This document shows, in pieces, positions 1 through 64,000 of a stretch of DNA of 64,000 nt; positions within the stretch are counted from its first letter, which is position 1; every line of letters starts with the position of its first letter. A model generated the notes under the pieces. That model was not told where the DNA came from. It saw only the letters and a list, made by a program, of their open reading frames with translations, and ran no database searches. The position numbers and the translations under genes are program-made. The DNA is taken from assembly GCA_049523135.1 (NCBI GenBank), contig JBEKNE010000001.1, positions 542,809 through 606,808 of the forward strand, in the 5' to 3' direction. The DNA is from Candidatus Microgenomates bacterium (GTDB lineage Bacteria > Patescibacteriota > Microgenomatia > UBA8517).

Positions 1-1111
1 GTCTTAGGGCAGTCGTGACGTTAACCTGGCCGTCATAATCGGTTGCAAAGAAATCTTTACTTCCAACCATTGCCAATATTTCTCCGGTTTCCGGATCAAG
101 AACAATTGCGGCACCGTTTGTAATGTGCTGACTCTCAACTTTTGAAATTTCATCGGTAACTATCTGCTGGGCTTGATTCTGAAGATTGATATCCAAGGAG
201 GTTGTTACAGTTAATCCTCCTTGTTCAACAGCGGCTTGTCCGTAAGTGTTTTCAAGAATTTGCTCAACATACTGGACAAAATGCGGAGCATTAAGGCTTG
301 CTCCTTTGGGTTGAAATTGAACATTGGGAAGTTCCGCATCGGCAGCTGTTTCCTGATCTTTTGTGATATAACCGTTTACCTGCATCTGGCGAAGCACATC
401 TTTAGTTCTTTGAATATAAGCGGTAGGGGTTGATGAATAAGGTGAATATGTTGAAGGGGCCTGCGGCATACCGGCAAGGATGGCACATTCAACCAAATCG
501 AGGTCTTTTACATCTTTACCAAAATAAGTTTCGGCTGCGGCACCGACTCCCCAAGAAGTTCCCCCATAAGGAACCTCATTAAGGTACATTTGAAGTATTT
601 GGTCTTTTGTATATTTCTTTTCAATCTGGATTGCCAAAACAAGCTCTTCAACTTTGCGGATAATAGTTCTGTCATTTGTCAAAAGGGTGTTTTTTACAAG
701 CTGCTGAGTTAATGTTGAACCACCCTCGGCTCTCCCTGTTGTAAAAATTTTAAGGAAACCCCTAAGCATTCCGAGAGGATCGAAACCCTGATGGGTATAG
801 AAATTTTTATCCTCAATTGAAATTGTTCCCTCTTTTAAATAAGTTGGTATATCGGATAAATCAACGGGGGTTCTATTTTGATTTGCATAAATATCATAAA
901 GAAGGTTCCCGTTCCGGTCCAGTATTTTTGTGGAAAATCCCGTAGTTCTGACTATTTTATCAGGCGAGGGAAGATTAAAAGCCATCAGGGGCAGAATAAA
1001 AAAGAGGAAAATAAAAAAGGCAATTACAGCAAAAAAACCGATCTTGGCATATTTAACCAACTTGCGACTACGCTTTAACGACTGCCTGTATCTAATTCTG
1101 TCCCTCCACAT
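1..1111 (-). CDS. Penicillin-binding protein 1A-like (glycosyltransferase + transpeptidase), partial; C-terminus lies beyond the window start
   Basis: Manual minus-strand translation from the ATG at 1111-1109 gives MWRDRIRYRQSLKRSRK..TM..EDKNFYTHQGFDP..RAEGGSTLTQQLVKN, the GT51 transglycosylase motifs (EDxxFxxHxG, GxSTxTQQ). The ORF runs to position 1 and is absent from the ORF track because it is unterminated. Confidence 0.75.
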   Translation of the reverse strand, partial: MWRDRIRYRQSLKRSRKLVKYAKIGFFAVIAFFIFLFFILPLMAFNLPSPDKIVRTTGFSTKILDRNGNLLYDIYANQNRTPVDLSDIPTYLKEGTISIEDKNFYTHQGFDPLGMLRGFLKIFTTGRAEGGSTLTQQLVKNTLLTNDRTIIRKVEELVLAIQIEKKYTKDQILQMYLNEVPYGGTSWGVGAAAETYFGKDVKDLDLVECAILAGMPQAPSTYSPYSSTPTAYIQRTKDVLRQMQVNGYITKDQETAADAELPNVQFQPKGASLNAPHFVQYVEQILENTYGQAAVEQGGLTVTTSLDINLQNQAQQIVTDEISKVESQHITNGAAIVLDPETGEILAMVGSKDFFATDYDGQVNVTTALR

Positions 1112-1158
1112 TGATATTCCTTGTCATTGTATCAAAACAGGCTTAATATTAAAACTGT

Positions 1159-2313
1159 ATGGACAAAATTGATGAAGTTTTAACAAGAGGAGTGCAACAA
1201 GTTCTACCGGATAAAAAAGACCTTCATGATTTGATGGCTAAAAGAAAAATTAGACTTTATCAAGGATTCGATCCTTCCATGCCATCTCTCCATCTCGGAA
1301 ATCTTGTTGGTTTAATGAAACTTCGACAGTTTCAAAAACTTGGACATGAAGTAATTTTTTTGGTGGGGAATTTTACAGGTATGATCGGTGACCCTACAGA
1401 TAAACTAGCAACCCGTCCAAAATTAACCCGCAAGAAAGTTCTGGAAAATGCAAAATCATGGAAGGATCAAGCAAGTAAAGTTCTTGATTTTGAAGGACCG
1501 AACGCCGCAAAAATTAAATTCAACTCGGAGTGGTTAGATAAACTAACTGCAAGAGAATTAATCGAAATATCTTCAAATCTTACCCATCAACAGATGATCG
1601 AGAGAGATATGTATCAGGAACGTATCAAAAAGAATGAAGTAATCTACTTTCATGAGCTTCTATATCCAATATTCCAAGGGTACGATTCTGTAATGATGGA
1701 TGTGGATCTGGAAATTGGAGGGAACGATCAATTATTTAACATGTTGGTTGGAAGAACTTTAATGAAAGCAATAAAAGGCAAGGAAAAGTTTGTTCTTACT
1801 ACCAAACTATTAGTCGATTCCGAAGGTAAAAAGGTTGGAAAAACTACCGGAAATGCGCTTTTTCTAGATTCAACTCCGGAGAATTTTTACGCGGGTGTAA
1901 TGTCTTTTCCGGATAGTGTAATCGAACTGGGATTTGAAATCTTAACGGAAGTCTCTATGGATGGAGTTTCAGAAAAGGTAAAAGAAAACCCAATGGCTGA
2001 AAAGAAACATCTGGCCTTCGAGATAATTAAACTACTTTGGGGAGAAGAAAAAGCTAAAGCCGCGGAAAAAAACTTTGAGCTAACTTTTCAGGAAAGAACA
2101 CCCGAATTTAATATTAAAGTTTCACGGCAGGATTCACTCGCCAAAACAATTGTTCCTTTCACAACACGTCAAAGCATGAGCAGTGCCAAGGAACTCATCA
2201 GACAAAAGGCGGTGGATGTTAACGGAAAAAATATTACCGACCCTAACTTTCAACTCAAAATTGGTGATAAAATAAAGGTAGGAGATAGAACTTTTCTAAA
2301 AGTAACTAAATAA
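1159..2313 (+). CDS. tyrS: Tyrosyl-tRNA synthetase
   Basis: YQGFDPSMPSLHLGNLVGL matches the TyrRS HIGH-region; KKVGKT is a KMSKS-like motif; a C-terminal S4-like domain is present; 384 aa. Confidence 0.85.
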   Translation: MDKIDEVLTRGVQQVLPDKKDLHDLMAKRKIRLYQGFDPSMPSLHLGNLVGLMKLRQFQKLGHEVIFLVGNFTGMIGDPTDKLATRPKLTRKKVLENAKSWKDQASKVLDFEGPNAAKIKFNSEWLDKLTARELIEISSNLTHQQMIERDMYQERIKKNEVIYFHELLYPIFQGYDSVMMDVDLEIGGNDQLFNMLVGRTLMKAIKGKEKFVLTTKLLVDSEGKKVGKTTGNALFLDSTPENFYAGVMSFPDSVIELGFEILTEVSMDGVSEKVKENPMAEKKHLAFEIIKLLWGEEKAKAAEKNFELTFQERTPEFNIKVSRQDSLAKTIVPFTTRQSMSSAKELIRQKAVDVNGKNITDPNFQLKIGDKIKVGDRTFLKVTK

Positions 2314-2314
2314 T

Positions 2315-2419
2315 ATGCTTGGCAAAAGAGGTAAAAAAATATTTGTAATTATAACTATTATTGCAAGTCTGGCGCTTCTAATCGGTGCTGTGCTTCCCTA
2401 TATCCTCTACTCACACTAG
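2315..2419 (+). CDS. Putative 34-aa single-TM micropeptide (MLGKRGKKIFVIITIIASLALLIGAVLPYILYSH)
   Basis: ATG at 2315 and TAG at 2417-2419; a charged N-terminus followed by one hydrophobic helix; lies in the tyrS-recG gap. Not in the ORF track (<60 aa). Speculative. Confidence 0.2.
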   Translation: MLGKRGKKIFVIITIIASLALLIGAVLPYILYSH

Positions 2420-2426
2420 GGTATAA

Positions 2427-4448
2427 TTGGCCTTAATGGATTTAATTTCACCAATAACCGACTTGCCGAAAATCGGACCGATTTTTGCACGGAAATTTGA
2501 AAAACTGGGAATAAATACTGTCGAAGATCTTTTTTATCATGTTCCAAGTCATTATCTGGATTACTCACTGGTCACAACAATTAATAAACTCCATCCTGGC
2601 GAAACCGCAACAATTCATGCCGATATCGTCTCTATCAAAAACATTTATTCAAAAAGGGGTCTTAAAATGCAAATTGGGTCGGTGGAAGACCAGACCGGTA
2701 AAATTACCGTTATTTGGTTTAACCAACCATTTCTGATCAAAACTCTCTATCCGGGTCGTCTGGTTTCTCTTTCCGGAAAGGTTGGGTTTTTCAGTAGGAA
2801 GCTTTGCCTGACTTCCCCCGACTATGAAATTTTATCCGACAACCAAAAGGAAACCGTTCATACGGGACGATTCGTACCAATTTATCCCGAAACATCGGGG
2901 CTTTCTTCAAAATGGATCAGAACAAAAATGCGTGATGCATACAGTTCCGTTTCAAATAATATTGAGGATTTTCTTCCAGAGGAAATTTTGTCCAAAAATA
3001 AATTTGTTTCGTTAAACGATGCTATCCAGCAAGTACATTTTCCTAAAAATCTTGAGGAAGCGGAAGCGGGACGCGAAAGACTTGCTTTTAATGAACTTCT
3101 GGGACTTGAACTGACCAGTATGCACCGGAAAATCAACTGGAAGAAAAATAAAGTTGTCAATAAATTAAAAATTAATCAATCGATAATTAAAGAGTTTATT
3201 GAAAAAATTCCTTTTGAACTCACGAATTCCCAAAGAGTGGCAATTAATGAAATTCTGACGGATATGAAAAAAGATATTCCCATGAATAGGCTTCTGGAGG
3301 GGGATGTCGGTAGCGGAAAAACTGTTATAGCGGCAGTCGCCGCTTTTGCGGCATTTATAAACGGATACCAAACCGTAATTATGGCTCCCACCCAAATATT
3401 GGCCGCTCAACACTACGAAACATTTAAAAAACTTCTTTCTCCTTTCAATGTCAGAATTTCTCTGACCACTTCGGACGTTAAAAAATCGGATCTTGGCAGA
3501 AATGATATTTTTATCGGCACACACTCGCTGATTCAAAATAAAGTTATTTTTGACAAAGTTGGTTTAGTAATTATTGACGAACAACACAGATTCGGAGTTG
3601 AACAGAGGAAATATCTTGTCAAAAAAACCGGCGTGCCTCATGTTCTGACGATGACTGCAACCCCCATTCCCCGAACGATTGCCTTAACTTCATTCGGAGA
3701 CCTTGATTTATCCGTATTAATGGAAATGCCGAAAGGACGGATCAAAATAGCTACATGGGTAGTGCCCGAGAAAAAGAGAAAGTCGGCATACGACTGGCTC
3801 AAAACTCAAATCAAGAAACTCAATTCTCAAATCTTCATCGTTTGCCCTCTTATTGAAGACTCGGATGCGGAAACTCTTGAAGACGTAAAATCCGTTACTA
3901 CAGAATTTGAAAAGCTCAAAAAGATTTTTACAGGACAAAAACTCGGGCTCTTGCATGGAAGGTTAAAGCCTACCGAAAAAGATAAAATTCTAAACGATTT
4001 TAGAAAAAGGAGAATTGATATTTTGGTTACAACCCCCGTAGTTGAGGTAGGAATTGATATTCCCAACGCAACCGTAATGGTTATTGAGGCGGCAGAGAGA
4101 TTCGGGTTGGCACAGCTTCACCAGCTGCGGGGAAGGGTTGGCCGGGGAAACGTTAAATCTTACTGTTTGCTCTTCTCCAATTTTCACTCAGGTACGGCTT
4201 TTCAAAGACTCAAGGCTATGGAAAAATCCAATTCCGGATTTGAACTTGCGGAACTTGACTTAAAACTAAGAGGCCCGGGTGAAATATTCGGCACCGCACA
4301 AAGCGGCTTTCCCGAACTGAAGATTGCCAGTTGGAATAATTACGAGCTTATCAAAAAAGCAAGAGATGTTGCCACCGATATCATCAAAAATCCCAAAAAA
4401 TACCCTGCAGTTAAAGAAAACCTCACGGATTCAAAAATAATAAATTAG
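2427..4448 (+). CDS. recG: ATP-dependent DNA helicase RecG (likely true start at the ATG at 2436)
   Basis: Helicase motifs LEGDVGSGKTVIA, DEQHRFGV and TATPIPRT; an N-terminal wedge-domain region; 673 aa. The track start is a TTG immediately after a TATAAT at 2422-2427. Confidence 0.85.
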   Translation: MALMDLISPITDLPKIGPIFARKFEKLGINTVEDLFYHVPSHYLDYSLVTTINKLHPGETATIHADIVSIKNIYSKRGLKMQIGSVEDQTGKITVIWFNQPFLIKTLYPGRLVSLSGKVGFFSRKLCLTSPDYEILSDNQKETVHTGRFVPIYPETSGLSSKWIRTKMRDAYSSVSNNIEDFLPEEILSKNKFVSLNDAIQQVHFPKNLEEAEAGRERLAFNELLGLELTSMHRKINWKKNKVVNKLKINQSIIKEFIEKIPFELTNSQRVAINEILTDMKKDIPMNRLLEGDVGSGKTVIAAVAAFAAFINGYQTVIMAPTQILAAQHYETFKKLLSPFNVRISLTTSDVKKSDLGRNDIFIGTHSLIQNKVIFDKVGLVIIDEQHRFGVEQRKYLVKKTGVPHVLTMTATPIPRTIALTSFGDLDLSVLMEMPKGRIKIATWVVPEKKRKSAYDWLKTQIKKLNSQIFIVCPLIEDSDAETLEDVKSVTTEFEKLKKIFTGQKLGLLHGRLKPTEKDKILNDFRKRRIDILVTTPVVEVGIDIPNATVMVIEAAERFGLAQLHQLRGRVGRGNVKSYCLLFSNFHSGTAFQRLKAMEKSNSGFELAELDLKLRGPGEIFGTAQSGFPELKIASWNNYELIKKARDVATDIIKNPKKYPAVKENLTDSKIIN

Positions 4449-4454
4449 GTTTTA

Positions 4455-4901
4455 TTGCAACTTATATTAAACTCTTATATAATCTCACCCATGCCGAAAA
4501 CCAAAGAAATAAAGGTTTTATATACAATCAAACCACGGAAAGAGTGGATTGAAGATATTCTCGCCAAACTGGATTTAAGAGCCGTTCCTTTCGATGATCT
4601 TGCAAAAGAATTCGGATTTGAGAAACCTTATTCACCTGAATATAACGACCTCATGTGTCTGGTATCTGATTTGATGGTGGATAAAAAAACAAGAGTCAAC
4701 ACAATTCCTGCACAAATAAAATCTGCCCATTTGGAAGGAACGAATATTTATCCGCTTTACCTCACAAACCAAGAGAAAGAACTGATAGAAAACGGTACTC
4801 TTCCAAGAGAGAACGAGTTCATTAATCTGCGATTACTTGCCAGAGAGGAAGAGATGAAAAGAACGATAATTTCCCATTTTTTACACCGTAAAGAAAGGTA
4901 A
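4455..4901 (+). CDS. Hypothetical protein
   Basis: 148-aa ORF with no recognisable motifs; sits between recG and rpmF. Confidence 0.4.
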   Translation: MQLILNSYIISPMPKTKEIKVLYTIKPRKEWIEDILAKLDLRAVPFDDLAKEFGFEKPYSPEYNDLMCLVSDLMVDKKTRVNTIPAQIKSAHLEGTNIYPLYLTNQEKELIENGTLPRENEFINLRLLAREEEMKRTIISHFLHRKER

Positions 4902-4941
4902 TTGCCAAGTAGCCCTTGTTTGATGTAAAATTCACGTTTGT

Positions 4942-5112
4942 ATGGTACCACTACCTAAACGAAAGCACACACGGAGCCGAACCGGAAAAAGAAGAGGCGG
5001 ACAACCTAAAATATCTTTAGGAAATCTGGTAAAGTGTTCCAATTGCGGAAAACTGAAGGAATCCCACCGAGCTTGCCCATATTGCGGTTTCTATGGCCAA
5101 AAAGTTAAATAA
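4942..5112 (+). CDS. rpmF: 50S ribosomal protein L32
   Basis: Manual translation gives [56 protein letters not shown], a typical L32 with a CxxC...CxxC zinc ribbon; 56 aa, below the ORF-track cutoff. Confidence 0.85.
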
Positions 5113-5114
5113 TC

Positions 5115-5498
5115 ATGAAGACTCCAACTGACCCAAGGCATTTAAGGCGCCGCGAAGCTGTCAAAAGCCTTTTTGCCGAAACCTTTACCACGCAACCACA
5201 CCCACCGGAGCTGGTAGAAAAAATTCTTAAACGAAAGAAAAAGATAGACAAACTTATTACGGTTGCTGCGCCTCAATGGCCGGTTGATAAGCTAAATAAA
5301 ATTGATCTGGCAATCCTGGAACTTGCAATTTACGAGCTCGAAAATGAAGATACACCGCCTAAAGTTGTAATTGACGAGGCCGTTGAACTGGCAAAGGAAT
5401 TTGGCAGCGAATCTTCATCTTCATTTATCAACGGAGTGTTGGGTACAATATATAAAGAAGAGGGAACCGATACCAAAAACAAAAATAATGGACAGTGA
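5115..5498 (+). CDS. nusB: Transcription antitermination factor NusB
   Basis: The [10 protein letters not shown] start and the [18 protein letters not shown]...[14 protein letters not shown]...FINGVLG pattern are typical of the NusB fold. Confidence 0.65.
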
Positions 5499-5730
5499 TT
5501 TTGATAAAACCAAACAAATAGTAAAAAACGAACTCGCCAGTTTTCTGGGAGTCGACTCGGGTGATATTGAAGACGATTTTTTACTGAAAGAGGATTTACA
5601 TATGAAGGCTTCCGATTTAACTGATTTTATGGAAGTATTGACCAGAATGAATCTCGATACGAGTGGAGTAGATCTGACTGAAACCGAAACTTTTTCGGAT
5701 CTTGTTGAGGCACTAACTTCACACCAATGA
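5488..5730 (+). CDS. Acyl carrier protein-like (phosphopantetheine-binding) small protein
   Basis: ATG at 5488 gives [56 protein letters not shown], which aligns with ACP helix I-II and the conserved Ser (ASDL vs DSLD); about 80 aa, acidic. Confidence 0.55.
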
Positions 5731-6398
5731 AAAAAATAGATTTATTGCGGAAAGATTTTAAATCCGAGGCTCTTCTGGACCAAGCCTTGACGCACCGATC
5801 GTGGGTAAATGAGCACAAAGGAGCAAGGGGTTCAAATGAACGCATGGAATTTTTGGGTGATGCCATTCTGGAATTTGTTTCATCAAAAGAAATATATAAT
5901 GAATTTCAGGACAAAGAAGAAGGTTACTTAACCACCCTCAGGTCAAATTTGGTAAATACGGTTGCCTTAGCCGAAGTCGCCAAAAAATTGGATTTAGGTT
6001 CCTCTCTTTTCCTTTCAAAAGGCGAGGAAGATGGAGGAGGCAGGTCGAATACTTCACTTCTTGCCGATACCGTTGAAGCCATAATCGGAGCAATTTTTAT
6101 TGACCGTGGACTGACCGACGCTGAAAAATTTATAAAAGAAAATCTTCTGACCGATGTTGAAAAAAGAGCGTCACAACCCCTGAAAGATGCCAAGAGCAGA
6201 CTTCAGGAATACGTCCAAGCCAAAGGATTTCCTGCACCAAAATATCAGGTAATTGAAGAATCCGGACCGGATCACAACAAAAAATTTGTTATAGAAGTTT
6301 TGGTAAACGGGGAGTCCTGGGGAAAAGGAGAAGGAAAAAGTAAAAGTTCTGCGGAACAGAAAGCTGCTTGTAAGGTGCTCACAAAAAGGTTAAAATAA
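5727..6398 (+). CDS. rnc: Ribonuclease III
   Basis: ERMEFLGDAILEFV matches the RNase III signature ERLEFLGDA; a C-terminal dsRBD is present; 223 aa. Confidence 0.9.
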   Translation: MKKIDLLRKDFKSEALLDQALTHRSWVNEHKGARGSNERMEFLGDAILEFVSSKEIYNEFQDKEEGYLTTLRSNLVNTVALAEVAKKLDLGSSLFLSKGEEDGGGRSNTSLLADTVEAIIGAIFIDRGLTDAEKFIKENLLTDVEKRASQPLKDAKSRLQEYVQAKGFPAPKYQVIEESGPDHNKKFVIEVLVNGESWGKGEGKSKSSAEQKAACKVLTKRLK

Positions 6399-6405
6399 CG
6401 CCCAT

Positions 6406-6624
6406 ATGGTAACAATTCGACTTTCAAGATTCGGTAGAAAGAAAGCACCCTTTTATAGGATTGTTGCTGTTGATTCCAGAAAGAAAGCAATCGGTGGAGT
6501 TTTAGAATTCCTGGGAACATGGAATCCTGCCAAAAAGGCTAAGTCAATCGACAAAGAAAAGGTAAATGCTTGGATTAAAAAAGGGGCAACCGTAAGCGCT
6601 GCCGTCAAAAAACTACTTGAATGA
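6406..6624 (+). CDS. rpsP: 30S ribosomal protein S16
   Basis: MVTIRLSRFGRKKAPFYRIVAVDSRKK is the typical S16 N-terminus. Confidence 0.9.
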   Translation: MVTIRLSRFGRKKAPFYRIVAVDSRKKAIGGVLEFLGTWNPAKKAKSIDKEKVNAWIKKGATVSAAVKKLLE

Positions 6625-6845
6625 AAGAACTACTCGAATTTTTACTAAAAGGGCTTCTGGATAAAGAAAAGTTTGAGATCGTCGAGGCCGAGGATAACGG
6701 AAGAATCCTCTACACTATCAAAACGGATCCGGAAAATGTTGGTCTTATAATTGGAAAGGGCGGCAGGATGATTAAATCTTTAAGAAATACCCTTAAAGTA
6801 AGAGCCACATTGGAAAAAACGGTAGTTTCCCTCAACGTTGAATAA
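6621..6845 (+). CDS. KH-domain RNA-binding protein (UPF0109/YlqC family)
   Basis: GLIIGKGGRMIKSLR is a KH GXXG loop; the gene sits immediately after rpsP. Confidence 0.7.
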   Translation: MKELLEFLLKGLLDKEKFEIVEAEDNGRILYTIKTDPENVGLIIGKGGRMIKSLRNTLKVRATLEKTVVSLNVE

Positions 6846-6848
6846 ACT

Positions 6849-7529
6849 TCATTGACCAAAAGGGGCAGTATTGCCTCCCGACGCAGAGGGAGTAAGAGTG
6901 GAAAAGACGGGTTGAATCAGACTGCTGATTTGAGTCAAAACCTGCTTTTCGGAAGAAGTTAGATCGGTAATCGGCTGGGTAACCGAAGGAATGACACTCG
7001 GATAAGGAGCCCAATAAGTCTTGGTTGTAACGTTAGCGGTTGCCTGTCCACCTGTTTCGCTTATACGGGCCGAACTTACCTGCGTAATGGGTGCAATTGT
7101 CTCAATATCATTTAGAAAAGTCAGAAGAGAATCTCTTGTTCCGTCCACCTGGAAAGTCGTGGTTACATTTGATAAACCGGATGTTGCGGCCGAACCGCCG
7201 GATTTAATATTCGTTAAACTTACTCCATCGCGGGCCGCGATACTTTTCAACTGAGACGAAGCGATTATCAGAGGATTTGTTTCCGGAATCGCAATCGCGG
7301 CTGCACTTATGGTATCTGTTGTTTGCGAAAAAGACTGCAGAATTGAAAGCTTTTGCGTCAATGTTGCCTTAACTACTTCCTGACTTGCTATCTGACTTCT
7401 TAAATCGTTAATTTTTGAAATACCGAAGTTTCCGACTACAAAAAAGAGAATTATAACTATGCTTAGAGGCAGAATAGCTTTCAAGGTCTCCTTGACACTT
7501 CCCGGTAATGATTTAAATAAATCTTCCAT
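6849..7529 (-). CDS. pilO: Type IV pilus assembly protein PilO-like (bitopic)
   Basis: N-terminal TM (LPLSIVIILFFVVG) followed by coiled-coil and Ser/Thr-rich regions; last gene of the pilM-pilN-pilO set. Confidence 0.45.
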   Translation of the reverse strand: MEDLFKSLPGSVKETLKAILPLSIVIILFFVVGNFGISKINDLRSQIASQEVVKATLTQKLSILQSFSQTTDTISAAAIAIPETNPLIIASSQLKSIAARDGVSLTNIKSGGSAATSGLSNVTTTFQVDGTRDSLLTFLNDIETIAPITQVSSARISETGGQATANVTTKTYWAPYPSVIPSVTQPITDLTSSEKQVLTQISSLIQPVFSTLTPSASGGNTAPFGQ

Positions 7530-7532
7530 AAA

Positions 7533-8066
7533 TTATTTTCCAACCATACTTAATCCTACAACGTATCCTCCCGTCGGATTGTATCCAAACGACGTAAGAA
7601 CGACTGATTCAAAAAGATTTGAACTTTCAACCGATTGCATAAAACCGGTCAAATCTTCATTTGATTTGATATTCATTGTAAAACTGACTTTCCCGGAATC
7701 GACGTCCAGCTCACCTATAGAAGTATTTCCCGAAAGGTTTCCGATAAGAGAATATACGTCGGTAATGTTTCCCAAGGCGCTTTTTTGGGATTTTGCACTT
7801 TCAATATCTGAAATTCTGTCTTTAAGAAGAATAATTTGCTGTTCACTTGATTCTTGGGCCGAAACTTCAGACTTCAATTGATCGACACTGCTATTTAAAC
7901 CGTTTAACGTAATCGTACTGTAAACAAAATATGCACCGATTCCAACCGCAAACACCAAAAATCCGACAATAGAAATAACATTCAAAGCCCTAATGGTTTT
8001 TAAAGATTTGATCAGGCTTTTACTTATTAAAAGATTTTCTGGTAGTAGGTTAAAACTGACTCGCAT
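7533..8066 (-). CDS. pilN: Type IV pilus assembly protein PilN-like
   Basis: N-terminal TM followed by a coiled coil (VDQLKSEVSAQESSEQQIILLKDRISDIE); positioned between pilM and pilO. Confidence 0.55.
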   Translation of the reverse strand: MRVSFNLLPENLLISKSLIKSLKTIRALNVISIVGFLVFAVGIGAYFVYSTITLNGLNSSVDQLKSEVSAQESSEQQIILLKDRISDIESAKSQKSALGNITDVYSLIGNLSGNTSIGELDVDSGKVSFTMNIKSNEDLTGFMQSVESSNLFESVVLTSFGYNPTGGYVVGLSMVGK

Positions 8067-8073
8067 ATAAAAA

Positions 8074-9102
8074 TTATTCTCTTAAAGCAAGTCCCGCTGC
8101 TACCCCGTAAAGAGGAGCGTAAGGGGCTAGCTTTTTGGCTGTCTCGGGATCAACTTTTATTCTGGAAAAAGGATTGCCGACTAAAACCTCGAGTCCAAGT
8201 AACTTTGTAAGAGTTGAGATCACCTCGGGCATCCCGCTTGTTCCGCCGGAAACAATAAGCGCACCCGGTGTTTCTCCTTTTTCCTCTTGAAGGTAATAAT
8301 TTACGGCTTTTTTAATCTCGTCTGCAATTAATCTCATAACAGGATCAAGTACGTTTTTAATTTTACCTTCAAGCTGTCCTGCCTCAAGTCCGTATGTCTT
8401 TTTATATTCCTCCGCCTGTTGGGCGTTAATTGCCAGCCCCTGAGTTACTGCTCTTGTTAGGGCCTCTCCGGCAGTCGGAATGGAACGTGAGAATGAAAGC
8501 ATACCCTTATTAACAATCGCTATATTTGTGGAAATTGCACCCATATCTACCAAAAGAACCGTTTTATCAGACGGAGCTAAAGAACGCGCAAGCGCAACCA
8601 ATTCGGTTTCAATTGCAATCGGTGTCAAACCCGCAAATTGAATCACTTTTACATACTTTTCAACAACAGTCCTTGGAGCCGCAACCAAAAGCACCAAAAC
8701 CCCCGGTGGGGAACTTGTTTCATTCCGCTGCAAAATAGTGTGTTGAATTATTGCTTCGGAAACAGGAATCGGAATATATTGTTCCGCCTCCCATTTAACG
8801 GCAGAGGCGATTTCCGTATCGGTTAAAAGAGGAAAACTGATTGTTCTTGTAAAGACTAACGGCTCAGGAATAGAGATTACAACATCTTTTGAGGAAATTC
8901 CGGCTTCCGCATGGAGTTTTTTTATAACTTGTCCGAGTGAAGCCATTTCTTTATCATCAATCATCTTGTCCACGGTAATTCCCGAATAGCCAACCACACC
9001 TGAAGCGGTAAGAGAGAAAATTCCACCTTCCTTCTCAACTTCTACAATTTTGATAGTCTTACTTCCTATATCTATTCCGACCATAGCAGTGTATAGATAC
9101 AT
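8074..9102 (-). CDS. pilM: Type IV pilus assembly protein PilM (actin-like ATPase fold)
   Basis: MVGIDIGSKTIKIVEV plus a second actin-fold phosphate motif; 342 aa. Confidence 0.75.
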   Translation of the reverse strand: MYLYTAMVGIDIGSKTIKIVEVEKEGGIFSLTASGVVGYSGITVDKMIDDKEMASLGQVIKKLHAEAGISSKDVVISIPEPLVFTRTISFPLLTDTEIASAVKWEAEQYIPIPVSEAIIQHTILQRNETSSPPGVLVLLVAAPRTVVEKYVKVIQFAGLTPIAIETELVALARSLAPSDKTVLLVDMGAISTNIAIVNKGMLSFSRSIPTAGEALTRAVTQGLAINAQQAEEYKKTYGLEAGQLEGKIKNVLDPVMRLIADEIKKAVNYYLQEEKGETPGALIVSGGTSGMPEVISTLTKLLGLEVLVGNPFSRIKVDPETAKKLAPYAPLYGVAAGLALRE

Positions 9103-9154
9103 TTAACTACATAATGATCCCTAACGTCAACAAAGAATAAAAACAAAGGAAGTG

Positions 9155-10030
9155 CTACTTGGTTAATCCGGCCGGACTGAATATGGAATTTCCACCGAAT
9201 GGAAATTCCGGCCAGCCTTGGAAAACATTTATCTTTCGGTTGCTGTTTCCGTAACTCCCTGTTGAAGAGTAATTTATTCCCTGTGAAGGTAGAGCGGAGC
9301 CTGTTACAGAAACTCCGACAGAATGAGCAACATCCGTATTATAAAGAAGCTTTATCCTAGCAAAAATGAGTCCATTTTGAGTTGTGTAAACAGCAGAAGG
9401 AATTTTCAAATCAGAGAAGTTTATAGTCTTCTGGAATGCAAAACTTGTATCCCAAGAGCAAGCTCCGGAATCAGGAGAAGCAAAGGAGTTTGAAGAAGCC
9501 CTTATGGAATTGGGGTCATAAGCTGCACGCGCTATTTCGGCAGTTGAGACAACGCCAGGAGAAGTTTCATAATAAATACTGATTTCGATTGCCGGAGTTG
9601 TTGCCGAATCACTAACCGTACCCGAATTCCCCCAACAAACATTCATAGAAGTTCCCGTAAAACATTGATGGGTAGAGTCGCAAATCATATTTCCGTCAGA
9701 ATCGTGGGCAATAAACCATGTTGTCATAGAATCACCCGAAAGAAGCGGAGCAGGGTAAGCAAAATTCTGCGTACTGGCAAGAGCCGTAACGGAAGATTTA
9801 TAAGTGGCGGAGCCAATATCGGTAGAAGTACCCGAACCGGTTCCAATAACCAGGGCATTTTCAATTCCTGCCTCAGCTGCAGAAAAAGCCCTTACGGAAT
9901 CCGCTTGGCCTGAGGAAACGGAAACATCGGTAATTGAACGTGACAGAATATAAAGAACAATTGTTAAAACTACCGCCAAAGAAAGAAGAACCAGCACGAG
10001 GGCTTGCCCCGACTCACTTTTTCGTCTCAT
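9155..10030 (-). CDS. PilX-like minor pilin / pilus-associated protein
   Basis: N-terminus MRRKSESGQALVLVLLSLAVVLTIVL resembles the PilX_N domain; a Ser/Thr-rich body with Cys pairs. Confidence 0.5.
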   Translation of the reverse strand: MRRKSESGQALVLVLLSLAVVLTIVLYILSRSITDVSVSSGQADSVRAFSAAEAGIENALVIGTGSGTSTDIGSATYKSSVTALASTQNFAYPAPLLSGDSMTTWFIAHDSDGNMICDSTHQCFTGTSMNVCWGNSGTVSDSATTPAIEISIYYETSPGVVSTAEIARAAYDPNSIRASSNSFASPDSGACSWDTSFAFQKTINFSDLKIPSAVYTTQNGLIFARIKLLYNTDVAHSVGVSVTGSALPSQGINYSSTGSYGNSNRKINVFQGWPEFPFGGNSIFSPAGLTK

Positions 10031-10066
10031 TAATCCAGTTTAGCAAGGCAGTTGTCTAATTGCAAT

Positions 10067-10591
10067 TTAATAATTCCTCAAATAAATTTGCGTGGAGGCC
10101 GTAACACTGGCTCCCAAAATCCCCGAAGCGGATGCGTCCTGAACCGATAAATTAATTGTTACCAAGGGGGGATTATCCGAATCGGGAGGAGTACAAATAA
10201 ATGAACAGTCCGTAATTTTAATGACACTTGATGTTAATCTTGCAGAAGATGAAGCTACATAAGAATCGTCCGACCCCGTATTTACGCAGGAAAACGAAGC
10301 GGGATTACCGTTTTCATCCAGATAACTAATGGTATTTGATGCCGTTCCCGAGCAATCGGGAATAGAATTTGCATTCCTGATATTTCGTTCAATTACCCCC
10401 AAAGAATAATTAAGGTTTTCTCTTGCACGGATTAAAGATTCGCTTTTTTGTGTCCCTTGGAGAGTCAAAATAATGGAACCGGTAACTAAAATTCCAAGAA
10501 TGGCAAAAATAGTTATAACAACCATTATTTCGATAAGACTAAATCCTTTCACTAAAGTTTTTTTCATTTTTGTCTTAAATCGGACAAACAT
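10067..10591 (-). CDS. Prepilin-type N-terminal cleavage/methylation domain protein (pseudopilin)
   Basis: Class III signal sequence KG|FSLIEIMVVITIFAILG. Confidence 0.7.
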   Translation of the reverse strand: MFVRFKTKMKKTLVKGFSLIEIMVVITIFAILGILVTGSIILTLQGTQKSESLIRARENLNYSLGVIERNIRNANSIPDCSGTASNTISYLDENGNPASFSCVNTGSDDSYVASSSARLTSSVIKITDCSFICTPPDSDNPPLVTINLSVQDASASGILGASVTASTQIYLRNY

Positions 10592-11016
10592 GTCGCATTT
10601 GTAACTTCATGCAAACCTTGAGCATCCTGCCATGAAACAGTAACGTCTGCTTCTATAGAATTTATACCGCAGGAACCGGGAAAAGTTAAATTTCTTGTAA
10701 ATGGTGTTCCGTTAATAGTCGTGCCGAGAGTACAAGCAATTGAAAATGACCATATTTGATCATCCAAACTATTTAAACAATACGACCCCTTGGTTGTGTT
10801 TACAAAAAAATCAGCAGGATCGGCGTCCCTTTGTCCTCTCAGCCATTCATTGGCCTGTTGGGCATAAGTTGCCGCCAAGGATTCATTTTTGGAATAAGAC
10901 GAATTTCGGATTGAACTAGTAGTCAATGAAACTATGGCAACAATAATAAGTGCAGAAATGGCAATTGCCACAACAAGCTCAAATAAACTTTGACCGCTTT
11001 CAAATTTTGATTTCAT
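10564..11016 (-). CDS. Prepilin-like minor pilin (PilV/PilW-like)
   Basis: ESG|QSLFELVVAIAI, with Gly at -1 and Glu at +5. Confidence 0.6.
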   Translation of the reverse strand: MKSKFESGQSLFELVVAIAISALIIVAIVSLTTSSIRNSSYSKNESLAATYAQQANEWLRGQRDADPADFFVNTTKGSYCLNSLDDQIWSFSIACTLGTTINGTPFTRNLTFPGSCGINSIEADVTVSWQDAQGLHEVTNATCLSDLRQK

Positions 11017-11528
11017 TTAACGTCTCCTCCGGAACCGACAAGAATATTGGCCTGGCTTCCGGTTTGTATTTGAGTAACAGTAATTGTTGCCTGACTTCCG
11101 GCCGGAATATTTGTCCCCGAACCCAAACCTTTAAAAAAAATCGGATTTGTATCATTTGAAATGGAAATTTCGGGAGGTAGGGTAGCTGTTGGTTTTACGG
11201 GAACTGGTAAAACCGCACCATCGCAAACATAATATATAGAATAAGTTGTTGAAGAATCTATCGAAAAATTTATTCCATCAAGTGAATTACAACCGGATGA
11301 CGGTTTGGTACCTGATAATGCATCCTGTTGGGCAAGCCTTAAATCACCTTGAACCTGTTTTACTACTCCTGTCAGGGCCTGACGTCTGGAAAAATCCCTG
11401 AAACCAACATAACTCACAGAAAAAAGTATTCCTATGATTGTCAAACTAACCAAAAGTTCAATCAGGGTGTATCCATACACACTGACAAAATTCTTCCGAA
11501 TGGTTCTTATAAGTGTGTAACCTTTCAT
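11013..11528 (-). CDS. Prepilin-like pseudopilin
   Basis: VYG|YTLIELLVSLTIIGILF. Confidence 0.65.
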   Translation of the reverse strand: MKGYTLIRTIRKNFVSVYGYTLIELLVSLTIIGILFSVSYVGFRDFSRRQALTGVVKQVQGDLRLAQQDALSGTKPSSGCNSLDGINFSIDSSTTYSIYYVCDGAVLPVPVKPTATLPPEISISNDTNPIFFKGLGSGTNIPAGSQATITVTQIQTGSQANILVGSGGDVK

Positions 11529-11980
11529 GGATTTATAACCTCATAATTACATGTACTGCAACTCCCGCAGTCTCCAGTGGGAATAGGTGATGCTGGAGGC
11601 TGTTCCAGTGTTGCACACAGCGTATATTTGTTATAAGTAACGCCATCCGACGCCAAAACCGGATAATATGGATAACTATCGGAAGTGACAGGATCGGTGG
11701 GAACATGGCTTATATAAGTATTTTTCGTCGAACAAGCAGATGATGGATCATCGACAGTCCCTACTAATTGGCTAGATAGAGCTGCAGGATAAGAATCACA
11801 ATCGGCCTTGTAAATTTCAAGTCCGCTTCTGATCTCTTCAAGATCCGATTTCCTTCTGGCATCACGTGCCGACTGGCGAGCTCCCTGAAGGCCAAAAACA
11901 GAAAGAGCAAGCAGGATTCCAATGATGGAAATAACAACCAAAAGTTCAATTAGTGTAAATCCCTTCTTCACAAAATTCAT
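11525..11980 (-). CDS. Type IV pilin/pseudopilin
   Basis: MNFVKKG|FTLIELLVVISIIGIL. Confidence 0.75.
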   Translation of the reverse strand: MNFVKKGFTLIELLVVISIIGILLALSVFGLQGARQSARDARRKSDLEEIRSGLEIYKADCDSYPAALSSQLVGTVDDPSSACSTKNTYISHVPTDPVTSDSYPYYPVLASDGVTYNKYTLCATLEQPPASPIPTGDCGSCSTCNYEVINP

Positions 11981-11983
11981 ATA

Positions 11984-12514
11984 TTATTGTGTTAATCCTG
12001 CTGGACAAGCAGCATCATCAAAGGATGGTGTTTCTGACGAAACAAGTTTGCCCGACTGACCTGTTGAACATACAATCCAATACGTATTTGTCGCACTTTC
12101 AAGTTTAGCCCAAAGGATATACTCTGTAGCTAAAGCGTTTGATTGATAATGATATTGAAGATAAGAATTGTCGTTTGCATATTTCGGATCTTCGGGACAA
12201 TCTGAAGTGTTGGTCAAAAAACCTGAACTAACTAGAGCAGAGCATAAACCACTCGTAATAGTAGAGGCTGCAGAAGGAAAATAAAGACCGTTATTCTTAT
12301 TTGCATAGGATTCAAGTGCATTTCTATATTGAGAAAGGTCAGATTTTCTTTGAGTATCCCTCGCTTGTTTTTGAGCCGAAACAAAAGAAACCGTAAACAA
12401 CGCCACCAAAATCCCGATAATGGAAATAACAACAAGAAGTTCAATTAGTGTAAATCCCTTTATATTTTTTTTCATTGTTGACTTACTTGAAACATCCAAC
12501 CGGTAGAACACCAC
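11984..12514 (-). CDS. Type IV pilin/pseudopilin (start probably at the internal MKKNIKG)
   Basis: KG|FTLIELLVVISIIGIL. Confidence 0.75.
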   Translation of the reverse strand: MVFYRLDVSSKSTMKKNIKGFTLIELLVVISIIGILVALFTVSFVSAQKQARDTQRKSDLSQYRNALESYANKNNGLYFPSAASTITSGLCSALVSSGFLTNTSDCPEDPKYANDNSYLQYHYQSNALATEYILWAKLESATNTYWIVCSTGQSGKLVSSETPSFDDAACPAGLTQ

Positions 12515-12999
12515 GTTGTATCACTTGTAGCAATTCCACTAGTATCACTTTGGTTTTCCAGACATGCGGAAAGAGTGTAAGAATCAGTATCACTTGGGTC
12601 TGAAGCATTACCCATTACATATTTATAATTTTGAGTTGCAGAGGTCGGATCTTGAGACATAGGATCTTTCGGAAGAGTTTGCATATAAATAGTTGATCCG
12701 ATATTCCACTCGGTACCCCAAGTGCAAATAACAACTGTTCCGCCTCCGTTGGGATCACAAGCCACCATTTGATTACTACTGCTAGATGGATATCTTCCTT
12801 TGTCATTGTAATAAAGCCTGAGTGCGGTCTGAATATTTTTAAGATCTGATTTTCTTTCCACATCACGCGCGCGTGACCTCGCTGAATTTAAATTTGCCGC
12901 AACCAGCGTAGCCAAAATTCCTATTATGGAAATAACAACAAGAAGTTCGATAAGCGTAAATCCGGATTTTTTATATGATGATAGATTATGGGCAGACAT
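12472..12999 (-). CDS. Type IV pilin/pseudopilin
   Basis: KKSG|FTLIELLVVISIIGILA. Confidence 0.75.
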   Translation of the reverse strand: MSAHNLSSYKKSGFTLIELLVVISIIGILATLVAANLNSARSRARDVERKSDLKNIQTALRLYYNDKGRYPSSSSNQMVACDPNGGGTVVICTWGTEWNIGSTIYMQTLPKDPMSQDPTSATQNYKYVMGNASDPSDTDSYTLSACLENQSDTSGIATSDTTWCSTGWMFQVSQQ

Positions 13000-13024
13000 A
13001 TTCTAATACTTATATTACTACATA

Positions 13025-13528
13025 CTATTGCGGTGGGGTAGTATTTGGGCTTGTTATTGCAAAATTACAGAGAGTATTTGTACCACAAGAATAACTTGTT
13101 GAAATTAATTCCGGATCTTGAGTATTTTCAAGATGGGCATAAAGCTGAAAACCCTGACCCGATAAAACAGTTGTATAAAAATAGCTATAAGAATATGTGG
13201 GATCTTTAGGTAAAGTCTTGAAATATATGGTCTTACCGTCAGTAAAATCGCCAGTTCCCCAAGAACAACTGCCGCCGGGGGAAGGACAACCGAGAATTTT
13301 ACCAGCTAATGCCGGAGGATAACTGCCGTAATCCGAATAATAAAGTTCGAGTGCACTGGAAATTTGTCCCAGATCGGACTTTCTTTCCGTATCCCTTCCC
13401 CTCATTTGAGCACTGGTAAATGTTTCCAGACCGATAGTAGCCAAGATCCCCAAAATGGCTATAACCACAAGGAGTTCAACCAACGTAAATCCCTTATTTT
13501 CCATTTTGTTTCTGTAATAAGTCATCAT
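13025..13528 (-). CDS. Type IV pilin/pseudopilin
   Basis: NKG|FTLVELLVVIAILGILA. Confidence 0.75.
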   Translation of the reverse strand: MMTYYRNKMENKGFTLVELLVVIAILGILATIGLETFTSAQMRGRDTERKSDLGQISSALELYYSDYGSYPPALAGKILGCPSPGGSCSWGTGDFTDGKTIYFKTLPKDPTYSYSYFYTTVLSGQGFQLYAHLENTQDPELISTSYSCGTNTLCNFAITSPNTTPPQ

Positions 13529-14132
13529 AAGCCTTTATTGAAATATTTATCGGCACGTTGTAGGAACGTCCGATATTGCAAATTCTGGTTCCGCAGTAAA
13601 GACCCCTGGCAATTATGCCCGGGTCGATTTCAGCTTCATCTTTAGCTTCCATTGACGCATAAATTTGGTACCTGTTCCCGTCAGTAAGATATAAATACTT
13701 TACACCCTTTTTATAATCCGGATCTTGAGGAAGCCTTTGCATATAAACTTCGCCTGTAATAAGGTTTGTGAATGCATCCGTTCCCCATTCGCAGGGGATT
13801 GGTGTATAGTCCCACCCGCCGGATTTATTTTTAATCGGCTTAGCTCCCGGTTTAAGACAATCAATAATGCGTCCGTCAGGTGTAGCCGCCGGCAAAGCAT
13901 TATTAAACTCTGCAAGATATTGATCAAACGCGTGATTAAGAGCTCCCATATCGTCTCTTCTTACCTGATCGCGGGCTTTTTCTAAACTAATAATAAAATT
14001 TGGGGTGGCTACTGCCGCCAAAACCAAAAAAATTACAATGAGTGAAATTATTTCGGGTTTGGTAAAAAATTTCATAATAATTAATGCACGGCAATACATT
14101 GATTTCCGGAAACGCCGCATACGCCATAACAT
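13494..14132 (-). CDS. Pilin-like protein with a degenerate leader (no G-FTLxE)
   Basis: MKFFTKPEIISLIVIFLVLAAVATPNF gives a hydrophobic N-helix and a pilin-like size and position, but the canonical cleavage motif is absent. Confidence 0.4.
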   Translation of the reverse strand: MLWRMRRFRKSMYCRALIIMKFFTKPEIISLIVIFLVLAAVATPNFIISLEKARDQVRRDDMGALNHAFDQYLAEFNNALPAATPDGRIIDCLKPGAKPIKNKSGGWDYTPIPCEWGTDAFTNLITGEVYMQRLPQDPDYKKGVKYLYLTDGNRYQIYASMEAKDEAEIDPGIIARGLYCGTRICNIGRSYNVPINISIKAYDDLLQKQNGK

Positions 14133-14737
14133 GTCGGGTTCTGGTAGTTAGGATCGCATTCAGGCCCCGGTATTGAGCTGTCCCATCCGATCGGTTGGCA
14201 ACTCCCGTTTATACAACCATAAAAATTCGAACCACCACTATTGCCACCGCTTGTACCTGTCGGGGTTGTCGTCTGAGTTATACCGGCAATATCAATAGGA
14301 GCATTTGGTGAACCTTGGACATAATTAAAGGCTTTATTAGGACCAATATTGGGAATTACCGACCCGTCTTGTGTATTTTGTAAAATAGAATAAATTTTGT
14401 ACCAACCCGGGCAATCAGGATTAGATGTGTCGTAAATATAAACAAACGGTACGTTCTTGACAGGATCACAAGGAATGTTATTCAAATAGGGATATATCTC
14501 ACTTGAACCACTATTCGCTCCGCAATAATCAATATCCTTAGGATAACAGTTGTGGTCCTTTTCATATTCTTCAACTGCAACCTGAATTCTATTGACATCT
14601 GCCTTTCTTTTTGCGTCATTTCCTTTAAAAATTTGTCCTGTGAAATAGGCGATAGTTATAGCCGACAAAATCGCAAGTAAAGCAACAACAATAAGAAGTT
14701 CAACTAATGTGAATCCAGAAAAGTATTTTTTCACCAT
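14081..14737 (-). CDS. Type IV pilin/pseudopilin
   Basis: YFSG|FTLVELLIVVALLAIL. Confidence 0.75.
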   Translation of the reverse strand: MVKKYFSGFTLVELLIVVALLAILSAITIAYFTGQIFKGNDAKRKADVNRIQVAVEEYEKDHNCYPKDIDYCGANSGSSEIYPYLNNIPCDPVKNVPFVYIYDTSNPDCPGWYKIYSILQNTQDGSVIPNIGPNKAFNYVQGSPNAPIDIAGITQTTTPTGTSGGNSGGSNFYGCINGSCQPIGWDSSIPGPECDPNYQNPTCYGVCGVSGNQCIAVH

Positions 14738-15452
14738 AAATTAAAGCTAACGGAATTGCCAAAACTAAAAATGGTCCAAAAGCAATTTGACTTTTAAATC
14801 CTGCTTTTCTACCTAAAATAAGTATGCTTCCCACGATTGCACCTGTCAAGAAAGCTAAAAATAACCAAACCAAAAACAGTCGCGGGCCAACAATTAAACC
14901 CCCTAAGACCGCCAACTTAACATCTCCCAATCCCATTCCCCGGCCTTTAGTAACTAAATGGATAATTAAAAGTAAAACTGAAGCGGCAAGCCCAGTAAAA
15001 AGATTCGGGAAAAGAGAACTTCCATTAACAAAAATATAATAAAAAAATGCTAGTCCGATTCCACAAAACACGAATAAGTCGGGAATAATTTTTCCCTCCA
15101 AATCAATTACCAAAATCGAAATTAGTATCAAAAAAAGAATTAAGGAATAAATAAATTGAAAATAGTACGAAGAAAAATTTAAAAAAATAATCAAAAATCC
15201 TAAACCGGTGGAAAACTCAATCAGGGGATAGCGGAAAGAAATTTTTTTCCTGCAGTTTCTGCATTTTCCACCCAAAAACAAAAATGAGAGTAGGGGGATA
15301 TTGTCGTACCAAGCGATTTGTCTTTTGCAGTTCGGGCAAAAACTCCGACCTTTGGCAATAGAAATTTGTCTAGGATAACGCCAAGTTAAGGCCGCAACAA
15401 AAGATCCAAAAACTAAACCGAGAATAAAAATAAGAATATGAGGAAGAATCAT
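14700..15452 (-). CDS. pilD: Prepilin peptidase (A24 family)
   Basis: Polytopic protein; CPNCKRQIAWYDNIPLLSFLFLGGKCRNC is a tetra-Cys zinc motif; DLEGKIIPD is a catalytic Asp region. Confidence 0.8.
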   Translation of the reverse strand: MILPHILIFILGLVFGSFVAALTWRYPRQISIAKGRSFCPNCKRQIAWYDNIPLLSFLFLGGKCRNCRKKISFRYPLIEFSTGLGFLIIFLNFSSYYFQFIYSLILFLILISILVIDLEGKIIPDLFVFCGIGLAFFYYIFVNGSSLFPNLFTGLAASVLLLIIHLVTKGRGMGLGDVKLAVLGGLIVGPRLFLVWLFLAFLTGAIVGSILILGRKAGFKSQIAFGPFLVLAIPLALIYGEKILFWIHIS

Positions 15453-16121
15453 TTACTCCGGAACACACTCGGCACAGGTTGGTAGTGATCCAGCAGCAGT
15501 AGTCCAACCTGTAGCACCAGGAGTACCACAATTTTCGGTATAAACCGGAGTACCGGTTGCACTAAATCCGCCGTTAACATTAGTCATTTTGCACGGACCT
15601 GTAGCACTTCCTGATGTACAACTATTTATTAATGTTTGTCGGTTTGCACTCGACTTCGGTACCCAGCATACATATACTCCAGAAGAAGCACCCGAAGCTT
15701 TGCCAATAAAAAGCTTGTCACTTACTTGTGTAGCACCTATCCATGACTTACTTAAAAAGGAAGTTTCAAGTTCAAAAGAAGAAATCAAAGGAGCGGGTGA
15801 AGCGCTTGTATTCTGACATGAAGCACCTGTAGCCGCACACAAACCAACAGTTACATCGTCAGCACTAATCCATCCAAATGGGCTATCACTGGTTAATGCT
15901 GGATTTGATGTAACCCAGGGAAAAGCAGTTGTGCTAGCGTAATATCTCTGAATTGCAGAAACCAACTCACTCGCGTCATTCTTGTAGCCGGCGTCCCTTG
16001 CTTTATTTGCCTGCTCAATAGGATTAATGGCGGCAATGACCATCGTCGCAATGACACCAAGAAGTGCAATAACAATTAGAAGTTCTACAAGTGTAAATCC
16101 TTTAGACAGAATCCTTTTCAT
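15453..16121 (-). CDS. pilA: Type IV pilin (candidate major pilin PilA)
   Basis: MKRILSKG|FTLVELLIVIALLGVIA; located directly between pilC and pilD. Confidence 0.7.
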   Translation of the reverse strand: MKRILSKGFTLVELLIVIALLGVIATMVIAAINPIEQANKARDAGYKNDASELVSAIQRYYASTTAFPWVTSNPALTSDSPFGWISADDVTVGLCAATGASCQNTSASPAPLISSFELETSFLSKSWIGATQVSDKLFIGKASGASSGVYVCWVPKSSANRQTLINSCTSGSATGPCKMTNVNGGFSATGTPVYTENCGTPGATGWTTAAGSLPTCAECVPE

Positions 16122-16142
16122 TCCTTTATTAAGTATTAACCC

Positions 16143-17348
16143 TTAAATTTGACTTGTCAAGTTGTATATAGGGAGTATCACAGCAATAACCAAAAATCCG
16201 ACTCCTAGTCCCAAAATTACCATAACGATTGGTTCTATAGCGGCGGTCAAACCTTTAACTTCTTCGTCACTTTGAACTTCAAAAATATGACTGATCTTGG
16301 TTAAGACATCTTCCATTTTTCCCGTTTCTTCTCCGACCGCAACCATCTGGCTCAAGATAAAAGGAAAGGCTTCGGGATGGCGTGCAAAAGCAAAAGCCAT
16401 AGGAAATCCCTTTTCAACCTGTGCTGAAACATCTTTCAGAGCATCCGAAACTACAGTGTTGCTCACAACCTCTGAAGTAATATTTAAGGCTTCAAGAATG
16501 GGAACTCCCGCCCCAACCATTAAAGAAAGAGTGCGGGTAAGATCGGTCAAAACTATCTGGCGCTGTAAATTGCCAAAAACAGGAATTTTAAAAATAAGTT
16601 CATCGATCTTTCTCCTTCCGGCAGGGGTTGCCTTATACAAACGGTATCCATAAAGTCCACCGACGATCAGAACAATCATCAAAAACCAGAAATGAATAAA
16701 AAAATTCGAAATGCCAATCAAAATTAATGTCGGTAGAGGCAGAGTAGCGTTAAAATCCGCATAAAGAGAAAGAAGTTTAGGAATAACAAAAATCATCATT
16801 ATGAAAGTCACAATTACCATTCCGGTAATTATTATTACCGGATAAATAAGAGCTCCCTTAACTTTACTGCCAAACTCCTGCTGTTTTTCCAAACTGTCCG
16901 CAAGTTTTATAAGTACAGCATCCAGTACCCCTCCGACTTCTCCCGATTTCACAAGAGCAATGTAAGTTCTGCTAAAAACTTTCGGGTGTCTTCCCAAAGC
17001 ATTTGAAAAAGATTCACCGGCTTCTATATCCGCCAAAAGCTGGGCTACAATTTTTTGCATTGAACCCTTAGACTGAGAACGCAAAACCAAAAGACCTTCG
17101 GTGATGGGAAGGCCTGCAGTAATCATTGTAGAAAGCTGACGGGTAAAAGTGGATACATCGGAAGAAGTAATTCTATCCTGAAATCTTCTGATAAGCGCAA
17201 AGGGGGAGTCGATTTTGGCAGCAAGTGAAATCACATAATAACCGCGACTTTTTACAAGTCTGGCAGCTTCATTTATATTTATTGCCTCGACTTCGCCCTT
17301 AACAAGCTTTCCGTTTTTATCCTTGGCCTTGTAGTTAAATCGTTTCAT
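16143..17348 (-). CDS. pilC: Type IV pilus assembly platform protein PilC (GspF family)
   Basis: 401 aa with two T2SSF repeats and three TM segments. Confidence 0.8.
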   Translation of the reverse strand: MKRFNYKAKDKNGKLVKGEVEAININEAARLVKSRGYYVISLAAKIDSPFALIRRFQDRITSSDVSTFTRQLSTMITAGLPITEGLLVLRSQSKGSMQKIVAQLLADIEAGESFSNALGRHPKVFSRTYIALVKSGEVGGVLDAVLIKLADSLEKQQEFGSKVKGALIYPVIIITGMVIVTFIMMIFVIPKLLSLYADFNATLPLPTLILIGISNFFIHFWFLMIVLIVGGLYGYRLYKATPAGRRKIDELIFKIPVFGNLQRQIVLTDLTRTLSLMVGAGVPILEALNITSEVVSNTVVSDALKDVSAQVEKGFPMAFAFARHPEAFPFILSQMVAVGEETGKMEDVLTKISHIFEVQSDEEVKGLTAAIEPIVMVILGLGVGFLVIAVILPIYNLTSQI

Positions 17349-17371
17349 TCAATTATCTTTTTATAGAAGGT

Positions 17372-18430
17372 TTAGGTACTCCTGACCAATCTCATAAGCT
17401 CTTCCGGACGAAGTGACCAACTTTGTGCCATTTCTAATGTAACAATTCCTTTTTTGACCAAATCCGCCAGAGATTTCTCCAAAGTACTCATTCCCGCCTC
17501 CTGAGAAGTTTCCAGAGTGCTTTCGATCTGATGAGTTTTACCGTCCCTGATTGCCGTTTTAATTGCAGTCGTACCCAGCATTACCTCATAAGCCACTGCC
17601 CGTCCTTTGGTGGTGGTTTGAATCAGTCTTTGCGAAAATACAGCTTCAAGAACATTGGAAAGTTGAAGCTGTACCTGCTTTTGCTGTTCATCGGGGAAGA
17701 CGTCAACAATTCTGTCAACCGACTGCGCGGCAGAATTTGTATGCAAAGTTGCAAACACAAGATGTCCCGTTTCCGCAACTGTCAGAGCGGCCGCAATTGT
17801 TTCATAATCCCGCATTTCACCAACCAGTACAACATCGGGGTCTTCCCTAAGAACGCTCCTTAGAGCAATTTCCCAAGAATGAGTATCGTTGTGCATTTCC
17901 CTTTGAGAAATAATAGATTTAATAGGACTAAAGACAAACTCTACAGGATCCTCAATTGTAACTATGTGGGCGGCTCTATTTTTATTAATCTCCTGAAGCA
18001 TTGCTGCCAAGGTAGTTGACTTTCCATGGCCGGTTGGACCCGTGATAAGAACCAAACCCTGTTTAAGAACCGTAAAAGAATGGAGAATGGGAGGAAGACC
18101 CAACGATTCTATCGAAGGTATCTCCAAAGGAATCAACCTGAAAGCTGCTGCAGAGGAACCTTTTTGTGTATAAGCATTAACCCGGAATCTTCCTTTCTCG
18201 GAAAAGGGAAATGAAAAATCCAATTCCCTGTTCACACTAAGTCGTTCCATTTGTTCACTTGTCAGAATTTCTTTAAGAAGTTCCGAGATTATATCCGGAG
18301 TCAAAACTCCGGTTCCGGGGAGGGGAATAAGCTCTCCGTCAATTCTAAGCGTGGGGGGAATACCGGTGATAAGATGCAAATCACTGGCTTTAGCGTCAAC
18401 CACTCCTTGTAACAATTGTTTTATATCCAT
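17372..18430 (-). CDS. pilT: Twitching motility ATPase PilT
   Basis: Walker A GPTGHGKSTTLAAM; 352 aa, typical PilT size. Confidence 0.8.
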   Translation of the reverse strand: MDIKQLLQGVVDAKASDLHLITGIPPTLRIDGELIPLPGTGVLTPDIISELLKEILTSEQMERLSVNRELDFSFPFSEKGRFRVNAYTQKGSSAAAFRLIPLEIPSIESLGLPPILHSFTVLKQGLVLITGPTGHGKSTTLAAMLQEINKNRAAHIVTIEDPVEFVFSPIKSIISQREMHNDTHSWEIALRSVLREDPDVVLVGEMRDYETIAAALTVAETGHLVFATLHTNSAAQSVDRIVDVFPDEQQKQVQLQLSNVLEAVFSQRLIQTTTKGRAVAYEVMLGTTAIKTAIRDGKTHQIESTLETSQEAGMSTLEKSLADLVKKGIVTLEMAQSWSLRPEELMRLVRST

Positions 18431-18440
18431 AATTTTTTAG

Positions 18441-20177
18441 TTAGTCCTGAGCAACTCTCAGTACCTCTTCCACAGTAGTTATTCCTTCAACCGCTTTCAA
18501 GAATCCGTCTTGCTCTAGACTAATCATTCCTTCATCCGTAGCCTCTTTTTCAATCGCGGCTGCGGAAGAATGCTCCAAAATAAGTTTACCGATCTTCTCC
18601 GTAATGGGAATAACTTCAAAAATACCGATTCTGCCATAATAACCGGAGTTGCCACAATCCGGATCTCCTTTACCTCTGTAAAGTTTTACGTCCCCCTGGG
18701 GCTGCCAAAGATTTCCCAACTCCACCTTTATGCTTTCGACAACTTTCGGATCAGGGGTATAAGCTTCCTTACAATCATCGTGAATCTTTCTGACAACCCT
18801 CTGGGCAACAATGCAGGTCATAGATGAAGCAAGAAGATAAGGTTCTGCTCCCATATCAAGAAGCCTCGGAAGAGCTCCCGAGGCATCATTTGTATGCAAT
18901 GTCGAAAAAACAAGATGTCCGGTAAGTGCCGCCTGTACGGCCAAATCAGCAGTTTCGCGGTCACGAATTTCCCCGACAAGAATAATATTCGGGTCCTGCC
19001 GCAAGAATGCCCTAAGTCCGTCCGCAAAAGTAAGTCCCACGGCAGGGTTAATCTGCACCTGATTAACCCCCGGGATTCTATATTCGATAGGATCTTCCAA
19101 AGTAACAATGTTAACTTTAGCCGTATTAAGCTTAGAAATAATTGAATACAAAGTGGTTGTTTTACCGCTTCCGGTTGGGCCGCAGATAAGAATTATTCCG
19201 TGAGGTCTTAAAATTGCATCCTGAAGATTTTTAAGGCCGCGTCCGCGAAGTCCAAGTTCGGGTAGGTCCGGAACTCCGCCGCTTTTCTTAAGTAACCTCA
19301 TGACAATTTTTTCTCCCCAAGTTGTCGGCAAGGAGCTAATACGAAGATCAACTTCCTCATCGCTTCCTTTAAAATTAAAGCGGCCGTCCTGAGGAATTCT
19401 TTTTTCATCAATTTTCATTCCGCTTAAAATTTTAATTCTGGAAACAAGGGAATCGTGAAGCTCCTTGGGAATCGAAAGCTTTTCCTGCAAAATTCCGTCG
19501 ATGCGGTAACGCACGCGGGTCGACTGCTCTTCAGGCTCTATGTGGACATCGCTGGCCCTACTTTTAATAGCAAAGTCCAAAATTTGCGAAACTATCTGGG
19601 CAATTTTTTCCTCGCGGATAAATCCTCCCTTTCCATTCTCAAGAGTTGTAACTTCCTGTTTTTCGGGTGCAACATCTTTCAAGGCCGCCGTAACTTCCTG
19701 CGTTAACGAAGTTGTATAACGGGTTTGAACAAAATCATCAATCTGGGACGGAAGCGCAGCACAGGGCTTTACATGAAAGCCTGTTTTTTGTTCAATAAAT
19801 TCAATTGCGGAAAGGTCCAGGGGGTCAGCCATTGCCAGTACAATACTTTTGTCTTTTATATCTATGCTTATCGGAAAGACGCGGAAACGGGTGGCAACCT
19901 CGGAAGGAAGGGAAGATAAAGCGGCCGGGGCTACCGGAATGGAACTTAAATCAACATAAGGAATATTGTAAAGTTGGGCTCTTGCCTGAACCAGCTTGGC
20001 TTCAGGAACCATCGCACTTTTTCTGATTATGTCTTCCTGTGTAGAACCACTTTGAATTTCCGCAAGTTTTATTTGTTCTGCACGCTTGGCATCGAGAGCA
20101 CCGAGGGAAACCAAAACATCGGCTAAAGTGGTTCCGGTACCATTTGCATTGGGTTGAACAGGTTGGGTAGTGGGCAT
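18441..20177 (-). CDS. pilB: Type IV pilus assembly ATPase PilB (GspE family)
   Basis: GPTGSGKTTTLYS; N-terminal GSPII domain; 578 aa. Confidence 0.85.
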   Translation of the reverse strand: MPTTQPVQPNANGTGTTLADVLVSLGALDAKRAEQIKLAEIQSGSTQEDIIRKSAMVPEAKLVQARAQLYNIPYVDLSSIPVAPAALSSLPSEVATRFRVFPISIDIKDKSIVLAMADPLDLSAIEFIEQKTGFHVKPCAALPSQIDDFVQTRYTTSLTQEVTAALKDVAPEKQEVTTLENGKGGFIREEKIAQIVSQILDFAIKSRASDVHIEPEEQSTRVRYRIDGILQEKLSIPKELHDSLVSRIKILSGMKIDEKRIPQDGRFNFKGSDEEVDLRISSLPTTWGEKIVMRLLKKSGGVPDLPELGLRGRGLKNLQDAILRPHGIILICGPTGSGKTTTLYSIISKLNTAKVNIVTLEDPIEYRIPGVNQVQINPAVGLTFADGLRAFLRQDPNIILVGEIRDRETADLAVQAALTGHLVFSTLHTNDASGALPRLLDMGAEPYLLASSMTCIVAQRVVRKIHDDCKEAYTPDPKVVESIKVELGNLWQPQGDVKLYRGKGDPDCGNSGYYGRIGIFEVIPITEKIGKLILEHSSAAAIEKEATDEGMISLEQDGFLKAVEGITTVEEVLRVAQD

Positions 20178-20265
20178 ATCAATCCATTATGCCGAATTTT
20201 ATTGTCTCTGACAAGTCTTAGGCTTGACTTAGTGATTTTAAAATGTAAATTGATAATTACTTAAT

Positions 20266-24140
<3,875 letters not shown>

Positions 24141-24204
24141 TAAATAAGGTTCTTAACCTCACAACAGAGACACAATCTCAAAAAACGATTTTAACTTAGA
24201 AAAA

Positions 24205-24462
24205 TTACTTTGCAGTTTTTACCGTCTTAACTACTGGTTTGGCGGTAGGGGATGGTGAAACTTTTATCTGCACTTGATTTTGTCCCATTGATTGACTTCC
24301 TGTTCCTTTGGTCATCGAAAGGGCCGCTAGAGCAAAAATAAGTAGGGCAAGAATTATAAGTAAAATGCTCAACTTATTATCAACTTTTGTAGTTGCAATT
24401 TTTCTAACTCTGCTGACTTTTGCGGATTTTTTTACTTTTCTAATTACTTTTCTTTTTGCCAT
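24205..24462 (-). CDS. Hypothetical small basic membrane-anchored protein
   Basis: Lys-rich N-terminus, one TM (LSILLIILALLIFALAALS), Pro/Lys-rich tail. Confidence 0.35.
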   Translation of the reverse strand: MAKRKVIRKVKKSAKVSRVRKIATTKVDNKLSILLIILALLIFALAALSMTKGTGSQSMGQNQVQIKVSPSPTAKPVVKTVKTAK

Positions 24463-24517
24463 TTATAATCACCTCGGTTTCTTACATATCCAGTATTGTG
24501 TTAAACGAAACTTTATG

Positions 24518-25135
24518 TCAAGAGGAATCGGGGAGTCTGAAAAGATAAGAAGTGGCCTTGCCCGCATTTCCTCTGCGGTGGGAAAATAAAGTTTTATCCT
24601 CAAAAGTGCAATTTTCGTCAATCTGAATATTACTTTCACTAACTCCAAATTTAGTTAATTGTTCTCCGGCAATTTCTCCCAAATCAAGATAGATCTTTTC
24701 CTTTACCTTTTTAATTGCTTTTGGGTAATTTTTAAATTTGTTGTAAACATCGCTTTTAATTTCGTAGTGTTTTTGACAAATATGCGGACCAATAAAAACA
24801 AAGATGTCTTCTGGATTTGCACCAAATTTTTTATTCATCAAGTTGATAGCGTTTTTGATTATTCCTTTATATAAACCCCGCCAACCGGCATGCACCAAAC
24901 CAATACTATTAGTAGAAGGGTTATAGAAAAAAATCGGCAAACAGTCGGCAACTGAGATTTTTAAAATAACTTCCGGTGAGTTAGTGATAAGTCCGTCACA
25001 ATTTTTAATTATCCGTCCCGCATCTTTTTTACCAACGCAAACCACTTTTACTTCGTGCACCTGTTGCATTCCAATTACATTTAACGTGGCCATTGACAAA
25101 TTATATACATTTTCTAAAATATGCGTAGGACTCAA
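24518..25135 (-). CDS. YfiH/PgeF-family laccase-domain protein (peptidoglycan editing factor / purine nucleoside phosphorylase-like)
   Basis: GLVHAGWRGL is the family signature; the start is probably at the internal MATLNV. Confidence 0.75.
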   Translation of the reverse strand: MSPTHILENVYNLSMATLNVIGMQQVHEVKVVCVGKKDAGRIIKNCDGLITNSPEVILKISVADCLPIFFYNPSTNSIGLVHAGWRGLYKGIIKNAINLMNKKFGANPEDIFVFIGPHICQKHYEIKSDVYNKFKNYPKAIKKVKEKIYLDLGEIAGEQLTKFGVSESNIQIDENCTFEDKTLFSHRRGNAGKATSYLFRLPDSS

Positions 25136-27268
25136 GAAAAGAGTCCTTTATATTTACAGAAAATGTTCGCGACAAGCTCATTTTTAACAATAATCTTAAG
25201 CACAGCAATTGCCGCAATTATGGTTGCTTTGGGTTTAGCAAAATACGCTCTCGGTAAAGAAAAGGGAAGTCCCGAAATGGAAGAAGTTAGTAAGGCAGTC
25301 CAGGAAGGTGCCAATGCATACCTCAAAAGACAGTTCAAAACAATAGCTCCAATAATTGTAATTCTGGCGATATTCATTTATATAAGCGCCCCTGCCGGTT
25401 CTCCCGCCTTGGGCAGAACCTTGGCATTTCTTATGGGGGCAGTCTTCTCGGCAACCATTGGCACGATAGGGATGAATATTGCAACAAGGTCAAATGTTAA
25501 AGTTGCCCAAGCTGCTACCAAAAGCTTCGGAGATGCCCTATCCCTTGCCCTTAAGGCCGGAGCGACAACCGGAATGCTAACTGTAGGTCTGGGACTTCTG
25601 GGAGCTACTTTAATCTATTGGCACTATGGAGGAATGGCAACGGAGGTTCTGATTGGATTCGGTTTCGGGGGAAGCTTACTGGCTCTTTTCATGAGGGTAG
25701 GCGGAGGAATTTACACCAAAGCGGCTGACGTCGGGGCAGACTTGGTGGGAAAAGTTGAAAAAGACATTCCCGAGGACGATCCCAGAAACGCGGCGGTAAT
25801 TGCCGATCAGGTTGGAGATAACGTCGGGGATTGTGCCGGAATGGCCGCGGATATTTTCGAGTCATATGAAGTAACTCTTGTTGCTGCCATGATTTTGGGT
25901 ACGGCAACTTTCGGAATTGCTGGGGTTCTTTTCCCTCTGGCCGTCAGGGCACTGGGTATCGGAACCTCAATGTTGGGAATTTTTAGCATCAGTCCCAAAA
26001 ACAAAAACTCAATTAAGGATGGCATGAATGCAATTCTCAAGGGGTTTGGTGTGGCAAGTGTTGTTTCCATTGCCGGGTTTATTGCCCTTTCCTACCTCTT
26101 CACCCATGACTGGAGACTGGCAGCTGCTTCCACCTTGGGTATTATTCTTGCGGTTGCCATATTCCTTCTTACCGACTACGCCACGGGTGATCATAAACCG
26201 GTTAAAGAAATCGTCAGACAGGCTCAAACCGGTCCGGCTACTGTAATTTTGTCAGGACTTACAAACGGATTTTCCTCGACAGTCTGGGCAATTCTGGCCA
26301 TCGGAGTTACAATTCTTGTTTCCTTCCTTCTTTTCAGTAATCCTTTAATGGCGGCTTACGGAGTGGCACTGGCCGGAATGGGGATGCTGACAACTACCGG
26401 ACTTATTGTTTCCATGGATTCATACGGACCAATTTCGGATAACGCCCAGGGAATTTCGGAGCTTGCCGCAATGAAGGGCAAAGCGCTGGGCATTCTTAAC
26501 AAACTCGACTCAATAGGAAATACCACAAAAGCCACAACTAAAGGTTTTGCGATTGCTTCAGCCGTAATCGCTGCAGTTTCGCTTTTTGAATCGTACCTCG
26601 ACAGTTCTCACTTAAGCGGAATAAATATTGCCCATCCGCTGGTTTTCGTAGGATTCCTAATAGGGGGTGCTCTGCCGTTCCTCTTCTCCAGTCTGACAAT
26701 TAAGGCCGTTTCCGATTCCTGTTTCGCGATAATCAAGGAAGTAAGGCGACAATTTAAGGAAATGCCGGGTATCATGAAGAGAACCCAAAAACCCGATTAT
26801 GCAAGAGTAGTGGATATGACCACCAAAGCGGCACTTTCGGCTCTCGCGGCCCCGGCTCTTATTGCAATTGTCGTCCCGATCTTGGTTGGGGTTATGCTCC
26901 ATGCGGAAGCCCTCGGAGGATATCTTGCCGGAGCGATTCTAACAGGTCAGCTCCTGGCCGTATTTATGAGCAACGCGGGCGGAGCCTGGGACAATGCCAA
27001 AAAGATGGTTGAGGCAAGGGAAGTTAACGGAAAAGGAAGCGATGAACATAAAGCCACGGTTGTGGGTGATACGGTCGGGGATCCTCTAAAAGATACTGCC
27101 GGTCCCGCTTTAAATCCTTTGATCAAGGTCATGAATTTGGTAGCGCTTTTGGCCGCACCGGTTATAATTTCCATTAAAGGGTTTGGTTTACTTTACTGGG
27201 CAATTGTCATAGTAGGCTTCGGAATTGTGATTTACTCCCTAGTCAGATCTCAAAAAGCAGTAGCTTAA
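25121..27268 (+). CDS. hppA: Membrane-bound H+(or Na+)-translocating pyrophosphatase
   Basis: [20 protein letters not shown] and [21 protein letters not shown] are H+-PPase signatures; about 16 TM segments; 715 aa. Confidence 0.9.
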   Translation: [715 protein letters not shown]

Positions 27269-27460
27269 GACACTGTCAAACTCCTGGCTTTCGCCAAAGA
27301 ACAAAAATTTATATTCAAGCTATATAATCGTGGCACAGAAAATACCGAAGAACTATAAATCAATATAAATACTGAAATTTAATCCCAATAATTATCATTA
27401 AGTCTTCAATATTAATAAAACGGTATCTTTTTATTCCAAAAAATAGGCTTTTTATACTTC

Positions 27461-27489
27461 TTGACAAAGCATCTCATAATCGGTATTTT
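27461..27489 (+). promoter_or_regulatory. Sigma70-like promoter (TTGACA-17-TATTTT) in an AT-rich 380-nt intergenic region
   Basis: TTGACA at 27461-27466, a 17-nt spacer, TATTTT at 27484-27489. Confidence 0.4.
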
Positions 27490-27574
27490 AAATCTATTAG
27501 TTAATCGCTCTCTGCCCTTGGTGTTCAGTTTCTAATGCAAACTAAAACATTACCATTTAGTTTAATTAAATTAC

Positions 27575-27608
27575 AAAGGACATTTCTTTTTTGAAGTGTC
27601 CTTTTTTT
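27575..27608 (+). terminator. Rho-independent terminator / attenuator hairpin upstream of the repeat-protein gene
   Basis: 9-bp stem (GGACATTTC at 27578-27586 with GAAGTGTCC at 27593-27601), a 6-nt loop and a 7-T tail at 27602-27608. Confidence 0.55.
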
Positions 27609-27653
27609 GTTTCATTAAACAAAAGCATAAATAGAAAGGGGGTGAATATATAA

Positions 27654-28085
27654 ATGAAAAAAGTTTTAAGTGTCGTCGCAGCAGGAGCTTTGCTCTTTAG
27701 TGTAGCGGGTGTAGTTTTTGCAGCTCGCAGCATAACAACCCAAAATAACATGGGTACATTAACCGTTGTTGGTTCAGTTGCTGTTAGCAATTCCGGACTC
27801 AACTTTCAGAAAGATAATGGTTTCAAGGTTATGTCAACCGGAAATACAGCCGCTGTAAGCGGAGTACAATCTGTTGCTAATCAAAACGGTAAAGGACTTG
27901 GGGTTGGTACAACCACCCAAACCAATACTAAAACAGGGACTCTTGTCTTATCTGTGGCAGCAAGCAATTCCGGATTAAATGGTCAATCCGGAACTGGCTC
28001 CGTCATGCATACAGGTGATGCAGGAAGTAGTTCCACTGTTTATTCATGGGCAAACATAAATCTTAGCGGAGTAACACTCGAATAA
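27654..28085 (+). CDS. Small secreted repeat protein (candidate major subunit of a surface structure)
   Basis: Strong SD AAAGGGGGTG; signal peptide MKKVLSVVAAGALLFSVAGVVFA; two copies of a roughly 45-aa N/S/G/T-rich repeat (..VAxSNSGLNxQ...G..VM.TG[DN]xA..S...) shared with the next gene. Confidence 0.7.
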   Translation: MKKVLSVVAAGALLFSVAGVVFAARSITTQNNMGTLTVVGSVAVSNSGLNFQKDNGFKVMSTGNTAAVSGVQSVANQNGKGLGVGTTTQTNTKTGTLVLSVAASNSGLNGQSGTGSVMHTGDAGSSSTVYSWANINLSGVTLE

Positions 28086-28100
28086 GATTTATTCCATCTG

Positions 28101-28130
28101 GGGGCGGTCGCCTTCGGGCGACCCGCCACC
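28101..28130 (+). terminator. GC-rich stem-loop with a UUCG tetraloop between the small and large repeat-protein genes (partial terminator / stabiliser)
   Basis: GGCGGUCGCC-UUCG-GGCGAC(C)CGCC, a 10-bp GC stem with one bulge and a weak U-tract; conspicuous in an AT-rich genome. Confidence 0.45.
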
Positions 28131-28169
28131 ATTTGGTAGTTAATCATTCTGCCTTTAGAAAGAAATATT

Positions 28170-30263
28170 TTGAAAAAGTTTTTAAAAATTTTGGTCTTAA
28201 CTCTTGCCCTCTGGCAGGCTTTATTTGGTCCTGTTTCTCTTTCTTTGGTTTACGCCCAGGATGATACTTCCAGTTCAACTCCAACCGATACACCAACATC
28301 AACCCCGACCTCTACTCCCGACCAAACTATGGTTACCGGAGACGCTTCAGCCTCGGCAGATTCACAGACAGATTCGAATATTTCCGATATTTCTACTACA
28401 CCCACACCAAGTCCGACCGATGAACCAACACCGATAGATACTTCTACTCCTGATGCTACAGAATCGGCGACATCCGTCATTGATGCCACAGGTTCGGCAA
28501 CTTTAGACCCGGAAGCGACTTCATCAACCACCCCAACTCTAACACCATCCGATATCTCCGTTGATCAATCCAGAGCAGTTACAACAAACACGGCCTCAAT
28601 TGCCAATTCCGGTAATAATACCCAACAAAATGAAAACGCTTCCGGAAGCGCAACCATGACAACAGGGGATGCTGGAAGTTCCAGTAGTTCCATAACAGTC
28701 ACAAACCTTTCCACTATCGACTCCAACCTGGTAACAACTGTCCAAAATATTTTAACTTCAAATAACAATGATGTTGATCTTTACCAATTACTGGAATCTG
28801 CCGTTGCCCAAAATCCCAATCTTATTCCGGCAAATACCAATATAACCGTTACCCAAAACGCAAATGTTAGCACCAATACCGTTGCGGAAAGCAACACGGG
28901 AGAAAATAGTCAGAGCTCGGACTCAGCTGGTATGCAAACGGGTGACGCCACATCGGTTGCCTCAGCAATTAATGCAACCAATCTTAATCTTGTTGGTTCA
29001 AATGCGGTTTTATTTATTATCAACATCTTGGGAGATTATTCAGGAAATATTATTTTACCGGACGGCAAAACTGTTTCTTTAGTCTCTCTGGGACTAGGGA
29101 ATGTTAATGTTAATTCCAACCAAAGCGCGGATGTTAATGCAAATACCGAGGCAGGCGCAAACTCAGGAAACAATAATCAAACCGGCGGCAGCACAGAAAT
29201 GACAACAGGTACCGCGGTAAGTACTTCCAACTCAAATTCTTTTGTCAATCTTGTTCAAATCGGCGGAGGTTGGGGATATGTTGTAATAAATAACTCGGGA
29301 AGCTGGACCGGAAACCTAATCGGTTGGACCGCTCCGGGATCTACCCAAACTTTGCCCCAGGGAACTACAAATTTAGCAGAGAGTTCACAATCAAATACAA
29401 ACGGAGAAACAGGAACAACAAATATTACTTCTAATCAAACTGCAAATGTTTCCACCAACGTTTCGGCGGATGCCAATACCGGTAGTAATAATCAAACCGG
29501 CGAGAGTCTTAATTTAACTACCGGTAATGCTTTTTCTCTTGCAAATAATTTTACCCTGGCAAATATTACAGGTGTCGGCGCAAACCTTTTCTTTGGAATA
29601 ATAAATATATTTGGAAATTGGACGGGAAACCTAACCAAAGGCCCCTATACCCCACCTGCAAGTGATCCTCCGGCAGATTCCGCTCAAACTGATAATTCTT
29701 CACCCGATACACGTACACCCGATTTACAAATTACAACAACAAACAATGTGGGGAAGTTTGTTTATCCCGGTGATACTGTTCTTGCAAATATTACTGTAGT
29801 AAATCAAAGCGCGTTTACAGCACATAATGTTGAAGTAAAAGGTCAGCTAACTAACGACCACCCTATGCCGGCAATTCCAATGGATTGGAAAGTGGGAGAT
29901 CTCAGACCGGGTGGAAAAGCCAAAATCAATTTTTCTATTACCCTTACCTCCAATTTACCAGCGGGTCAGTATAATATTTCAGCAACAGCAATAGGAGACA
30001 GCGAAAGCGGAGACGCAGTCTCAGTGGATTCAAACAGTTCTTTCTGGGTCAGAGTCAAAGGCGCAATTGCAGAGATCACCAGTCCGTCCGTTCTTGCTGA
30101 ATCTCCGATAAATGAAGATGAAAATGTCCTGGGAATTGAAACTTCGAAACCAACTCTTGACATTAATAAATACTTGCCCTATATTCTGGCTAGTCTTGCC
30201 GCTGCCTATTTGCTGATACTTTTTGCCAGAAGAAAGTTGGAAGAAAATGAAAAGAATAAATAA
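28170..30263 (+). CDS. Large membrane-anchored surface repeat protein (Thr/Pro-rich stalk, four N/Q/S/T repeats, DUF11/CARDB-like domain, C-terminal TM plus basic tail)
   Basis: Signal peptide; mucin-like TPTSTP region; four imperfect repeats of about 50 aa (AxxN[ST]GxNxQ...M[TQ]TG[DN]A.S...N...G.N..F.I.NI); NVEVKGQLTND..AGQYNISATAIGDSESGDA (DUF11-like); C-terminus KYLPYILASLAAAYLLILFARRKLEENEKNK. Confidence 0.7.
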   Translation: MKKFLKILVLTLALWQALFGPVSLSLVYAQDDTSSSTPTDTPTSTPTSTPDQTMVTGDASASADSQTDSNISDISTTPTPSPTDEPTPIDTSTPDATESATSVIDATGSATLDPEATSSTTPTLTPSDISVDQSRAVTTNTASIANSGNNTQQNENASGSATMTTGDAGSSSSSITVTNLSTIDSNLVTTVQNILTSNNNDVDLYQLLESAVAQNPNLIPANTNITVTQNANVSTNTVAESNTGENSQSSDSAGMQTGDATSVASAINATNLNLVGSNAVLFIINILGDYSGNIILPDGKTVSLVSLGLGNVNVNSNQSADVNANTEAGANSGNNNQTGGSTEMTTGTAVSTSNSNSFVNLVQIGGGWGYVVINNSGSWTGNLIGWTAPGSTQTLPQGTTNLAESSQSNTNGETGTTNITSNQTANVSTNVSADANTGSNNQTGESLNLTTGNAFSLANNFTLANITGVGANLFFGIINIFGNWTGNLTKGPYTPPASDPPADSAQTDNSSPDTRTPDLQITTTNNVGKFVYPGDTVLANITVVNQSAFTAHNVEVKGQLTNDHPMPAIPMDWKVGDLRPGGKAKINFSITLTSNLPAGQYNISATAIGDSESGDAVSVDSNSSFWVRVKGAIAEITSPSVLAESPINEDENVLGIETSKPTLDINKYLPYILASLAAAYLLILFARRKLEENEKNK

Positions 30264-30918
30264 AGCAGCTATCGTTTTTACACTTCTTTTTATTGCTTCA
30301 TTGGGTTTAGTTGGAAAAGTAAACGCAAGTATAATAAATACTTTAAACATAACTATTCAAAACCCGCCAACCCCTCCGACTCCTCCTAAAAAACCCGAAC
30401 CTCCGCTCCCTCCAAATTTACCTACTCCTACACCTAAAGCAACTTCAACGCCGGTTCCGACGTCAAATACGACATCGACTTCAACATCAGGCGGCGGAGG
30501 AAGTGCCCCAAGTTGTAATGCAGCAAAACCCGGAACTCCCGTTATTTATAGTGAGATAAGAAAAGGGACGAGCGAAATTTTAACCTGGTCAAGTGTACCC
30601 AACGCAACATACTATTCAATTATTTACGGAGAAATAAACGGTCAATATCCATATGGTGTACCAAACACGGGAAATGTGACCTCATACACGATTAACGATT
30701 TGAAACTTGGTACAGCCTATCACTTTAAAGTTAATGCCGTTAATGATTGTATGCCGGGAGATTCCGGAGTACTAGGCAGCGGACAAGTTTTAGGTGCTTC
30801 CACAATGGCAGGGACAGGTACCTTTGAACAAAACATCTTCTTAGCTATAATGGGATTTGGTGGTATCATTTCACTTTTCGGTATCAAAAACTTCAAGAAA
30901 GCTTTTAGTAAAGCTTAA
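30223..30918 (+). CDS. Fibronectin type III domain surface protein with Pro-rich linker and C-terminal TM anchor (start likely at MKRINK, 30247)
   Basis: Signal/TM, PPTPPTPPKKPEPPLPPNLPTPTPK, an FN3-like segment (PGTPVIYSEI..TWSSVPNATYYSIIYGE..YHFKVNAVN), C-terminal hydrophobic stretch plus KNFKKAFSKA. Confidence 0.6.
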   Translation: MPEESWKKMKRINKAAIVFTLLFIASLGLVGKVNASIINTLNITIQNPPTPPTPPKKPEPPLPPNLPTPTPKATSTPVPTSNTTSTSTSGGGGSAPSCNAAKPGTPVIYSEIRKGTSEILTWSSVPNATYYSIIYGEINGQYPYGVPNTGNVTSYTINDLKLGTAYHFKVNAVNDCMPGDSGVLGSGQVLGASTMAGTGTFEQNIFLAIMGFGGIISLFGIKNFKKAFSKA

Positions 30919-31486
30919 AAAGCTTATCCCCAAAAAGCCAAGGTCAAAGAAAAAAAGAATACTTCTTAGAAATTCCTTAATTTTTATTTCTCTGGGTTTA
31001 ATTGTGACGATCTTCGGCGGGGTAAACTACTATAGGGTCAGGACGCTTTCTTTCAACTCGGTTCCTCCCGAAGTAAAAACTGCAACAAAAAACATTGATA
31101 TACCCGTTGAGATTATGATTCCTTCCATAAAAATTGATTTGCCGGTAGACCCGGGTGAAATCGATAACGGTGTTTGGAAAGTTTCAGCCGCCAACGCTAC
31201 TTTTCTTTCAACTTCCGCAGCTCCGGGGAACAGAGGCAACACGGTTATTTACGGACATAATCTGAAAGCAATTTTTGGTAATCTTCCGTACTTAAGCGTC
31301 GGACAAAAAATAATTATTAAAACAAAAAGCGGAAAAATTTATAATTATGTTGCCTCACAAAAATATTTTGTCGGTCCCGACAGGACCGATTTGGTTTCAC
31401 CAACAATTAAAGAAGAGCTGACAATCTACACCTGTTGGGGAGTTTTTGACAGTCAAAGGGCTGTTATTAAAGCCAGCCCAATTTAA
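30857..31486 (+). CDS. Sortase-family transpeptidase (start uncertain, probably non-ATG downstream of 30857)
   Basis: N-terminal TM; NRGNTVIYGHN (catalytic His), LTIYTCWG (TLxTC Cys) and SQRAVIKA (Arg) align with the SrtA H120/C184/R197 regions. Confidence 0.7.
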   Translation: MVVSFHFSVSKTSRKLLVKLKKLIPKKPRSKKKRILLRNSLIFISLGLIVTIFGGVNYYRVRTLSFNSVPPEVKTATKNIDIPVEIMIPSIKIDLPVDPGEIDNGVWKVSAANATFLSTSAAPGNRGNTVIYGHNLKAIFGNLPYLSVGQKIIIKTKSGKIYNYVASQKYFVGPDRTDLVSPTIKEELTIYTCWGVFDSQRAVIKASPI

Positions 31487-31572
31487 CTCGGTTTTTCCAT
31501 CTTCCCATTGCTTCTAATGGGCATAAAGACTAAAATGTATTGAGGCTGAATTAGCCTCAAATATTTTTTGAA

Positions 31573-34224
31573 ATGAATACAGATATCGGTAAAGTTCTCT
31601 CAACTGAAATAACCTCGGAACTCTCAACTTCTTACTTGGATTATGCAATGAGTGTAATCGTAGCTCGCGCCCTCCCGGACGTCAGGGACGGCCTTAAGCC
31701 GGTCCACAGACGCATCCTCTACGCAATGCACCTTATGGGGCTCCATTTCTCCCAATCAGGCACCACAAAGAGCGCCAAGGTCGTGGGAGAAGTCCTCGGA
31801 AAATACCATCCGCACGGAGATATGGCAGTTTATGATGCAATGGTCCGCTTGGCACAAACTTTTTCAATGCGCTATCCCTTAGTCCACGGACAGGGAAATT
31901 TCGGCTCCGTTGACGGAGATCCACCGGCAGCCATGCGTTATACGGAGGTTAAGCTGGCAAAAGCCGCCGATGCAATGCTTGCCGATATGGAAAAAGAGAC
32001 CGTTGACGTTGTTGATAATTTTGATGCCACTCTCAAAGAACCGGTTTACCTTCCCGCACTTCTTCCAAACTTGCTTTTGATGGGTTCCGAAGGAATTGCG
32101 GTCGGAATGGCAACCAAAATCCCGACTCATAATTTAAGCGAAGTTGTGGACGCTATCGTTGCAATGATAGAGGCGGGAAGAGTCACCAAAAATCAGGCGG
32201 TTGAAGGAACCGAAATAAAAACCAATGAAGAACACGCTGATTTTATTATTAAAAAGATTAATTTGGTTGCCTCGGGCGCCGAGAAAGCTTTAACTCAGGA
32301 AGAAGTTAACCCCAGTGAAATCAGTTTTGAAAGCGACATTACGATCGATGATCTTATTAAATACATTCCGGGTCCGGATTTCCCGACAGGCGGTGCAATT
32401 TATAATGCCGCATCTTTAAGCGAAGTTTATTCAACTGGCCGCGGAAAAATTGTTGTCAGGGGAATTGCCGAAATTACGGAAGGAGCCAAAGGCAAACAGC
32501 AAATTGTAATTACAGAACTCCCGTATCAAGTAAATAAAGCCGAACTTGTGGCTAAAATTGCAGATCTTGTCAAAGACAAAAAGATTGTGGGTATTTCGGA
32601 TCTCCGGGATGAGTCCGACAAAGACGGAATGAGGGTTGTAGTTGACCTGAAGCGGGACGCCAAACCGAAAGCAGTTCTAAACAATATCTTCAAACATACA
32701 AAACTTCAAACCAGTTTCCCCGCAAATTTTGTCGCACTTGTTGACGGAACACCTCATACCCTTAACCTCAAACAAATTTTAATTGAGTATGTAAAGCATA
32801 GACAAAAAGTTGTAACGAGAAGAACCATTTTTGATTTAACCGAAGCCAAGAAGCGAGCCCATATTTTGGAAGGGCTTAAAATTGCACTCGACAATCTTGA
32901 TGCCGTTATTAAAACGATAAGGGAAAGCAGAACTCAGGAAGATGCCAAGAAAAATTTAATTAGCCGGTTTGGTTTAAGCGAAATTCAGGCAACGGCAATA
33001 CTTGATATGCAACTAAGGCGCTTGGCCGCACTTGAACGCGAAAAAATAGAAAAGGAATATGAAGAAATAGAAAAGCTGATCAGTGAACTGACTGCAATTT
33101 TAAGAGATCCGAAAAAAGTTTTGGATATAATTGTTACTGAAATTAAAGAACTCAAAGAAAAATATGGGGACGGGCGCCGAACCAAAATTTATAAGCATGC
33201 TGTCGGGGAATTCAGCGAGGAAGATCTGGTTGCCAAGGAGGAAACTTTAATCACCGTAACCAAGACGGGTTATGTCAAAAGACTTTCCGCAAGCGCTTAC
33301 AGGGCCCAGAGGAGGGGAGGCAAAGGGGTAATCGGAATGACCACCAAAGAAGAAGATGAAATTGAACACCTCGTCGACGCCACAACTCATGATACTATCC
33401 TATTCTTTACAAATAAAGGCCGTGTTTTTGGTATTAAAGCTTGGGAAATTCCTGAAAGCTCACGACAGGCAAAGGGACAAGCTCTCGTCAACCTTCTAAA
33501 CCTTGAACAGGATGAAGAGATAAGGTCAATTCTTCCTCTTTCCAAAGAATCCGGTATTAAACACTTGATTATGGCAACCAAAACCGGAGTAATTAAAAAA
33601 ACATCAATAAGCGAATTTGATAATTTAAGAGCTTCGGGACTTATTGCAATAAAACTAAGAACTGATGACCAGCTTATTTCGGTTCATCCGACTACGGGAG
33701 ACGATCACATTATCCTTTTAACCAGAAATGCTAAATCAATAAGATTTCCGGAAGCAAATGTACGGCCAATGGGTAGGGCAACAACCGGAGTAACCGGAAT
33801 AAAACTCGAGAGCGGAGACGAACTTATCGGTATGGAAGTTTTTCCCGGAAAAGAATCAATTCCGGCCGATAAAAGAAGAAAATATTTCAGGGATATTCTT
33901 ACAATTGCCGAGAAAGGTCTTGGGAAGCGTACACCAATCCATCTTTTCCCCGTTCAAAAAAGGGCAGGCAAAGGAGTTAAAGCAGCGGTAGTCAGTCCCA
34001 AAACGGGGAATCTAAAGCTGGCAATTATGGTTACACAAAATTTCGATCAGGTGGTAATAACCAGCAGAATGGGACAGGTGATTAAGCTTCCCTTGAAAAA
34101 TCTTCCTCAACTCGGGCGCGCTACACAGGGAGTTATCCTCATGCGCTTTGCCGATAAAGATGATTCTGTTGCCGCCGCCGCCGTATTGGAAAAGGGAGGA
34201 GAAGACGAGGAAGAAACTTCATAA
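31573..34224 (+). CDS. gyrA: DNA gyrase subunit A
   Basis: [33 protein letters not shown] and the active-site Tyr region AAMRYTE; C-terminal beta-pinwheel repeats; 883 aa. Confidence 0.9.
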
Positions 34225-34348
34225 CCTATGTTTTGACAATGAGCACGTTTTAAACTAAACTTCAACTCTGTCTAAAGCTCTTTAACTTCCGCCAACTGAC
34301 CAAAATTGCGGTCAGATAGTTCAGTTTATTCCCTGAAAGGAGGGAAAA

Positions 34349-34927
34349 ATGAAAACAAAGCGTTTGTTTATTGTATTATTTGTTTTGATTTTGGGAATAA
34401 TTGTCGGTTGTGCTCCGTCAGCTGCGCAAATTCAAGAGGCGATTGCCGAAACTCAAACTGCAGCGCCGACCATAACTCCGACAAATACCTTACAACCAAC
34501 ATCTACGCCTGTACCAACAACTGTCCCAACCAAAGCCGATATTCCAAATGAATGTTTAACCTTTGAGGCTGTTCAATATGTGCATGATTGGGGTGTACTT
34601 GATGATCGTTTTTCAACAATTTATGCGCAGAGCAATAACACCACCTCCGGTCTTTCAACATATGAAGTTGATATGCAGCAACTAATCCAAGATACAAAAG
34701 CCTTACAACCTCCTGAGTTGTTCAAAGCAATGAACAGTGTCTTCCTTTCCGAAGAAGAAGCTTATCAGAACTTTTTGAATGCCGAAGAAAATGGAGATAC
34801 AAAAACTGCAAATCAAATGATTCAGGAACAAGAAATGTATAACGGGTTAGGCCAGGCAGAGTGGAATAAGATCAATACCTATTGTAATGGTTTTAAACAG
34901 ACAACCGTTGGCGGTAGTAATACATAA
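34349..34927 (+). CDS. Putative lipoprotein
   Basis: Signal peptide with lipobox LGIIVGC|APS; Thr/Pro-rich linker. Confidence 0.45.
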   Translation: MKTKRLFIVLFVLILGIIVGCAPSAAQIQEAIAETQTAAPTITPTNTLQPTSTPVPTTVPTKADIPNECLTFEAVQYVHDWGVLDDRFSTIYAQSNNTTSGLSTYEVDMQQLIQDTKALQPPELFKAMNSVFLSEEEAYQNFLNAEENGDTKTANQMIQEQEMYNGLGQAEWNKINTYCNGFKQTTVGGSNT

Positions 34928-35009
34928 GAGCAGTTTGTCCCATAAGGGCTATTTTTCTTAATCAAAAGATAGCCCTTTTTTTATTTCATAAACATCATAT
35001 ATAATAAAA

Positions 35010-35771
35010 TTGATGCAAGAAGATAAAAAACAGCAAATAGGTCAGGTCTTTGGTTTGGTATTTTTCATTTTTATTCTTCTTTTTGTCTTTGCCAAGTGGG
35101 GACCTCCCATAAACTTTAATTCAATTACTCAAACCAAAGGAGAACCCTTGGTGGTTCAGGGAACCGGAAAATCTTTCGTCGCACCTGACATTGCAAAAGT
35201 TGATTTGGGAATTCAGGAAACAGGGGGAGACCTGAAAACCGTTGAGAATTCCGTTAACACAAAATCCCAAAATTTGGTTACCCAGATTGAAAAATTGGGA
35301 ATTGCAGAAAGTGATATCCAAACAATTTTATATAATGTTTATCCGCAATATGACTATACGGCACCAACCCAAGAAATAACCGGTTATCAGGTTTCCACCG
35401 AATATGAAGTTACCGTCCGCGACTTTACCAAAATTAACGATTTGTTGTCCACCTCTACAAGTGCTGGTGCAAATACCATTGGTAGTGTAACTTTTGATTT
35501 AAGCGACAATCTTAAAAATCAGAAGCTGCAAGAGGCCAGAGATGAAGCAGTTACTGAAGCGAAAACAAAAGCTACAGGGCTTGCCAAAGCCGCAGGAATA
35601 ACTTTAGGAAATATTATTAATGTTTCCGAGGAAACTCCGTCAAATGTTACACCCCTTATGCTTCCCGCTTCCGGCGGGGGAGTAACCGAAAAAACAGTTA
35701 CACCTCCCAGTATCCAATCCGGAACAACCGAAATAGACGTCACCGTTTCCCTCTCCTACGAAATTCGCTAA
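35010..35771 (+). CDS. SIMPL-domain (DUF541/BP26-like) membrane-anchored protein
   Basis: N-terminal TM, then ...VVQGTGKSFVAPDIAKVDLGIQETGGDLKTVENSVNTKSQNLVTQIEKLGIAESDIQT.., a pattern typical of the SIMPL family. Confidence 0.5.
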   Translation: MMQEDKKQQIGQVFGLVFFIFILLFVFAKWGPPINFNSITQTKGEPLVVQGTGKSFVAPDIAKVDLGIQETGGDLKTVENSVNTKSQNLVTQIEKLGIAESDIQTILYNVYPQYDYTAPTQEITGYQVSTEYEVTVRDFTKINDLLSTSTSAGANTIGSVTFDLSDNLKNQKLQEARDEAVTEAKTKATGLAKAAGITLGNIINVSEETPSNVTPLMLPASGGGVTEKTVTPPSIQSGTTEIDVTVSLSYEIR

Positions 35772-35846
35772 ATAATTTCCTTAGTTATACAATGTGTTTG
35801 CCTCTTTATTTTGATCGTACTTTAACTAAAAGGAAAGGAGAACAAA

Positions 35847-36566
35847 ATGAAAAAGGTGGTTCTATTAATCACCACCGTCTTACTGACAGCATGTGCTTCA
35901 GCGCAAAATATTTCTGCTACAGTTCTGCCAACAATGTCACAAATAACAGCTATAGTAACTGCAACACCAAATATAGTTACTGCAACACCGACTCAAGAAC
36001 CGACAGTAACGACAACCCCGATCCCGACCATAACCCCGACACCAAACGGAACATATATCGTTCAGTCGGGTGAGACGCTGGGCAAAATTGCCGCAAAATT
36101 TGGAATGCCCTACGGGTACTTGGCGGAAGAGAATAATATTCCCGACCCGAATCTGATTTATACAGGGCAGGTTTTAACTATTCCCATATGGCCTCCAATT
36201 CCCAAAACTGATAACGGCAAGCTCATAATTGTTATCTTGTCGCAACAAGAAGTTTACGTTTACCAAGACGGAACCCTGTTAAAAACTTTCATTGTTTCCA
36301 CTGGGGTTCCTCAGTATCCAACAGTTACAGGTCGCTACAAGATTTATGTCAAATACAAATCTGCAACTATGAGTGGCGACGGGTACTATCTGCCGGATGT
36401 GCCGTGGGTCATGTATTTTTACCAAGGATATGGCCTCCACGGAACTTACTGGCACCACAACTTCGGGCACCCGATGAGCCACGGCTGTGTCAATATGTAC
36501 ACACCGGACGCGGAATGGTTATTTAATTGGGCTGATGTAGGAACACCGGTATGGATCTATCTTTAA
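35847..36566 (+). CDS. LysM domain-containing L,D-transpeptidase (YkuD family) lipoprotein
   Basis: Lipobox LLTAC; LysM (YIVQSGETLGKIAAKFGMPYGYLAEENNIPDPNLIYTGQVLTIP); catalytic HGTYWHHNFGHPMSHGCVNM. Confidence 0.8.
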   Translation: MKKVVLLITTVLLTACASAQNISATVLPTMSQITAIVTATPNIVTATPTQEPTVTTTPIPTITPTPNGTYIVQSGETLGKIAAKFGMPYGYLAEENNIPDPNLIYTGQVLTIPIWPPIPKTDNGKLIIVILSQQEVYVYQDGTLLKTFIVSTGVPQYPTVTGRYKIYVKYKSATMSGDGYYLPDVPWVMYFYQGYGLHGTYWHHNFGHPMSHGCVNMYTPDAEWLFNWADVGTPVWIYL

Positions 36567-36594
36567 ATTTTTCTTTATATAAAGAGGCAAATTT

Positions 36595-36641
36595 GAGGGA
36601 ACCTAAAGGTTTACATAATTGTTAACTTCGATGGTTCCCTC
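36595..36641. terminator. Candidate bidirectional terminator between convergent genes
   Basis: Perfect 9-bp inverted repeat GAGGGAACC (36595-36603) with GGTTCCCTC (36633-36641), flanked by T-rich tracts on both strands. Confidence 0.35.
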
Positions 36642-36664
36642 AAGTAATTTTTCTTCTCAGTCAT

Positions 36665-37213
36665 TCAGGATTTTAAAAATTCTTTAAACTCTTCAATGTA
36701 GAAATATTCGTGATCATCTCTGGGTTTAGAAATTACAATTATTTTTGGATCAACTCCTGACAAGAAATTTTTGGCCTGATCAAAATTTCCATGAGGATCG
36801 TTTTCATTTTGGAAACAAACAATATTTTCTGGAGCCATTAATTTTAAAGCCGACTTTAATACTTCTTTATCTTTCTCGTCTAAGTCGTTTAGACAAATCC
36901 CGTTAAGAATTACTTTCCTGATTTTTTCCGGACTTTTTTGAATAATATAACCGGCAACCAAAGTTCCAATCGACTTGGCAATAATGTCGACCATTCTTTT
37001 TCCTGCGACACTATCGATAAGTTGGGCTTTTTGAGAAGCTATAAATTTCTTATCCAGATTTTCCCAATGATCCCAGTAAATAGGCCTTATTTCACCATCA
37101 GAATTTATCCTTTTAGCTGTTTCTTCCAGCCATTTTTTATTGCTGGAAGAATACCCCGGTAAAATTATTGTTACCACAAAATGATTATAACACCCTTGAC
37201 ATAAGGGGCACAT
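36665..37213 (-). CDS. Alpha/beta-hydrolase-fold protein (YdeN/RBBP9-like serine hydrolase)
   Basis: VVTIILPGYSSS, and a GxSxG-like AKSIG nucleophile elbow. Confidence 0.35.
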   Translation of the reverse strand: MCPLCQGCYNHFVVTIILPGYSSSNKKWLEETAKRINSDGEIRPIYWDHWENLDKKFIASQKAQLIDSVAGKRMVDIIAKSIGTLVAGYIIQKSPEKIRKVILNGICLNDLDEKDKEVLKSALKLMAPENIVCFQNENDPHGNFDQAKNFLSGVDPKIIVISKPRDDHEYFYIEEFKEFLKS

Positions 37214-37300
37214 AAGTTAAAATAACTCCAGATATCAAGAGTGCGGGGAAGGACTTAGCCTGATGATCCGCCGACAACCTGGAAGTAAAGGCTTCGAAAG

Positions 37301-38386
37301 GTGCCAAAGCTAAAAAACGATATGAGTAAAAACATCTTCTTAGATAGTTTTAAAAATTATACCGTAGAATCCGTAACTAGTGGTCATCCGGATAAAATCT
37401 GCGATCAGGTTTCCGATGCAATTCTTGATGAATGTTTAAGACAAGACCCCAAAAGCCGTGTTGCTATAGAGAGTTTCGGAAGTCACGGACTTTTTGTCAT
37501 CGGTGGAGAAGTCACAACACGTGCCAAATTCGATGCCGCCAAAATCGCCACAAAAGTTTACAAGGATACAGGGCACACCGACAAACTAAAAATCATTACA
37601 AATGTAGTCAAACAGTCTCCCGATATTGCCTTGGGGGTTGATACCGGTGGAGCAGGGGACCAGGGAATTATGTATGGGTTTGCCACGGATGAAACTCCGG
37701 AATATTTGCCACGGGCAGTAGCCCTGGTTCATAAACTAACACGCGGATTGGAAGATCTGCGAAGAAGCAAAAAGATTAAGTGGTTACTGCCCGACGGCAA
37801 AGCCCAGATAACAATGCAAAATGGAAAAATTAAAACAGTTTTGGTTTCGACTCAACACAAAAAGGGAATTCCCATAGAAACCATCCGACGCGAAATCACA
37901 AATAAATTAATTAAAAGGGTGGTGGGGGATACAAAAGGTATCAATATTTTGGTCAATCCTACGGGTAGATTTGAAGTCGGAGGATTTATGGGAGATACGG
38001 GATTAACCGGCAGAAAAATTATGGTTGACACATATGGTGGGCTTGTCCCTCACGGCGGTGGATGTTTTTCCGGCAAAGATCCGACAAAGGTAGATAGAAG
38101 CGGCGCCTACATGTGCAGATTTGTTGCCAAAAATTTGGTTGCTAAAGGACTTGGAAAAAGTGTTCTTGTATCGGTAGCCTATGCAATCGGAAAAGCCGAT
38201 CCTTTAATGATTAATGCCGAAAATGAAAAAGGTAAAGATTTAACGCTTTATGTTAAAAAACATTACGATTTCAGACCCTTGGCAATTATCGAAAAACTAG
38301 ATTTGAGAAGACCGATTTATCAAGCAACCGCTTCATATGGCCACTTTGGCCGTAAAGGTTTTCCTTGGGAAGAAATTGAAAACTAA
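37301..38386 (+). CDS. metK: S-adenosylmethionine synthetase
   Basis: GHPDKICDQVSDAILD and HGGGCFSGKDPTKVDRSGAY are the MAT signatures. Confidence 0.85.
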   Translation: MPKLKNDMSKNIFLDSFKNYTVESVTSGHPDKICDQVSDAILDECLRQDPKSRVAIESFGSHGLFVIGGEVTTRAKFDAAKIATKVYKDTGHTDKLKIITNVVKQSPDIALGVDTGGAGDQGIMYGFATDETPEYLPRAVALVHKLTRGLEDLRRSKKIKWLLPDGKAQITMQNGKIKTVLVSTQHKKGIPIETIRREITNKLIKRVVGDTKGINILVNPTGRFEVGGFMGDTGLTGRKIMVDTYGGLVPHGGGCFSGKDPTKVDRSGAYMCRFVAKNLVAKGLGKSVLVSVAYAIGKADPLMINAENEKGKDLTLYVKKHYDFRPLAIIEKLDLRRPIYQATASYGHFGRKGFPWEEIEN

Positions 38387-38592
38387 CCAATAGTTTCTTT
38401 ATTTAAAGAATAATATTCAGGATTCTGCAAGTGTTTTAGTCTAATTTTTTCCCACATTGCTTCCATAGCGTCTCCGGTAAGTACCATTCCTTCAATAGAT
38501 TGTCCGCATTCCGAGCAAATTATTGCTTCATCGGGCACTTTGCCTTCAAAACCGCAGTTTGTACATTCAGCATCATGTGTAGTTCTACTCAT
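38383..38592 (-). CDS. Zinc-ribbon small protein
   Basis: CTNCGFEG...CSECGQ, two CxxCG pairs; 69 aa. Confidence 0.4.
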   Translation of the reverse strand: MSRTTHDAECTNCGFEGKVPDEAIICSECGQSIEGMVLTGDAMEAMWEKIRLKHLQNPEYYSLNKETIG

Positions 38593-38610
38593 AAGGCGTC
38601 AATTATAGCA

Positions 38611-40827
38611 TTACTTTCCCCCTTTTCCATGGAAGGCTTCATGAACATCACGAAGTTGTTTATTTGTAACATGTGTATAAATCTGTGTTGTTGAAATATT
38701 TTTGTGTCCCAGCATTTCCTGAACGCTTCTTATATCAGCCCCTGCCATAAGGAGATCGGTTGCAAAAGAATTATGACTTACTATTCCATCAGTTATTAAA
38801 TTTTGAGCAGGGGAGACTGTAAAATCAAAAACACTATATCTATTAAACGGTAACTTTTTGATTTTTTTGACTTTTAACCATTTCAAATTTTCTGCATTAT
38901 AAATATTTTTAAGTAGTTTAAATTCTTTACCGTTATAGCCAAACTTATCGATTTGCCTGATAAATTTTGCAACCGTCGATTTCATAGGCACCATGTCATT
39001 TAAGTTTCTATTCGATTTGATATTTTCATTATGAGAAAGAGCGTATCTAAAACCAGTTCTTCCGTTCTTTTCCAAATTCTTAAAAATCGAGTTTAAGATA
39101 CCCTGTACCGGAATTTTTTCATCTTCCCAAATAGAAGAATCTCTTAATGTTCCTTTTTTAAGTGTTGGAATTAGTTTAATAAATGATCTTTGATCCTCTT
39201 TACCAATCACTTGTAACGTATAAAAATTATGACGAAAATATTTTCCTTGCGGAAGCTTTACTATCCTGTCTCGCACCATAAGATGTGCATCAATCCCAAG
39301 TCTAAGTAACAACATTTGAACATCTTTTAACAAATCTTTCGAAGATGAAAAAAATCTTGGAGCGTCATTGGAATTTCCTTCCGCATCATAAAAACCAGCA
39401 ATAAATCCCATTATTTCATCTCTGGTAGCATTCATTATCTGATGGGGAACACGTTTCAGATTTAAATGCACACCCATCCCTAAACCAAGCAAAAATTCTA
39501 CAAACTGTTCAGAATAATAGTTAAGTCTATATGAATTCGTTTCGGGATTTTTTTCGATTTTAGCATTACCTTTAAATTTTTCTATAATAATTCTTTGATA
39601 AAATTCAAGGTTTTTTCTATCCTTATCATAAATTATTACACCCCGTCTTACTTTACTTACAACTCCATCTCCCAAAATATAACCAACAAGCCTTGCCAAT
39701 GCCGGATCCATAATTCTAATTCCGGGAAAATCAACTTTTTTAACTCCGACAATATAATTACCGACCTTCAAATTGGATATTTTAATTTCTCTAATTTCGC
39801 TGTTTGATAATGTAAAGACTCTATGTGTGCCAGAACATACCAATTCATATCCGTCCGCCCAAACCGAATATAAATCCGATATGTGATACTCCTTCCCAAT
39901 TACTTTCGAATCTACAACTCTGCCGGTTTTAAAATCGACACCAAATATTTCGTCTTTTTCTTCATAGTAGGCGTCCCTCGCAGATTGTATTTCATTTCCG
40001 AGGAAGATCCTTGTGTCAGGATGTAAACAGTGCCTCATCACATGAGGTGTAACTTCAATCGGCAGTTTCATTTTATGAGAATATTTTTTTACCATTCTCT
40101 GAACCGATCGGGGAGTTAGACGCATTTTTTCACCGCTTGTTGTCGGATCAACCTTGCCTTTGTGATGTATAAAAAGCGGTTTGTAGTGATCATCGCGTTC
40201 ACTGAGATATTTGATAAGCCAATCGGCCGCCCGCTGTGATAGAAACACAACCCTGGCCTTTCCCCCTTTTCCGATTATTCCAAACTCCCGCCTGTCCAAA
40301 TCAATTTTGTCACGGTCCAGCTTACAAAGTTCCGAAACACGAAGTCCAGTAGAAAAAAGCACTTCCAAAATTGCCTTATCTCTCTTTCCCTGAATAGAAT
40401 CAAGTGAGGGTGCATTAAGAAGTCTGTCCACCTGTTCGCCGTTTAAAAATTTAACAGACCTCTCTTCAATTTTCGGAAGTTCAATTTTATCAGGAGCCAT
40501 TACCGCATAATCGTTTTTGAGAAGCCATTTTAGAAAACTTCTCATTGCAATAACGTGATAGCTTTGAGTCCGCCTGCCCATTAGGGCTTTTCCTTCTCCG
40601 GGAAGGTTTGAAAGATAAACTCTAAAACTTCTGATAACTTCAGGGTTAATATCTTTCAGGTCTTCCCGAATACCCTGTGAACTCATCCATTTAATAAAAC
40701 GCGTCAGATAATGTCGATAGTTTCTGATCGTTAGGGGAGAGCAGCCTTTTTCAACTTGAAGATATTCCAAAAACTGGTCTACTTTTTTGGCTATCTCACT
40801 TTGATTGATTGGTGCAGTATCAACCAT
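38611..40827 (-). CDS. XerC/XerD-family tyrosine recombinase interrupted in-frame by an intein
   Basis: N-terminal core-binding domain ([26 protein letters not shown]); catalytic box PHVMRH|[intein]|[34 protein letters not shown]. The exteins reconstitute the canonical HxxRHSFAT...GH..I.TTQIYTH. Confidence 0.8.
38770..40029 (-). mobile_element. Intein (420 aa) with LAGLIDADG homing endonuclease inside the tyrosine recombinase active site
   Basis: Block [14 protein letters not shown]; block B SGTHRVFT; LAGLIDADG motifs [12 protein letters not shown] and [12 protein letters not shown]; block [25 protein letters not shown] followed by a +1 Ser. Boundaries were computed from codon positions (Cys 40029-40027, Asn 38772-38770). 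Confidence 0.75.
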
Positions 40828-40879
40828 TTATAAATTGATATTACATTGGAGAACTTAACGTGTCAATGAGATTGTGCGA

Positions 40880-41620
40880 CTAACCAATTACTTTTTCTAT
40901 TGCATTCAGCAATGGATACATTGCCTGAAGTTCATCAGGAAATCTCTTAATTTCAACCAACCGCTTGTGTCGAAAGTCGGATTTAGTTTTACCTTGAAGA
41001 ACATTGATAACAAGGCTGTTAGTGATATTTTCAAGAGCGGATTTTACAAACCTAATGTCATCATCTATAAATACGATCCAAGGAGCTTTGGCGGCAAGTC
41101 TTGCAAGGCTATCGGTTTTGAAAAGTACGCCATCTATTTTTGCATTGCTATCATCACGGATCAAAATATTTTCAGTTCTAAATAATTTTGGTAGTTCGCG
41201 GGGAAACCATTTGTTGACCGTACAGTCTTTAAGTCCAGGATTTCGAGAGGTAAGAACAAAATTTCTTTCAGGTCCGTAGTACCGAATTGTCTTTTCAACC
41301 AATGGTTTTATATAAAGGTATCTGTGAGCTGATAATAATATATCCTGTTTATACCATCCGTCTTCGGCGTGTTTAATAGACTCTTCATCAAGTCCGCTCT
41401 TGGTAGCAAGTCTAGTTAAATATCCGCGTTCATCAAGTTCAACAGGACTCGCATATATGCCGGTTTTTTCTGTAAAATTTTCGAAAACAGCTTTTGCAGA
41501 ATTTGCCAAAATTCCGTCAATGTCATAAACAAAAACGGTTTGCCGGTTTTGCAAAACATTTTCAAATAATTCTTTGTCACCGGTAAATAAATTTTCAAGA
41601 CGGTAAGGACATCTTTCCAT
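40880..41620 (-). CDS. HAD-superfamily hydrolase, 5'(3')-deoxyribonucleotidase-like
   Basis: HAD motif I VYDIDGILANS and a C-terminal VFIDDD. Confidence 0.45.
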   Translation of the reverse strand: MERCPYRLENLFTGDKELFENVLQNRQTVFVYDIDGILANSAKAVFENFTEKTGIYASPVELDERGYLTRLATKSGLDEESIKHAEDGWYKQDILLSAHRYLYIKPLVEKTIRYYGPERNFVLTSRNPGLKDCTVNKWFPRELPKLFRTENILIRDDSNAKIDGVLFKTDSLARLAAKAPWIVFIDDDIRFVKSALENITNSLVINVLQGKTKSDFRHKRLVEIKRFPDELQAMYPLLNAIEKVIG

Positions 41621-41668
41621 GAATTGTCCTTTTTAACACAAAAAAGCATTAAAATCCATACCAGCCTC

Positions 41669-41700
41669 AAAAACGGCCTTACTAAATCGATTTTAAGGCC
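41669..41700 (-). terminator. Rho-independent terminator (minus strand) downstream of the homing endonuclease gene
   Basis: On the minus strand, GGCCTTA-aaatcgatttag-TAAGGCC followed by GTTTTT. Confidence 0.5.
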
Positions 41701-41986
41701 TGTCCAACTCAAAAGACGATACATTATTCATCTTAATAATTCCGTGTTTTCGGAAAAAACCAGTACTTACAAAAAACAGGGGAGTAACAAAAAAGGGTTA
41801 AAAATTCGAATTTCGGTCTTTATTCGGAAAGGGGTTTTTAGAGATATTTTGGAAATAGAGTATATAAATAAAAAAACGCGACATCAAAACAATTAAAAAT
41901 ACGGGAACCAGGTGAAACAATAGAAAAACACGTCTCCCTCTCACAGCTTTAATCAACGTCGCAAAAGTTACATTGTACGAACAATA

Positions 41987-42484
41987 TTAATTCCACTTAA
42001 AGTCCTTCTCTTTACTCTTATATGACTTCATCTCCATTCGTATCTCTTGAAGTCTTTCAATGTTATCTCTATTCCACTCAACTTTGACAAATCCTTTCTT
42101 ACCCCTCTCAAGATTGACTCCTTTCTTCTTGTTTCTAGCGATTATCTCCACTGCTTCCTTCCATAAATTAAAGTCTTTTGCTTTTTTCCCATACAATTTA
42201 TGGAGACTGAAAAAAGGAATAATTTTATTCAGTAGATCATCAGTATTCTGAACTTGATAACGTACAAAAGTGCTTGAATAACTTATATCTCCACAGGCCA
42301 ACCCATCCTTAATCATTTTCAGAAGGTCGGCATCATCAGCCCTAAGCACGATAGCAAAGACAGCATGCCATCTAAAATACATGGGCGAGTTTATACGATT
42401 TTTCTTTAAATCCTGTCTAAAATTCAAGGAGAAGCAACCTTCACCGTCAACCAAACCAGAAACATAATCAAGGGGTAGGATCAT
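41987..42484 (-). CDS. Free-standing LAGLIDADG homing endonuclease (single-motif, I-CreI-like)
   Basis: MILPLDYVSGLVDGEGCFSL carries one LAGLIDADG motif; 165 aa; basic C-terminus. Confidence 0.75.
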   Translation of the reverse strand: MILPLDYVSGLVDGEGCFSLNFRQDLKKNRINSPMYFRWHAVFAIVLRADDADLLKMIKDGLACGDISYSSTFVRYQVQNTDDLLNKIIPFFSLHKLYGKKAKDFNLWKEAVEIIARNKKKGVNLERGKKGFVKVEWNRDNIERLQEIRMEMKSYKSKEKDFKWN

Positions 42485-42638
42485 ATAATTTAATTATATT
42501 AGAAAAATATATACTTATCCACAATGTATGCATAAAGGGAAGCAAAACATTACTACCAAGGCTGACAACTATATCAAACTATATGAATCCTCCGGAACTG
42601 GGCTTCGGTGTTTCTTCGAGCGGCGCTTTGTGTCGCAA

Positions 42639-42670
42639 TTCGTGAAAAGACCCATAATATTTCGTGAAAA
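42639..42670. promoter_or_regulatory. Direct repeat TTCGTGAAAA x2 (22-nt spacing) in the non-coding region upstream of the homing endonuclease
   Basis: TTCGTGAAAAG at 42639-42649 and TTCGTGAAAA at 42661-42670, within a 300-nt GC-enriched stretch. Confidence 0.3.
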
Positions 42671-42786
42671 CCACCCTCCATTCCGGCAATAACATATTGT
42701 AATTATAGGGTATATCATGCCCTCCTCCCCTGCCTGTGTGTCTGTCCAAAAAAATGAAAATTGATAATTATTAATTGAAAATTGTT

Positions 42787-43557
42787 TCAACCACCCCAAT
42801 GGGTTGCAAAAAACATTGCAATGAAGATAATAGATCCGACAATAACGTGTTCCCTGACGGTCGAGGAAAAAAGCCGCTCTTCAAGCTTGGCCTGACCCAA
42901 GCCTAATAGCATATAAAAAGAGGCTGTCAAAAATAAAGAGCCCGTGGTTACGGAAATCGGCCAAAAGTATAGAGCTAAAGCGACCTCAGCGGTAATAAGA
43001 GAAGAGACTCCGGAAAGTATGAAAAGTTCCTTAGAAAAACCTGTATCCAATAGCATTGACCAAAATCCCTGAAGGTAAAGCGGGAAGGTAATGATAAAGG
43101 TTAGAGGCACCAAAACATACATCTCAGATTTTAATGATATTAAAGCGTCGAAAACAAGGAAAGAAGTCAGAAGGGTGAGTACAAAACCTACTCCCCTAGC
43201 CGCCCGCAAAAGGGCGATAGTTCTAACAGAAGCAACCGAATAAATATTTGCGGTTAAACACAAAACGTAAATTCCTACACCATAAAAAATAACAATCGGG
43301 ATAGTTGCAAAAATATTGGCGGGGAGAAGGAACCAGAAAAATCCGACGCCAAGTGTAAAAATAACCGGCAGTGCCAATGTCAAAAGTGTCATGTTCCTGC
43401 CCAGGCTTTCGAAAAGGGCCCAGCCGAAAAAAACCGCAGTTAAAATTCCCAATATTCCGATAGACCAAAGTCTGTTCTGATCGTTCAAAAACTGGACACC
43501 GACAAAACCAAGACAAAGAAGAAGAGAAATTATTACAAAACGCCGGCGTTTACTCAT
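42787..43557 (-). CDS. Hypothetical polytopic membrane protein (about 7 TM)
   Basis: Hydrophobic segments throughout; no catalytic motif recognised. Confidence 0.45.
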   Translation of the reverse strand: MSKRRRFVIISLLLCLGFVGVQFLNDQNRLWSIGILGILTAVFFGWALFESLGRNMTLLTLALPVIFTLGVGFFWFLLPANIFATIPIVIFYGVGIYVLCLTANIYSVASVRTIALLRAARGVGFVLTLLTSFLVFDALISLKSEMYVLVPLTFIITFPLYLQGFWSMLLDTGFSKELFILSGVSSLITAEVALALYFWPISVTTGSLFLTASFYMLLGLGQAKLEERLFSSTVREHVIVGSIIFIAMFFATHWGG

Positions 43558-43559
43558 AT

Positions 43560-44300
43560 TTAGGCAGAAATTTGATTTATCACACTATCAGGAATATCCA
43601 AATTGGTGAAAACGTTTTGGACATCATCATGGCTTTCCAACTCGTCCAAAAACTTCATTGCTTTTGCGGCAGTAGCGGAATCCGTAATTGTTTGTAAATT
43701 CAATGGTCTCATTTGCAATTCCGCCCCCGAAACTTCAAAACCCTGTTCAACTAATTTCTTCTGAATCTGCATAAGCTGGTCCGGCGCAACATAAACTTCA
43801 AACTCCGCACCAGCATCCTGTATATCCTCCGCTCCGGCATCAATAAGAGCAAGTTGCTGAGTATCGGGGTCGGGATTTTTCTTAACAATCATAAATCCCT
43901 TGCTTTCAAAATTAAAAGCAACGGCATTGGGACCGGCAAGGTTACCCCCTTCCCTTTCAAAAACATTTTTAATTTCCTGAGCGGTTCTGTTTTTATTATC
44001 ACTCATAACTTCAACCATCACTGAAATTCCGCCAGGGCCAAAACCTTCATAGGTAATTTCCTCCAAATTGGCGGCTTCCGTTGTTGCCTTGGCAATTGCC
44101 CTTTCAATATTTTCTTTGGGCATACTAGCCTCTCGCGCTTTATCAATTTCAAAACGAAGCTTGAAGTTCATGTCAGGGTCAGGACCGCCTTTTGCGGCAA
44201 TCATAATGGCACGGGCCATCTTGGAGAACATGTTTCCTTTGGCTGCATCATTAACTGCCTTCTGGCGCTTAATTGTGGCGTAATGAGAATGTCCGCTCAT
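43560..44300 (-). CDS. yebC: YebC/PmpR-family transcriptional regulator
   Basis: MSGHSHYATIKRQKAVNDAAKGNMFSKMARAIMIAAKGGPDPDMNFKLR is the classic YebC N-terminus. Confidence 0.85.
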   Translation of the reverse strand: MSGHSHYATIKRQKAVNDAAKGNMFSKMARAIMIAAKGGPDPDMNFKLRFEIDKAREASMPKENIERAIAKATTEAANLEEITYEGFGPGGISVMVEVMSDNKNRTAQEIKNVFEREGGNLAGPNAVAFNFESKGFMIVKKNPDPDTQQLALIDAGAEDIQDAGAEFEVYVAPDQLMQIQKKLVEQGFEVSGAELQMRPLNLQTITDSATAAKAMKFLDELESHDDVQNVFTNLDIPDSVINQISA

Positions 44301-44352
44301 ACTTGGTTGTATTATATCGAAGTTTTCCTTAAGAAAAAAGCCTCAAGCTCAA

Positions 44353-46779
44353 TCAGGGGGCTACTTCGCGCCAAACGGAGGGCTTATTGGCGAGACTTGT
44401 AGGGAACATCAGCTCAATATCAGGAGCATACTCAAAAAGTTCGGAAGGGTTCGAATTGTCGGCCAATTCTCTTTGAAGATTTACTCCCCCGTAAGCTGCC
44501 ACACTCCCTCTTATCCAAAGTTCGGAATCAGTTTTTGTTCCACCTGTTCCCGTATTAAAAGTTCCATCAGCAACATAAACTCCCTCAAGGTTTGCCGTCG
44601 CTCCCCCGCCAACACTCGGATCTATATTAATATTTCCACTGGTTACTCCAAGGAAAAATCCTGCACCTTTTGTAAAATTAATATTTCCGGCAATATTTAA
44701 ATCTGCCCCGTTAACTATCAAGATAACTTTCCTGTCACCAAGACTTACATTAGAAGAGATGGTCAATGGAAGTCCTGTTTTGGTTCCGTCATATTCATAA
44801 TAATAGTAACCCCTATCGAGTATTCCCCCGCTTGTAAAGAAACTGCCGTCAACTGATGCGTTAGTGACATTCGCATTATCATTTAATACGGTAGCTACAT
44901 CAGACGGGACCGCATTCAAAAAATAAGTTGAGTTATATAATCTTGAAGCAGAATAAGGAGAATTTGCCAACCAACCAAACGGCGGATTAGTGGATACATC
45001 CGTTGTTTTTAAATCAGTGCTTCCGGCGTACATCGGAACTCCCGGGTATCCCCCATTTCCGGGAAGATCAAAAAAATCTCCACTTGAAACACCTGTTAAC
45101 AAATCTCCGTTTGTTGTCACATCCCCATCCTTTGCCTGCCAGTGAGGACCGGCAGTAATAGTCGTATAGGGTATTGTAGACGAACACAAGTAAGTACCGT
45201 TTTGTGTCACAGTAGAACTAATCTTGTTGGAACCTGCGGAATATGCTGTGACCGTAGTAGCATTTAACGTACTCGCAGAAATTACCGGAGAAATTTCATA
45301 AGTCATAAGACTATAAACATTACTAGCATCCCAACTAAATGGAACATTCATACTTGTTCCAACTTCAGAATCGGCCGTGTTTGAATTTCTATCTTCAACC
45401 GCTATTAAACCGGATGTCCTTGCATTGGCATACGCAACATTGGTAAATCCGCTTCCAAAAGTAACATGCGGGTTTAGAGCAACACCCAAACTGCCAACAA
45501 TTAAAGAACCTGAATAACTCGGAGTAACATCTCCGGTAACGCTTTTGCCGGATCCTGTCGTTGAGACAAGATTCAGGATTCCATTGACACTGGCTGCATT
45601 GGAATATGCCACAACGCCAATTGCGGCATGCCCGCTTGATGAAAGCGTTGCGGTAATAACTTCATTTGAGAGAGTCCCTGTTGAATAGGCATACCATAGT
45701 TCAAGATTTTCCGACGTACCTGCTGTTTGAGCACTGAGTTTGATCCAATTAAGACCGGATGACGTAACAGAACTTACAGTCCTGGTACTTGAATCCGTCG
45801 ATATGCTTGCCACCAAAAGATCATTACCATTGCTTGTCGAAATAGTGGTACTCACCGTGGTACCCCCATAACTATTTCCACCGTCGGCTGAAGCATCAAG
45901 AGATACTGGAGTATTGAAATTTTGTGTAACGGCAGGATTGAAAGAAACTGAGTTTCCTTCATCCGCATATGTCACTGTTGCACCTGTTAATCCACCGGTT
46001 AAGGTTTCCAACTGTGCTGATTGCCCGGCCACCAAATTGAGGCTCGCAGGACTTATATTGCAAGAGGAAAGGGCAGGAACCATTGCATACTTATTGCAAC
46101 TATTGTTATTAAAGCTAACAACCGACCAATAGTAAAGAGTATTGGGAGTAAGAACGTTACCGGTTGTATAAGAAGTTGCTGTTTTTGAAAGTTTCGCATT
46201 TACCACACAACTATTCGAACTGGAGCAGTTATTAAGAACCTGGTTTATATCGGTTCCTACATAAACATATTGATTGCCACTCACAGATCCCGGTGTCCAT
46301 GTGACCGTAGCATTTGTGGAAGAAATCGGAGTTACAAGTAAATTTTTGGCTGCGGAGGCCGAACAACAAGCCGCCGCACAATTGGAGGTACTCTTACAAC
46401 CGCAGGAACAACACGTCGCACTATCACAACAATTCTGTGAACCACAATTATTACTTTCTCCCGCGGGGGGGGTACATTGGGTACTTCCGTTACCTGTGCA
46501 CCGAGAAGTACAAGAATATACATGAAACCAACAATAATCACCTTTTGAATCGCTACCATACCCATCTACAGAAACACCTGCACTTCCACCTGTTATATTG
46601 ATACACCGTTCTTGACAGTTAAGACTATAACAATAAAATGAAGGATCATTTTTATAGCACTTAGTATCAGGAAGATATGCGGTACAACCTGCGTATATTA
46701 CTTTAGGAACAAACAAAAAGATAAAGCCCAAAAAAACGAAGAAAAAAGTAAAACTACCTTTAAACCAAATTTTCCTCAT
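44353..46779 (-). CDS. Large secreted Cys-rich surface protein (N-terminal Cys-rich module, FN3-like and lectin/LamG-like regions)
   Basis: Signal peptide; CGSQNCCDSATCCSCGCKSTSNCAAACCSASAAKN; LLVTPISSTNATVTWTP (FN3-like); 808 aa. Contains a C8 homopolymer tract (plus-strand G8 at 46465-46472). Confidence 0.55.
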   Translation of the reverse strand: MRKIWFKGSFTFFFVFLGFIFLFVPKVIYAGCTAYLPDTKCYKNDPSFYCYSLNCQERCINITGGSAGVSVDGYGSDSKGDYCWFHVYSCTSRCTGNGSTQCTPPAGESNNCGSQNCCDSATCCSCGCKSTSNCAAACCSASAAKNLLVTPISSTNATVTWTPGSVSGNQYVYVGTDINQVLNNCSSSNSCVVNAKLSKTATSYTTGNVLTPNTLYYWSVVSFNNNSCNKYAMVPALSSCNISPASLNLVAGQSAQLETLTGGLTGATVTYADEGNSVSFNPAVTQNFNTPVSLDASADGGNSYGGTTVSTTISTSNGNDLLVASISTDSSTRTVSSVTSSGLNWIKLSAQTAGTSENLELWYAYSTGTLSNEVITATLSSSGHAAIGVVAYSNAASVNGILNLVSTTGSGKSVTGDVTPSYSGSLIVGSLGVALNPHVTFGSGFTNVAYANARTSGLIAVEDRNSNTADSEVGTSMNVPFSWDASNVYSLMTYEISPVISASTLNATTVTAYSAGSNKISSTVTQNGTYLCSSTIPYTTITAGPHWQAKDGDVTTNGDLLTGVSSGDFFDLPGNGGYPGVPMYAGSTDLKTTDVSTNPPFGWLANSPYSASRLYNSTYFLNAVPSDVATVLNDNANVTNASVDGSFFTSGGILDRGYYYYEYDGTKTGLPLTISSNVSLGDRKVILIVNGADLNIAGNINFTKGAGFFLGVTSGNINIDPSVGGGATANLEGVYVADGTFNTGTGGTKTDSELWIRGSVAAYGGVNLQRELADNSNPSELFEYAPDIELMFPTSLANKPSVWREVAP

Positions 46780-46837
46780 AATCTAAACTAATACCATTAT
46801 GCAAAAGGATCATGAATAACACAATACCAACTATTAA

Positions 46838-47848
46838 TTATGGATTTACAATCGTCGGGGCTGAAGTTGGTGTTGCAGTATTATAACCTTGACTTTCACT
46901 TATAAAAGTTTGAGCATCAACATCAATATAAATAGAGGAGTATTTTTTATCGGGTGTTTCGAAAGTTAATAATGTTCCACCTTTGACGCCACCCACATAA
47001 TCAATAGAAACACTAAAGAAATCCTTATCTGATGAAGGAGGATCGATCTCCGTACCTGGTGCCCAACCAACAATTTTTTTAACACCAGCATAGTAACTAT
47101 AGGCATCTTTAGTTTTAAGCCATGCGTCCATACCTTCAAGATTATTCCTGTCAATATTCTTCCAGAGAGAATTTTTGGCCATGTAGTCCAAAGCTTCCTG
47201 AGTTGTATCAAACTTATCTACTGTAAAAGTTCCACCATCTGTTAGTGGTAGATCAATTGTTTCCTGAGGCTTCTCGGTTGGAGTGGAAGTTTCTGTTGGA
47301 GTTAAAGTTTTTGTTGGGGTAAATGTAGTTTCAGGAGTACGGGTAAGCGTTGGGGAAGAAATAGGGGTATGAGTTACTTCTGTGATAGCAGGAGAAGTTG
47401 CCGTAAATTCATAATTTTGTCCGGTATTTCTTTCTCCATTACAACTTGCAGCAAGGGTAGCAACAAGGCCGGCTGTAACAACTGCTTTGGCAAGACGTCC
47501 CTCTTTGGTTTGGAGATATCGGGCAAGTCCCAGAAAGTTTTCTTTTAGTCCTTCCGCATATTCTTGCAGTTTTGCTAAAAGGTGAGAATAATTTTGAGTA
47601 ACCGCTTCTAAATTTACTGCTGCCGCAAGGAACGGATCCCCAAGAGTTCTCCCTCCAAAGTTTACTATTTCAACCTGAGAAGCGGCACTTCTTAGCTCTT
47701 TTTCATTTCCTATCGGGCCAGCATTAAGGCTTGGAACACCGTGCTCTCTGGCAAATCTGTGAACAAAATCAGGGCTTAGCTTATCTTCAAAGCTAATAAC
47801 CTGAGTGCTTTCTAAATTCAAACTATCTACTTCCATTTCTACTCCCAT
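46838..47848 (-). CDS. Hypothetical protein with a Thr/Pro-rich linker
   Basis: 336 aa; TPISSPTLTRTPETTFTPTKTLTPTETSTPTEKP linker. Confidence 0.4.
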   Translation of the reverse strand: MGVEMEVDSLNLESTQVISFEDKLSPDFVHRFAREHGVPSLNAGPIGNEKELRSAASQVEIVNFGGRTLGDPFLAAAVNLEAVTQNYSHLLAKLQEYAEGLKENFLGLARYLQTKEGRLAKAVVTAGLVATLAASCNGERNTGQNYEFTATSPAITEVTHTPISSPTLTRTPETTFTPTKTLTPTETSTPTEKPQETIDLPLTDGGTFTVDKFDTTQEALDYMAKNSLWKNIDRNNLEGMDAWLKTKDAYSYYAGVKKIVGWAPGTEIDPPSSDKDFFSVSIDYVGGVKGGTLLTFETPDKKYSSIYIDVDAQTFISESQGYNTATPTSAPTIVNP

Positions 47849-47975
47849 ATTAGTAGATCAGATAGAACGAAACAATAGCTATAACTTGCAATATTATATA
47901 GCCGGAAGCAAAAACTTTCACAAAAATATCCAAACACTTGACATCCACATTAAAAAAGATCGATAATAATTTGCT

Positions 47976-48389
47976 GTGGCAAAGTATTCTTCTAAAGTTA
48001 ACGGTTTGGGTTTAGTGTTAATAGTTTTTCTATTTTTGGGACTGGTTGTCGCCTCCTATCTTTTGAGTACGGGCAAATTGGCACTGTTTAGATCCGGTGC
48101 ATCATCTATGTTTCTGGCTACCCCAAAACCTACTCCAAAACCAACTCCTAAACCTACTCCAAAACCAACTCCAACTCAAAAACCAAAATTCACTTGTTGG
48201 CTTCTTGCAGGTGAATGGAAAACATATAAAGGAGATTCACTTTATTACCCCTACCGATGTACTGAATCATGTACTACCAATTCCAGTACTCAGAGTTATG
48301 GTGTGGCAGTTGATTATAGAGGTACAGATGCAAAAGGTAGTTTTTGTCAATCCCATTTATATGCATGTAATGCTGCCTGTAACCGTTAA
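47976..48389 (+). CDS. Small secreted Cys-rich protein (paralog of the N-terminal module of the 808-aa protein)
   Basis: N-terminal TM/signal, (PKPT)n linker, then CTESCTTNSSTQSYGVAVDYRGTDAKGSFCQSHLYACNAACN, which aligns with CQERCINITGGSAGVSVDGYGSDSKGDYCWFHVYSCTSRCTG of 44353-46779. Confidence 0.5.
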   Translation: MAKYSSKVNGLGLVLIVFLFLGLVVASYLLSTGKLALFRSGASSMFLATPKPTPKPTPKPTPKPTPTQKPKFTCWLLAGEWKTYKGDSLYYPYRCTESCTTNSSTQSYGVAVDYRGTDAKGSFCQSHLYACNAACNR

Positions 48390-48515
48390 TTATCATCGAT
48401 ATTGCCCGCAAAGGATGTAATGTGTTTGCCTCTGGCTAAAGACCTCATTCAAAATTAAATATTCTCGCAGTTCAATTTATGCTACTATATAATTAGATAG
48501 CAAAATTTCTGCAAA

Positions 48516-49022
48516 ATGGAAGAAGCTACAAATAAAAGAAGTGGAATAATTTTTTGGGCACTGGGAATATTTTTTGTGGTTGCGCTAGTTACGGTTGTGA
48601 TACTTACCTATGACTATACAATCACTCAAATAGCTTGCGGAAAGTCCGCCGCCAACCCCCTATTGATAGTTAACACTTCGGACCTTCCGGCGTCCTATTT
48701 TAGAGAAAATTACAGCTTTAATATTAAATCTACGCTAGTTGGAGCAAGAACTAATTTAACGGCTACTTTCTCAGGCACACCGGAAGGATTGAAAATTGAT
48801 CCCTGTACACTTTCATATAACTCTGATGTCGCTCCTACTCCCAATACTACAATAAGCTGTACTCTAGAAGGACAAGCAACTGTTATATACACATCCGGAT
48901 TTAAAATTACGGGCATATTTTCCGCCCCGGATTTAAAGAAAACCATACAAAAAGATTTTAATTTAGTAGTTACCAAAGACCCATTAGACGCCACAAATCA
49001 ACCAAACCTATATCCTAACTAA
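48516..49022 (+). CDS. Hypothetical membrane-anchored protein
   Basis: N-terminal TM (IIFWALGIFFVVALVTVVILTY). Confidence 0.35.
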   Translation: MEEATNKRSGIIFWALGIFFVVALVTVVILTYDYTITQIACGKSAANPLLIVNTSDLPASYFRENYSFNIKSTLVGARTNLTATFSGTPEGLKIDPCTLSYNSDVAPTPNTTISCTLEGQATVIYTSGFKITGIFSAPDLKKTIQKDFNLVVTKDPLDATNQPNLYPN

Positions 49023-49071
49023 ACCCTCTTGACAACGTCCCCTGCCAACTTATACTCAATAGAAGTTAAAT

Positions 49072-49764
49072 ATGGATACTTCTCCTGCTCAAAAAGCCAT
49101 CAGTTTTGCTCTTTCGGGAAATTGGGAAGAAGCGATAAAGGCAAATCTTGAAATACTAAAAGGAAATCCCGAAGATACCGAAGCCCTTTGCAGACTTGCC
49201 AGAGCCTACACGGAAACCGGAAAAATTCCCCAAGCCCGCACTACAACCAAAAAAGTTTTAGCACTTGATCCGGTTAATCCAATTGCCATAAAGTTTCTGG
49301 AAAAACTGAAAACCGCAAAAGCAGGTAAAAACGCCGTAATTAATCATACTTCTCCGGAATCTTTCTTGGAAGAACCCGGCAAAACAAAGCTTATTTCGCT
49401 TCTAAACTTAGGGGAAAGCAAAAACTTTGCCGGTTTGGACCCGGGAGAAGAAGTAAAACTAGTCCCCTACTCCCATAAAGTTACTATTGATACTATTGAC
49501 GGAAAATACATAGGTCGGCTTCCTGACGATATTGCGGCAAGGCTTAAAAATTTGATAAAAGAAGGAAATAAATATCAGGTATTTATAAAGTCGGTAACTC
49601 CAAAAGAAGTGACAATTTTTGTCAGGGAGGTAGAAAGAGGACCAAAAGCCACCGACATTTCTTCTTTCCCGACGGAAAAAATCGAATATGTTTCCTTTAC
49701 TCCGCCGGAGTTGGTGCATGATAGGCCTCCTATCACAGAAACCGGAGAAGAAACCCCTGATTAA
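49072..49764 (+). CDS. TPR-repeat protein
   Basis: N-terminal TPR-like helices (WEEAIKANLEILKGNPEDTEALCRLARAYTETGKIPQA..ALDPVNP). Confidence 0.5.
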   Translation: MDTSPAQKAISFALSGNWEEAIKANLEILKGNPEDTEALCRLARAYTETGKIPQARTTTKKVLALDPVNPIAIKFLEKLKTAKAGKNAVINHTSPESFLEEPGKTKLISLLNLGESKNFAGLDPGEEVKLVPYSHKVTIDTIDGKYIGRLPDDIAARLKNLIKEGNKYQVFIKSVTPKEVTIFVREVERGPKATDISSFPTEKIEYVSFTPPELVHDRPPITETGEETPD

Positions 49765-50693
49765 AATCTCTTTGCAAAGGCGGCGCCAAGGTGGATATCC
49801 AAATCAAAGTTGCTACTCCCCCTTCCGCCGTCTTTACAGCCAAAAAGTTCGAAAATCTTTTTCATAACTTTGGGGTTATCCCCATAAGCAGTACAATCAC
49901 TATCCTCAGCTACTGTTTTTTTATCAACCGAAACAACCTTGCCTCCAAGCACCTGTAAAATTTGACCAACCGTATCTGAAACTCCCGGGCTTCCCGTTGC
50001 ATCCTCAATGTTTACTCTCAAGTTTCCGTCGCCAAAACTATCATCCGAAAAATAAGATGTAAGACGCTGGGATATCGGACCCGATAATACATAACCCGAC
50101 TGTCCATCAGTTAAAATTTCTTTTTTCAAAAAATCACTCTTACCAAGATTAATTATGCTTCTGCCAAAGTCCTGAATCTTGGCAGCAAAAATTCCCATTG
50201 AAAGCCTGTCGCCAAAAGTTATATTAGTTAGTCCCGGTACAAAAACAAAATGTATGATTCCGGACAAGTTTCCCGTAGAAAGACTACTCGCACTCTCATC
50301 GCACCACAAAAATGAAGGGAACAGAAAATCCTGAGTTACGGTTTCGGGAAGAAGAACCCCGCCGATTTTTTCATTTATCCCAAGCTGCCAAAGATTTTTA
50401 ATTCTCATTGTGCCGTAATTTCTGGCAACATCCGTTTCGGTATCACCCGGAATAATTAAAGTGGTAACCTCGGAAAGACCGGGATCCAGGACAGTTACCC
50501 CGACATCCCCGTTTCCTTCTCTAAATGCAATTGCGGTCTTATCCTGACCATTCCAAACTTTAGTACTTGCTTTCAAAAATAAGAGGACTGCCAAAATTAT
50601 GGCAATAGGGATTAAGATCCTGAAAAACGGAAAACCGGTTTTTGCGGTTTTGTTTTTCCTTTCAATAAAAGCAGTCCTGCGGGCAGATTTCAT
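49761..50693 (-). CDS. LytR-CpsA-Psr (LCP) family cell-envelope phosphotransferase
   Basis: N-terminal TM; VTVLDPGLSEVTTLIIPGDTETDV...GTMRIKNLWQLG matches the LCP core. Confidence 0.55.
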   Translation of the reverse strand: MKSARRTAFIERKNKTAKTGFPFFRILIPIAIILAVLLFLKASTKVWNGQDKTAIAFREGNGDVGVTVLDPGLSEVTTLIIPGDTETDVARNYGTMRIKNLWQLGINEKIGGVLLPETVTQDFLFPSFLWCDESASSLSTGNLSGIIHFVFVPGLTNITFGDRLSMGIFAAKIQDFGRSIINLGKSDFLKKEILTDGQSGYVLSGPISQRLTSYFSDDSFGDGNLRVNIEDATGSPGVSDTVGQILQVLGGKVVSVDKKTVAEDSDCTAYGDNPKVMKKIFELFGCKDGGRGSSNFDLDIHLGAAFAKRF

Positions 50694-50706
50694 ATTTATT
50701 TAAGAA

Positions 50707-52395
50707 TTATTTACTCCTCGAAAGACGCAAACTTTTGGTAACGGCGGAAATATCTTCATTCGATTTCCCCATCGAACCCAAAACACTTCTGACTATGGCC
50801 AGAGCAGCTTCAAATTCGGGCTGAACTACTTTATCAACCTGTAAATCTTTTAATTTATCCCAATCGCTATCCAGATGGGCTCTCGAAATAATTTTTGTAG
50901 CGGGAGCAACCGTCTGAACATATGCAATTAAAGTTTCTTGAGCAATCCTATCGGGAATTGCCAAAATTATGGCCTTGGAATTCCTGATTCCGACAGCTTC
51001 CAACACTTCCGGCTCGGTCGGATCACCATATAAAACAGGAGTTCCGTTTCTTTTTAATTCCTGTACAACATTTTGATTATAGTCAACGACAACAAAAGGA
51101 ATTTCAAAAGTTTGAAAAGCTCTTCCTATCCACTTTCCCATCCTGCCGTAACCACAAATAATAATGTGGTCTTTAAGTTCCTCCGTTCCGGCTTCGTGAT
51201 GCTCACCCGCCGAAAAAATGTGTGCAAGGGCCGGAACACCCGAGGTGACATTCCTTATTTTTCTCCAAAAAGGAAGAACAGAATTATAAAGAATCGGAGA
51301 AATAATTAAGGTCAAAAGTGTTACCGAAATACCGATTGATGTTTCTTCTTTTCCCAAAATTCCAAGAGCAAGAGCCGAAGAAAAAATTACAAAAGCAAAT
51401 TCCCCGACCTGAACAAGACCAAAACTGACGGAAACTGCAGTTCTGCCTTTATATCCAAAAAGCGAACTTATGATAAAAACTATTACCGCCTTCAAAAGTA
51501 TAACTATCAAGGTCAAAACAATAATTAATCCGAGATTGGAAATAATCACTGAAGGACTAACCAAAAACCCCAAAGTTACAAAGAAAAGAGCAACAAAAAG
51601 ATCTCTCAAAGGACGCGTTTCCGCAAAAACTGCGTGATTTTCTTGACTTTCGGAAATTACAATTCCGGCCAGAAATGCTCCCAAAGCCGGTGAAATTCCA
51701 AAAAGAGAAGTTATCGTGGCAGTTCCTAGCGCCATAGCAATGGAAGCCAAAAGCAGGAGTTCTCGGGAGTTTGTTCCCGCCAGAAGATGAATAAAGTAAG
51801 GAACTACAATTTTTGCCAAAATTACGGTTCCGACAATTACCAGTGCGGCTTTAGCCAAAGAAAGAAGAATTGGAGCAATTATTCCTACTGGTAAATTAAC
51901 CGCAAGTATGGGCAAAACAACCATTATGGGGATGACCGCAAGATCCTGAACCAGAGACCAGCCAAGCATTATTTCTCCATGAATTGTGTCGGTTTCTCCC
52001 TTGTCCCCCAAAATTTTTACCAAAACCGCTGTTGAAGAAACGGAAAAACCGATTGACAGAATTATTGCAGGAAGAGATGAAAAACCCAACCCGTGAAGAA
52101 TAAAGTAACCGACAAAACTAAAAAGCACCATCTGGAGGATGGCACCAAAGACTGAAACACTTAAATACTTGGAAAGTTTTTCAAAAGACAGTTCCAGTCC
52201 GACTGAAAAAAGCAGCAAGATTATTCCTATCTGTGCCAAGCCGGATACTTCTTTAAATGACGGCGGAAGAATGGCTCCAACCACAATACCCACAACAATG
52301 TAGCCAACCAAACTCGGGAGTTTTAGAGCTTTGGAGAGAAGTCCTCCAAGACAAGCCGCAACGACAACAAAGAAAAGTCCCAAAACTAGTTCCAT
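50707..52395 (-). CDS. Kef-type monovalent cation:proton antiporter (CPA2) with C-terminal RCK/TrkA-N domain
   Basis: About 12 TM segments followed by HIIICGYGRMGKWIGRAF (Rossmann GxGxxG). Confidence 0.75.
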   Translation of the reverse strand: MELVLGLFFVVVAACLGGLLSKALKLPSLVGYIVVGIVVGAILPPSFKEVSGLAQIGIILLLFSVGLELSFEKLSKYLSVSVFGAILQMVLFSFVGYFILHGLGFSSLPAIILSIGFSVSSTAVLVKILGDKGETDTIHGEIMLGWSLVQDLAVIPIMVVLPILAVNLPVGIIAPILLSLAKAALVIVGTVILAKIVVPYFIHLLAGTNSRELLLLASIAMALGTATITSLFGISPALGAFLAGIVISESQENHAVFAETRPLRDLFVALFFVTLGFLVSPSVIISNLGLIIVLTLIVILLKAVIVFIISSLFGYKGRTAVSVSFGLVQVGEFAFVIFSSALALGILGKEETSIGISVTLLTLIISPILYNSVLPFWRKIRNVTSGVPALAHIFSAGEHHEAGTEELKDHIIICGYGRMGKWIGRAFQTFEIPFVVVDYNQNVVQELKRNGTPVLYGDPTEPEVLEAVGIRNSKAIILAIPDRIAQETLIAYVQTVAPATKIISRAHLDSDWDKLKDLQVDKVVQPEFEAALAIVRSVLGSMGKSNEDISAVTKSLRLSRSK

Positions 52396-52449
52396 GGTAA
52401 ATTCAGTTTAGAATCTATACATCCTCGTGTAAAGTGGATGTGAAAGAAA

Positions 52450-53220
52450 TTATTTTAGAGGCAATTTATCTAAGACCAACCGTAAATCGTTTGGAAGCTC
52501 CGAAGAATATTTAACTCCCTTCCCCGTTTCAGGATGAATAAATTTGATTGATGCAGCATGCAAGAAAAGCCTTGGGCACCATTTTCTGTCATTTCTGGCA
52601 GTCTTTCTTCCCGCGTAAAACTCATCGGCAACTATCGCGTGACCGATATATTTCGCATGAATTCTAATCTGGTGAGTTCTACCTGTCTTTGGGTAAAATT
52701 CAACTAGGGAGTGTCCGGCATTATTCCCGGGATAGAAATTAAGAACTTTATAAAGCGACTTTGATTCACGCCCACCGGCGAAAACCCCAAACCTATCGCG
52801 CCGCCAAGGAAGGCGTCCGACGGTCACATTAATTTCCCCTTCGGTTGGCTCAACTTTGCCGTGAAGAAGTGCTATATAGGTTTTTTCCACTTCGCGGTTT
52901 TTAAACTCAAGCTGAAGCTTCTCAAAAGCTTCCTTTGTTTTGGCAATAAGAAGAATTCCGCTCGTTTCTTTATCAAGCCTGTGAACTATTCCGTCACGGT
53001 ATTCACTATTCCCCTTCAAGAGATAATCAAAATTCTCACGGATCCAAGTCTGGACGGTTGGTTGGTCTTTGATAGTATCCGCATCATTAGTAATCCAGCC
53101 ACTGGGTTTATCGACAACAAAGAAAGAGTCATCTTGAAAGATAATTTTAGGTTCCATAAAGACATTAAATATCCAAATAAGCAAATATGCAAATGCCACA
53201 AATAAATTCCAAATAATCAA
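52450..53220 (-). CDS. RluA-family pseudouridine synthase
   Basis: HRLDKETSGILLIAKT contains the catalytic Asp motif. Confidence 0.75.
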   Translation of the reverse strand: MIIWNLFVAFAYLLIWIFNVFMEPKIIFQDDSFFVVDKPSGWITNDADTIKDQPTVQTWIRENFDYLLKGNSEYRDGIVHRLDKETSGILLIAKTKEAFEKLQLEFKNREVEKTYIALLHGKVEPTEGEINVTVGRLPWRRDRFGVFAGGRESKSLYKVLNFYPGNNAGHSLVEFYPKTGRTHQIRIHAKYIGHAIVADEFYAGRKTARNDRKWCPRLFLHAASIKFIHPETGKGVKYSSELPNDLRLVLDKLPLK

Positions 53221-53253
53221 GGATCGGGTTATTCGCAGAATTGTTTATTGAAG

Positions 53254-53634
53254 CTATTTTTCTCGTTTAGCCGCATCCCTTGCACAAAGAGTTGCCGTGG
53301 GGTTGGCAATAAGGCGTTCCGTATCAATCATCTTTCCACATTCTTCACAAATTCCATATTTTCCAAGTTTAATTTGAGTTAAAGCTTTTCTGATATCAAT
53401 AATACTTCTCGTAAGTTCTTTTCTAAGAGCCGAGGTTCTGGCATGACCGAATTGCTCATCCGCTTCGGTATCCGGAGCCGCATTGTCATCTACACGACTT
53501 GTATCGGCAAAGGGATCTTCTTTTGAAAGTTCTTTTCTCCTTTTTTCCAGAGTATGGAGTCTTGCCGTTAAAAAGTTGGCAACGGGCTGCAGGACACTTG
53601 CCGGAAATGCCGGTGTTGATTTTTTGTCTTTCAT
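53254..53634 (-). CDS. DksA/TraR-family C4 zinc-finger protein
   Basis: CEECGKMIDTERLIANPTATLCARDAAKR. Confidence 0.7.
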   Translation of the reverse strand: MKDKKSTPAFPASVLQPVANFLTARLHTLEKRRKELSKEDPFADTSRVDDNAAPDTEADEQFGHARTSALRKELTRSIIDIRKALTQIKLGKYGICEECGKMIDTERLIANPTATLCARDAAKREK

Positions 53635-54251
53635 TTTTTAATTCTCCCTAAATCAAAAAGCAGTAGAAAACAGATAAAAGCCATTACCCCTGAGACGATG
53701 GCTTCGCTTTTACCTACAAAGGATATCATAGGGACTTGTGTAGTAGCAAGGACAGATCTGATCAAAAATATAATCGCCGTAGTGGATAATCCCGCAAAGC
53801 CCACCTTGCCTGAACGATACCAAGTAAAACTTCTATAGTGCATATCAAGCCAGTAGGAAAGAAAAAGCATTAAAAGCATTGCGGCAAAAGCCAAAAAGGA
53901 AATTAAAGACGAATTTACCACTGCGTCGCTAAAAAACATTAAGGCGAGAATGGGCATCAGAGCCAAGGTAAGTGCCTCCAAAGTTTCATAAAATTTCAAT
54001 TTAAATTTCAAAAGCATCAGAAGCATCCCGATAACGGCACCCAAGAAAGATGTCCAGAAAAACCAGTTAGGGAAAAACATTCTGGACAATATCCACCCCA
54101 TTCCTAAACCAATTAGTATTGCTGCACCCGACTGGAAAATAATCCCGGATGAAAAATCTTCCTTAAGACGCTTCCAGAAAATGAAAAGAAATATAAGAAT
54201 TCCTAAGATAACAACCAAAATGTTGACTAGCATAAGGTTATTATATAACAT
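53631..54251 (-). CDS. Hypothetical polytopic membrane protein (start trimmed to the internal Met to avoid antisense overlap)
   Basis: Multiple TM helices; the track ORF extends to 54419 but would overlap the + strand gene. Confidence 0.4.
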   Translation of the reverse strand: MLYNNLMLVNILVVILGILIFLFIFWKRLKEDFSSGIIFQSGAAILIGLGMGWILSRMFFPNWFFWTSFLGAVIGMLLMLLKFKLKFYETLEALTLALMPILALMFFSDAVVNSSLISFLAFAAMLLMLFLSYWLDMHYRSFTWYRSGKVGFAGLSTTAIIFLIRSVLATTQVPMISFVGKSEAIVSGVMAFICFLLLFDLGRIKK

Positions 54252-54260
54252 GTTTTCACA

Positions 54261-54731
54261 ATGCTTGAAACACCCCATGTGTTTGTCGGCGCTGCGATTG
54301 CAGTAGCAATCCCCAATCCTCTCATTGCAGTCCCGTTGGCTTTCGCCAGCCATTTTATTCTTGAAATGGTTCCTCATTGGAATCCGCATCTCAATACCGA
54401 AACCAAAAAATTCGGCCAACCGACCAGAAGAAGTACTTTTATTACTACAGTTGATTCAACTTTAGCCCTAGCCTCCGGGTCTTTTATTGCCTATCAAGCA
54501 CTTCCCGATATCCCGCACGCAATAACAATTTTAGTTTGTTGCTTTGCCTCGGTACTTCCCGATGTTATGGAGGGACCATACTTTTTCCTACATATGAAGA
54601 ATGGTTTTATTAAAAAGTGGATTGCATTCCAAAAGTCCGTTCAAAGCGATACGGGACCGGTCTTGGGACTTCTAACCCAAGCTTTAGTTATTTTAGCAGC
54701 CATTCTTTGGCTGAAAAATCAAATAATCTAG
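54261..54731 (+). CDS. Hypothetical membrane protein
   Basis: His-rich TM helices (ASHFILEMVPHWNPH). Confidence 0.35.
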   Translation: MLETPHVFVGAAIAVAIPNPLIAVPLAFASHFILEMVPHWNPHLNTETKKFGQPTRRSTFITTVDSTLALASGSFIAYQALPDIPHAITILVCCFASVLPDVMEGPYFFLHMKNGFIKKWIAFQKSVQSDTGPVLGLLTQALVILAAILWLKNQII

Positions 54732-54769
54732 CTTCATTTGTGTTAAAATAACGAAGTCTATTATAACAA

Positions 54770-54855
54770 GCCGGGGTGCTGAAATGGTATACAGGATGGT
54801 CTCAAAAACCATTGGGGTTTAAAGCCCCGTGGAGGTTCGACTCCTCTCCCCGGCA
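54770..54855 (+). tRNA. tRNA-Leu (anticodon CAA), type II with long variable arm; no encoded CCA
   Basis: Manual cloverleaf: acceptor GCCGGGG/CCCCGGC, 3-bp D stem, anticodon stem ATGGT/ACCAT with loop CTCAAAA (U33, CAA), variable arm GGGG-tttaaag-CCCC, T-arm GGAGG-TTCGACT-CCTCT, discriminator A. Confidence 0.85.
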
Positions 54856-54979
54856 CACAGAAAATTTTGTTTTGATGGTGATTCAGTTCTATCCATTTTC
54901 CGTCTGATGAGTGGCGATAACACCCATCCGCGACAATACAGTCGGGGAAGTTAAGTACAAACTTTTTAAGATATAACTG

Positions 54980-55849
54980 CTATACTCCAATTTTCCAAAC
55001 ACCCCTTTCTCTAAAAGCTGGAATCGATTGTCTTTTGGCAGAATTAAAAACTCCAGAGCCCTGTAATTTATTTACTTTAACATATTCAGACAATGTAATT
55101 ATTTTGAGTCCTTTCATATAAGCTATCCGTTTATTTAAAGACTCGGTTAGGGCTTTACTAATTATTTTAGTCATCAATTTTGTACTTTTAGTTTTGTTAA
55201 ATTCATTAAAGCTGAGGTAATATTCAAGCTTTTCTTTATTTTTGACGATGATTTTTGGAAAACCTAAACTTGAAAGTTGGAAATTTATTAAAATTCTGCC
55301 GATTCTTCCATTTCCATCATTGAAGGGATGAATCGATTCAAACCCGAGATGAAACTCAGCAATTTTATCCAAGAAATATTTTGTCTGGTCACTTGAATAA
55401 TCTATTAACAAATCATTAATCAAACTCTCAACTTTTTCGGGTGAAGCACCTATGTGTGTTCCAATACGGACATATTCTTGTCCTCCTCTGAATCTTCCCG
55501 AAATTTTGTCGTTAATATTATCAAGAAGCATTTTATGAAGAAATAAAATCAATTCAATATTTAAATCAGTTTTTTCTTTGTTTCTTAGATACCCAAAAAT
55601 TCGAGCTAAGTTTTTAGCCTCAAAAACTTCCCTCAAACTTACATCGCGGGAAACCTCCATTTCCATCAAGATTTTCTCGGTTTCTTTAAGGGTAAGGGTT
55701 GAGTTCTCAATTGCATTACTGTTATAAACACTTTCTGCAATTTCCGCTTCATCGATTAAGCCAAGCAGCGAAGCTTTACCGGGCTTTAATTGATCAAACT
55801 CTCTTTTTAACTCGTCAATTTTGGCTTTTGTAGTAAATCCAACTGTCAT
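54980..55849 (-). CDS. fic: Fic-family protein (AMPylator / death-on-curing family)
   Basis: HPFNDGNGRIGR is the canonical Fic motif HPFx[DE]GNGR. Confidence 0.85.
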   Translation of the reverse strand: MTVGFTTKAKIDELKREFDQLKPGKASLLGLIDEAEIAESVYNSNAIENSTLTLKETEKILMEMEVSRDVSLREVFEAKNLARIFGYLRNKEKTDLNIELILFLHKMLLDNINDKISGRFRGGQEYVRIGTHIGASPEKVESLINDLLIDYSSDQTKYFLDKIAEFHLGFESIHPFNDGNGRIGRILINFQLSSLGFPKIIVKNKEKLEYYLSFNEFNKTKSTKLMTKIISKALTESLNKRIAYMKGLKIITLSEYVKVNKLQGSGVFNSAKRQSIPAFRERGVWKIGV

Positions 55850-55855
55850 AGTAGT

Positions 55856-55884
55856 ATTATATCATTTTCACTCGTTTTTGTCAA
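55856..55884 (-). promoter_or_regulatory. Perfect-consensus sigma70 promoter (TTGACA-17-TATAAT) immediately upstream of fic; predicts a leaderless or near-leaderless mRNA
   Basis: Minus strand reads TTGACA aaaacgagtgaaaatga TATAAT actact ATG (-35 at 55884-55879, -10 at 55861-55856, ATG at 55849). Confidence 0.5.
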
Positions 55885-55887
55885 ATA

Positions 55888-55925
55888 TACGTGAATATAT
55901 CTCCAAAAACACTCAAATTCACGTA
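55888..55925. promoter_or_regulatory. Inverted repeat TACGTGAAT-N20-ATTCACGTA just upstream of the fic promoter (candidate operator)
   Basis: 9-bp perfect inverted repeat arms at 55888-55896 and 55917-55925. Confidence 0.35.
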
Positions 55926-56388
55926 TAATAGAACCCAAAGTAAGTTGGATCTAGAATATGTTAGATATGGTTCATAAACTGATAAAAAGTAGTATCGTCG
56001 AACAGCCTGGAATGCACCAGATCAGAAGAGAGATGAAGTGATTTTTGTACGCACAAGCGTAAAAAACTGTTCATGATAATTCACCTCCCTTCATAAATCT
56101 GGAAATAGCGGTTATTAGAACTGACTTTTCTTGAGGATCAATCCTTGAGGTTAGGTAGGTTCGAACATCGTCCCAGATGGTGCACCAAGTGTTATACCCT
56201 CAGTCTCAAACGTACAGATTGACTGATATGTCGAGCCTATTTGAATTTTTCTAATAAGTACTGTTACTAAACTCGGCCTACGGTTTTGTTAATTAGCTTC
56301 AAAAAATATTCAACTCGCTCTGGTGTAATTAATTGGCGAAGAGTAACTCTTGACAACATATGGTACAACATGTTATAGTACTTTCAAT

Positions 56389-56655
56389 ATGTTAAAGACT
56401 TACTTATATCTTCCAGAACAATTGGATCAAAAAATCTACCTTGTTGCTCAAACCCAAAACAAAAGCAAGGCGGAAGTAATTCGTCTTGCCTTAGAGAAAG
56501 GTATCAATGCAGTCGGCCAACAAGGAACTGCTTCTGCACTGATTCTTCTTAAACTTGCTGGTCTGGGCAAGCAGTATGGCTTAAAAGGACCAAAAGATAG
56601 TTCTGTAAGGATTGATGAGCTTTTGTGGGGAAAAGATTGGAGTAAAGATGAATAA
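56389..56655 (+). CDS. vapB: Ribbon-helix-helix antitoxin (VapB/CopG-like)
   Basis: MLKTYLYLPEQLDQKIYLVAQTQNKSKAEVIRLALEKGI fits an RHH fold; overlaps the downstream PIN gene by 8 nt. Confidence 0.6.
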   Translation: MLKTYLYLPEQLDQKIYLVAQTQNKSKAEVIRLALEKGINAVGQQGTASALILLKLAGLGKQYGLKGPKDSSVRIDELLWGKDWSKDE

Positions 56656-57073
56656 ACCTCCGATTGTCATTGTTGATGCCGATGCCATTATTGCTCAGAC
56701 AAATCCGGATGATATACATCATCAAAAAGCTAGCGCGATTTCACAGAACTTAATTGAAATAAATGCGCAAGTTATTTATCCCGTAATGGCTATTGCGGAA
56801 GCTGCTACCCACATGCAACGAGTGTTAAATAGCACCGCAAGTGCTTACGGAACTGCACAGTTGATGATTGAAGCGGGTGCTCAGGTAGCTGAAGTCAATA
56901 AACAAACCATAGCAACTGCCCTTAAATATTTTAGTCCTACCACAAGCAAGAAAAATACACTTTTTGATTGTCTTGTAGCAGCTGTTGCTCAAGAATATAA
57001 AGCAGATGCGATTTTTTCTTTTGACCGTTTTTACGTAAAAAGGGGGTTTAAGCTAGCAGAAGACTTAAAATAG
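56648..57073 (+). CDS. vapC: PIN-domain toxin (VapC-like)
   Basis: IVIVDADAIIAQ places an Asp in beta1; LFDCLVAAVAQEYKADAIFSFD is a typical PIN C-terminal acidic motif. Confidence 0.65.
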   Translation: MNKPPIVIVDADAIIAQTNPDDIHHQKASAISQNLIEINAQVIYPVMAIAEAATHMQRVLNSTASAYGTAQLMIEAGAQVAEVNKQTIATALKYFSPTTSKKNTLFDCLVAAVAQEYKADAIFSFDRFYVKRGFKLAEDLK

Positions 57074-57233
57074 GCCAACTTTCATAATTTCTTTTATTCT
57101 ATCTTTTTAGCTCAGTTTTTTCGTATAATAACCTTCAGAAAAGCGATCGCCCCAGGATGTAAATGGGTCGATTTCAAGTTCTTTTTGATCTTGGTAGTGT
57201 AGCATTAAATTGTGAATCCAAGGTAAAAAGTGT

Positions 57234-58739
57234 TTGAATAGAAATGCACCCGGGGCATCCACTTCATGCTATTATATTGTTATGTTTTCCAGGCTCATCA
57301 GGTACAAGGAAAGGATACTATCTTCGTTTGTTTACTTAATTCTTTTCCTTTACTCTATTTTTCCTTACAGCGATAAAGACTGGGGCTGGCACTATAGATA
57401 TGGTGAGTATTTGCTTACGCAGGGGAAAATCCTAACACAGGACATCTTTACATGGACTATGCAAGGCATGAAGTGGGCTAATCCTTCGTGGTTATATGAT
57501 CCCCTTCTCTACCTTTTGACTAAAACGGTGGGTTATGTCGGGCTATCAATAATTGGGGCTCTGGTCTTTGTTTCGACTTTTTATATTCTTATTTCAAACT
57601 TCAAACTTTCGTACTGGAAAAAGGCCATTTTGGCTTTTTTCTTTATATTGATAGCTCAGGTAGCAATCGGTGAGGGCCTCAGATCGCAGGTATTAAGTCT
57701 TCTTTTCTTCTCCATATTGATGTCGATTATTATCAAATCACTTAAAAATATAAAGGTAATTTTCTTCCTACCAATACTTTTTTTGCTGTGGGTAAACTTT
57801 CATGGCGACTTCGCCGCCGGACTTGGCATTGCAGGACTTTTCTTGGGAAGTTATTTTCTGATAGATCTCTGGAAAACAAAGAAATTCTCAAGAGAAAAAT
57901 TTCTAACACTGGGTGCTACACTTCTTCTGTCTTTCGCTGTCACATTCATAAACCCATTTGGCTATCACGCTTATCTGGAAGTCCTATCAAATATAGGAAG
58001 CCCTTATATCAAAAATATTCTCGAGTGGTTGCCTATCTATGACAACTGCCCATATTGTCATATCTATATCTTTGCTATTTATTCTTTTACCACACTCCTT
58101 TTATTTGTAAAAAGAAGGAATTTATATGATATTCCTTACATACTCGCTTATTTAATTCTCTTAATACCTACCATTCAAACCAGACGCCTTCTCCCCATAT
58201 TTCTTATAGTTACCATGCCGGTTCTTTGCCAAATCCTGGAAGAAATAGTGTGGAATATTGATCAATTCAAAGTAACTTCTTATGCATTTTTCCTAATAAT
58301 AGTCGTTTGTATCGAGTTTGCTTTTTTTAACAGATATTCCTCAGATGATTTGTATCACTATTCAGAAACCGACTTCGCAAATAACCTTTCGTCATGTTCG
58401 CTTAATGCAGTAAACTATCTGCTTTCCCATCCTCCAAAAGGAAAGGGGTTTAATTTTTATGATTGGGGCGGCTACTTGATCGGAAAGGGTTTACCCGCAA
58501 AAATCTATATCGACGGGCGAAATCTTGCCATGGAGCAGACAGGATATATGCCTTTTTCCGGCTTTATTTCAATGTATTATCAAAACAACTATGATCTATT
58601 TAATAAATACGACTTCGATTGGGTATTCGTGCAAACGAATTCGAATATAGCCAACAAACTTTATTACACAAAAGATTTGGGAAACTGGAAAGTGGAATTT
58701 TCTGATACTAATGCTACTTATTTTGTAAGAATACGATGA
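57234..58739 (+). CDS. Large polytopic membrane protein, possibly GT-C-type glycosyltransferase / polymerase-like
   Basis: 501 aa, more than 10 TM segments, an aromatic-rich periplasmic C-terminal domain; no soluble catalytic motif recognised. Confidence 0.3.
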   Translation: MNRNAPGASTSCYYIVMFSRLIRYKERILSSFVYLILFLYSIFPYSDKDWGWHYRYGEYLLTQGKILTQDIFTWTMQGMKWANPSWLYDPLLYLLTKTVGYVGLSIIGALVFVSTFYILISNFKLSYWKKAILAFFFILIAQVAIGEGLRSQVLSLLFFSILMSIIIKSLKNIKVIFFLPILFLLWVNFHGDFAAGLGIAGLFLGSYFLIDLWKTKKFSREKFLTLGATLLLSFAVTFINPFGYHAYLEVLSNIGSPYIKNILEWLPIYDNCPYCHIYIFAIYSFTTLLLFVKRRNLYDIPYILAYLILLIPTIQTRRLLPIFLIVTMPVLCQILEEIVWNIDQFKVTSYAFFLIIVVCIEFAFFNRYSSDDLYHYSETDFANNLSSCSLNAVNYLLSHPPKGKGFNFYDWGGYLIGKGLPAKIYIDGRNLAMEQTGYMPFSGFISMYYQNNYDLFNKYDFDWVFVQTNSNIANKLYYTKDLGNWKVEFSDTNATYFVRIR

Positions 58740-60280
58740 AAAAAGAAAATATTTTTGCGATATTAATCGCCCTGGTTGTTTTGATTTTTATCAATCTGCC
58801 GATTTTCTATTTCTTTGTCTTTCACCAATCCAATCTGGTCTTTCTTGGAAGAAGATCGCTTAATCCAGAAGATACTTATCCACTCGTATCCCTTATCGAA
58901 CAGGCAAAACAAGGTAAAATTCTTTTTGCAAATTTATATACCTCGGAGGTTCAAATTCCTTCCCTATTTATGCCTTCTTATCTTCTTATCGGGAGTGTGG
59001 CAGCCCTTTTTAACATTTCCTCCATTGCAGCCTTCCAGGGAGCAAGAATAATTTTTTCAATATTATTATTCTTTGTCATATATAAGTTTCTGTATAAATT
59101 TTTTGATAAACCTAACGAAAGATTACTTGCATTTATCATTGTTTTGACTTCTTCCGGATTCGGTTTTCTATTAAACAAAATTGCTTCCGCATCCAGCGAT
59201 CTTTGGATGCCGGGATCCAACACTTTTCTTACCCTTGAAGATGCACCTTATATAATACTATCCCAAATACTGATGATGTCGGGCTTCTATCTTTTTCTTA
59301 ACTTTATCGAAAAGAAAAAAGTTATTTATATAGTCGGCTCATCAATTCTTTTTCTATTTTTATCATTTGAATACCCTTTTAGCATTTTGGTCACCGCTCC
59401 TACAATACTTTTTACCTGCATTTTATCCGGTTTGCCCATCTTTAAATCCGTATTGATATTCCTTGTCAGCTCTTTCGGAATCGTAAACTTTGTAATTGAA
59501 ATGCACAAAGATACCTTCATTAAATTCTGGCAATCGGCAAACATACTACAATCCCCATCCCCAACTTCCTATTTGGCCGGTTATGGTCTTTTAATCATCT
59601 TAGCCTTGGTCGGTATAGAGCAGTTCATGAAAAAAAACCGGATATCGGAAAAATTAATTGTTATTTGGGTTTTTTTCTGCATTGCTCTTTTATACTTACC
59701 CTTCACTTTCCAAGGCAGAATGATAAACGGATTACATATTCCTATTTCTATTCTGGCAACCTGCGGTCTTATAAAAATAATCTCTATGATAAAAAAACCG
59801 TGGTCCAAAGTAGTAATCATAACCTCACTGATAATACTTGCTCTGACTCCGGTTTACTCTGTAGTCAGGGATTTTGAAAATATTGCAAAAGAATCACCTC
59901 AGGTAGATTATTTCTTTATCTCCAAACCGGAAATCCAAGCTTTAAATTGGCTGAAGAATCAGACAAATTCAAATGACATAATTTTGGCAAATTGGACTTA
60001 TGGGAATATTATCCCAGGAATTACCGGTAGGAAAGTTTTCCTGGGTCATCAATTCTGGACTGTTTCATTTGAACAAAAAGTCCAATTAATTAATACTTTA
60101 CTGCTTAATAACAATCCCACTGCCGTCAGTCTTGTCCTAAAGGAAAACGGAATTACATATATATTCCTGGGTATAAATGATTCGATGATCACATATGGCT
60201 TCAAACCTGAATCCGAGCCATTCTTGCAAAAAGTTTATTCCAAAGACGGTGTAAGCATTTATAAAGTAATCCCTTATTAA
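58736..60280 (+). CDS. Large polytopic membrane protein, possibly GT-C-type glycosyltransferase (ArnT/PMT/YfhO-like)
   Basis: 514 aa, more than 10 TM segments plus a C-terminal soluble domain; 4-nt overlap with the upstream gene suggests an operon. Confidence 0.3.
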   Translation: MKKENIFAILIALVVLIFINLPIFYFFVFHQSNLVFLGRRSLNPEDTYPLVSLIEQAKQGKILFANLYTSEVQIPSLFMPSYLLIGSVAALFNISSIAAFQGARIIFSILLFFVIYKFLYKFFDKPNERLLAFIIVLTSSGFGFLLNKIASASSDLWMPGSNTFLTLEDAPYIILSQILMMSGFYLFLNFIEKKKVIYIVGSSILFLFLSFEYPFSILVTAPTILFTCILSGLPIFKSVLIFLVSSFGIVNFVIEMHKDTFIKFWQSANILQSPSPTSYLAGYGLLIILALVGIEQFMKKNRISEKLIVIWVFFCIALLYLPFTFQGRMINGLHIPISILATCGLIKIISMIKKPWSKVVIITSLIILALTPVYSVVRDFENIAKESPQVDYFFISKPEIQALNWLKNQTNSNDIILANWTYGNIIPGITGRKVFLGHQFWTVSFEQKVQLINTLLLNNNPTAVSLVLKENGITYIFLGINDSMITYGFKPESEPFLQKVYSKDGVSIYKVIPY

Positions 60281-63085
60281 TTACTTTGTGTGTTTTGTTT
60301 CTCTTCCAAAAAACTTAATCCTGTCCCCTCTGAAGCGAAGAGGAACGCTTTTTAAAGGACCGTTTCTATGTTTGGCAATATCAAGCATAATATTTTCAGG
60401 GTTTTCATCATCTTCACGCCAGAGAAACATGACAACGTCCGAATCTTGTTCAATCCCACCCGAGTCTCTGAGATCAGCAAGCTGCGGCTTCTTCCCCCCT
60501 CTAGTTTCAACAGCCCTAGAAAGCTGAGAAAGAGCCAAAACTGGAATTTTAAGCTCCCTTGCCAGATTTTTTAAGCCTTGAGAAATTTCCGATACCTCCT
60601 GAACTCGATTTTCCAGGTTTCTGGACCTTGCAAGCTGTAGATAGTCTACGACTAGGAGATCAAGCCCGTTTTCTACCTGAAGACGACGTGCTTTCGTGCG
60701 CATTTCAAGGATAGAAAGGGCAGGAGTATCATCAATAAATAGAGGTGCCTCAGCGAGAATACCCATTGCATCACTCAGCTTTGAAAAATCATCCTCCGAA
60801 AGTTTTCCAGTCTTCAGTTTCCACGCATCAATATCGGCTTGTGCAACCAAAAGCCTGTCTATAAGCTCTTCCCTACTCATTTCTAGCGAGAAAAATCCAA
60901 CCGGGCGTTTCAGCTCAACTGCAACATACTGAGCGATATTCATTGCTAGGGAGGTGTTATGAACCACAATATCATTTGCAATGAAGTTGTGGGTTTTATC
61001 AATCGCCAAATCGTATACACGCTTTACTCCTACCCGTCTAATGCTTACTATTTTGTCCCAATAAAGATCACTTTCCGCCAAATACAATAGTTTTCTTGAG
61101 TTTATTGCTAAAGCAACTTCCTTAAGAGTCTCTCTTCGTAACTGTCTTTTATTAACACGGATATTGTGCGTCAAGTTTCGACCCATTTTCCTATAAACCT
61201 CTCTCCATGTCATTTCCCCCTTCTCTTTGATAACCAATTTCCAAGCATCCATTGGTATCGTATCTTTAGACCATGTTTTTGGGATATTTACAGTTTTTGC
61301 CAATTTCTCTAGTTTTCTTATTTTGTCCTCTTTACCAAAAATACCTATTTCCTTAATAAACATTAGAATGTTTGTCGCACCCATAATCTCCAATTCAAAC
61401 GATTTTTTAAAACCCCCTTTATATCTAACTTTCTTCTCTCTGAGTCTGGCCAAAATACCGAACCTTAAGAGAAGGTGTTTTACTCCTTCTGCTAATTTGT
61501 ACGATGAAGAAGAAAAACTGATTCTACCCACTCCCCTAGATTTTGAGGGCATTGCGCTTCCTTCACATGCAAAAAGTCTATTAAGAAATAATCTCAGATT
61601 TTCCTTATTTAATTCAAAAACTTCTCTCGGTATTTCTTTTTCTATCGACAGTTTTCCCATTACACCTAGGGAGGTTAACCAATTGGAAACAGGGTTTTCC
61701 CTATCTATCCTTTCTGTATCTTCTCCTAAATATTCACTCAACTTTTTATAAGTAGATACACCAGGCAGAGAAACACCCGAAACCCACGCATCTACAAGTG
61801 CAGGACTTACACTAAGGATTAAAGCTAATTTTGTATGAGTTAAGTGGTTTTCTGTCATTTTTTTGCTGATTCTCTTGGCAAATTTAATTCGTAAATCTTT
61901 TCTATACGGATCTTTCTTTATTACAGTAACTGTAGGGGTTCTAAACCTAATCTTGCTTTGCTTTACCAACCTGGTGGTTACATCACCAAATTTTTCAACT
62001 GAATCACAAAAATCAGATAAAATAATATTGTTGCTATTAGTAAATCTTGGAGAAGAAGATGTCACACCCCCATCTCCTAATAGATAAGCCAGGATTTTTA
62101 CTCTCCAACTGTCCCAAACTCTATAGCCAAAATATTCCATCTTTCTTGGAATAGCTATTCTTACCCCAACTTTAAGTTCTTCTACTTTTTTCCAACCGTT
62201 AATTGTCAGTAATGGATGGACGGCCGTTGCTTCAAGTTTATTACCTAAGGCAGTCTTAATCTCATAAACAGGCTTTTTACCATCATCCACAAAGGCTGAG
62301 GGGTCAATTCCTCCATGAATCTTAAAATTACTATCCAATGTTGAGATTTTAACTTCCTTATGAGAAACAATATCTGATATTGTTTGCCTTCTACCCGTAC
62401 TAGAATCAATTACTAACGTATCTCCTGCCACACACTTTCCAACTCCAGGGCGCGCGGCTAAAACCAAGAGGTTTGATTGCTGCATTCCGGCCAAAGCATC
62501 ATCCAAATCAGGGAAGCCAGTCGGGACACCCCTCATGCCAGCTCCAGATTTATGCAACTCATCAAGTCTGTCAAAACTTTCTGCCAAGGTATCCCGAACT
62601 GAAGTAAAAGCCTTAGTTGAAGATCTCTGACTTAAGGAAAAAATTTCACTTTCGGCTTTATCAAGAGCCTCGCTTGCTCCCAATCCTTCATCCATCGAAA
62701 CTTCAACAAGTCGGGATGCTGCCGACATCAAAGATCTTTTCGTGGCAGTATCCTTAACAATTCTTCCGTAATGCTCAACGTGAGCCGCAGTCGGAACTTT
62801 ATTAGCAAGGTCTGCTAAAAACGACGAACTCCCGATACTTTTAAGAGCTTTCATCTTCTTAAGCCTCTCCGTAACAGTCAAAACATCAATTGGGATACGC
62901 TCTTCATAAAGATCAAGGCATGCGTTATAAATATCTCTGAGGCGTTCATCGTAAAAATCTTCAGGAAGCAAAAATTCTGCAACAGCAATAACCGCGTCCT
63001 TATCAATAAGCATCGCTCCAAGAACACTTTCTTCTGCTTCCTGGGAATGAGGTGGGACTCTAAGTTGGTTTGATTGTACTGCCAT
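60281..63085 (-). CDS. dnaB: Replicative DNA helicase DnaB, with an in-frame intein in the P-loop
   Basis: N-terminal domain (PHSQEAEESVLGAMLID); Walker A split as LVLAARPGVGK|[intein]|TSLAMNIAQ; C-terminal RecA-like motifs (LLVVDYLQL, SQLSR..E). Confidence 0.9.
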   Translation of the reverse strand: MAVQSNQLRVPPHSQEAEESVLGAMLIDKDAVIAVAEFLLPEDFYDERLRDIYNACLDLYEERIPIDVLTVTERLKKMKALKSIGSSSFLADLANKVPTAAHVEHYGRIVKDTATKRSLMSAASRLVEVSMDEGLGASEALDKAESEIFSLSQRSSTKAFTSVRDTLAESFDRLDELHKSGAGMRGVPTGFPDLDDALAGMQQSNLLVLAARPGVGKCVAGDTLVIDSSTGRRQTISDIVSHKEVKISTLDSNFKIHGGIDPSAFVDDGKKPVYEIKTALGNKLEATAVHPLLTINGWKKVEELKVGVRIAIPRKMEYFGYRVWDSWRVKILAYLLGDGGVTSSSPRFTNSNNIILSDFCDSVEKFGDVTTRLVKQSKIRFRTPTVTVIKKDPYRKDLRIKFAKRISKKMTENHLTHTKLALILSVSPALVDAWVSGVSLPGVSTYKKLSEYLGEDTERIDRENPVSNWLTSLGVMGKLSIEKEIPREVFELNKENLRLFLNRLFACEGSAMPSKSRGVGRISFSSSSYKLAEGVKHLLLRFGILARLREKKVRYKGGFKKSFELEIMGATNILMFIKEIGIFGKEDKIRKLEKLAKTVNIPKTWSKDTIPMDAWKLVIKEKGEMTWREVYRKMGRNLTHNIRVNKRQLRRETLKEVALAINSRKLLYLAESDLYWDKIVSIRRVGVKRVYDLAIDKTHNFIANDIVVHNTSLAMNIAQYVAVELKRPVGFFSLEMSREELIDRLLVAQADIDAWKLKTGKLSEDDFSKLSDAMGILAEAPLFIDDTPALSILEMRTKARRLQVENGLDLLVVDYLQLARSRNLENRVQEVSEISQGLKNLARELKIPVLALSQLSRAVETRGGKKPQLADLRDSGGIEQDSDVVMFLWREDDENPENIMLDIAKHRNGPLKSVPLRFRGDRIKFFGRETKHTK
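60956..62434 (-). mobile_element. DnaB intein (493 aa) with LAGLIDADG homing endonuclease
   Basis: Block A CVAGDTLVIDSS; block B ATAVHPLLT; LAGLIDADG motifs LAYLLGDGGVTS and LNRLFACEGS; block F/G RVYDLAIDKTHNFIANDIVVHN followed by a +1 Thr. Boundaries computed from codon positions. Confidence 0.8.
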
Positions 63086-63124
63086 ATAACTTACTTATAT
63101 AAACCCCTTTAGGCAGTATGTAAA

Positions 63125-63817
63125 CTACTTTCTTTCCAGAATAATAACTTTAGTACTCTGGTCTTCGACGATATCTTCTTTTTTGACTGAAAATTTCGGC
63201 AGAGTTTCTACTGTCATACCAATTTCTTTTATAAAAGTTTCTTTCGGCTCCAATGACGCAAACTGGTCCCCTTTCATTTCGGGAATTTTATAATGCATCG
63301 GGATAATAAAATAGGGGTCAATCTTGGAACAAACTTCCACCGCTTCTTTCGGACCGATTGTAAAAAATCCTCCGACGGGAATCATCAGAATATCTATTGA
63401 ACCCATTTCATTAACCAGGTCATCGCTTAGGCTATGACCCAAATCCCCAAGGTGAGCGAGTCTTAAACCGTCCGCTTCGTAAACATAAATCGTGTTTTTC
63501 CCTCTTTCGGTTCCCCCTTTATTATCATGGAAAGACGGGTAACCGATTATCGATACTCCGTTTATTTCATATTCACCCGGTCCGTCAACAATCTTTTTAA
63601 CATTACCGACTTTATCGGTAGCATCGTGGTCGTGGTGATGGTGGGAAACCGTTACGATATCCCCTTCAACCCCACTGTATTTAATTCCAACCATAGCGGA
63701 ATCAAAAGGATCGGTAATCACGGTTGCTGTTTTTGTTTTAATTTTGAAAGAAGAATGCCCTAAATATGTGATGTCCATTGGTATTTGCACTCTAGCAAAT
63801 ACTCCCGCCCTAATCAA
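63125..63817 (-). CDS. Metallo-beta-lactamase-fold metal-dependent hydrolase (UPF0173-like)
   Basis: The VSHHHHDHD segment contains an HxHxDH motif; about 230 aa. Confidence 0.65.
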   Translation of the reverse strand: MIRAGVFARVQIPMDITYLGHSSFKIKTKTATVITDPFDSAMVGIKYSGVEGDIVTVSHHHHDHDATDKVGNVKKIVDGPGEYEINGVSIIGYPSFHDNKGGTERGKNTIYVYEADGLRLAHLGDLGHSLSDDLVNEMGSIDILMIPVGGFFTIGPKEAVEVCSKIDPYFIIPMHYKIPEMKGDQFASLEPKETFIKEIGMTVETLPKFSVKKEDIVEDQSTKVIILERK

Positions 63818-63867
63818 TACCTTTTTACCTTGACTTAAACTGTCTCTTCGGCTATATTGTGGTTTCG

Positions 63868-64000
63868 ATGAGAAAAGAACTGATTTGGGCCATTGTTATA
63901 GGAATACTTTTTGGATTGATAATTGCATTCGGTGTATGGAGAATAAATCTTTCCACAAAATCCAACTCCCAAGGCACCCAACCCACACCAACCCCCGAAA
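63868..64000 (+). CDS. Hypothetical membrane-anchored protein, partial (continues beyond the window end)
   Basis: ATG at 63868 gives MRKELIWAIVIGILFGLIIAFGVWRINLSTKSNSQGTQPTPTPE; TM plus Thr/Pro linker. Confidence 0.35.
   Translation, partial: MRKELIWAIVIGILFGLIIAFGVWRINLSTKSNSQGTQPTPTPE

Follow-up and report, generated by a model that had tools for sequence, protein, structure and literature searches.

Does a sortase gene that stands behind a small secreted repeat protein and its larger anchored paralogue assemble a pilus, or do such genes serve another kind of surface structure? The question is raised by an operon in an uncultured, ultra-small Candidatus Microgenomates bacterium, which we analysed within a stretch of 64,000 nucleotides (the window, to which all positions refer). 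An earlier note, made from the sequence alone, had described four co-directional genes between hppA and gyrA behind an AT-rich region of about 380 nt, and had proposed a sortase-assembled or sortase-anchored filament. The ORF listing places all four genes where that note had put them, the genes called in public records of identical contigs match these ORFs and likewise have hppA (H+-PPase) upstream and gyrA downstream, and the spacer 5' of gene 1 measures 385 nt with a GC content of 28%, against 39.8% for the window. The proposed sortase-associated surface-protein operon is genuine and conserved, and its layout of small subunit, hairpin, anchored paralogue, FN3 protein and sortase was correctly read (Table 1). 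We conclude that it consists of two conserved modules of the envelope of Patescibacteria (Microgenomatia), module A (gene 1, stem-loop, gene 2) and module B (genes 3 and 4), the hairpin behind gene 4 being the probable end of the operon, and that it probably produces a surface fibre or coat as opposed to a classical sortase-polymerised pilus.

Table 1. Elements of the operon in window coordinates
Feature	Position	Strand	Basis
Promoter-like site TTGACA-17-TATTTT	27461..27489	+	consensus scan, 10/12 matches
5'-leader stem-loop followed by a T-run, just 5' of the Shine-Dalgarno box	27575..27604	+	terminator-like scan, 12 pairs
Shine-Dalgarno box AAGGGGGTGA, 8 nt 5' of the gene 1 ATG	27636..27645	+	sequence reading
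Gene 1, 143 aa	27654..28085	+	ORF
Intercistronic GC-rich stem-loop without U-tract	28099..28131 (core)	+	folding energy
Gene 2, 697 aa, TTG start	28170..30263	+	ORF
Gene 2 VLG box (aa 653-655)	30126..30134	+	alignment A2, homologue count
Gene 2 C-terminal membrane helix (YLPYILASLAAAYLLILFA) and RRK tail	30171..30236	+	sequence, model helix 665-696
Gene 3, 223 aa (alternative start 30223)	30247..30918	+	gene call, Pfam fn3
Gene 3 N-terminal strand SIINTLNITIQN	30328..30363	+	
Gene 3 VLG boxes	30769..30777 and 30787..30795	+	
Gene 3 MAGTG	30805..30819	+	
Gene 3 C-terminal helix, followed by KNFKK tail	30835..30885	+	
Gene 4, membrane-anchored sortase	30857..31486	+	Pfam Sortase
Terminator-like hairpin and T-run between gene 4 and gyrA	31540..31560		scan, 9 pairs, both strands, tail ATATTTTTTG

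The expression signals of module A are well preserved. The promoter block CTTCTTGACAA..CTCATAAT..GTATTTT is unchanged in the window and in three related loci (L007, L012 and L010) despite the divergence of the surrounding DNA, and the Shine-Dalgarno region of gene 1, GAAAGGGGGTGAA.ATATAAATG, whose strength the earlier note had stressed, is identical across four loci. The 5' leader folds with z = -4.5; its stem-loop, for which neither an Rfam match nor sequence conservation in relatives was found, may be a leader structure or an attenuator. The hairpin noticed after gene 1 is strong: its MFE is -33.5 kcal/mol (z = -3.9). Of 33 related loci, 32 have a hairpin of -20 kcal/mol or below between the gene 1 and gene 2 homologues, whereas the share among 469 control segments is 3.4% (Mann-Whitney p = 1e-20). 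Its structure is kept but its sequence is not, a T-rich tail being present in just 9 of the 33 loci, and the gene that follows has a weak Shine-Dalgarno box besides its TTG start. We presume that the stem-loop acts as a partial terminator or 3' stabiliser which raises gene 1 well above genes 2-4. Judged from these sequence features, the combination of strong promoter, perfect Shine-Dalgarno box and conserved stem-loop suggests that the gene 1 product should far outnumber the downstream products.

Gene 1 encodes, as anticipated, a secreted protein with two repeat copies: a Sec signal peptide (..VFA/A) precedes two repeats of about 45 aa, with NSGLN at aa 46 and 105 and TGNT/TGDA at aa 62 and 120, and there is no anchor. 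It belongs to no family of Pfam or NCBIfam. Among 51 diverse short homologues all have a signal-peptide-like N-terminus and two a C-terminal helix, and the proteins of the gene 1 family stop right behind the final repeat strand; in gene 1 and its family (alignments A1 and A4) we found neither a C-terminal sorting signal nor a membrane helix, and beyond the signal peptide no lysine is conserved. Alignment with the gene 2 repeats by hhalign shows that the 'LFIINILGDYSGNIILP'-type insert is missing from gene 1, which keeps two long amphipathic strands per repeat without the hydrophobic hairpin that trails gene 2 repeats 2-4. The AF2 model of the gene 1 monomer is unfolded (pLDDT 39.5), which is weak evidence because the alignment is shallow.

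Gene 2 is a paralogue of gene 1 (BLASTP E = 3e-5; hhalign probability 92.6%, E = 4.7e-7) and carries the four repeats announced for it, together with an additional half repeat. From the N-terminus it comprises a signal peptide, the half repeat (aa 53-74), a disordered T/P/S linker (aa 81-124), the four full repeats (aa ~125-495), a CARDB/CLIPPER-like Ig domain (aa 519-627) that corresponds to the DUF11/CARDB-like domain of the earlier note, a flexible linker, a helix and a basic tail. In the structural model (pLDDT 83) the Ig domain, which matches 9ifr at the fold level, and the C-terminal membrane helix are both present. The earlier note had suggested modelling the repeat to test for a beta-solenoid or Ig-like fold; the repeats of gene 2 were modelled as long-stranded β units with pLDDT above 90, and fold comparison finds them not the same as CnaA/CnaB. 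An exhaustive HMMER search gathered 2,627 cluster representatives of the repeat family, and among the best matches short proteins of about 145-200 aa with a single unit of two repeats are frequent, as are long ones of at least 600 aa, mostly with 3-7 matched stretches. The repeat matches no described family in Pfam, NCBIfam or the PDB and is novel, as had been supposed. Across species-representative genomes, a small two-repeat secreted protein is encoded directly 5' of the gene 2 homologue at 38 of 39 related loci. This pair of a small secreted and a large membrane-anchored repeat protein is widespread and was previously undescribed.

Module B is a cassette of a sortase and its dedicated substrate. 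Gene 4 scores 77.5 bits against the Pfam Sortase profile (cut-off 26.6), has an N-terminal helix at aa 41-59 and shares about 60 nt with gene 3; the His/Cys/Arg residues on which its first identification relied, His134 (YGHN), Cys193 (TIYTC) and Arg201, are the same in all 15 homologues aligned. Its scores against the NCBIfam sortase class models all fall far under the cut-offs (29-39 bits against 140-166), and its closest solved structure is the class D sortase of B. anthracis (2kw8, E = 1.3e-7). In a metagenome sample centred on sortases, 38 of the 44 genes directly 5' of a sortase end in a VLG box and 34 in [LM][APGS]xTG, and the same pattern recurs for most of the 21 sortases adjoining gene 2. 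One subclass of partners has VLGLSxTSGxN and no TG pentapeptide.

Gene 3 occupies this conserved position directly 5' of the sortase, and its first 17 nt are shared with the end of gene 2. Behind the signal peptide lie an N-terminal strand, a polyproline linker, the FN3 domain already recognised in the earlier note (Pfam fn3, 32 bits, cut-off 25) and the C-terminal signal. The strand resembles the last repeat strand, but the likeness is short and, at E > 0.7 with the repeat HMM, not significant for the window's own protein. At their C-termini both gene 2 and gene 3 carry, as had been described, a motif followed by a hydrophobic helix and a basic tail; in gene 3 the composite signal consists of VLG box, [LM]AxTG, helix and basic tail, the pentapeptide being MAGTG here and LAGTG, LADTG, LAATG, MAKTG or even LPATG in orthologues. 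Since this signal resembles the class E LAxTG, the statement that no LPxTG is present holds only literally, while the idea of a non-canonical sorting motif was well founded, the signal being unusual and marked by the lineage-specific VLG box.

We propose the following scenario. The signal peptides of the gene 1 and gene 2 products show export by Sec, and the C-terminal helix keeps gene 2 in the membrane, where, according to the confident model, an Ig-like stalk of CARDB/CLIPPER type holds its 4.5 homologous long-stranded β repeats off the membrane. Gene 1 would most likely pair its β-sheets with those of gene 2 and of further gene 1 copies, a non-covalent assembly with a logic like that of chaplins and curli, and the putative product would be an anchored surface polymer, fibre or sheet. 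The sortase most likely cuts gene 3 at MAGT/G within VLGAST-MAGTG-helix-KNFKK, following the LAxTG/class E precedent, and joins it to peptidoglycan, the peptide QVLGASTMAGTGTF being the predicted cleavage substrate. Gene 3 would then form a proline-rich/FN3 stalk on the wall, and its N-terminal strand might, more speculatively, dock the gene 1/gene 2 assembly there. The role of the sortase would be anchoring, without fibre polymerisation. To this proposal as a whole, an anchored gene 1/gene 2 assembly plus a sortase that attaches gene 3 to the wall and does not polymerise, we give an even chance.

The link between the two modules is where other readings enter. The earlier note treated the four genes as one operon and suggested a synteny census in relatives; the gene 1/gene 2 pair is nearly universal there, but most sortase cassettes have no gene 2 neighbour, so that the four genes are no obligate unit. 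Of the 21 gene 2 loci with full flanks, only 9 have a sortase within 3 kb and 12 have none, and a gene 2-like neighbour accompanies just 3 of 17 sortase-centred loci of at least 9 kb. Because the modules are so often apart they may be functionally independent, and because the passenger domains of the sortase partners are very diverse, gene 3 may be just another cargo. Gene 2 could accordingly be a membrane-anchored adhesin or receptor, CLIPPER/DUF11 domains being typical stalks of fibrillar adhesins (PMC12617251), with gene 1 as a soluble, non-polymeric partner (cap, chaperone, decoy or co-receptor) beside an unrelated housekeeping cassette of gene 3 and sortase. We regard two such independent adjoining modules as rather unlikely, even though the polymerisation of gene 1, which we infer, leaves room for them. 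Where sortases do occur at gene 2 loci, all 21 lie within 2.6 kb of gene 2 in flanks of up to 8 kb, and in the window genes 2, 3 and 4 overlap one another. The sortase-upstream protein itself bears one repeat or half repeat in several other lineages (L016, L026, L050, L058 and L059), and the VLG box is common to gene 2 and the sortase partners. Moreover, the strong conserved hairpin and expression signals would imply a large excess of gene 1 over gene 2, and a bulk subunit fits such an excess better than a 1:1 partner.

The shared VLG box also bears on whether gene 2 is itself a sortase substrate, as the earlier note had suggested. If this CPR sortase clade recognised the VLG box and not the pentapeptide, it would be predicted to cleave NVLGIETSKPTLD as well as QVLGASTMAGTGTF; cut near VLG, gene 2 would also be wall-linked and the whole assembly covalently held on the wall. 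The box is commoner than the pentapeptide among sortase partners, one subclass of which dispenses with the latter, and [VI]LG or a close variant is found in 40 of 41 complete gene 2 homologues against 10% of background windows, with G655 nearly invariant (alignment A2). Yet only V-L-G is conserved in the gene 2-type box, with no fixed P1-like residue, and 10-25 aa separate it from the helix (12 aa in the window, within a flexible, low-pLDDT linker at aa 637-661). The [LM]AxTG pentapeptide is found neither in gene 2 nor in 67 of 69 diverse large homologues, and 48 of the 69 have a C-terminal helix; distant ones show a conserved cytoplasmic tail or second helix, which suggests that the anchor is kept. 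Given also the many gene 2 loci without a nearby sortase, we consider cleavage of gene 2 improbable. A sortase-assembled pilus, with gene 1 as major pilin and genes 2 and 3 as minor pilins covalently polymerised through a non-canonical motif, is very improbable. It would account for the pilus-like layout and the genuine sortase, and the VLG boxes of genes 2 and 3 could be its recognition element, but the gene 1 family, with no sorting signal, helix or conserved lysine in its mature part, makes SpaA-type polymerisation by sortase impossible. Gene 4 moreover reaches 29 bits against a class C cut-off of 160, gene 2-type proteins have no pentapeptide and their distant members retain a tail or second helix, and, as noted, 12 of the 21 loci with full flanks have no sortase within 3 kb of the gene 1/gene 2 pair.

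Several known systems come close to this operon, each with clear differences. In SpaA-type pili, as here, one operon groups a small subunit with larger ones and a sortase; further shared features are the tripartite C-terminal signal, found on gene 3, and an Ig-like domain related to CnaA, which in gene 2 is the CLIPPER/CARDB domain. Unlike theirs, the putative major subunit here has neither sorting signal nor pilin-motif lysine, the sortase is not of class C and the repeat fold is not CnaA/CnaB. In curli (CsgA/CsgB) and in Bacillus TasA/TapA, a major secreted subunit works with a cell-associated homologous or accessory nucleator or anchor. The likeness would lie in an abundant secreted repeat subunit for which a cell-bound protein serves as template or anchor, and in non-covalent assembly outside the membrane; there is, however, no homology (no Curlin_rpt or Peptidase_M73 match in Pfam), and neither a CsgG-type channel nor SipW is encoded within the window. 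In Streptomyces, the class E sortases SrtE1/E2 cleave LAxTG and anchor the long chaplins ChpA-C, while the short ChpD-H are secreted (PMC5148588). There too, short secreted subunits stand alongside longer cell-tethered paralogues with several copies of a shared unit, the sortase motif has Ala and not Pro at P3 (LAxTG there, MAGTG/LAGTG here), and the sortase anchors without polymerising (PMC5148588); two relatives of our locus (L031 and L048) even have repeat proteins with LAATG signals. The differences are that the repeat proteins show no sequence kinship with chaplins and no chaplin or other Pfam match, that a membrane helix holds the long paralogue, which lacks the pentapeptide, that gene 4 scores 30 bits on the class E profile, below the cut-off of 160, that the repeats span about 45-100 aa with long β-strands as opposed to amyloid domains of about 40 aa, and that the host is a Patescibacterium and not an actinomycete.

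The Pam pili of CPR bacteria comprise PamA/B pilins, PamC/D chaperones and PamR, the proposed filament anchor, whose FnIII domain stands between a strand at the N-terminus and a helix at the C-terminus; each pilin has two Ig-like domains, the pilins are linked by donor-strand exchange with PapD-like chaperones, and the genes lie beside those of ATP synthase and are sortase-free (bioRxiv 10.64898/2026.03.03.709456). Our operon would likewise specify a CPR-specific, Sec-dependent surface filament without a trans-envelope machine, and gene 3 has a layout analogous to PamR (FnIII, extra N-terminal strand, C-terminal anchor). By description the two are set apart by the absence of chaperone-like genes here, by the hppA/gyrA neighbours and by another repeat architecture. 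Finally, the homologues of gene 2 recall fibrillar adhesins through the DUF11/CLIPPER, CARDB and DUF7507 domains that sit between functional region and anchor, in line with the fold match to 9ifr. The Ig domain of the window protein falls below Pfam detection, and gene 2 has one stalk domain where those adhesins have long tandem arrays. It also differs from them in its obligate pairing: a small secreted paralogue precedes it, with a conserved hairpin between the two genes.

The four co-directional ORFs that the earlier note had described were all found. They agree with the genes called publicly on identical metagenome contigs of up to 640 kb, which place the H+-pyrophosphatase gene (hppA) upstream, gyrA downstream and genes 1-4 alone between them. 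Judged by sample and MAG names only, the source samples would be peat or groundwater. Genes 2, 3 and 4 overlap, and the upstream region, rightly described as AT-rich, is a 385-nt spacer with a GC content of 28% versus 39.8% for the window. Sec signal peptides are present on genes 1-3. The observation itself was confirmed, but its interpretation as a sortase-assembled or sortase-anchored filament was only partly supported. The positions of the features discussed here are collected in the table.

Features of the operon and its surroundings (positions in the window)
Feature	Position	Strand	Remarks
Type IV pilus cluster	10067-20177	-	complete-looking
Small pilin-like ORFs of this cluster (about ten)		-	N_methyl motif in 10067-10591
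Prepilin peptidase	14700-15452	-	A24_N_bact+Peptidase_A24
PilC-like gene	16143-17348	-	
PilT	17372-18430	-	
PilB	18441-20177	-	T2SSE+MshEN
gyrB	20880-24140	+	1,086 aa; PF14890 Intein_splicing between GyrB domains (gene calls)
Stem-loop in presumed 5' leader	27575-27604	+	12-bp stem-loop, then TTTTTTTG
Gene 1	27654-28085		143 aa
Gene 2	28170-30263		697 aa
Gene 2 segment comparable to the gene 3 sorting signal			NVLGIETSKPTLDINK
Gene 3	30247-30918		223 aa
VLG + MAGTG segment of the gene 3 sorting signal			QVLGASTMAGTGTFEQ
Gene 4	30857-31486		sortase
Secreted T/P-rich protein	34349-34927	+	192 aa, no family
SIMPL-domain protein	35010-35771	+	
L,D-transpeptidase	35847-36566	+	LysM+YkuD

Genes 1 and 2 are paralogues, as had been proposed (BLASTP E=3e-5; hhalign 92.6%, E=4.7e-7), and the repeat counts also held: gene 1 consists of a signal peptide and two repeats, and gene 2 has four full repeats preceded by an N-terminal half repeat. 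The novelty claimed for these repeats stood up as well, since neither the proteins of the window nor diverse short and long homologues gave any match for them in Pfam or NCBIfam, and the repeat region found no counterpart in a profile search of PDB sequences. The sole PDB profile matches below 0.01 were designed armadillo-repeat proteins, over 33 columns outside the repeats, and were taken as spurious. A bacteriocin identity for gene 1, raised by a match of its signal peptide and first ~50 mature residues to the NCBIfam BLB8/JUQZ model, was rejected because the score of 13.6 bits is far below the cut-off of 40 and because gene 1 is obligately paired with its paralogue.

This pairing was studied in 45 loci obtained by a one-genome-per-species scan with the gene 2 alignment. 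Among them, the specifically named records are nearly all Microgenomatia (Levyibacteriota, Woese-, Gottesman-, Beckwith- and Amesbacteria), with one Paceibacterota; many of the others are labelled just "Patescibacteria group", and some, for example "uncultured Gammaproteobacteria", were taken as mislabelled MAGs. The homologues themselves carry the names Candidatus Levybacteria, Levyibacteriota or Patescibacteria group, which places the organism of the window among the CPR bacteria, in Microgenomatia. Using an HMM built from diverse short proteins, we found a two-repeat signal-peptide protein of 120-211 aa directly upstream of the gene 2 homologue in 38 of the 39 loci with enough upstream DNA for this comparison (the gene 1 sequence alone, as query, retrieves only about 10 relatives), and the pairing of the two types is nearly universal. 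Exhaustive HMMER searching with the short-protein profile returned 2,627 representatives of 50% identity clusters at E<=1e-3, of which 1,453 reach E<=1e-10; both short proteins (~145-200 aa, one unit) and long proteins (>=600 aa, mostly with 3-7 matched stretches) are numerous among the best matches. Among those sampled, every short protein has a signal-peptide-like N-terminus (51/51) and two of the 51 have a C-terminal hydrophobic stretch, while a C-terminal helix is present in 48/69 of the long ones. All named members are "hypothetical protein" entries of Patescibacteria or Moranbacteria. Many short two-repeat homologues (our alignment A4; e.g., at 7320-7775 of the related locus L022, and in L026, L042 and L047) carry a CxC motif ('GCDCFDD', 'CGC') in the inter-repeat linker, which might serve in disulfide formation or metal binding; cysteine is entirely absent from gene 1 of the window and from its close relatives.

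The hairpin reported after gene 1 was recovered with a folding energy of -33.5 kcal/mol (z=-3.9), and it recurs across the family: a GC-rich hairpin of -20 kcal/mol or lower lies in the gene 1-gene 2 spacer of 32/33 loci (median -28), versus 3.4% of 469 random segments of the same length taken from the same loci (median -11.3; Mann-Whitney p=1e-20). The hairpin sequences differ between loci and the structure is kept; a T-rich tail follows in only 9/33. Close relatives share an invariant TTGACA-17-TATTTT promoter and an invariant Shine-Dalgarno box of gene 1, AAGGGGGTGA, in surrounding DNA that has diverged, and gene 2 begins at a TTG codon behind a weak Shine-Dalgarno box. From these sequence signals we infer that the gene 1 product is probably in large excess over that of gene 2. 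Rfam contains no family matching either the leader or the intercistronic hairpin. Relative to the searchable libraries and literature, this large, unannotated pair of short and long repeat proteins with its conserved intercistronic stem-loop is new. A separate stem-loop in the presumed 5' leader, ~30 nt upstream of the gene 1 Shine-Dalgarno box, resembles an intrinsic terminator placed between promoter and gene and might act as an attenuator or stabilise the leader; relatives do not share its sequence.

An AF2 model of gene 2 built from 72 homologues (mean pLDDT 82.8, pTM 0.63) predicts for each repeat a strand of ~19 residues, a tight NSG.N turn, then a TGDA turn and a second strand of ~16 residues, followed in repeats 2-4 by an additional hydrophobic hairpin of the 'LFIINILGDYSGNIILP' type. 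C-terminal to the repeats, the model has a short disordered linker, a β-sandwich of ~110 aa, a disordered linker bearing the VLG box (a V-L-G motif before the C-terminal helix of genes 2 and 3) and a long helix. The fold of the sandwich is similar to DUF11/CLIPPER or CARDB. Gene 2 of the window matches just MG2 in Pfam, at E=0.35; its orthologue P0012 and many homologues match PF01345, PF07705 or PF10633 at the equivalent position, and these DUF11/CLIPPER, CARDB and NPCBM_assoc matches are consistent with the predicted structure. CLIPPER is an adhesin stalk domain (PMC12617251), with which the structural result concurs. The structural counterpart sought for the repeat region was not found. By hhalign, gene 1 has both long strands of each repeat and is devoid of the extra hydrophobic hairpin of gene 2; its own AF2 monomer, from a shallow alignment of 9 sequences, reached a pLDDT of just 39.5, so that no fold was assigned to it. 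The idea that the N-terminal half repeat of gene 2 acts as a donor strand in trans was weakened, and not kept, because a low-complexity insertion simply divides the first repeat in many homologues.

The assignment of gene 4 to the sortases proved correct. It matches Pfam PF04203 (peptidase C60) with 77.5 bits versus a cut-off of 26.6, residues 86-208 covering profile positions 1-124 of 125, and its catalytic residues His134 (YGH134N), Cys193 (TIYTC193, where TLxTC is expected) and R201 are invariant in 15 aligned homologues. A hydrophobic stretch read from the sequence at aa 41-59, LIFISLGLIVTIFGGVNYY, follows a K/R-rich segment and forms the N-terminal membrane anchor. All the NCBIfam class models remain below their cut-offs (given in brackets): SrtD 38.6 (140), class D 36.6 (165), class F 33.9 (166), class GN 32.6 (158), class E 30.4 (160) and class C 29.0 (160), as does the general sortase model TIGR01076 (31.3 versus 39.35). 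Gene 4 is thus a superfamily sortase outside the curated classes; the nearest solved structure is that of the class D sortase of B. anthracis (E=1.3e-7). In some close relatives, an additional module of four genes, which the window lacks, lies between hppA and gene 1 (1305-7722 of L008 and 623-6249 of L012). It encodes a protein of 208 aa whose Sortase domain is clear (67.6 bits) but in which 'TLTIQTD' replaces TLxTC, changing the Cys to Asp, a secreted protein of 186 aa belonging to no family, a protein of 942-960 aa with an N-terminal S26 signal-peptidase-like region, Big_13 and CHB_HEX_C, and an FN3 protein of 422 aa that has several helices and two VLG boxes. This module, reminiscent of SipW/TasA, might comprise a pseudo-sortase or use an alternative nucleophile.

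Gene 3, which had been called an FN3 protein, matches Pfam fn3 (PF00041) with 32 bits versus a cut-off of 25 (E=1.4e-7), and its C-terminus, VLGSGQVLGAST-MAGTG-TFEQN-IFLAIMGFGGIISLFGI-KNFKK, has the tripartite layout of motif, helix and basic tail attributed to it. The accompanying remark that no LPxTG is present is true only literally, because the MAGTG behind the lineage-specific VLG box is a signal of LAxTG type. In the 21 sortase-containing loci found via gene 2, the sortase gene is immediately preceded, usually with an overlap, by a partner gene whose product nearly always terminates in a VLG box, then a hydrophobic helix and then a basic tail. An independent sortase-centred metagenome sample (69 distinct sortases, 44 with upstream DNA) gave the same picture, with a VLG box in 38/44 of the upstream partners and [LM][APGS]xTG just behind it in 34/44; a typical signal reads GQVLGAST(M/L)A(G/K/A)TG(S/T)F..KK, a pattern that gene 3 matches exactly. 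The pentapeptides of the partner proteins are LAGTG, LADTG, LAATG, MAKTG, LGATG and, rarely, LPATG. Class E sortases also use LAxTG signals, a conserved Tyr in their β3/β4 loop reading the P3 Ala (PMC5148588), and Ala likewise occupies P3 in gene 3 and in the LAGTG, LADTG, LAATG and MAKTG partners; the likeness concerns specificity alone, because gene 4 falls short of the class E profile. The LPXTG anchor model TIGR01167 matched the C-termini of neither gene 2 nor gene 3, the closest sequence being an LPATG-bearing relative (15.0 versus a cut-off of 15.9), and no Pfam or NCBIfam model recognises the isolated C-terminal signals, including the VLG box. One partner subclass (L014, L016, L026, L027 and L058) carries VLGLSxTSGxN ahead of the helix, with the TG pentapeptide missing, so that either its sortases differ in specificity or the VLG box itself is the recognition element. 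The gene 3 orthologues of L010, L014, L015 and L050 have no FN3 domain and keep the Pro-rich linker and the signal.

Our search of the literature for sortase substrates or S-layer proteins of CPR, Patescibacteria or Microgenomates returned just mentions of the presence of a sortase gene, which CPR genomes encode, those of Microgenomates almost universally (PMC6744442, PMC7143001). The composite VLG-box and [LM]AxTG signal of a CPR sortase clade, with its dedicated upstream substrate, is new relative to the searchable libraries and literature. As the sorting signal of a sortase clade nearly ubiquitous in Microgenomatia, it would let wall-anchored proteomes be predicted from metagenomes, and a CPR sortase of new specificity could serve protein engineering. 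The sortase partners of L060-L137, with their very diverse passenger domains, form together a ready-made catalogue of wall-anchored CPR proteins; recurrent unannotated passengers include '..AIWTT.N.CG...VNHY..G..V.INGSGF..' and '..ICHATS...PY..I......GHF.E..'.

Comparison with known filaments bears first on the sortase-assembled pilus that the earlier note had envisaged. In a SpaA-type pilus, every pilin has a C-terminal sorting signal, the major subunit has a pilin-motif lysine and a dedicated class C sortase is present. None of these three features was found here: in gene 1 and its family nothing follows the last repeat strand, no lysine is (nearly) invariant except K2 and K3 of the signal peptide, and gene 4 scores 29.0 bits on a class C model whose cut-off is 160. 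A sortase-polymerised pilus is accordingly very unlikely, because the presumed major subunit is devoid of both the sorting signal and the conserved lysine. The Pam pilus operon was rejected by gene content and architecture: it comprises PapD-like membrane-anchored chaperones, two-domain Ig-like pilins and an ATP-synthase neighbourhood, none of which characterises this operon, and the modelled gene 2 is not a pilin with two Ig-like domains. The chaplin/class E sortase system comes nearest in its logic, with its short secreted subunits, long anchored paralogues, LAxTG signal and anchoring sortase, followed by CsgA/CsgB of curli and TasA/TapA; gene 1, gene 2 and their diverse homologues have no chaplin, curlin or TasA match in Pfam or NCBIfam, so that membership in these systems fails for lack of homology.

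The repeat-protein pair with its stem-loop is here called module A, and gene 3 with the sortase module B. In the mechanism we propose, the hairpin and the translation signals would make gene 1 the bulk product, which would assemble non-covalently on the repeat domain of gene 2 and on itself into an anchored surface polymer, fibre or sheet; we give this surface-polymer function an even chance. The sortase would cut gene 3 at MAGT|G and join it to peptidoglycan, and, more speculatively, the N-terminal strand of gene 3 may dock the assembly to the wall, by analogy with the role proposed for PamR in the CPR Pam pilus. Taken together, module A would be an undescribed class of surface polymer across Patescibacteria with a new long-stranded β-repeat fold, in which a multi-repeat paralogue anchored in the membrane acts as template for an abundant secreted subunit of ~12 kDa with two repeats, at a ratio governed by the conserved intercistronic RNA stem-loop; in the lineage of the window and others like it, a sortase-anchored adaptor would tie the polymer to the wall, its N-terminal strand completing the repeat sheet, with the VLG box as a new sorting element read by a CPR-specific sortase clade. 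This joint reading is tentative and, in its entirety, somewhat improbable. The main rival, which we regard as unlikely, treats the modules as independent of each other and has gene 1 act, without polymerising, as the partner of an adhesin.

Several observations link the modules. All 21 sortases in gene 2 loci lie <=2.6 kb from gene 2, in flanks that extend to 8 kb, genes 2-4 overlap in the window, and the VLG box occurs in 40/41 gene 2 homologues versus 10% of background windows. The sortase partners of L016, L026, L050, L058 and L059 carry one repeat or the second half of one ('TTGDATSTTVVETQLNTNIKDCDC') ahead of a Pro/Thr linker and the signal. LAATG signals terminate some repeat proteins at other places in these loci (L031, L048), and the mature N-terminus of gene 3, SIINTLNITIQN, aligns to the last strand of the half repeat, in a match too short for significance. 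Against the link, a sortase lies within 3 kb in only 9/21 fully flanked gene 2 loci, a gene 2-like neighbour is present in only 3/17 long sortase-centred loci, the passenger domains of the partners vary widely, and only 2/69 gene 2-type proteins have the pentapeptide. Distant gene 2 homologues also retain C-terminal extensions: a conserved cytoplasmic tail of ~30 aa past the membrane helix, ending '..FKEKLxxLRMFLL' (P0030-P0062 and many of the related loci), or a second helix (P0015-P0021), which suggests that the membrane anchor is kept rather than cut off. Gene 2 of the window ends in the helix and a short RRKLEENEKNK tail only.

Patescibacteria (CPR) may represent a large share of bacterial diversity and live attached to other cells. 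To our knowledge, their surface molecules are essentially unknown, with the exception of type IV pili and the recently reported Pam pili. The conserved two-gene architecture, the expression signals and the anchoring single out the repeat-protein pair as a strong candidate for one of the major surface structures in Microgenomatia. The type IV pilus cluster of the window, 7 kb from the operon, indicates that the organism has at least one other surface filament system. Between the two, gyrB owes its length to an intein. Downstream of gyrA lie genes with further envelope functions, which relatives conserve together with the locus.

Follow-up and report, generated by a model that had tools for sequence, protein, structure and literature searches.

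The minus strand of the window, i.e. the whole 64-kb stretch of DNA that was analysed, from an uncultured, Woesebacteria-like CPR bacterium, carries an open reading frame (ORF) that reads as a Xer-type tyrosine recombinase interrupted by a putative intein. ORF translation, Pfam and NCBIfam resolve it into the following features:

38611..40827, minus strand: precursor ORF, Xer tyrosine recombinase interrupted by the predicted intein, 738 aa plus stop
40030..40827, minus strand: N-extein, aa 1-266, ending PHVMRH; SAM-like core-binding domain and first portion of the catalytic domain
40339-40341, minus strand: Arg-I of the N-extein, R163
40267-40269, minus strand: Lys of the N-extein, K187
40042-40044, minus strand: His of the N-extein, H262
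40033-40035, minus strand: Arg-II of the N-extein, R265
38770..40029, minus strand: predicted intein, 420 aa (aa 267-686)
40015..40029, minus strand: intein block A, CLHPD, first nucleophile Cys1 (C267)
39823..39834, minus strand: intein block B, S-G-T-H, an (S/T)xxH motif from S332 to H335
39661..39693, minus strand: LAGLIDADG motif 1, aa 379-389, with the putative catalytic Asp D387
39370..39414, minus strand: LAGLIDADG motif 2, aa 472-486, with the putative catalytic Glu E483
38770..38832, minus strand: intein blocks F and G, Asp D668 (block F), penultimate His685 and terminal Asn686
38614..38769, minus strand: C-extein, aa 687-738, starting SFATDLL
38767-38769, minus strand: +1 nucleophile of the C-extein, Ser687, codon TCT
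38704-38706, minus strand: His of the C-extein, H708
38677-38679, minus strand: tyrosine nucleophile of the C-extein, Y717

The insert comprises exactly 420 aa, opens with CLHPD and closes with VSHN, and is flanked by PHVMRH and SFATDLL. It lies one residue past the catalytic Arg-II in the box PHVMRH/SFAT (here and below the stroke marks the insertion point), and its GC content is 0.325 as compared to 0.408 for the exteins. The initial annotation had described a 420-aa insert with a Cys at its start, His-Asn at its end and a +1 Ser, and had assigned intein blocks A, B and F/G to it. Re-inspection of the translation recovered all of these termini, and the blocks could be located at C267, S332-G-T-H335, D668, H685 and N686.

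Removal of the intein in silico leaves a Xer protein of 318 aa. This spliced extein matches Phage_integrase of Pfam (positions 1-170 of 172, 6e-44) and the XerD model TIGR02225 (positions 1-288 of 290, 2.9e-78), each in a single stretch, and aligns from end to end with Escherichia coli XerD (1A0P, 2.4e-44) and with XerA of Pyrococcus abyssi (4A8E, 1.5e-39). As in these two proteins, there are two domains and a complete set of six catalytic residues: R163, K187, H262, R265, H708 and Y717 align with R148, K172, H244, R247, H270 and Y279 of E. coli XerD, and the insertion site falls between the equivalents of H248 and A249. The set R-K-H-R-H-Y is invariant throughout the family. With Phage_integrase (PF00589) and the SAM-like N-terminal domain (PF02899) matched in the flanks, the Xer N-terminal domain and catalytic motifs read from the sequence at the outset are thus borne out. 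So is the gapless join of the two exteins, on the evidence of the Pfam and XerD profiles, the E. coli XerD alignment and intein-free alleles of 317-319 aa with up to 91% identity. Concerning the subfamily, the spliced extein scores 261.8 with XerC TIGR02224 (cut-off 335.15) and 263.1 with XerD TIGR02225 (cut-off 329.6), and it surpasses the XerA_Arch cut-off (238.4 vs 220). Since both equivalog cut-offs are missed, we assign it to the Xer family without naming it XerC or XerD. No second Xer gene was found within the 64-kb window.

Intein and LAGLIDADG signatures are found within the insert by Pfam as well as by NCBIfam. The Pfam match to Intein_splicing (1.4e-14) and the two stretches of LAGLIDADG_3 (2.6e-19), which agree with the two motifs claimed earlier at what proved to be aa 379-389 and aa 472-486, put the resemblance far beyond chance. 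Among 108 intein-bearing homologues, with inteins of 405-430 aa, the residue preceding the intein (His-1), Cys1, His H335 of block B, D668, H685, N686 and Ser+1 are all invariant, whereas position 332 varies between Ser (79 sequences) and Thr (29). Block F hereby carries the Asp that class 1 requires and not the Cys of class 3. Of 68 related loci, 60 have Ser and 8 have Cys as the +1 residue. The endonuclease acids are nearly as constant: D387 is retained in 106 of the 108 homologues, the position of E483 is acidic in 107, and both hold in 105. GDG (D387) and DAEG (E483) align with the motifs GDG and DAEG of PI-PfuI.

Structural prediction points in the same direction. An AlphaFold model of the precursor reaches pLDDT >90 throughout the intein, and its best Foldseek matches are the endonuclease-bearing inteins TliVMA (7qss, 1.9e-23), PI-PfuI, PI-PkoII and PI-SceI, in addition to XerA and XerD. 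With E values of 1.9e-23 to 1e-10 for the solved inteins at the top, the modelled intein would adopt the Hint fold. Its endonuclease core matched I-DmoI (target-normalised TM about 0.7) and I-Tsp061I, as expected of a predicted LAGLIDADG endonuclease fold. We estimate the probability at roughly 85% that the gene for a Xer-type recombinase contains, in frame, a true class-1 intein in which a two-motif LAGLIDADG homing endonuclease, probably active, is embedded.

Alleles without the intein had been proposed as a further check, and more than 120 were obtained. They measure 309-325 aa (mostly 317-319) and share 80-91% identity with the spliced extein. One of them (L001) occupies the same syntenic locus, with the gene order YebC, DUF5656, Xer, MetK, SIMPL, GyrA. 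Its box reads PHVMRHSFATDLL without a gap, and in a blastn comparison with the intein-bearing locus the sole missing part is the intein of about 1.26 kb. Around the insertion point, a synthetic intein-less target site would read:

...CAYGTNATGMGNCAY/TCNTTYGCNACNGAY...

Presence and absence at one exact site of orthologous genes are seen in L001, on the extein tree and among the genome loci alike.

About 66 species-representative genome loci carry this intein at this site, a count that covers endonuclease-bearing forms at the HxxRH/S site rather than mini-inteins, the patterns of the genome scan lying partly in the endonuclease. These loci span many CPR classes, six XerA genes of DPANN archaea and some short non-Xer tyrosine recombinases, and more than 100 independent clusters at 90% identity, drawn from numerous samples and sources, show the same architecture. 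Between archaea and CPR the intein is 41% identical and the extein only 32%. As the intein is more conserved than its host across domains, this suggests that it moved between bacteria and archaea.

We propose that splicing and homing follow the ordinary route; both splicing and DNA cleavage are deduced here from sequence. Translation would yield the 738-aa precursor with its catalytic set divided (R163, K187, H262 and R265 on one side, H708 and Y717 on the other). After an N-S acyl shift at Cys267, the hydroxyl of Ser687 would take over the N-extein, and cyclisation of Asn686, aided by His685, Asp668 and His335, would release the intein. An O-N shift would then restore a native peptide bond in ...PHVMRH-SFATDLL..., giving the normal recombinase of 318 aa. 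Because the intein parts four catalytic residues from the other two, it is a reasonable inference that the recombinase becomes active only once spliced. Low model confidence for the C-extein of the precursor is no sign of inactivity, since an intein-free orthologue (P0121) was modelled equally poorly there (pLDDT 62, shallow alignment whose sequences share 81-99% identity with the first, C-terminus as uncertain as that of the precursor). The freed 420-aa intein is expected to cleave xer alleles that lack it, at the codons of the box, and repair of the break would copy the intein in. Such homing would explain the patchiness among close relatives and the spread over CPR classes, DPANN XerA and paralogous tyrosine recombinases.

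The intein might, however, splice and yet be immobile: acquired early in CPR, inherited vertically and lost repeatedly, with a structural or inactive endonuclease. Among the CPR sequences, identity of the extein is correlated with that of the intein (r = 0.80 for identities to the query, 0.40 for all pairs), so that much of the inheritance is vertical and the endonuclease of this particular genome need not be active. In a neighbour-joining tree of the exteins from 227 alleles, built on identities without support values, presence of the intein is strongly clustered and calls for at least 11 gains or losses, as compared to about 76 for random labels. Every intein-bearing locus is moreover full-size, and no mid-decay form was met among the endonuclease-bearing loci scanned. 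What speaks for mobility is that both LAGLIDADG acids persist in 105 of the 108 homologues together with many neighbouring endonuclease residues, even where intein identity drops to about 44%, and that alleles of 91% identity lack the intein at the same locus. DPANN XerA and the short non-Xer recombinases, too, share intein and site, with inteins more alike than exteins. The codon of the +1 serine is a further point against immobility: in raw allele counts that ignore kinship, intein-bearing alleles use TCN 57 times and AGY 3 times, whereas empty sites use TCN 51 and AGY 49 times, a bias which fits target selectivity or co-conversion. On balance we regard an immobile intein as unlikely. A bolder reading, to which we give less than even odds, is that of one natural intein lineage of tyrosine recombinases, perhaps the first such family to be described, which targets the HxxRH/S box and may have moved among CPR classes, into DPANN XerA and into paralogous short integrases, AGY alleles being refractory to invasion. 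The universality of this active-site box would be the reason for the horizontal moves.

The intein could also have been domesticated as a post-translational switch, whereby splicing on cue (redox state, DNA damage, temperature) gates chromosome-dimer resolution by Xer. Its position in the active site, which should render the precursor inactive, and its long persistence in conserved form over many lineages would suit such a role, and some other inteins do splice conditionally. No sensor feature was identified in the Xer intein, however, and conservation of the endonuclease favours selfish maintenance. Since the corresponding locus is intein-free in most close relatives, the intein cannot be required; we consider a switch very improbable. 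As the window probably stems from a metagenome assembly, one may in general think of an assembly artefact, or else of a Hint-like (BIL-type) domain that disrupts the gene without splicing and leaves a pseudogene. Such readings are hardly credible. The reading frame is intact, and the architecture recurs in the independent clusters and genome loci described above. BIL domains lack a +1 nucleophile, whereas here all class-1 splice residues including this nucleophile are invariant. BIL domain, pseudogene and artefact were rejected on residue conservation and on recurrence in many independent samples.

Among characterised systems, the best sequence and fold matches of the Xer intein are the archaeal-type class-1 inteins PI-PfuI (1DQ3), TliVMA (7QSS), PI-PkoII (2CW7) and PI-SceI, even though identity to these solved inteins is only about 11-19%. 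In these as in the Xer intein, a two-motif LAGLIDADG endonuclease interrupts the Hint splicing fold, the chemistry runs from Cys1 to His-Asn/Ser, and the insertion lies within a conserved motif at the active site of an enzyme of nucleic acids. The Xer intein differs in its host, a tyrosine recombinase, and its site, the HxxRH/S box. DnaB and GyrB are classical bacterial intein hosts, and inteins in both also occur in the window and hence in the same genome. All three inteins drop in GC below their host genes (0.31-0.36 vs 0.41-0.44). Over 262 aa the Xer intein shares 25% identity with the DnaB intein, in which an HTH_3 domain is additionally present; the GyrB intein, without a LAGLIDADG match, shows no significant similarity to the Xer intein. 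Both represent separate intein lineages, and an origin of the Xer intein from either of them was rejected on these comparisons.

To our knowledge, inteins are absent from all characterised Xer proteins. A functional parallel is engineered: split Cre, and phiC31 integrase with Npu or Ssp DnaE inteins (PMC6868429, PMC7217698). There, as predicted for Xer, recombinase activity hinges on splicing to reunite the enzyme's two halves. The engineered systems are artificial, splice in trans and carry no endonuclease, whereas the Xer intein is natural, predicted to splice in cis and selfish, its site being set by homing and not by design.

The initial annotation had called a site-specific recombinase an unusual intein host. 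For the literature this stands: full-text searches found no published description of a natural intein in a tyrosine recombinase, joint mentions being co-mentions, engineered split-intein systems or unrelated papers. Tyrosine recombinases are likewise missing from the top-15 lists of intein hosts that Novikova et al. (PMC4760082) give. For the databases it does not stand: the intein is common in metagenomes of CPR and DPANN, and the JGI auto-annotation labels some of these proteins 'XerD/intein/homing endonuclease'. We take this to be a real intein of ordinary mechanism in a host that papers have apparently left undescribed so far.

Site-specific tyrosine recombinases hereby join the list of natural intein hosts. 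Inteins tend to occupy those active-site motifs of DNA-handling enzymes that are most conserved, and the insertion site in Xer fits this preference. In these reduced genomes, the presumed chromosome-dimer-resolving recombinase would need maturation by protein splicing. CPR bacteria and the archaea of DPANN are both ultra-small episymbionts of the same groundwater communities, and an intein lineage common to both provides a concrete marker of gene flow between them. In the Xer intein family, engineered intein-gated recombinases have a natural counterpart, and the family may be a source of new splicing domains and of endonucleases whose target sequence nearly every tyrosine recombinase gene contains.

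The Xer recombinase gene carries a real intein, and it reads as follows:

38611..40827, minus strand: Xer precursor open reading frame (ORF), 738 aa
40029..38770, minus strand: intein, 420 aa (residues 267-686), beginning CLHPD and ending VSHN

The N-extein closes with PHVMRH at residue 266 and the C-extein continues from residue 687 as [22 protein letters not shown]...TTQIYTH. Within the insert Pfam recognises Intein_splicing (1.4e-14) and two stretches of LAGLIDADG_3 (2.6e-19), and in the regions flanking it Phage_int_SAM_1 and Phage_integrase. NCBIfam models of intein N- and C-termini and several "intein-containing" exception models overlap the insert; Xer is absent among the exception models touching it. 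Upon in silico removal of the intein, the 318-aa spliced extein matches Phage_integrase (positions 1-170 of 172, 6e-44) and TIGR02225 XerD (positions 1-288 of 290, 2.9e-78) each in one stretch. With these contiguous matches, and with the domains and boundaries of the insert, the description of an Xer protein plus intein in the initial annotation is exact. JGI has the otherwise identical protein as P0001 with 691 aa, 47 residues fewer. Since intein-free homologues align from residue 1 of the 738-aa ORF, the longer start at 40827 is supported over that call.

The comparison of the exteins with XerD, proposed in the same annotation, gave a junction without gap (E. coli XerD, 1A0P, 2.4e-44), the insertion point lying between XerD-equivalent H248 and A249. 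Counting along the XerD sequence, precursor residues R163, K187, H262, R265, H708 and Y717 correspond to XerD R148, K172, H244, R247, H270 and Y279, which we take to be the catalytic residues according to established numbering of the enzyme. The intein thus sits one residue past catalytic Arg-II, with four catalytic residues before it and two, the tyrosine nucleophile among them, after it. The spliced extein scores under the NCBIfam XerC and XerD equivalog cut-offs and over the archaeal XerA cut-off; we therefore file it as Xer-family and assign neither XerC nor XerD. No second Xer homologue was found within the 64-kb window.

A search with the whole precursor returned 275 clusters at E <= 1e-10. 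The best 120 of these belong to Woesebacteria, Gottesmanbacteria, Roizmanbacteria, Nealsonbacteria and unnamed Patescibacteria; full-length sequences (about 700-770 aa) account for 107 of the 120. Across 108 aligned sequences the intein measures 405-430 aa throughout, and there is no variation at Cys1, the -1 His, His335 (the block B His), Asp668 (the block F Asp), His685, Asn686 or Ser+1. Ser or Thr at position 332 completes an (S/T)xxH motif, and the LAGLIDADG acids D387 and E483 are both acidic in 105/108. Splicing and endonuclease functions both appear to be under purifying selection. Cys1 together with Asp at block F position 4 makes this a class 1 intein, and from anatomy and conservation class-1 splicing and LAGLIDADG homing are predicted with high confidence. 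The Cys start, His-Asn end, Ser+1, two LAGLIDADG motifs and intein blocks of the initial annotation are all present; anatomy, gapless join and conserved splice residues support its interpretation as an intein in an Xer-family recombinase.

Modelled with AlphaFold2 from the 108-sequence alignment, the precursor reaches a mean pLDDT of 81.9, with values >90 through the intein. The model's top Foldseek matches in the PDB are endonuclease-bearing inteins, namely TliVMA (7qss, 1.9e-23), PI-PfuI (1dq3, 1.9e-20), PI-PkoII and PI-SceI; next come XerA, XerD and I-DmoI, a free-standing LAGLIDADG enzyme. PI-PfuI, also found by PDB sequence search, shares the aligned GDG and DAEG motifs with the Xer intein. 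The C-extein is of low confidence in the precursor model, and equally poor in the intein-free orthologue control (overall pLDDT 62), so the low values there are no sign of an inactive precursor.

Intein-free alleles in related genomes, whose search the initial annotation had suggested, are abundant. Proteins that lack intein domains and are 80-91% identical to the spliced extein number at least 120; they measure 309-325 aa, mostly 317-319 aa. The best match, P0121, is encoded on a 164-kb contig at a locus (L001) with the same gene order as the window: YebC, DUF5656, a 246-aa gene, Xer, a small ORF, MetK, SIMPL and GyrA. P0121 reads [18 protein letters not shown] across the junction, gapless. 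Extein DNA of window and L001 is 79.5% identical, and within the gene blastn finds only about 40024 to 38768 missing from L001. The intein is a clean presence/absence polymorphism at this orthologous locus. At L001 two gene calls (11038..12954, minus strand) make up GyrA: the C-terminal one has 332 aa, the N-terminal one at least 415 aa, and 110 bp lie between them. A frameshift, a gene that is truly split or a fault in the assembly may account for this.

Among alleles 91% identical to the window extein, P0002, at the same syntenic locus, carries the intein and P0121 does not. When 227 extein alleles (107 interrupted by the intein, 120 free of it) are placed on a tree, their pattern calls for at least 11 gains or losses, as compared to about 76 with shuffled labels, and an allele's extein identity to the query correlates with that of its intein (r = 0.80). 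Inheritance of the Xer intein hence looks mostly vertical, interrupted by episodes of gain and loss. The codon at the +1 position (38767..38769 in the window) is distributed unevenly:

Usage of the +1 codon (junction codons from loci L002-L084 and L085-L164; ↓ marks the junction here and below)
68 intein-bearing loci: TCN 57, AGY 3, TGY (Cys) 8
100 uninterrupted PHVMRH↓SFATDL metagenome sites: TCN 51, AGY 49, TGY outside the count
Intein-free alleles with >= 80% extein identity to the window: TCN 8, AGY 12
Nine closest intein-bearing alleles: TCN 9, AGY 0

Fisher's exact test, which ignores kinship, gives p about 1e-9 for the first pair and p 0.003 for the second; of the Ser codons in window genes, 30% are AGY. 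No single substitution leads from TCN to AGY while keeping Ser, so the bias fits a target preference of the endonuclease to which AGY alleles are refractory, co-conversion of the flanks in the course of homing, or shared ancestry. The bias is suggestive without being decisive. The TGY codons belong to a Nomurabacteria-like subgroup (L025, L027, L030, L038, L043, L060, L065, L068) in which the +1 nucleophile is Cys, not Ser.

Searching 1.84 billion cluster representatives with the intein only gave 28 matches at E <= 1e-30, covering residues 1-420 or being fragments, and every one that includes the N-terminal junction has HxxRH↓C. After a sharp fall, the next tier (25-30% identity) comprises inteins in RadA, a radical-SAM protein, eRF1 and dCMP deaminase. 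An intein alignment, run against GTDB with each species represented by one genome, yielded 79 loci; 66 have both junctions readable, with an intein of 410-430 aa and the pattern P-H-x-x-R-H↓C ... S-H-N↓(S/C)-(F/Y)-A-T. Record titles name the CPR classes Woese-, Gottesman-, Nealson-, Yanofsky-, Nomura-, Peregrini-, Kazan, Sacchari-, Azam-, Brenner-, Taylor-, Zambryski-, Kaiser- and Liptonbacteria; exteins from several machine-labelled "Gammaproteobacteria" MAGs are clearly of the same CPR type. More distant representatives include non-Xer-like C-exteins, e.g. HN↓SRVTHLV and HN↓SFAINWIK. Such hosts with the same lineage at HxxRH↓C (P0252, P0256, P0258, P0260-P0262, P0264, P0267) have spliced exteins of 185-287 aa, most without the N-terminal domain, that match Phage_integrase contiguously (positions 2-170 of 172). 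The lineage is thus not limited to Xer, and tracks the HxxRH↓S box of the tyrosine recombinase superfamily.

The same lineage occupies the same site in six XerA loci titled Pace-, Woese-, Nanoarchaeota or "archaeon" (L015, L018, L020, L021, L022, L063). In L022 a ribosomal operon of archaeal type, L18e-L13-S9, lies some 1 kb downstream of the gene and marks that contig as truly archaeal. The archaeal spliced exteins scanned (L022, L015, L020) match XerA_Arch best (231-269 bits vs about 205 for XerD), whereas CPR exteins match XerD best.

Pairwise identity
Archaea to CPR: extein 32%, intein 41%
CPR to CPR: extein 52%, intein 41%

In crude neighbour-joining trees without support values, archaeal exteins branch at the root as a clade of their own and archaeal inteins group among Parcubacteria-type inteins. 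The simplest reading is that the intein moved between CPR bacteria and DPANN archaea after the host genes had diverged.

The window is rich in inteins, two further ones interrupting GyrB and DnaB:

20880..24140, plus strand: GyrB, 434-aa intein at about 22230..23531, GGC↓FSG ... VHN↓SAKQ
60281..63085, minus strand: DnaB, 493-aa intein at about 62434..60956, GK↓CVAG ... VHN↓TSL

The GyrB intein has no LAGLIDADG match and HNH_3 only sub-threshold; the DnaB intein contains HTH_3 and LAGLIDADG_3 and shares only 25% identity with the Xer intein. The three are not closely related to one another, and all have a lower GC content than their host genes (0.31-0.36 vs 0.41-0.44; GyrB intein 0.313 vs 0.414 for the GyrB exteins, DnaB intein 0.358 vs 0.442). 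The 246-aa gene and the DUF5656 gene are 1.2 kb apart, and this spacer holds a free-standing LAGLIDADG_1 endonuclease ORF (165 aa, 41987..42484, minus strand) at a distance of about 1.1 kb from the Xer gene. L001 lacks a counterpart of the ORF (no tblastn match, shorter spacer), and Rfam revealed no intron RNA around it. A SAM riboswitch (RF00162, 46.2 bits, 37229..37326, plus strand) stands directly upstream of metK (37301..38386).

Full-text literature searches revealed no published natural intein in a tyrosine recombinase; matches were chance co-mentions or engineered systems in which Cre or phiC31 is combined with split inteins. In its account of top hosts, the survey of Novikova et al. 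lists no Xer/integrase, and CPR lies outside its coverage (PMC4760082). The sequences are already public, and the JGI pipeline names some "site-specific recombinase XerD/intein/homing endonuclease". Regarding an "unusual intein host", the initial annotation stands as to the literature, but not as to the databases, where the label exists. The mechanism appears canonical for an intein, its host and insertion site undescribed, and the distribution of the lineage is wide and partly inter-domain. To a specialist, one more intein host among DNA enzymes would be no surprise; a short study would still be merited by the host family, the position in the active site, the occurrence of the lineage in both CPR and DPANN and the bias at the +1 codon.

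Follow-up and report, generated by a model that had tools for sequence, protein, structure and literature searches.

A free-standing LAGLIDADG homing endonuclease gene beside a putative dif-like, xerC-linked palindrome in a conserved non-coding locus of Microgenomates

Homing endonucleases persist on targets, such as rRNA or an essential enzyme's active site, that their hosts are unable to alter, and LAGLIDADG genes normally split the target of their product. Enzymes of the homodimeric single-motif LAGLIDADG family are expected to recognise ~22 bp of palindromic or pseudo-palindromic sequence, and the closest described members here, I-CreI and I-TnaI (PF00961), are encoded in group I introns of rRNA genes. 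Free-standing, intron-less homing is known from the seg and mob genes of phage T4, which encode GIY-YIG or HNH enzymes that cut a neighbouring gene; these genes lie between conserved sequences, show presence/absence polymorphism and replace the sequence between the homology arms. Other mobile elements are tied to dif, the classical form of which sits at a GC-skew turning point. For example, the IMEX (CTX-phi, VGJ-phi, TLC-phi and the gonococcal island) integrate by Xer recombination and have two flanking dif-like sites. Single-recombinase Xer modules have been described as xerS-difSL in streptococci and lactococci and as xerH-difH in epsilon-proteobacteria, whose sites have two conserved inverted repeats flanking a central hexamer of variable sequence and lie in non-coding, xer-linked DNA (PMC5357621, PMC2731167). 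In CPR bacteria, which carry a heavy load of LAGLIDADG parasites, LAGLIDADG insertions are found in rRNA genes and inteins in replication and recombination genes (PMC11270868), within genes in each case and removed by splicing or processing. The cassette described here comes from the same host group but needs no splicing, and lies in non-coding DNA next to a candidate recombinase site. Our literature search found no paper tying homing endonucleases to dif sites, and nothing on DUF5656 or on any large RNA of Microgenomates.

The gene lies on the minus strand (41987-42484) of a 64-kb window, the whole stretch of Microgenomates DNA analysed, and encodes a protein of 165 aa that matches Pfam LAGLIDADG_1 over residues 9-112 (E=2.3e-18) with a single motif, GLVDGEG, including the catalytic Glu. 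G14-E15-G16 is invariant across 12 homologs, and the motif lines up with the LAGLIDADG motifs of I-SmaMI and aHE15. A PDB sequence search returned I-SmaMI, I-OnuI and I-TnaI, and the AF2 model (pLDDT 79) has the order alpha-beta-beta-alpha-beta-beta-alpha (H5-15, E16-25, E36-48, H49-62, E66-69, E73-78, H81-94), with Foldseek TMq values of 0.71-0.74 to the I-OnuI halves and I-TnaI. The ~165-aa chain, single motif, catalytic acidic residue and fold are thus those of I-CreI and I-TnaI. Sequence and model together indicate that the product is a single-motif LAGLIDADG protein of the homodimer type, with site-specific double-strand cleavage as its predicted activity. Comparison of ORF-bearing alleles gave pN of 0.14-0.34 against pS of 0.69-0.89, indicating that the ORF is intact and under purifying selection. 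It is flanked by 302 nt upstream (42485-42786, ending at the DUF5656 stop codon) and 366 nt downstream (41621-41986, ending at the start of the next gene), both of which contain only short overlapping ORFs. The ORF listing and the Pfam match thus bear out the first-pass annotation, which had described a 165-aa ORF between ~300 and 365 nt of non-coding DNA.

A promoter scan placed TGGATA (-35) and TATAAT (-10) at a spacing of 17 nt directly upstream of the ATG (42493-42521, minus strand; 10 of 12 matches), and this pair probably acts as the endonuclease promoter. As the ATG follows 9 nt past the -10 element, the mRNA would be nearly leaderless. The -35 element falls within TGTGGATAA, a block of the surrounding host locus that bounds the replaced segment on the left and here doubles as promoter sequence. 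The promoter layout is identical in loci L001 and L162, while L005 and L009 have a separate TTGACC-17-TATACT inside the cassette. On the other side of the gene, MFE folding and the sequence give a long imperfect hairpin (GCGACGUUGAUUAAA...UUUAAUUGUUUUGAUGUCGC) followed by U7 (41870-41963, minus strand), which is likely to be the terminator of the endonuclease transcript; a T-rich tract in this region (TTTTTTATTTA) is kept in all alleles.

The cassette interrupts a conserved non-coding locus that extends from DUF5656 to the next gene (41621-42786, minus strand), as delimited by synteny and alignments A1-A4. In many Microgenomates this host locus spans 0.7-0.8 kb between DUF5656 and xerC, and it occupies the equal syntenic position in every examined Microgenomates locus with DUF5656. 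A non-coding locus of ~0.7 kb is very unusual in the compact genomes of this group. DUF5656 has more than 1,300 homologs, which implies several hundred such loci. At least ten distinct copies of the locus are without the endonuclease ORF and six have it, which supplies the uninterrupted homologs that had been proposed as a check. In the ORF-bearing copies a cassette of ~530-580 nt with its own promoter stands in for a variable core of ~150 nt at the centre of the host locus, with no loss of conservation in the flanks, and in all five full-length ORF-bearing alleles it lies between the identical pair of conserved blocks. The variable core was also considered as a decayed ORF and rejected (best tblastn E 0.16; short chance matches only with blastn).

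On the host tree, ORF-bearing and ORF-less alleles are interspersed, and the endonuclease identities do not track those of the host. For example, the window and L001 share 67% identity in the host protein and 76% in the endonuclease, whereas L001 and L005 share 69% and 52%, respectively. Furthermore, L001 (with the ORF) and L137 (without it) are 96-100% identical over ~300 nt that begin near position 6 of the palindrome described below, while their neighbouring DUF5656 genes are ~78% identical, so the right-hand crossover would lie inside the palindrome. Synonymous sites between ORF-bearing alleles are saturated, and any transfers of the cassette must therefore be old; repeated loss could also account for part of the patchy distribution. 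The cassette is probably a mobile, stand-alone element inserted in a conserved non-coding stretch near xerC, in line with the suggestion in the first-pass annotation that the endonuclease is free-standing.

The same annotation had also considered an intron remnant, and indeed single-motif LAGLIDADG genes are frequently borne by introns and CPR genomes are described as rich in rRNA and tRNA introns (PMC11270868, PMC13011429). It is nonetheless extremely improbable that the 1.2 kb is an ORF-carrying self-splicing intron of group I or another kind, or what remains of one. The proposed covariance-model scan around 41600-42800, run with Rfam 15 over 41400-43000, gave no group I or II intron, RNase P, 6S, tmRNA or other family at E<=10, four ORF-less loci gave no match at the same threshold, and Intron_gpI was thus silent with or without the ORF. 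A gathering-threshold scan of the whole window returned nothing relevant, and ARAGORN found neither a tRNA nor a tmRNA at the locus. There is moreover no host gene, the borders being the stop codon of DUF5656 and the start codon of the next gene, and ORF-less alleles retain all flanking blocks plus ~150 nt of other sequence, with no joined exon. With Rfam empty and exons absent, an intron for the ORF at 41987-42484 is effectively refuted.

A palindrome of 24-28 bp begins 6 nt past the endonuclease stop codon (block E, TTCGTACAA-TGTAAC-TTTTGCGAC; 41958-41981, minus strand), and its full form occurs once in the 64-kb window, in non-coding DNA. In ORF-less alleles it reads GTCG(T/C)ACAA-N6-TTTTGCGAC, and over 16 loci GTCGYACAA-[T(A/G)(A/T)(T/A)AC]-TTTTGCGAC, the arms being conserved and the central 6 bp variable. 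This is the layout of dif, namely two inverted arms of ~11 bp around a variable centre of 6-8 bp, and it resembles the difSL and difH modules in its inverted repeats, variable central hexamer, non-coding position and xer linkage (PMC5357621, PMC2731167), although the sequence itself is unrelated to either site. When compared with published dif sequences (PMC2731167, PMC3025954), palindromes of the window type matched canonical dif at 16-19 of 28 positions, which is within chance, and are without the conserved XerD arm TTATGTnAAnT. In contrast, the L165 variant (AGTGCGCACAATGTTTATTTTGCGACAT) matched the Shewanella dif at 22 of 28 positions, above 100 of 100 shuffles, and it is the sole variant whose left arm and centre are similar to the canonical dif arm for XerC. 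A related palindrome also adjoins homologs in three more distant arrangements (47-50% identity, other contexts); it lies just upstream of the endonuclease ORF, with xerC just downstream, in L168 and L169, and just past the stop codon in L171 and L165. GC3 skew is ~-0.08 on the plus strand throughout the window with no change point near 42 kb, which counts against a dif reading because classical dif lies at a skew turning point, with the caveat that skew is monotonic in related Microgenomates (PMC7143001).

Linkage to a recombinase gene is a further constant of the locus, as xerC lies 0.3-1.1 kb downstream of the palindrome in every locus that extends far enough, and the neighbouring recombinase is of the Xer type (XerD 1a0p, E=6e-43; also XerA). 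In addition, the left arm of the palindrome recurs as a half-site, GTCGCACAAT, matched exactly in the window (40871-40880, minus strand) 4 nt upstream of the xerC promoter (-35 TTGACA, 40861-40866; -10 TAATAT, 40838-40843; ATG 40827). The same arm lies 1-4 nt before TTGACA-N16-18-TAnAnT of xerC in L005, L086, L135, L136, L139, L140 and L146, such that it is found at the -35 element of xerC promoters in eight lineages, in every promoter examined. A half-site at a promoter would also fit an ordinary transcription factor. By analogy with the single-recombinase modules, the palindrome is a putative dif-like core site at which the linked Xer recombinase would act, and in the window it may serve both as Xer site and as endonuclease target, with binding and cleavage as predicted roles. 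It would be a first candidate Xer core site for Microgenomates, where the origin and terminus are hard to place by GC skew.

The explanation that we favour, with slightly better than even confidence, is a family of free-standing LAGLIDADG homing endonucleases tied to an xer-linked dif-like site, in which Xer binding and cleavage are both putative. The cassette would have replaced the ~150-bp variable core of the DUF5656-xerC locus, and a single Xer recombinase would act at the palindrome by analogy with xerS-difSL and xerH-difH, as the likeness of its two arms is expected if one recombinase acts there. The endonuclease dimer may cut in or beside the palindrome of ORF-less alleles, after which repair from an ORF-bearing allele would copy the cassette in, with the TGTGGATAA block and the palindrome as homology arms. 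The outer left arm reads TTCG or GTCT in five of five full-length ORF-bearing alleles and GTCG in all 11 ORF-less alleles, and this G-to-T change (or the one at arm position 4) might, along with the new flank upstream, block re-cleavage. Immunity through one change in the outer arm is putative, and we count it against this explanation; the palindrome is also nearly intact beside the endonuclease gene, which counts against its being the target. Unlike I-CreI and I-TnaI, the gene would thus lie beside its candidate palindromic target and not inside it, in non-coding DNA with no intron. The cassette shares with T4 seg and mob its position between conserved sequences, presence/absence polymorphism and replacement of the sequence between the arms, but encodes a LAGLIDADG enzyme in a bacterial chromosome, next to a candidate recombinase site. 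Similarly, it shares with IMEX a tie to dif, but has a homing endonuclease and one full site, and its insertion would proceed by double-strand-break repair. If this explanation is true, a short essential DNA site, and not a gene, would be a new kind of homing target, and mobile DNA would have a second route, besides the Xer-dependent IMEX, for exploiting dif. Should the palindrome prove to be its target, the endonuclease would be a small meganuclease of the homodimeric kind whose palindromic site is defined.

The endonuclease could instead have been domesticated and inherited vertically as a DNA- or RNA-binding factor, for example as a regulator or accessory of the Xer/palindrome module. Long-term purifying selection on the ORF while synonymous sites became saturated, an unchanged position in lineages at only 52% protein identity, and the placement of the ORF beside the palindrome and xerC in several arrangements would all be consistent with such a role. 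However, the motif has an invariant catalytic Glu, most sampled relatives have the locus and xerC but not the gene, the distribution is patchy with identities that do not follow the host, and the right border carries signs of recent exchange; we consider domestication improbable.

A further point against homing at a dif-like site is that it leaves ~600 bp of conserved host blocks unexplained. Blocks of 9-20 nt are invariant among species with saturated synonymous sites, and by sequence comparison the ~0.7-kb locus is more strongly conserved than the neighbouring proteins while matching no Rfam family. The 5' part of the locus (all blocks given on the minus strand) has AGGGGAGGAGGG and CCCTATAATTA (42700-42730), with invariant GGGGAG and TAATTA, followed by GTTTTCACGAA repeated at 22 nt (42632-42670), the second copy of which runs into TTGCGAC, a copy of the right arm of the palindrome. 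This repeat block is invariant in all orthologous loci at a spacing of 21-22 nt, and contains the direct repeat TTCGTGAAAA (42639-42648 and 42661-42670, 22 nt start to start), present as had been claimed and with no other exact copy in the 64 kb. Next come CGAAGAAACACCGAAG, with CGAA repeated at 11 nt, and TCATATAGTTTGATATAGTT, with a TGATATAG-like repeat at 10 nt (42567-42618), and then TGTGGATAA (42515-42523), which is a perfect DnaA-box 9-mer (TTATCCACA on the plus strand), invariant in 15 of 16 loci and the sole perfect match to the box in the window. On the 3' side lie TCCGAATAAAGACCGAAA, in which CCGAA recurs at 11 nt, and the inverted partner of GGGGAG, ACTCCCCTG (41777-41828), and three conserved hairpins identified by pairing analysis (41740-41755; 41713-41734, with a U run after it; and 41675-41700). 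The last pairs GGCCTTA with TAAGGCC around a 12-nt loop before GTTTTTG (minus strand), lies within the invariant block GACAGGCCTTAAAATCGATT (41685-41704), unique in the window, and was absent from a simple terminator scan because its loop exceeds 8 nt. A genome-wide 17-mer scan gave mostly chance matches, the real ones being L030, L069, L086 and L124 only, and a scan of viral contigs gave chance matches only.

These comparisons reassign much of what had been attributed to the endonuclease gene. The hairpin proposed as its terminator (41669-41700) is real, as is the GC enrichment of the upstream flank, though the latter is modest (0.43-0.47 at 42525-42750 against 0.31-0.37 in adjacent DNA and ~0.40 in the whole window). 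However, since the host locus has the TTCGTGAAAA repeat, the GC-rich blocks and this hairpin even without the ORF, they are not the endonuclease's, and parts of the supposed regulatory leader and terminator belong to the host locus. The repeat and the hairpin are beyond chance, as they are kept in orthologous loci of other species. Nor are the flanks merely UTRs of the neighbouring genes, as had been allowed for in case neither a covariance match nor structure was found, because their blocks are invariant across species with saturated synonymous sites; the match was indeed missing, and conserved structure was not convincing.

The conserved blocks may alternatively belong to a gene of ~700 nt on the endonuclease strand for a structured non-coding RNA of the OLE, ROOL or GOLLD kind, conserved in Microgenomates, which perhaps works with the membrane protein DUF5656; the palindrome would then be an RNA hairpin and the endonuclease gene would occupy a variable domain that the RNA can spare, as such genes do in the rRNA genes of CPR bacteria. 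The invariance of 9-20 nt blocks despite saturated synonymous sites is consistent with this, as is the fact that the locus always follows DUF5656. The three 3' hairpins have 80% paired cells, compared with 35-51% when the partners are slid, and their pair types exceed shuffles (8/500), though the covariation is only modest since 13/500 shuffles reach 80% pairing. One pair in the 41740-41755 hairpin appears as C-G, G-C, U-A, G-U and U-G, CCUAUAAU can pair with AUUAU(A/G)GG as U-A, C-G or U.G, G.U outnumbers A.C by 54 to 20 on the endonuclease strand, and palindromic loops UAAUUA and AAAUCGAUUU could form kissing contacts. In contrast, no described Rfam family matches, and single-sequence folding of both flanks on both strands, which had been proposed for the upstream flank, was no better than shuffles (z +0.15 to +0.90); the variable core of ten ORF-less copies behaved likewise (mean z 0.0 sense, -0.36 antisense). 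The best RNAalifold region has five pairs (-1.4 kcal/mol), and an exhaustive stem search found no inter-block helix with two or more compensatory pairs. The long-range GGGGAG/CUCCCC pairing is invariant and without significant covariation; as a closing helix it was rejected, its seventh position pairing in ~7 of 15 sequences against ~5 by chance. Scans of ORF-less loci for promoters and terminators gave no consistent signals and no conserved promoter before the locus, the GTCGCACAAT arm is found before the xerC -35 element as well, in DNA that is presumably untranscribed from that promoter, and many direct repeats recur at intervals of 10, 11 and 22 nt, the helical period of DNA. A cassette of ~530-580 nt with its own promoter also replaces the centre while the flanks stay conserved. 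A large structured RNA is weakly supported and, in our view, rather unlikely, with no covariance-model match and no convincing conserved structure for the other structured RNA suggested at first.

Iteron-like 22-bp repeats, a DnaA box, an AT-rich tract, a dif-like site and xerC could also mark a replication origin, or an origin and terminus combined, which we regard as a highly doubtful identity for the host locus. The DnaA-box 9-mer is perfect and invariant, GTTTTCACG occurs twice at a 22-bp period with a 7/9 fit to the box, the T-rich tract is conserved, and gyrB, gyrA and dnaB lie within the same 64 kb. Skew keeps a constant sign over the window, and for related Microgenomates a monotonic cumulative GC skew without a located origin is on record (PMC7143001). 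However, there is one good DnaA box only, box density is not enriched (3.8 versus 2.8 per kb), neither dnaA nor a rep gene adjoins the locus in any of those examined, the centre tolerates a 400-bp insertion, and skew offers nothing positive. As oriC the locus was rejected, having one box in place of a DnaA-box cluster beside an AT-rich element, and no skew turning point. It is accordingly very unlikely to be a replication control region in which an origin and a dif-like site together are parasitised by a homing endonuclease, and there seems little chance that replication starts and ends at one place in these monotonic-skew Microgenomates. Three genes of the window, xerC, gyrB and dnaB, contain inteins, and those of xerC and dnaB match the LAGLIDADG_3 domain.

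In this Candidatus Microgenomates (CPR) genome, the 165-aa minus-strand ORF (41987-42484), whose product has an identical counterpart among NCBI proteins, contains a single LAGLIDADG_1 domain (Pfam E=2.3e-18) and, as the first-pass annotation had described, sits between long non-coding flanks: 302 nt upstream (42485-42786), bounded by a DUF5656 membrane-protein gene at its stop codon, and 366 nt downstream (41621-41986), ending at the start of a 246-aa gene that had no match in a Pfam search and is followed by an intein-containing xerC. The direct repeat TTCGTGAAAA (42639-42648 and 42661-42670; 22-nt period) and a downstream hairpin (41675-41700) were both present, while the reported GC enrichment of the flanks exists but is modest. 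The earlier suggestion of an intron remnant is not supported, nor is any known RNA: Rfam 15 returned no matches across 41400-43000 even at E<=10, ARAGORN found no tRNA or tmRNA around the same interval, and neither flank folded better than shuffled sequences on either strand. Elsewhere in the window, Rfam 15 identified only one tRNA and one SAM riboswitch (37229-37326, plus strand; 46.2 bits versus a gathering score of 44.4), the latter just upstream of an S-adenosylmethionine synthetase gene (37301-38386).

The finding is real, and there is more of interest here than a lone endonuclease gene between UTRs. Homologs of the endonuclease (52-79% identity) retain the gene order of the window (yebC, DUF5656, gap, LAGLIDADG, gap, an optional variable gene and xerC), with gaps of similar length that hold blocks identical in all of them. 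Genome and metagenome collections were scanned with these conserved blocks, as were regions downstream of DUF5656 homologs, and the same locus was found without the LAGLIDADG ORF in at least 10 distinct lineages; a Gottesmanbacteria MAG is among them, as is a Woesebacteria MAG in which the contig ends inside the locus. Uninterrupted homologs, raised by the first-pass annotation as a possible empty site, therefore exist. ORF-less loci span ~670-890 nt with no called genes, and ORF-bearing loci ~1.1-1.2 kb. The cassette is bordered in each of the five full-length ORF-bearing alleles by TGTGGATAA(G/C)TA and (G/T)TCG(T/C)ACAAT..TTTTGCGAC and substitutes for 147-199 nt of variable sequence, in which comparison of the ORF-less alleles revealed no trace of an ORF remnant. 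Because the repeat, the GC-rich blocks and the hairpin are also present in ORF-less loci, they are parts of the host locus and not, as had been proposed, the endonuclease's own leader and terminator. The element is a free-standing LAGLIDADG homing-endonuclease cassette, one of the options originally put forward, within a conserved, otherwise ORF-free non-coding locus adjoining xerC.

By all appearances the endonuclease is both active and mobile. The Glu of its motif (GLVDGEG) is unchanged in all homologs compared, the AlphaFold model adopts a LAGLIDADG fold (pLDDT 79) that aligns with the halves of I-OnuI and with homodimeric I-TnaI (TMq ~0.7), and the ORF shows 0.14-0.34 non-synonymous differences per site against 0.69-0.89 (saturated) synonymous differences. 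In the window, the predicted cassette promoter combines a -35 element (TGGATA) supplied by the host block TGTGGATAA with a -10 element (TATAAT) ending 9 nt ahead of the ATG, and a long hairpin followed by U7 lies downstream of the ORF (41870-41963). The six ORF-bearing loci are interspersed with ORF-less ones in a phylogeny of DUF5656, with sister pairs L001 and L137, and L005 and L136, and endonuclease identities are out of step with those of the hosts. ORF-bearing L001 and ORF-less L137 share 96-100% identity over ~300 nt, starting ~6 nt into the right-hand block (L001 6504-6800; L137 ~1890-2185, minus strand), whereas the adjacent DUF5656 gene is only ~78% identical, which points to a recent recombination event with abrupt limits, the right-hand crossover falling inside the right-hand block. 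Directly past the final conserved hairpin, where the two have different genes downstream, their identity drops to 30-50%.

The endonuclease stop codon is followed by a palindrome with the consensus GTCG(T/C)ACAA - T(A/G)(A/T)(T/A)AC - TTTTGCGAC across 16 loci, in which two inverted arms, GTCGYA(C/A)AA, flank a variable 6-bp centre; it occurs once in the 64-kb window. This arrangement is similar to that of dif-type sites, where a variable central hexamer separates two conserved inverted repeats in non-coding DNA and, in the single-recombinase systems xerS-difSL and xerH-difH, the site adjoins the recombinase gene (PMC5357621, PMC2731167). The recombinase next door is a bona fide Xer protein, with matches to E. 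coli XerD (6e-43) and to archaeal XerA. The window-type palindrome matched canonical dif sequences no better than chance and lacks a XerD-type arm; its two similar arms would fit one recombinase acting on both. The left arm, GTCGCACAAT, also lies 1-4 nt upstream of the -35 in a canonical TTGACA-N16-18-TAnAnT promoter before xerC; the window has one such arm (40871-40880), as do seven other lineages, whether or not they carry the endonuclease. There the arm must function as DNA, and endonuclease-free genomes must contain the protein that recognises it. Locus L135 has tandem GTCGCACAAT motifs 69 bp apart upstream of xerC (6483 and 6552), only the second of which is followed by a TTGACA -35. The outer left arm reads GTCG in 11/11 ORF-less alleles and is altered in each of the five full-length ORF-bearing ones, four of which have TTCG and the fifth GTCT. 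We infer, with good support, that the endonuclease family is tied to this dif-like palindrome, which probably serves as Xer core site and homing target alike. We found no account in the literature of the host locus, nor one that connects a homing endonuclease with dif.

The link between endonuclease family and palindrome also holds in other contexts. For example, two distant homologs (L168 and L169; 47-49% identity) have GTCGCACAA-N6-(T/A)TGTGCGTC just upstream of the ORF and xerC directly after it, the remainder of the conserved locus being missing. In L171, GTGCGCACAT-TATATC-TTTTGCGCAC begins immediately past the stop codon, and in L165, AGTGCGCACAA-TGTTTA-TTTTGCGACAT lies 14 nt past it. The L165 site differs from the window-type site by essentially one additional left-arm G. 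It agrees with the dif sequence published for Shewanella oneidensis (ACTGCGCACAATGTATATTATGTTAAAT) at 22/28 positions, compared with at most 20/28 in shuffles of the same contig. Past the L171 palindrome (1199-1260), ATCTTTTGCGCAC is followed after 14 nt by its perfect inverted copy of 13 bp, which brings the GTGCGCA-arm copies within 60 nt to three.

Besides cassette and palindrome, the host locus comprises ~600 bp of conserved blocks. The two containing CCGAA read GAAG-N7-GAAG and GAAT-N7-GAAA in the window (42603-42618 and 41811-41828, minus strand) and GAAG/GAAC-N7-GAAC in most orthologs, a layout resembling the GAAC-N7-GAAC SOS (LexA) box of alpha-proteobacteria. A large sense-strand RNA is a rather unlikely product of the locus. 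Its three 3' hairpins are 80% paired, versus 35-51% with slid partners, with pair types slightly above shuffles and G.U exceeding A.C by 54 to 20, but RNAalifold recovered almost nothing, an exhaustive stem search yielded no covarying helices between conserved blocks, the variable core folds at the level of shuffled sequence, no conserved promoter was found at the front, and many blocks are direct repeats with a period of 10, 11 or 22 nt. An origin of replication is unlikely, with one perfect, invariant DnaA-box 9-mer set against a lack of DnaA-box enrichment and a third-codon-position GC skew (~-0.08 on the plus strand, regardless of gene orientation) that keeps its sign over all 64 kb and lacks a change point close to the locus. 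Skew carries little weight as an argument here, since cumulative skew is monotonic in some Microgenomates (PMC7143001), with which the window is compatible.

In this lineage, the genes for replication and recombination carry an unusual load of homing-endonuclease parasites. The window xerC (38611-40827, minus strand; 738 aa) has an intein with a LAGLIDADG_3 domain, which the L001-L004 orthologs share, and xerC is intein-free (312-319 aa) in L005, L009, L086, L155, L158 and L160. Inteins also occur in the window gyrB (20880-24140, plus strand) and dnaB (60281-63085, minus strand; LAGLIDADG_3 domain) and in gyrA of L005 (10340-12495). Between locus and xerC there is apparently a hot spot for insertions (window 40880-41620; L136; L138; L140 ~1674-1964; L162 2229-3254). 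Depending on lineage it holds a 246-256-aa gene without Pfam match, other unmatched genes or none; by first residues only, the L140 ORF (MTRVYYIYLMMNKSNTVIYTGITNN) is a candidate GIY-YIG-like protein and the L136/L138 ORF a candidate NUDIX-like one. L163 encodes a reverse transcriptase (RVT_1; 1-845) ahead of yebC, a 143-aa ORF that separates DUF5656 from a shortened form of the locus, and, close to the contig end, a LAGLIDADG gene called at only 132 aa (2355-2786).
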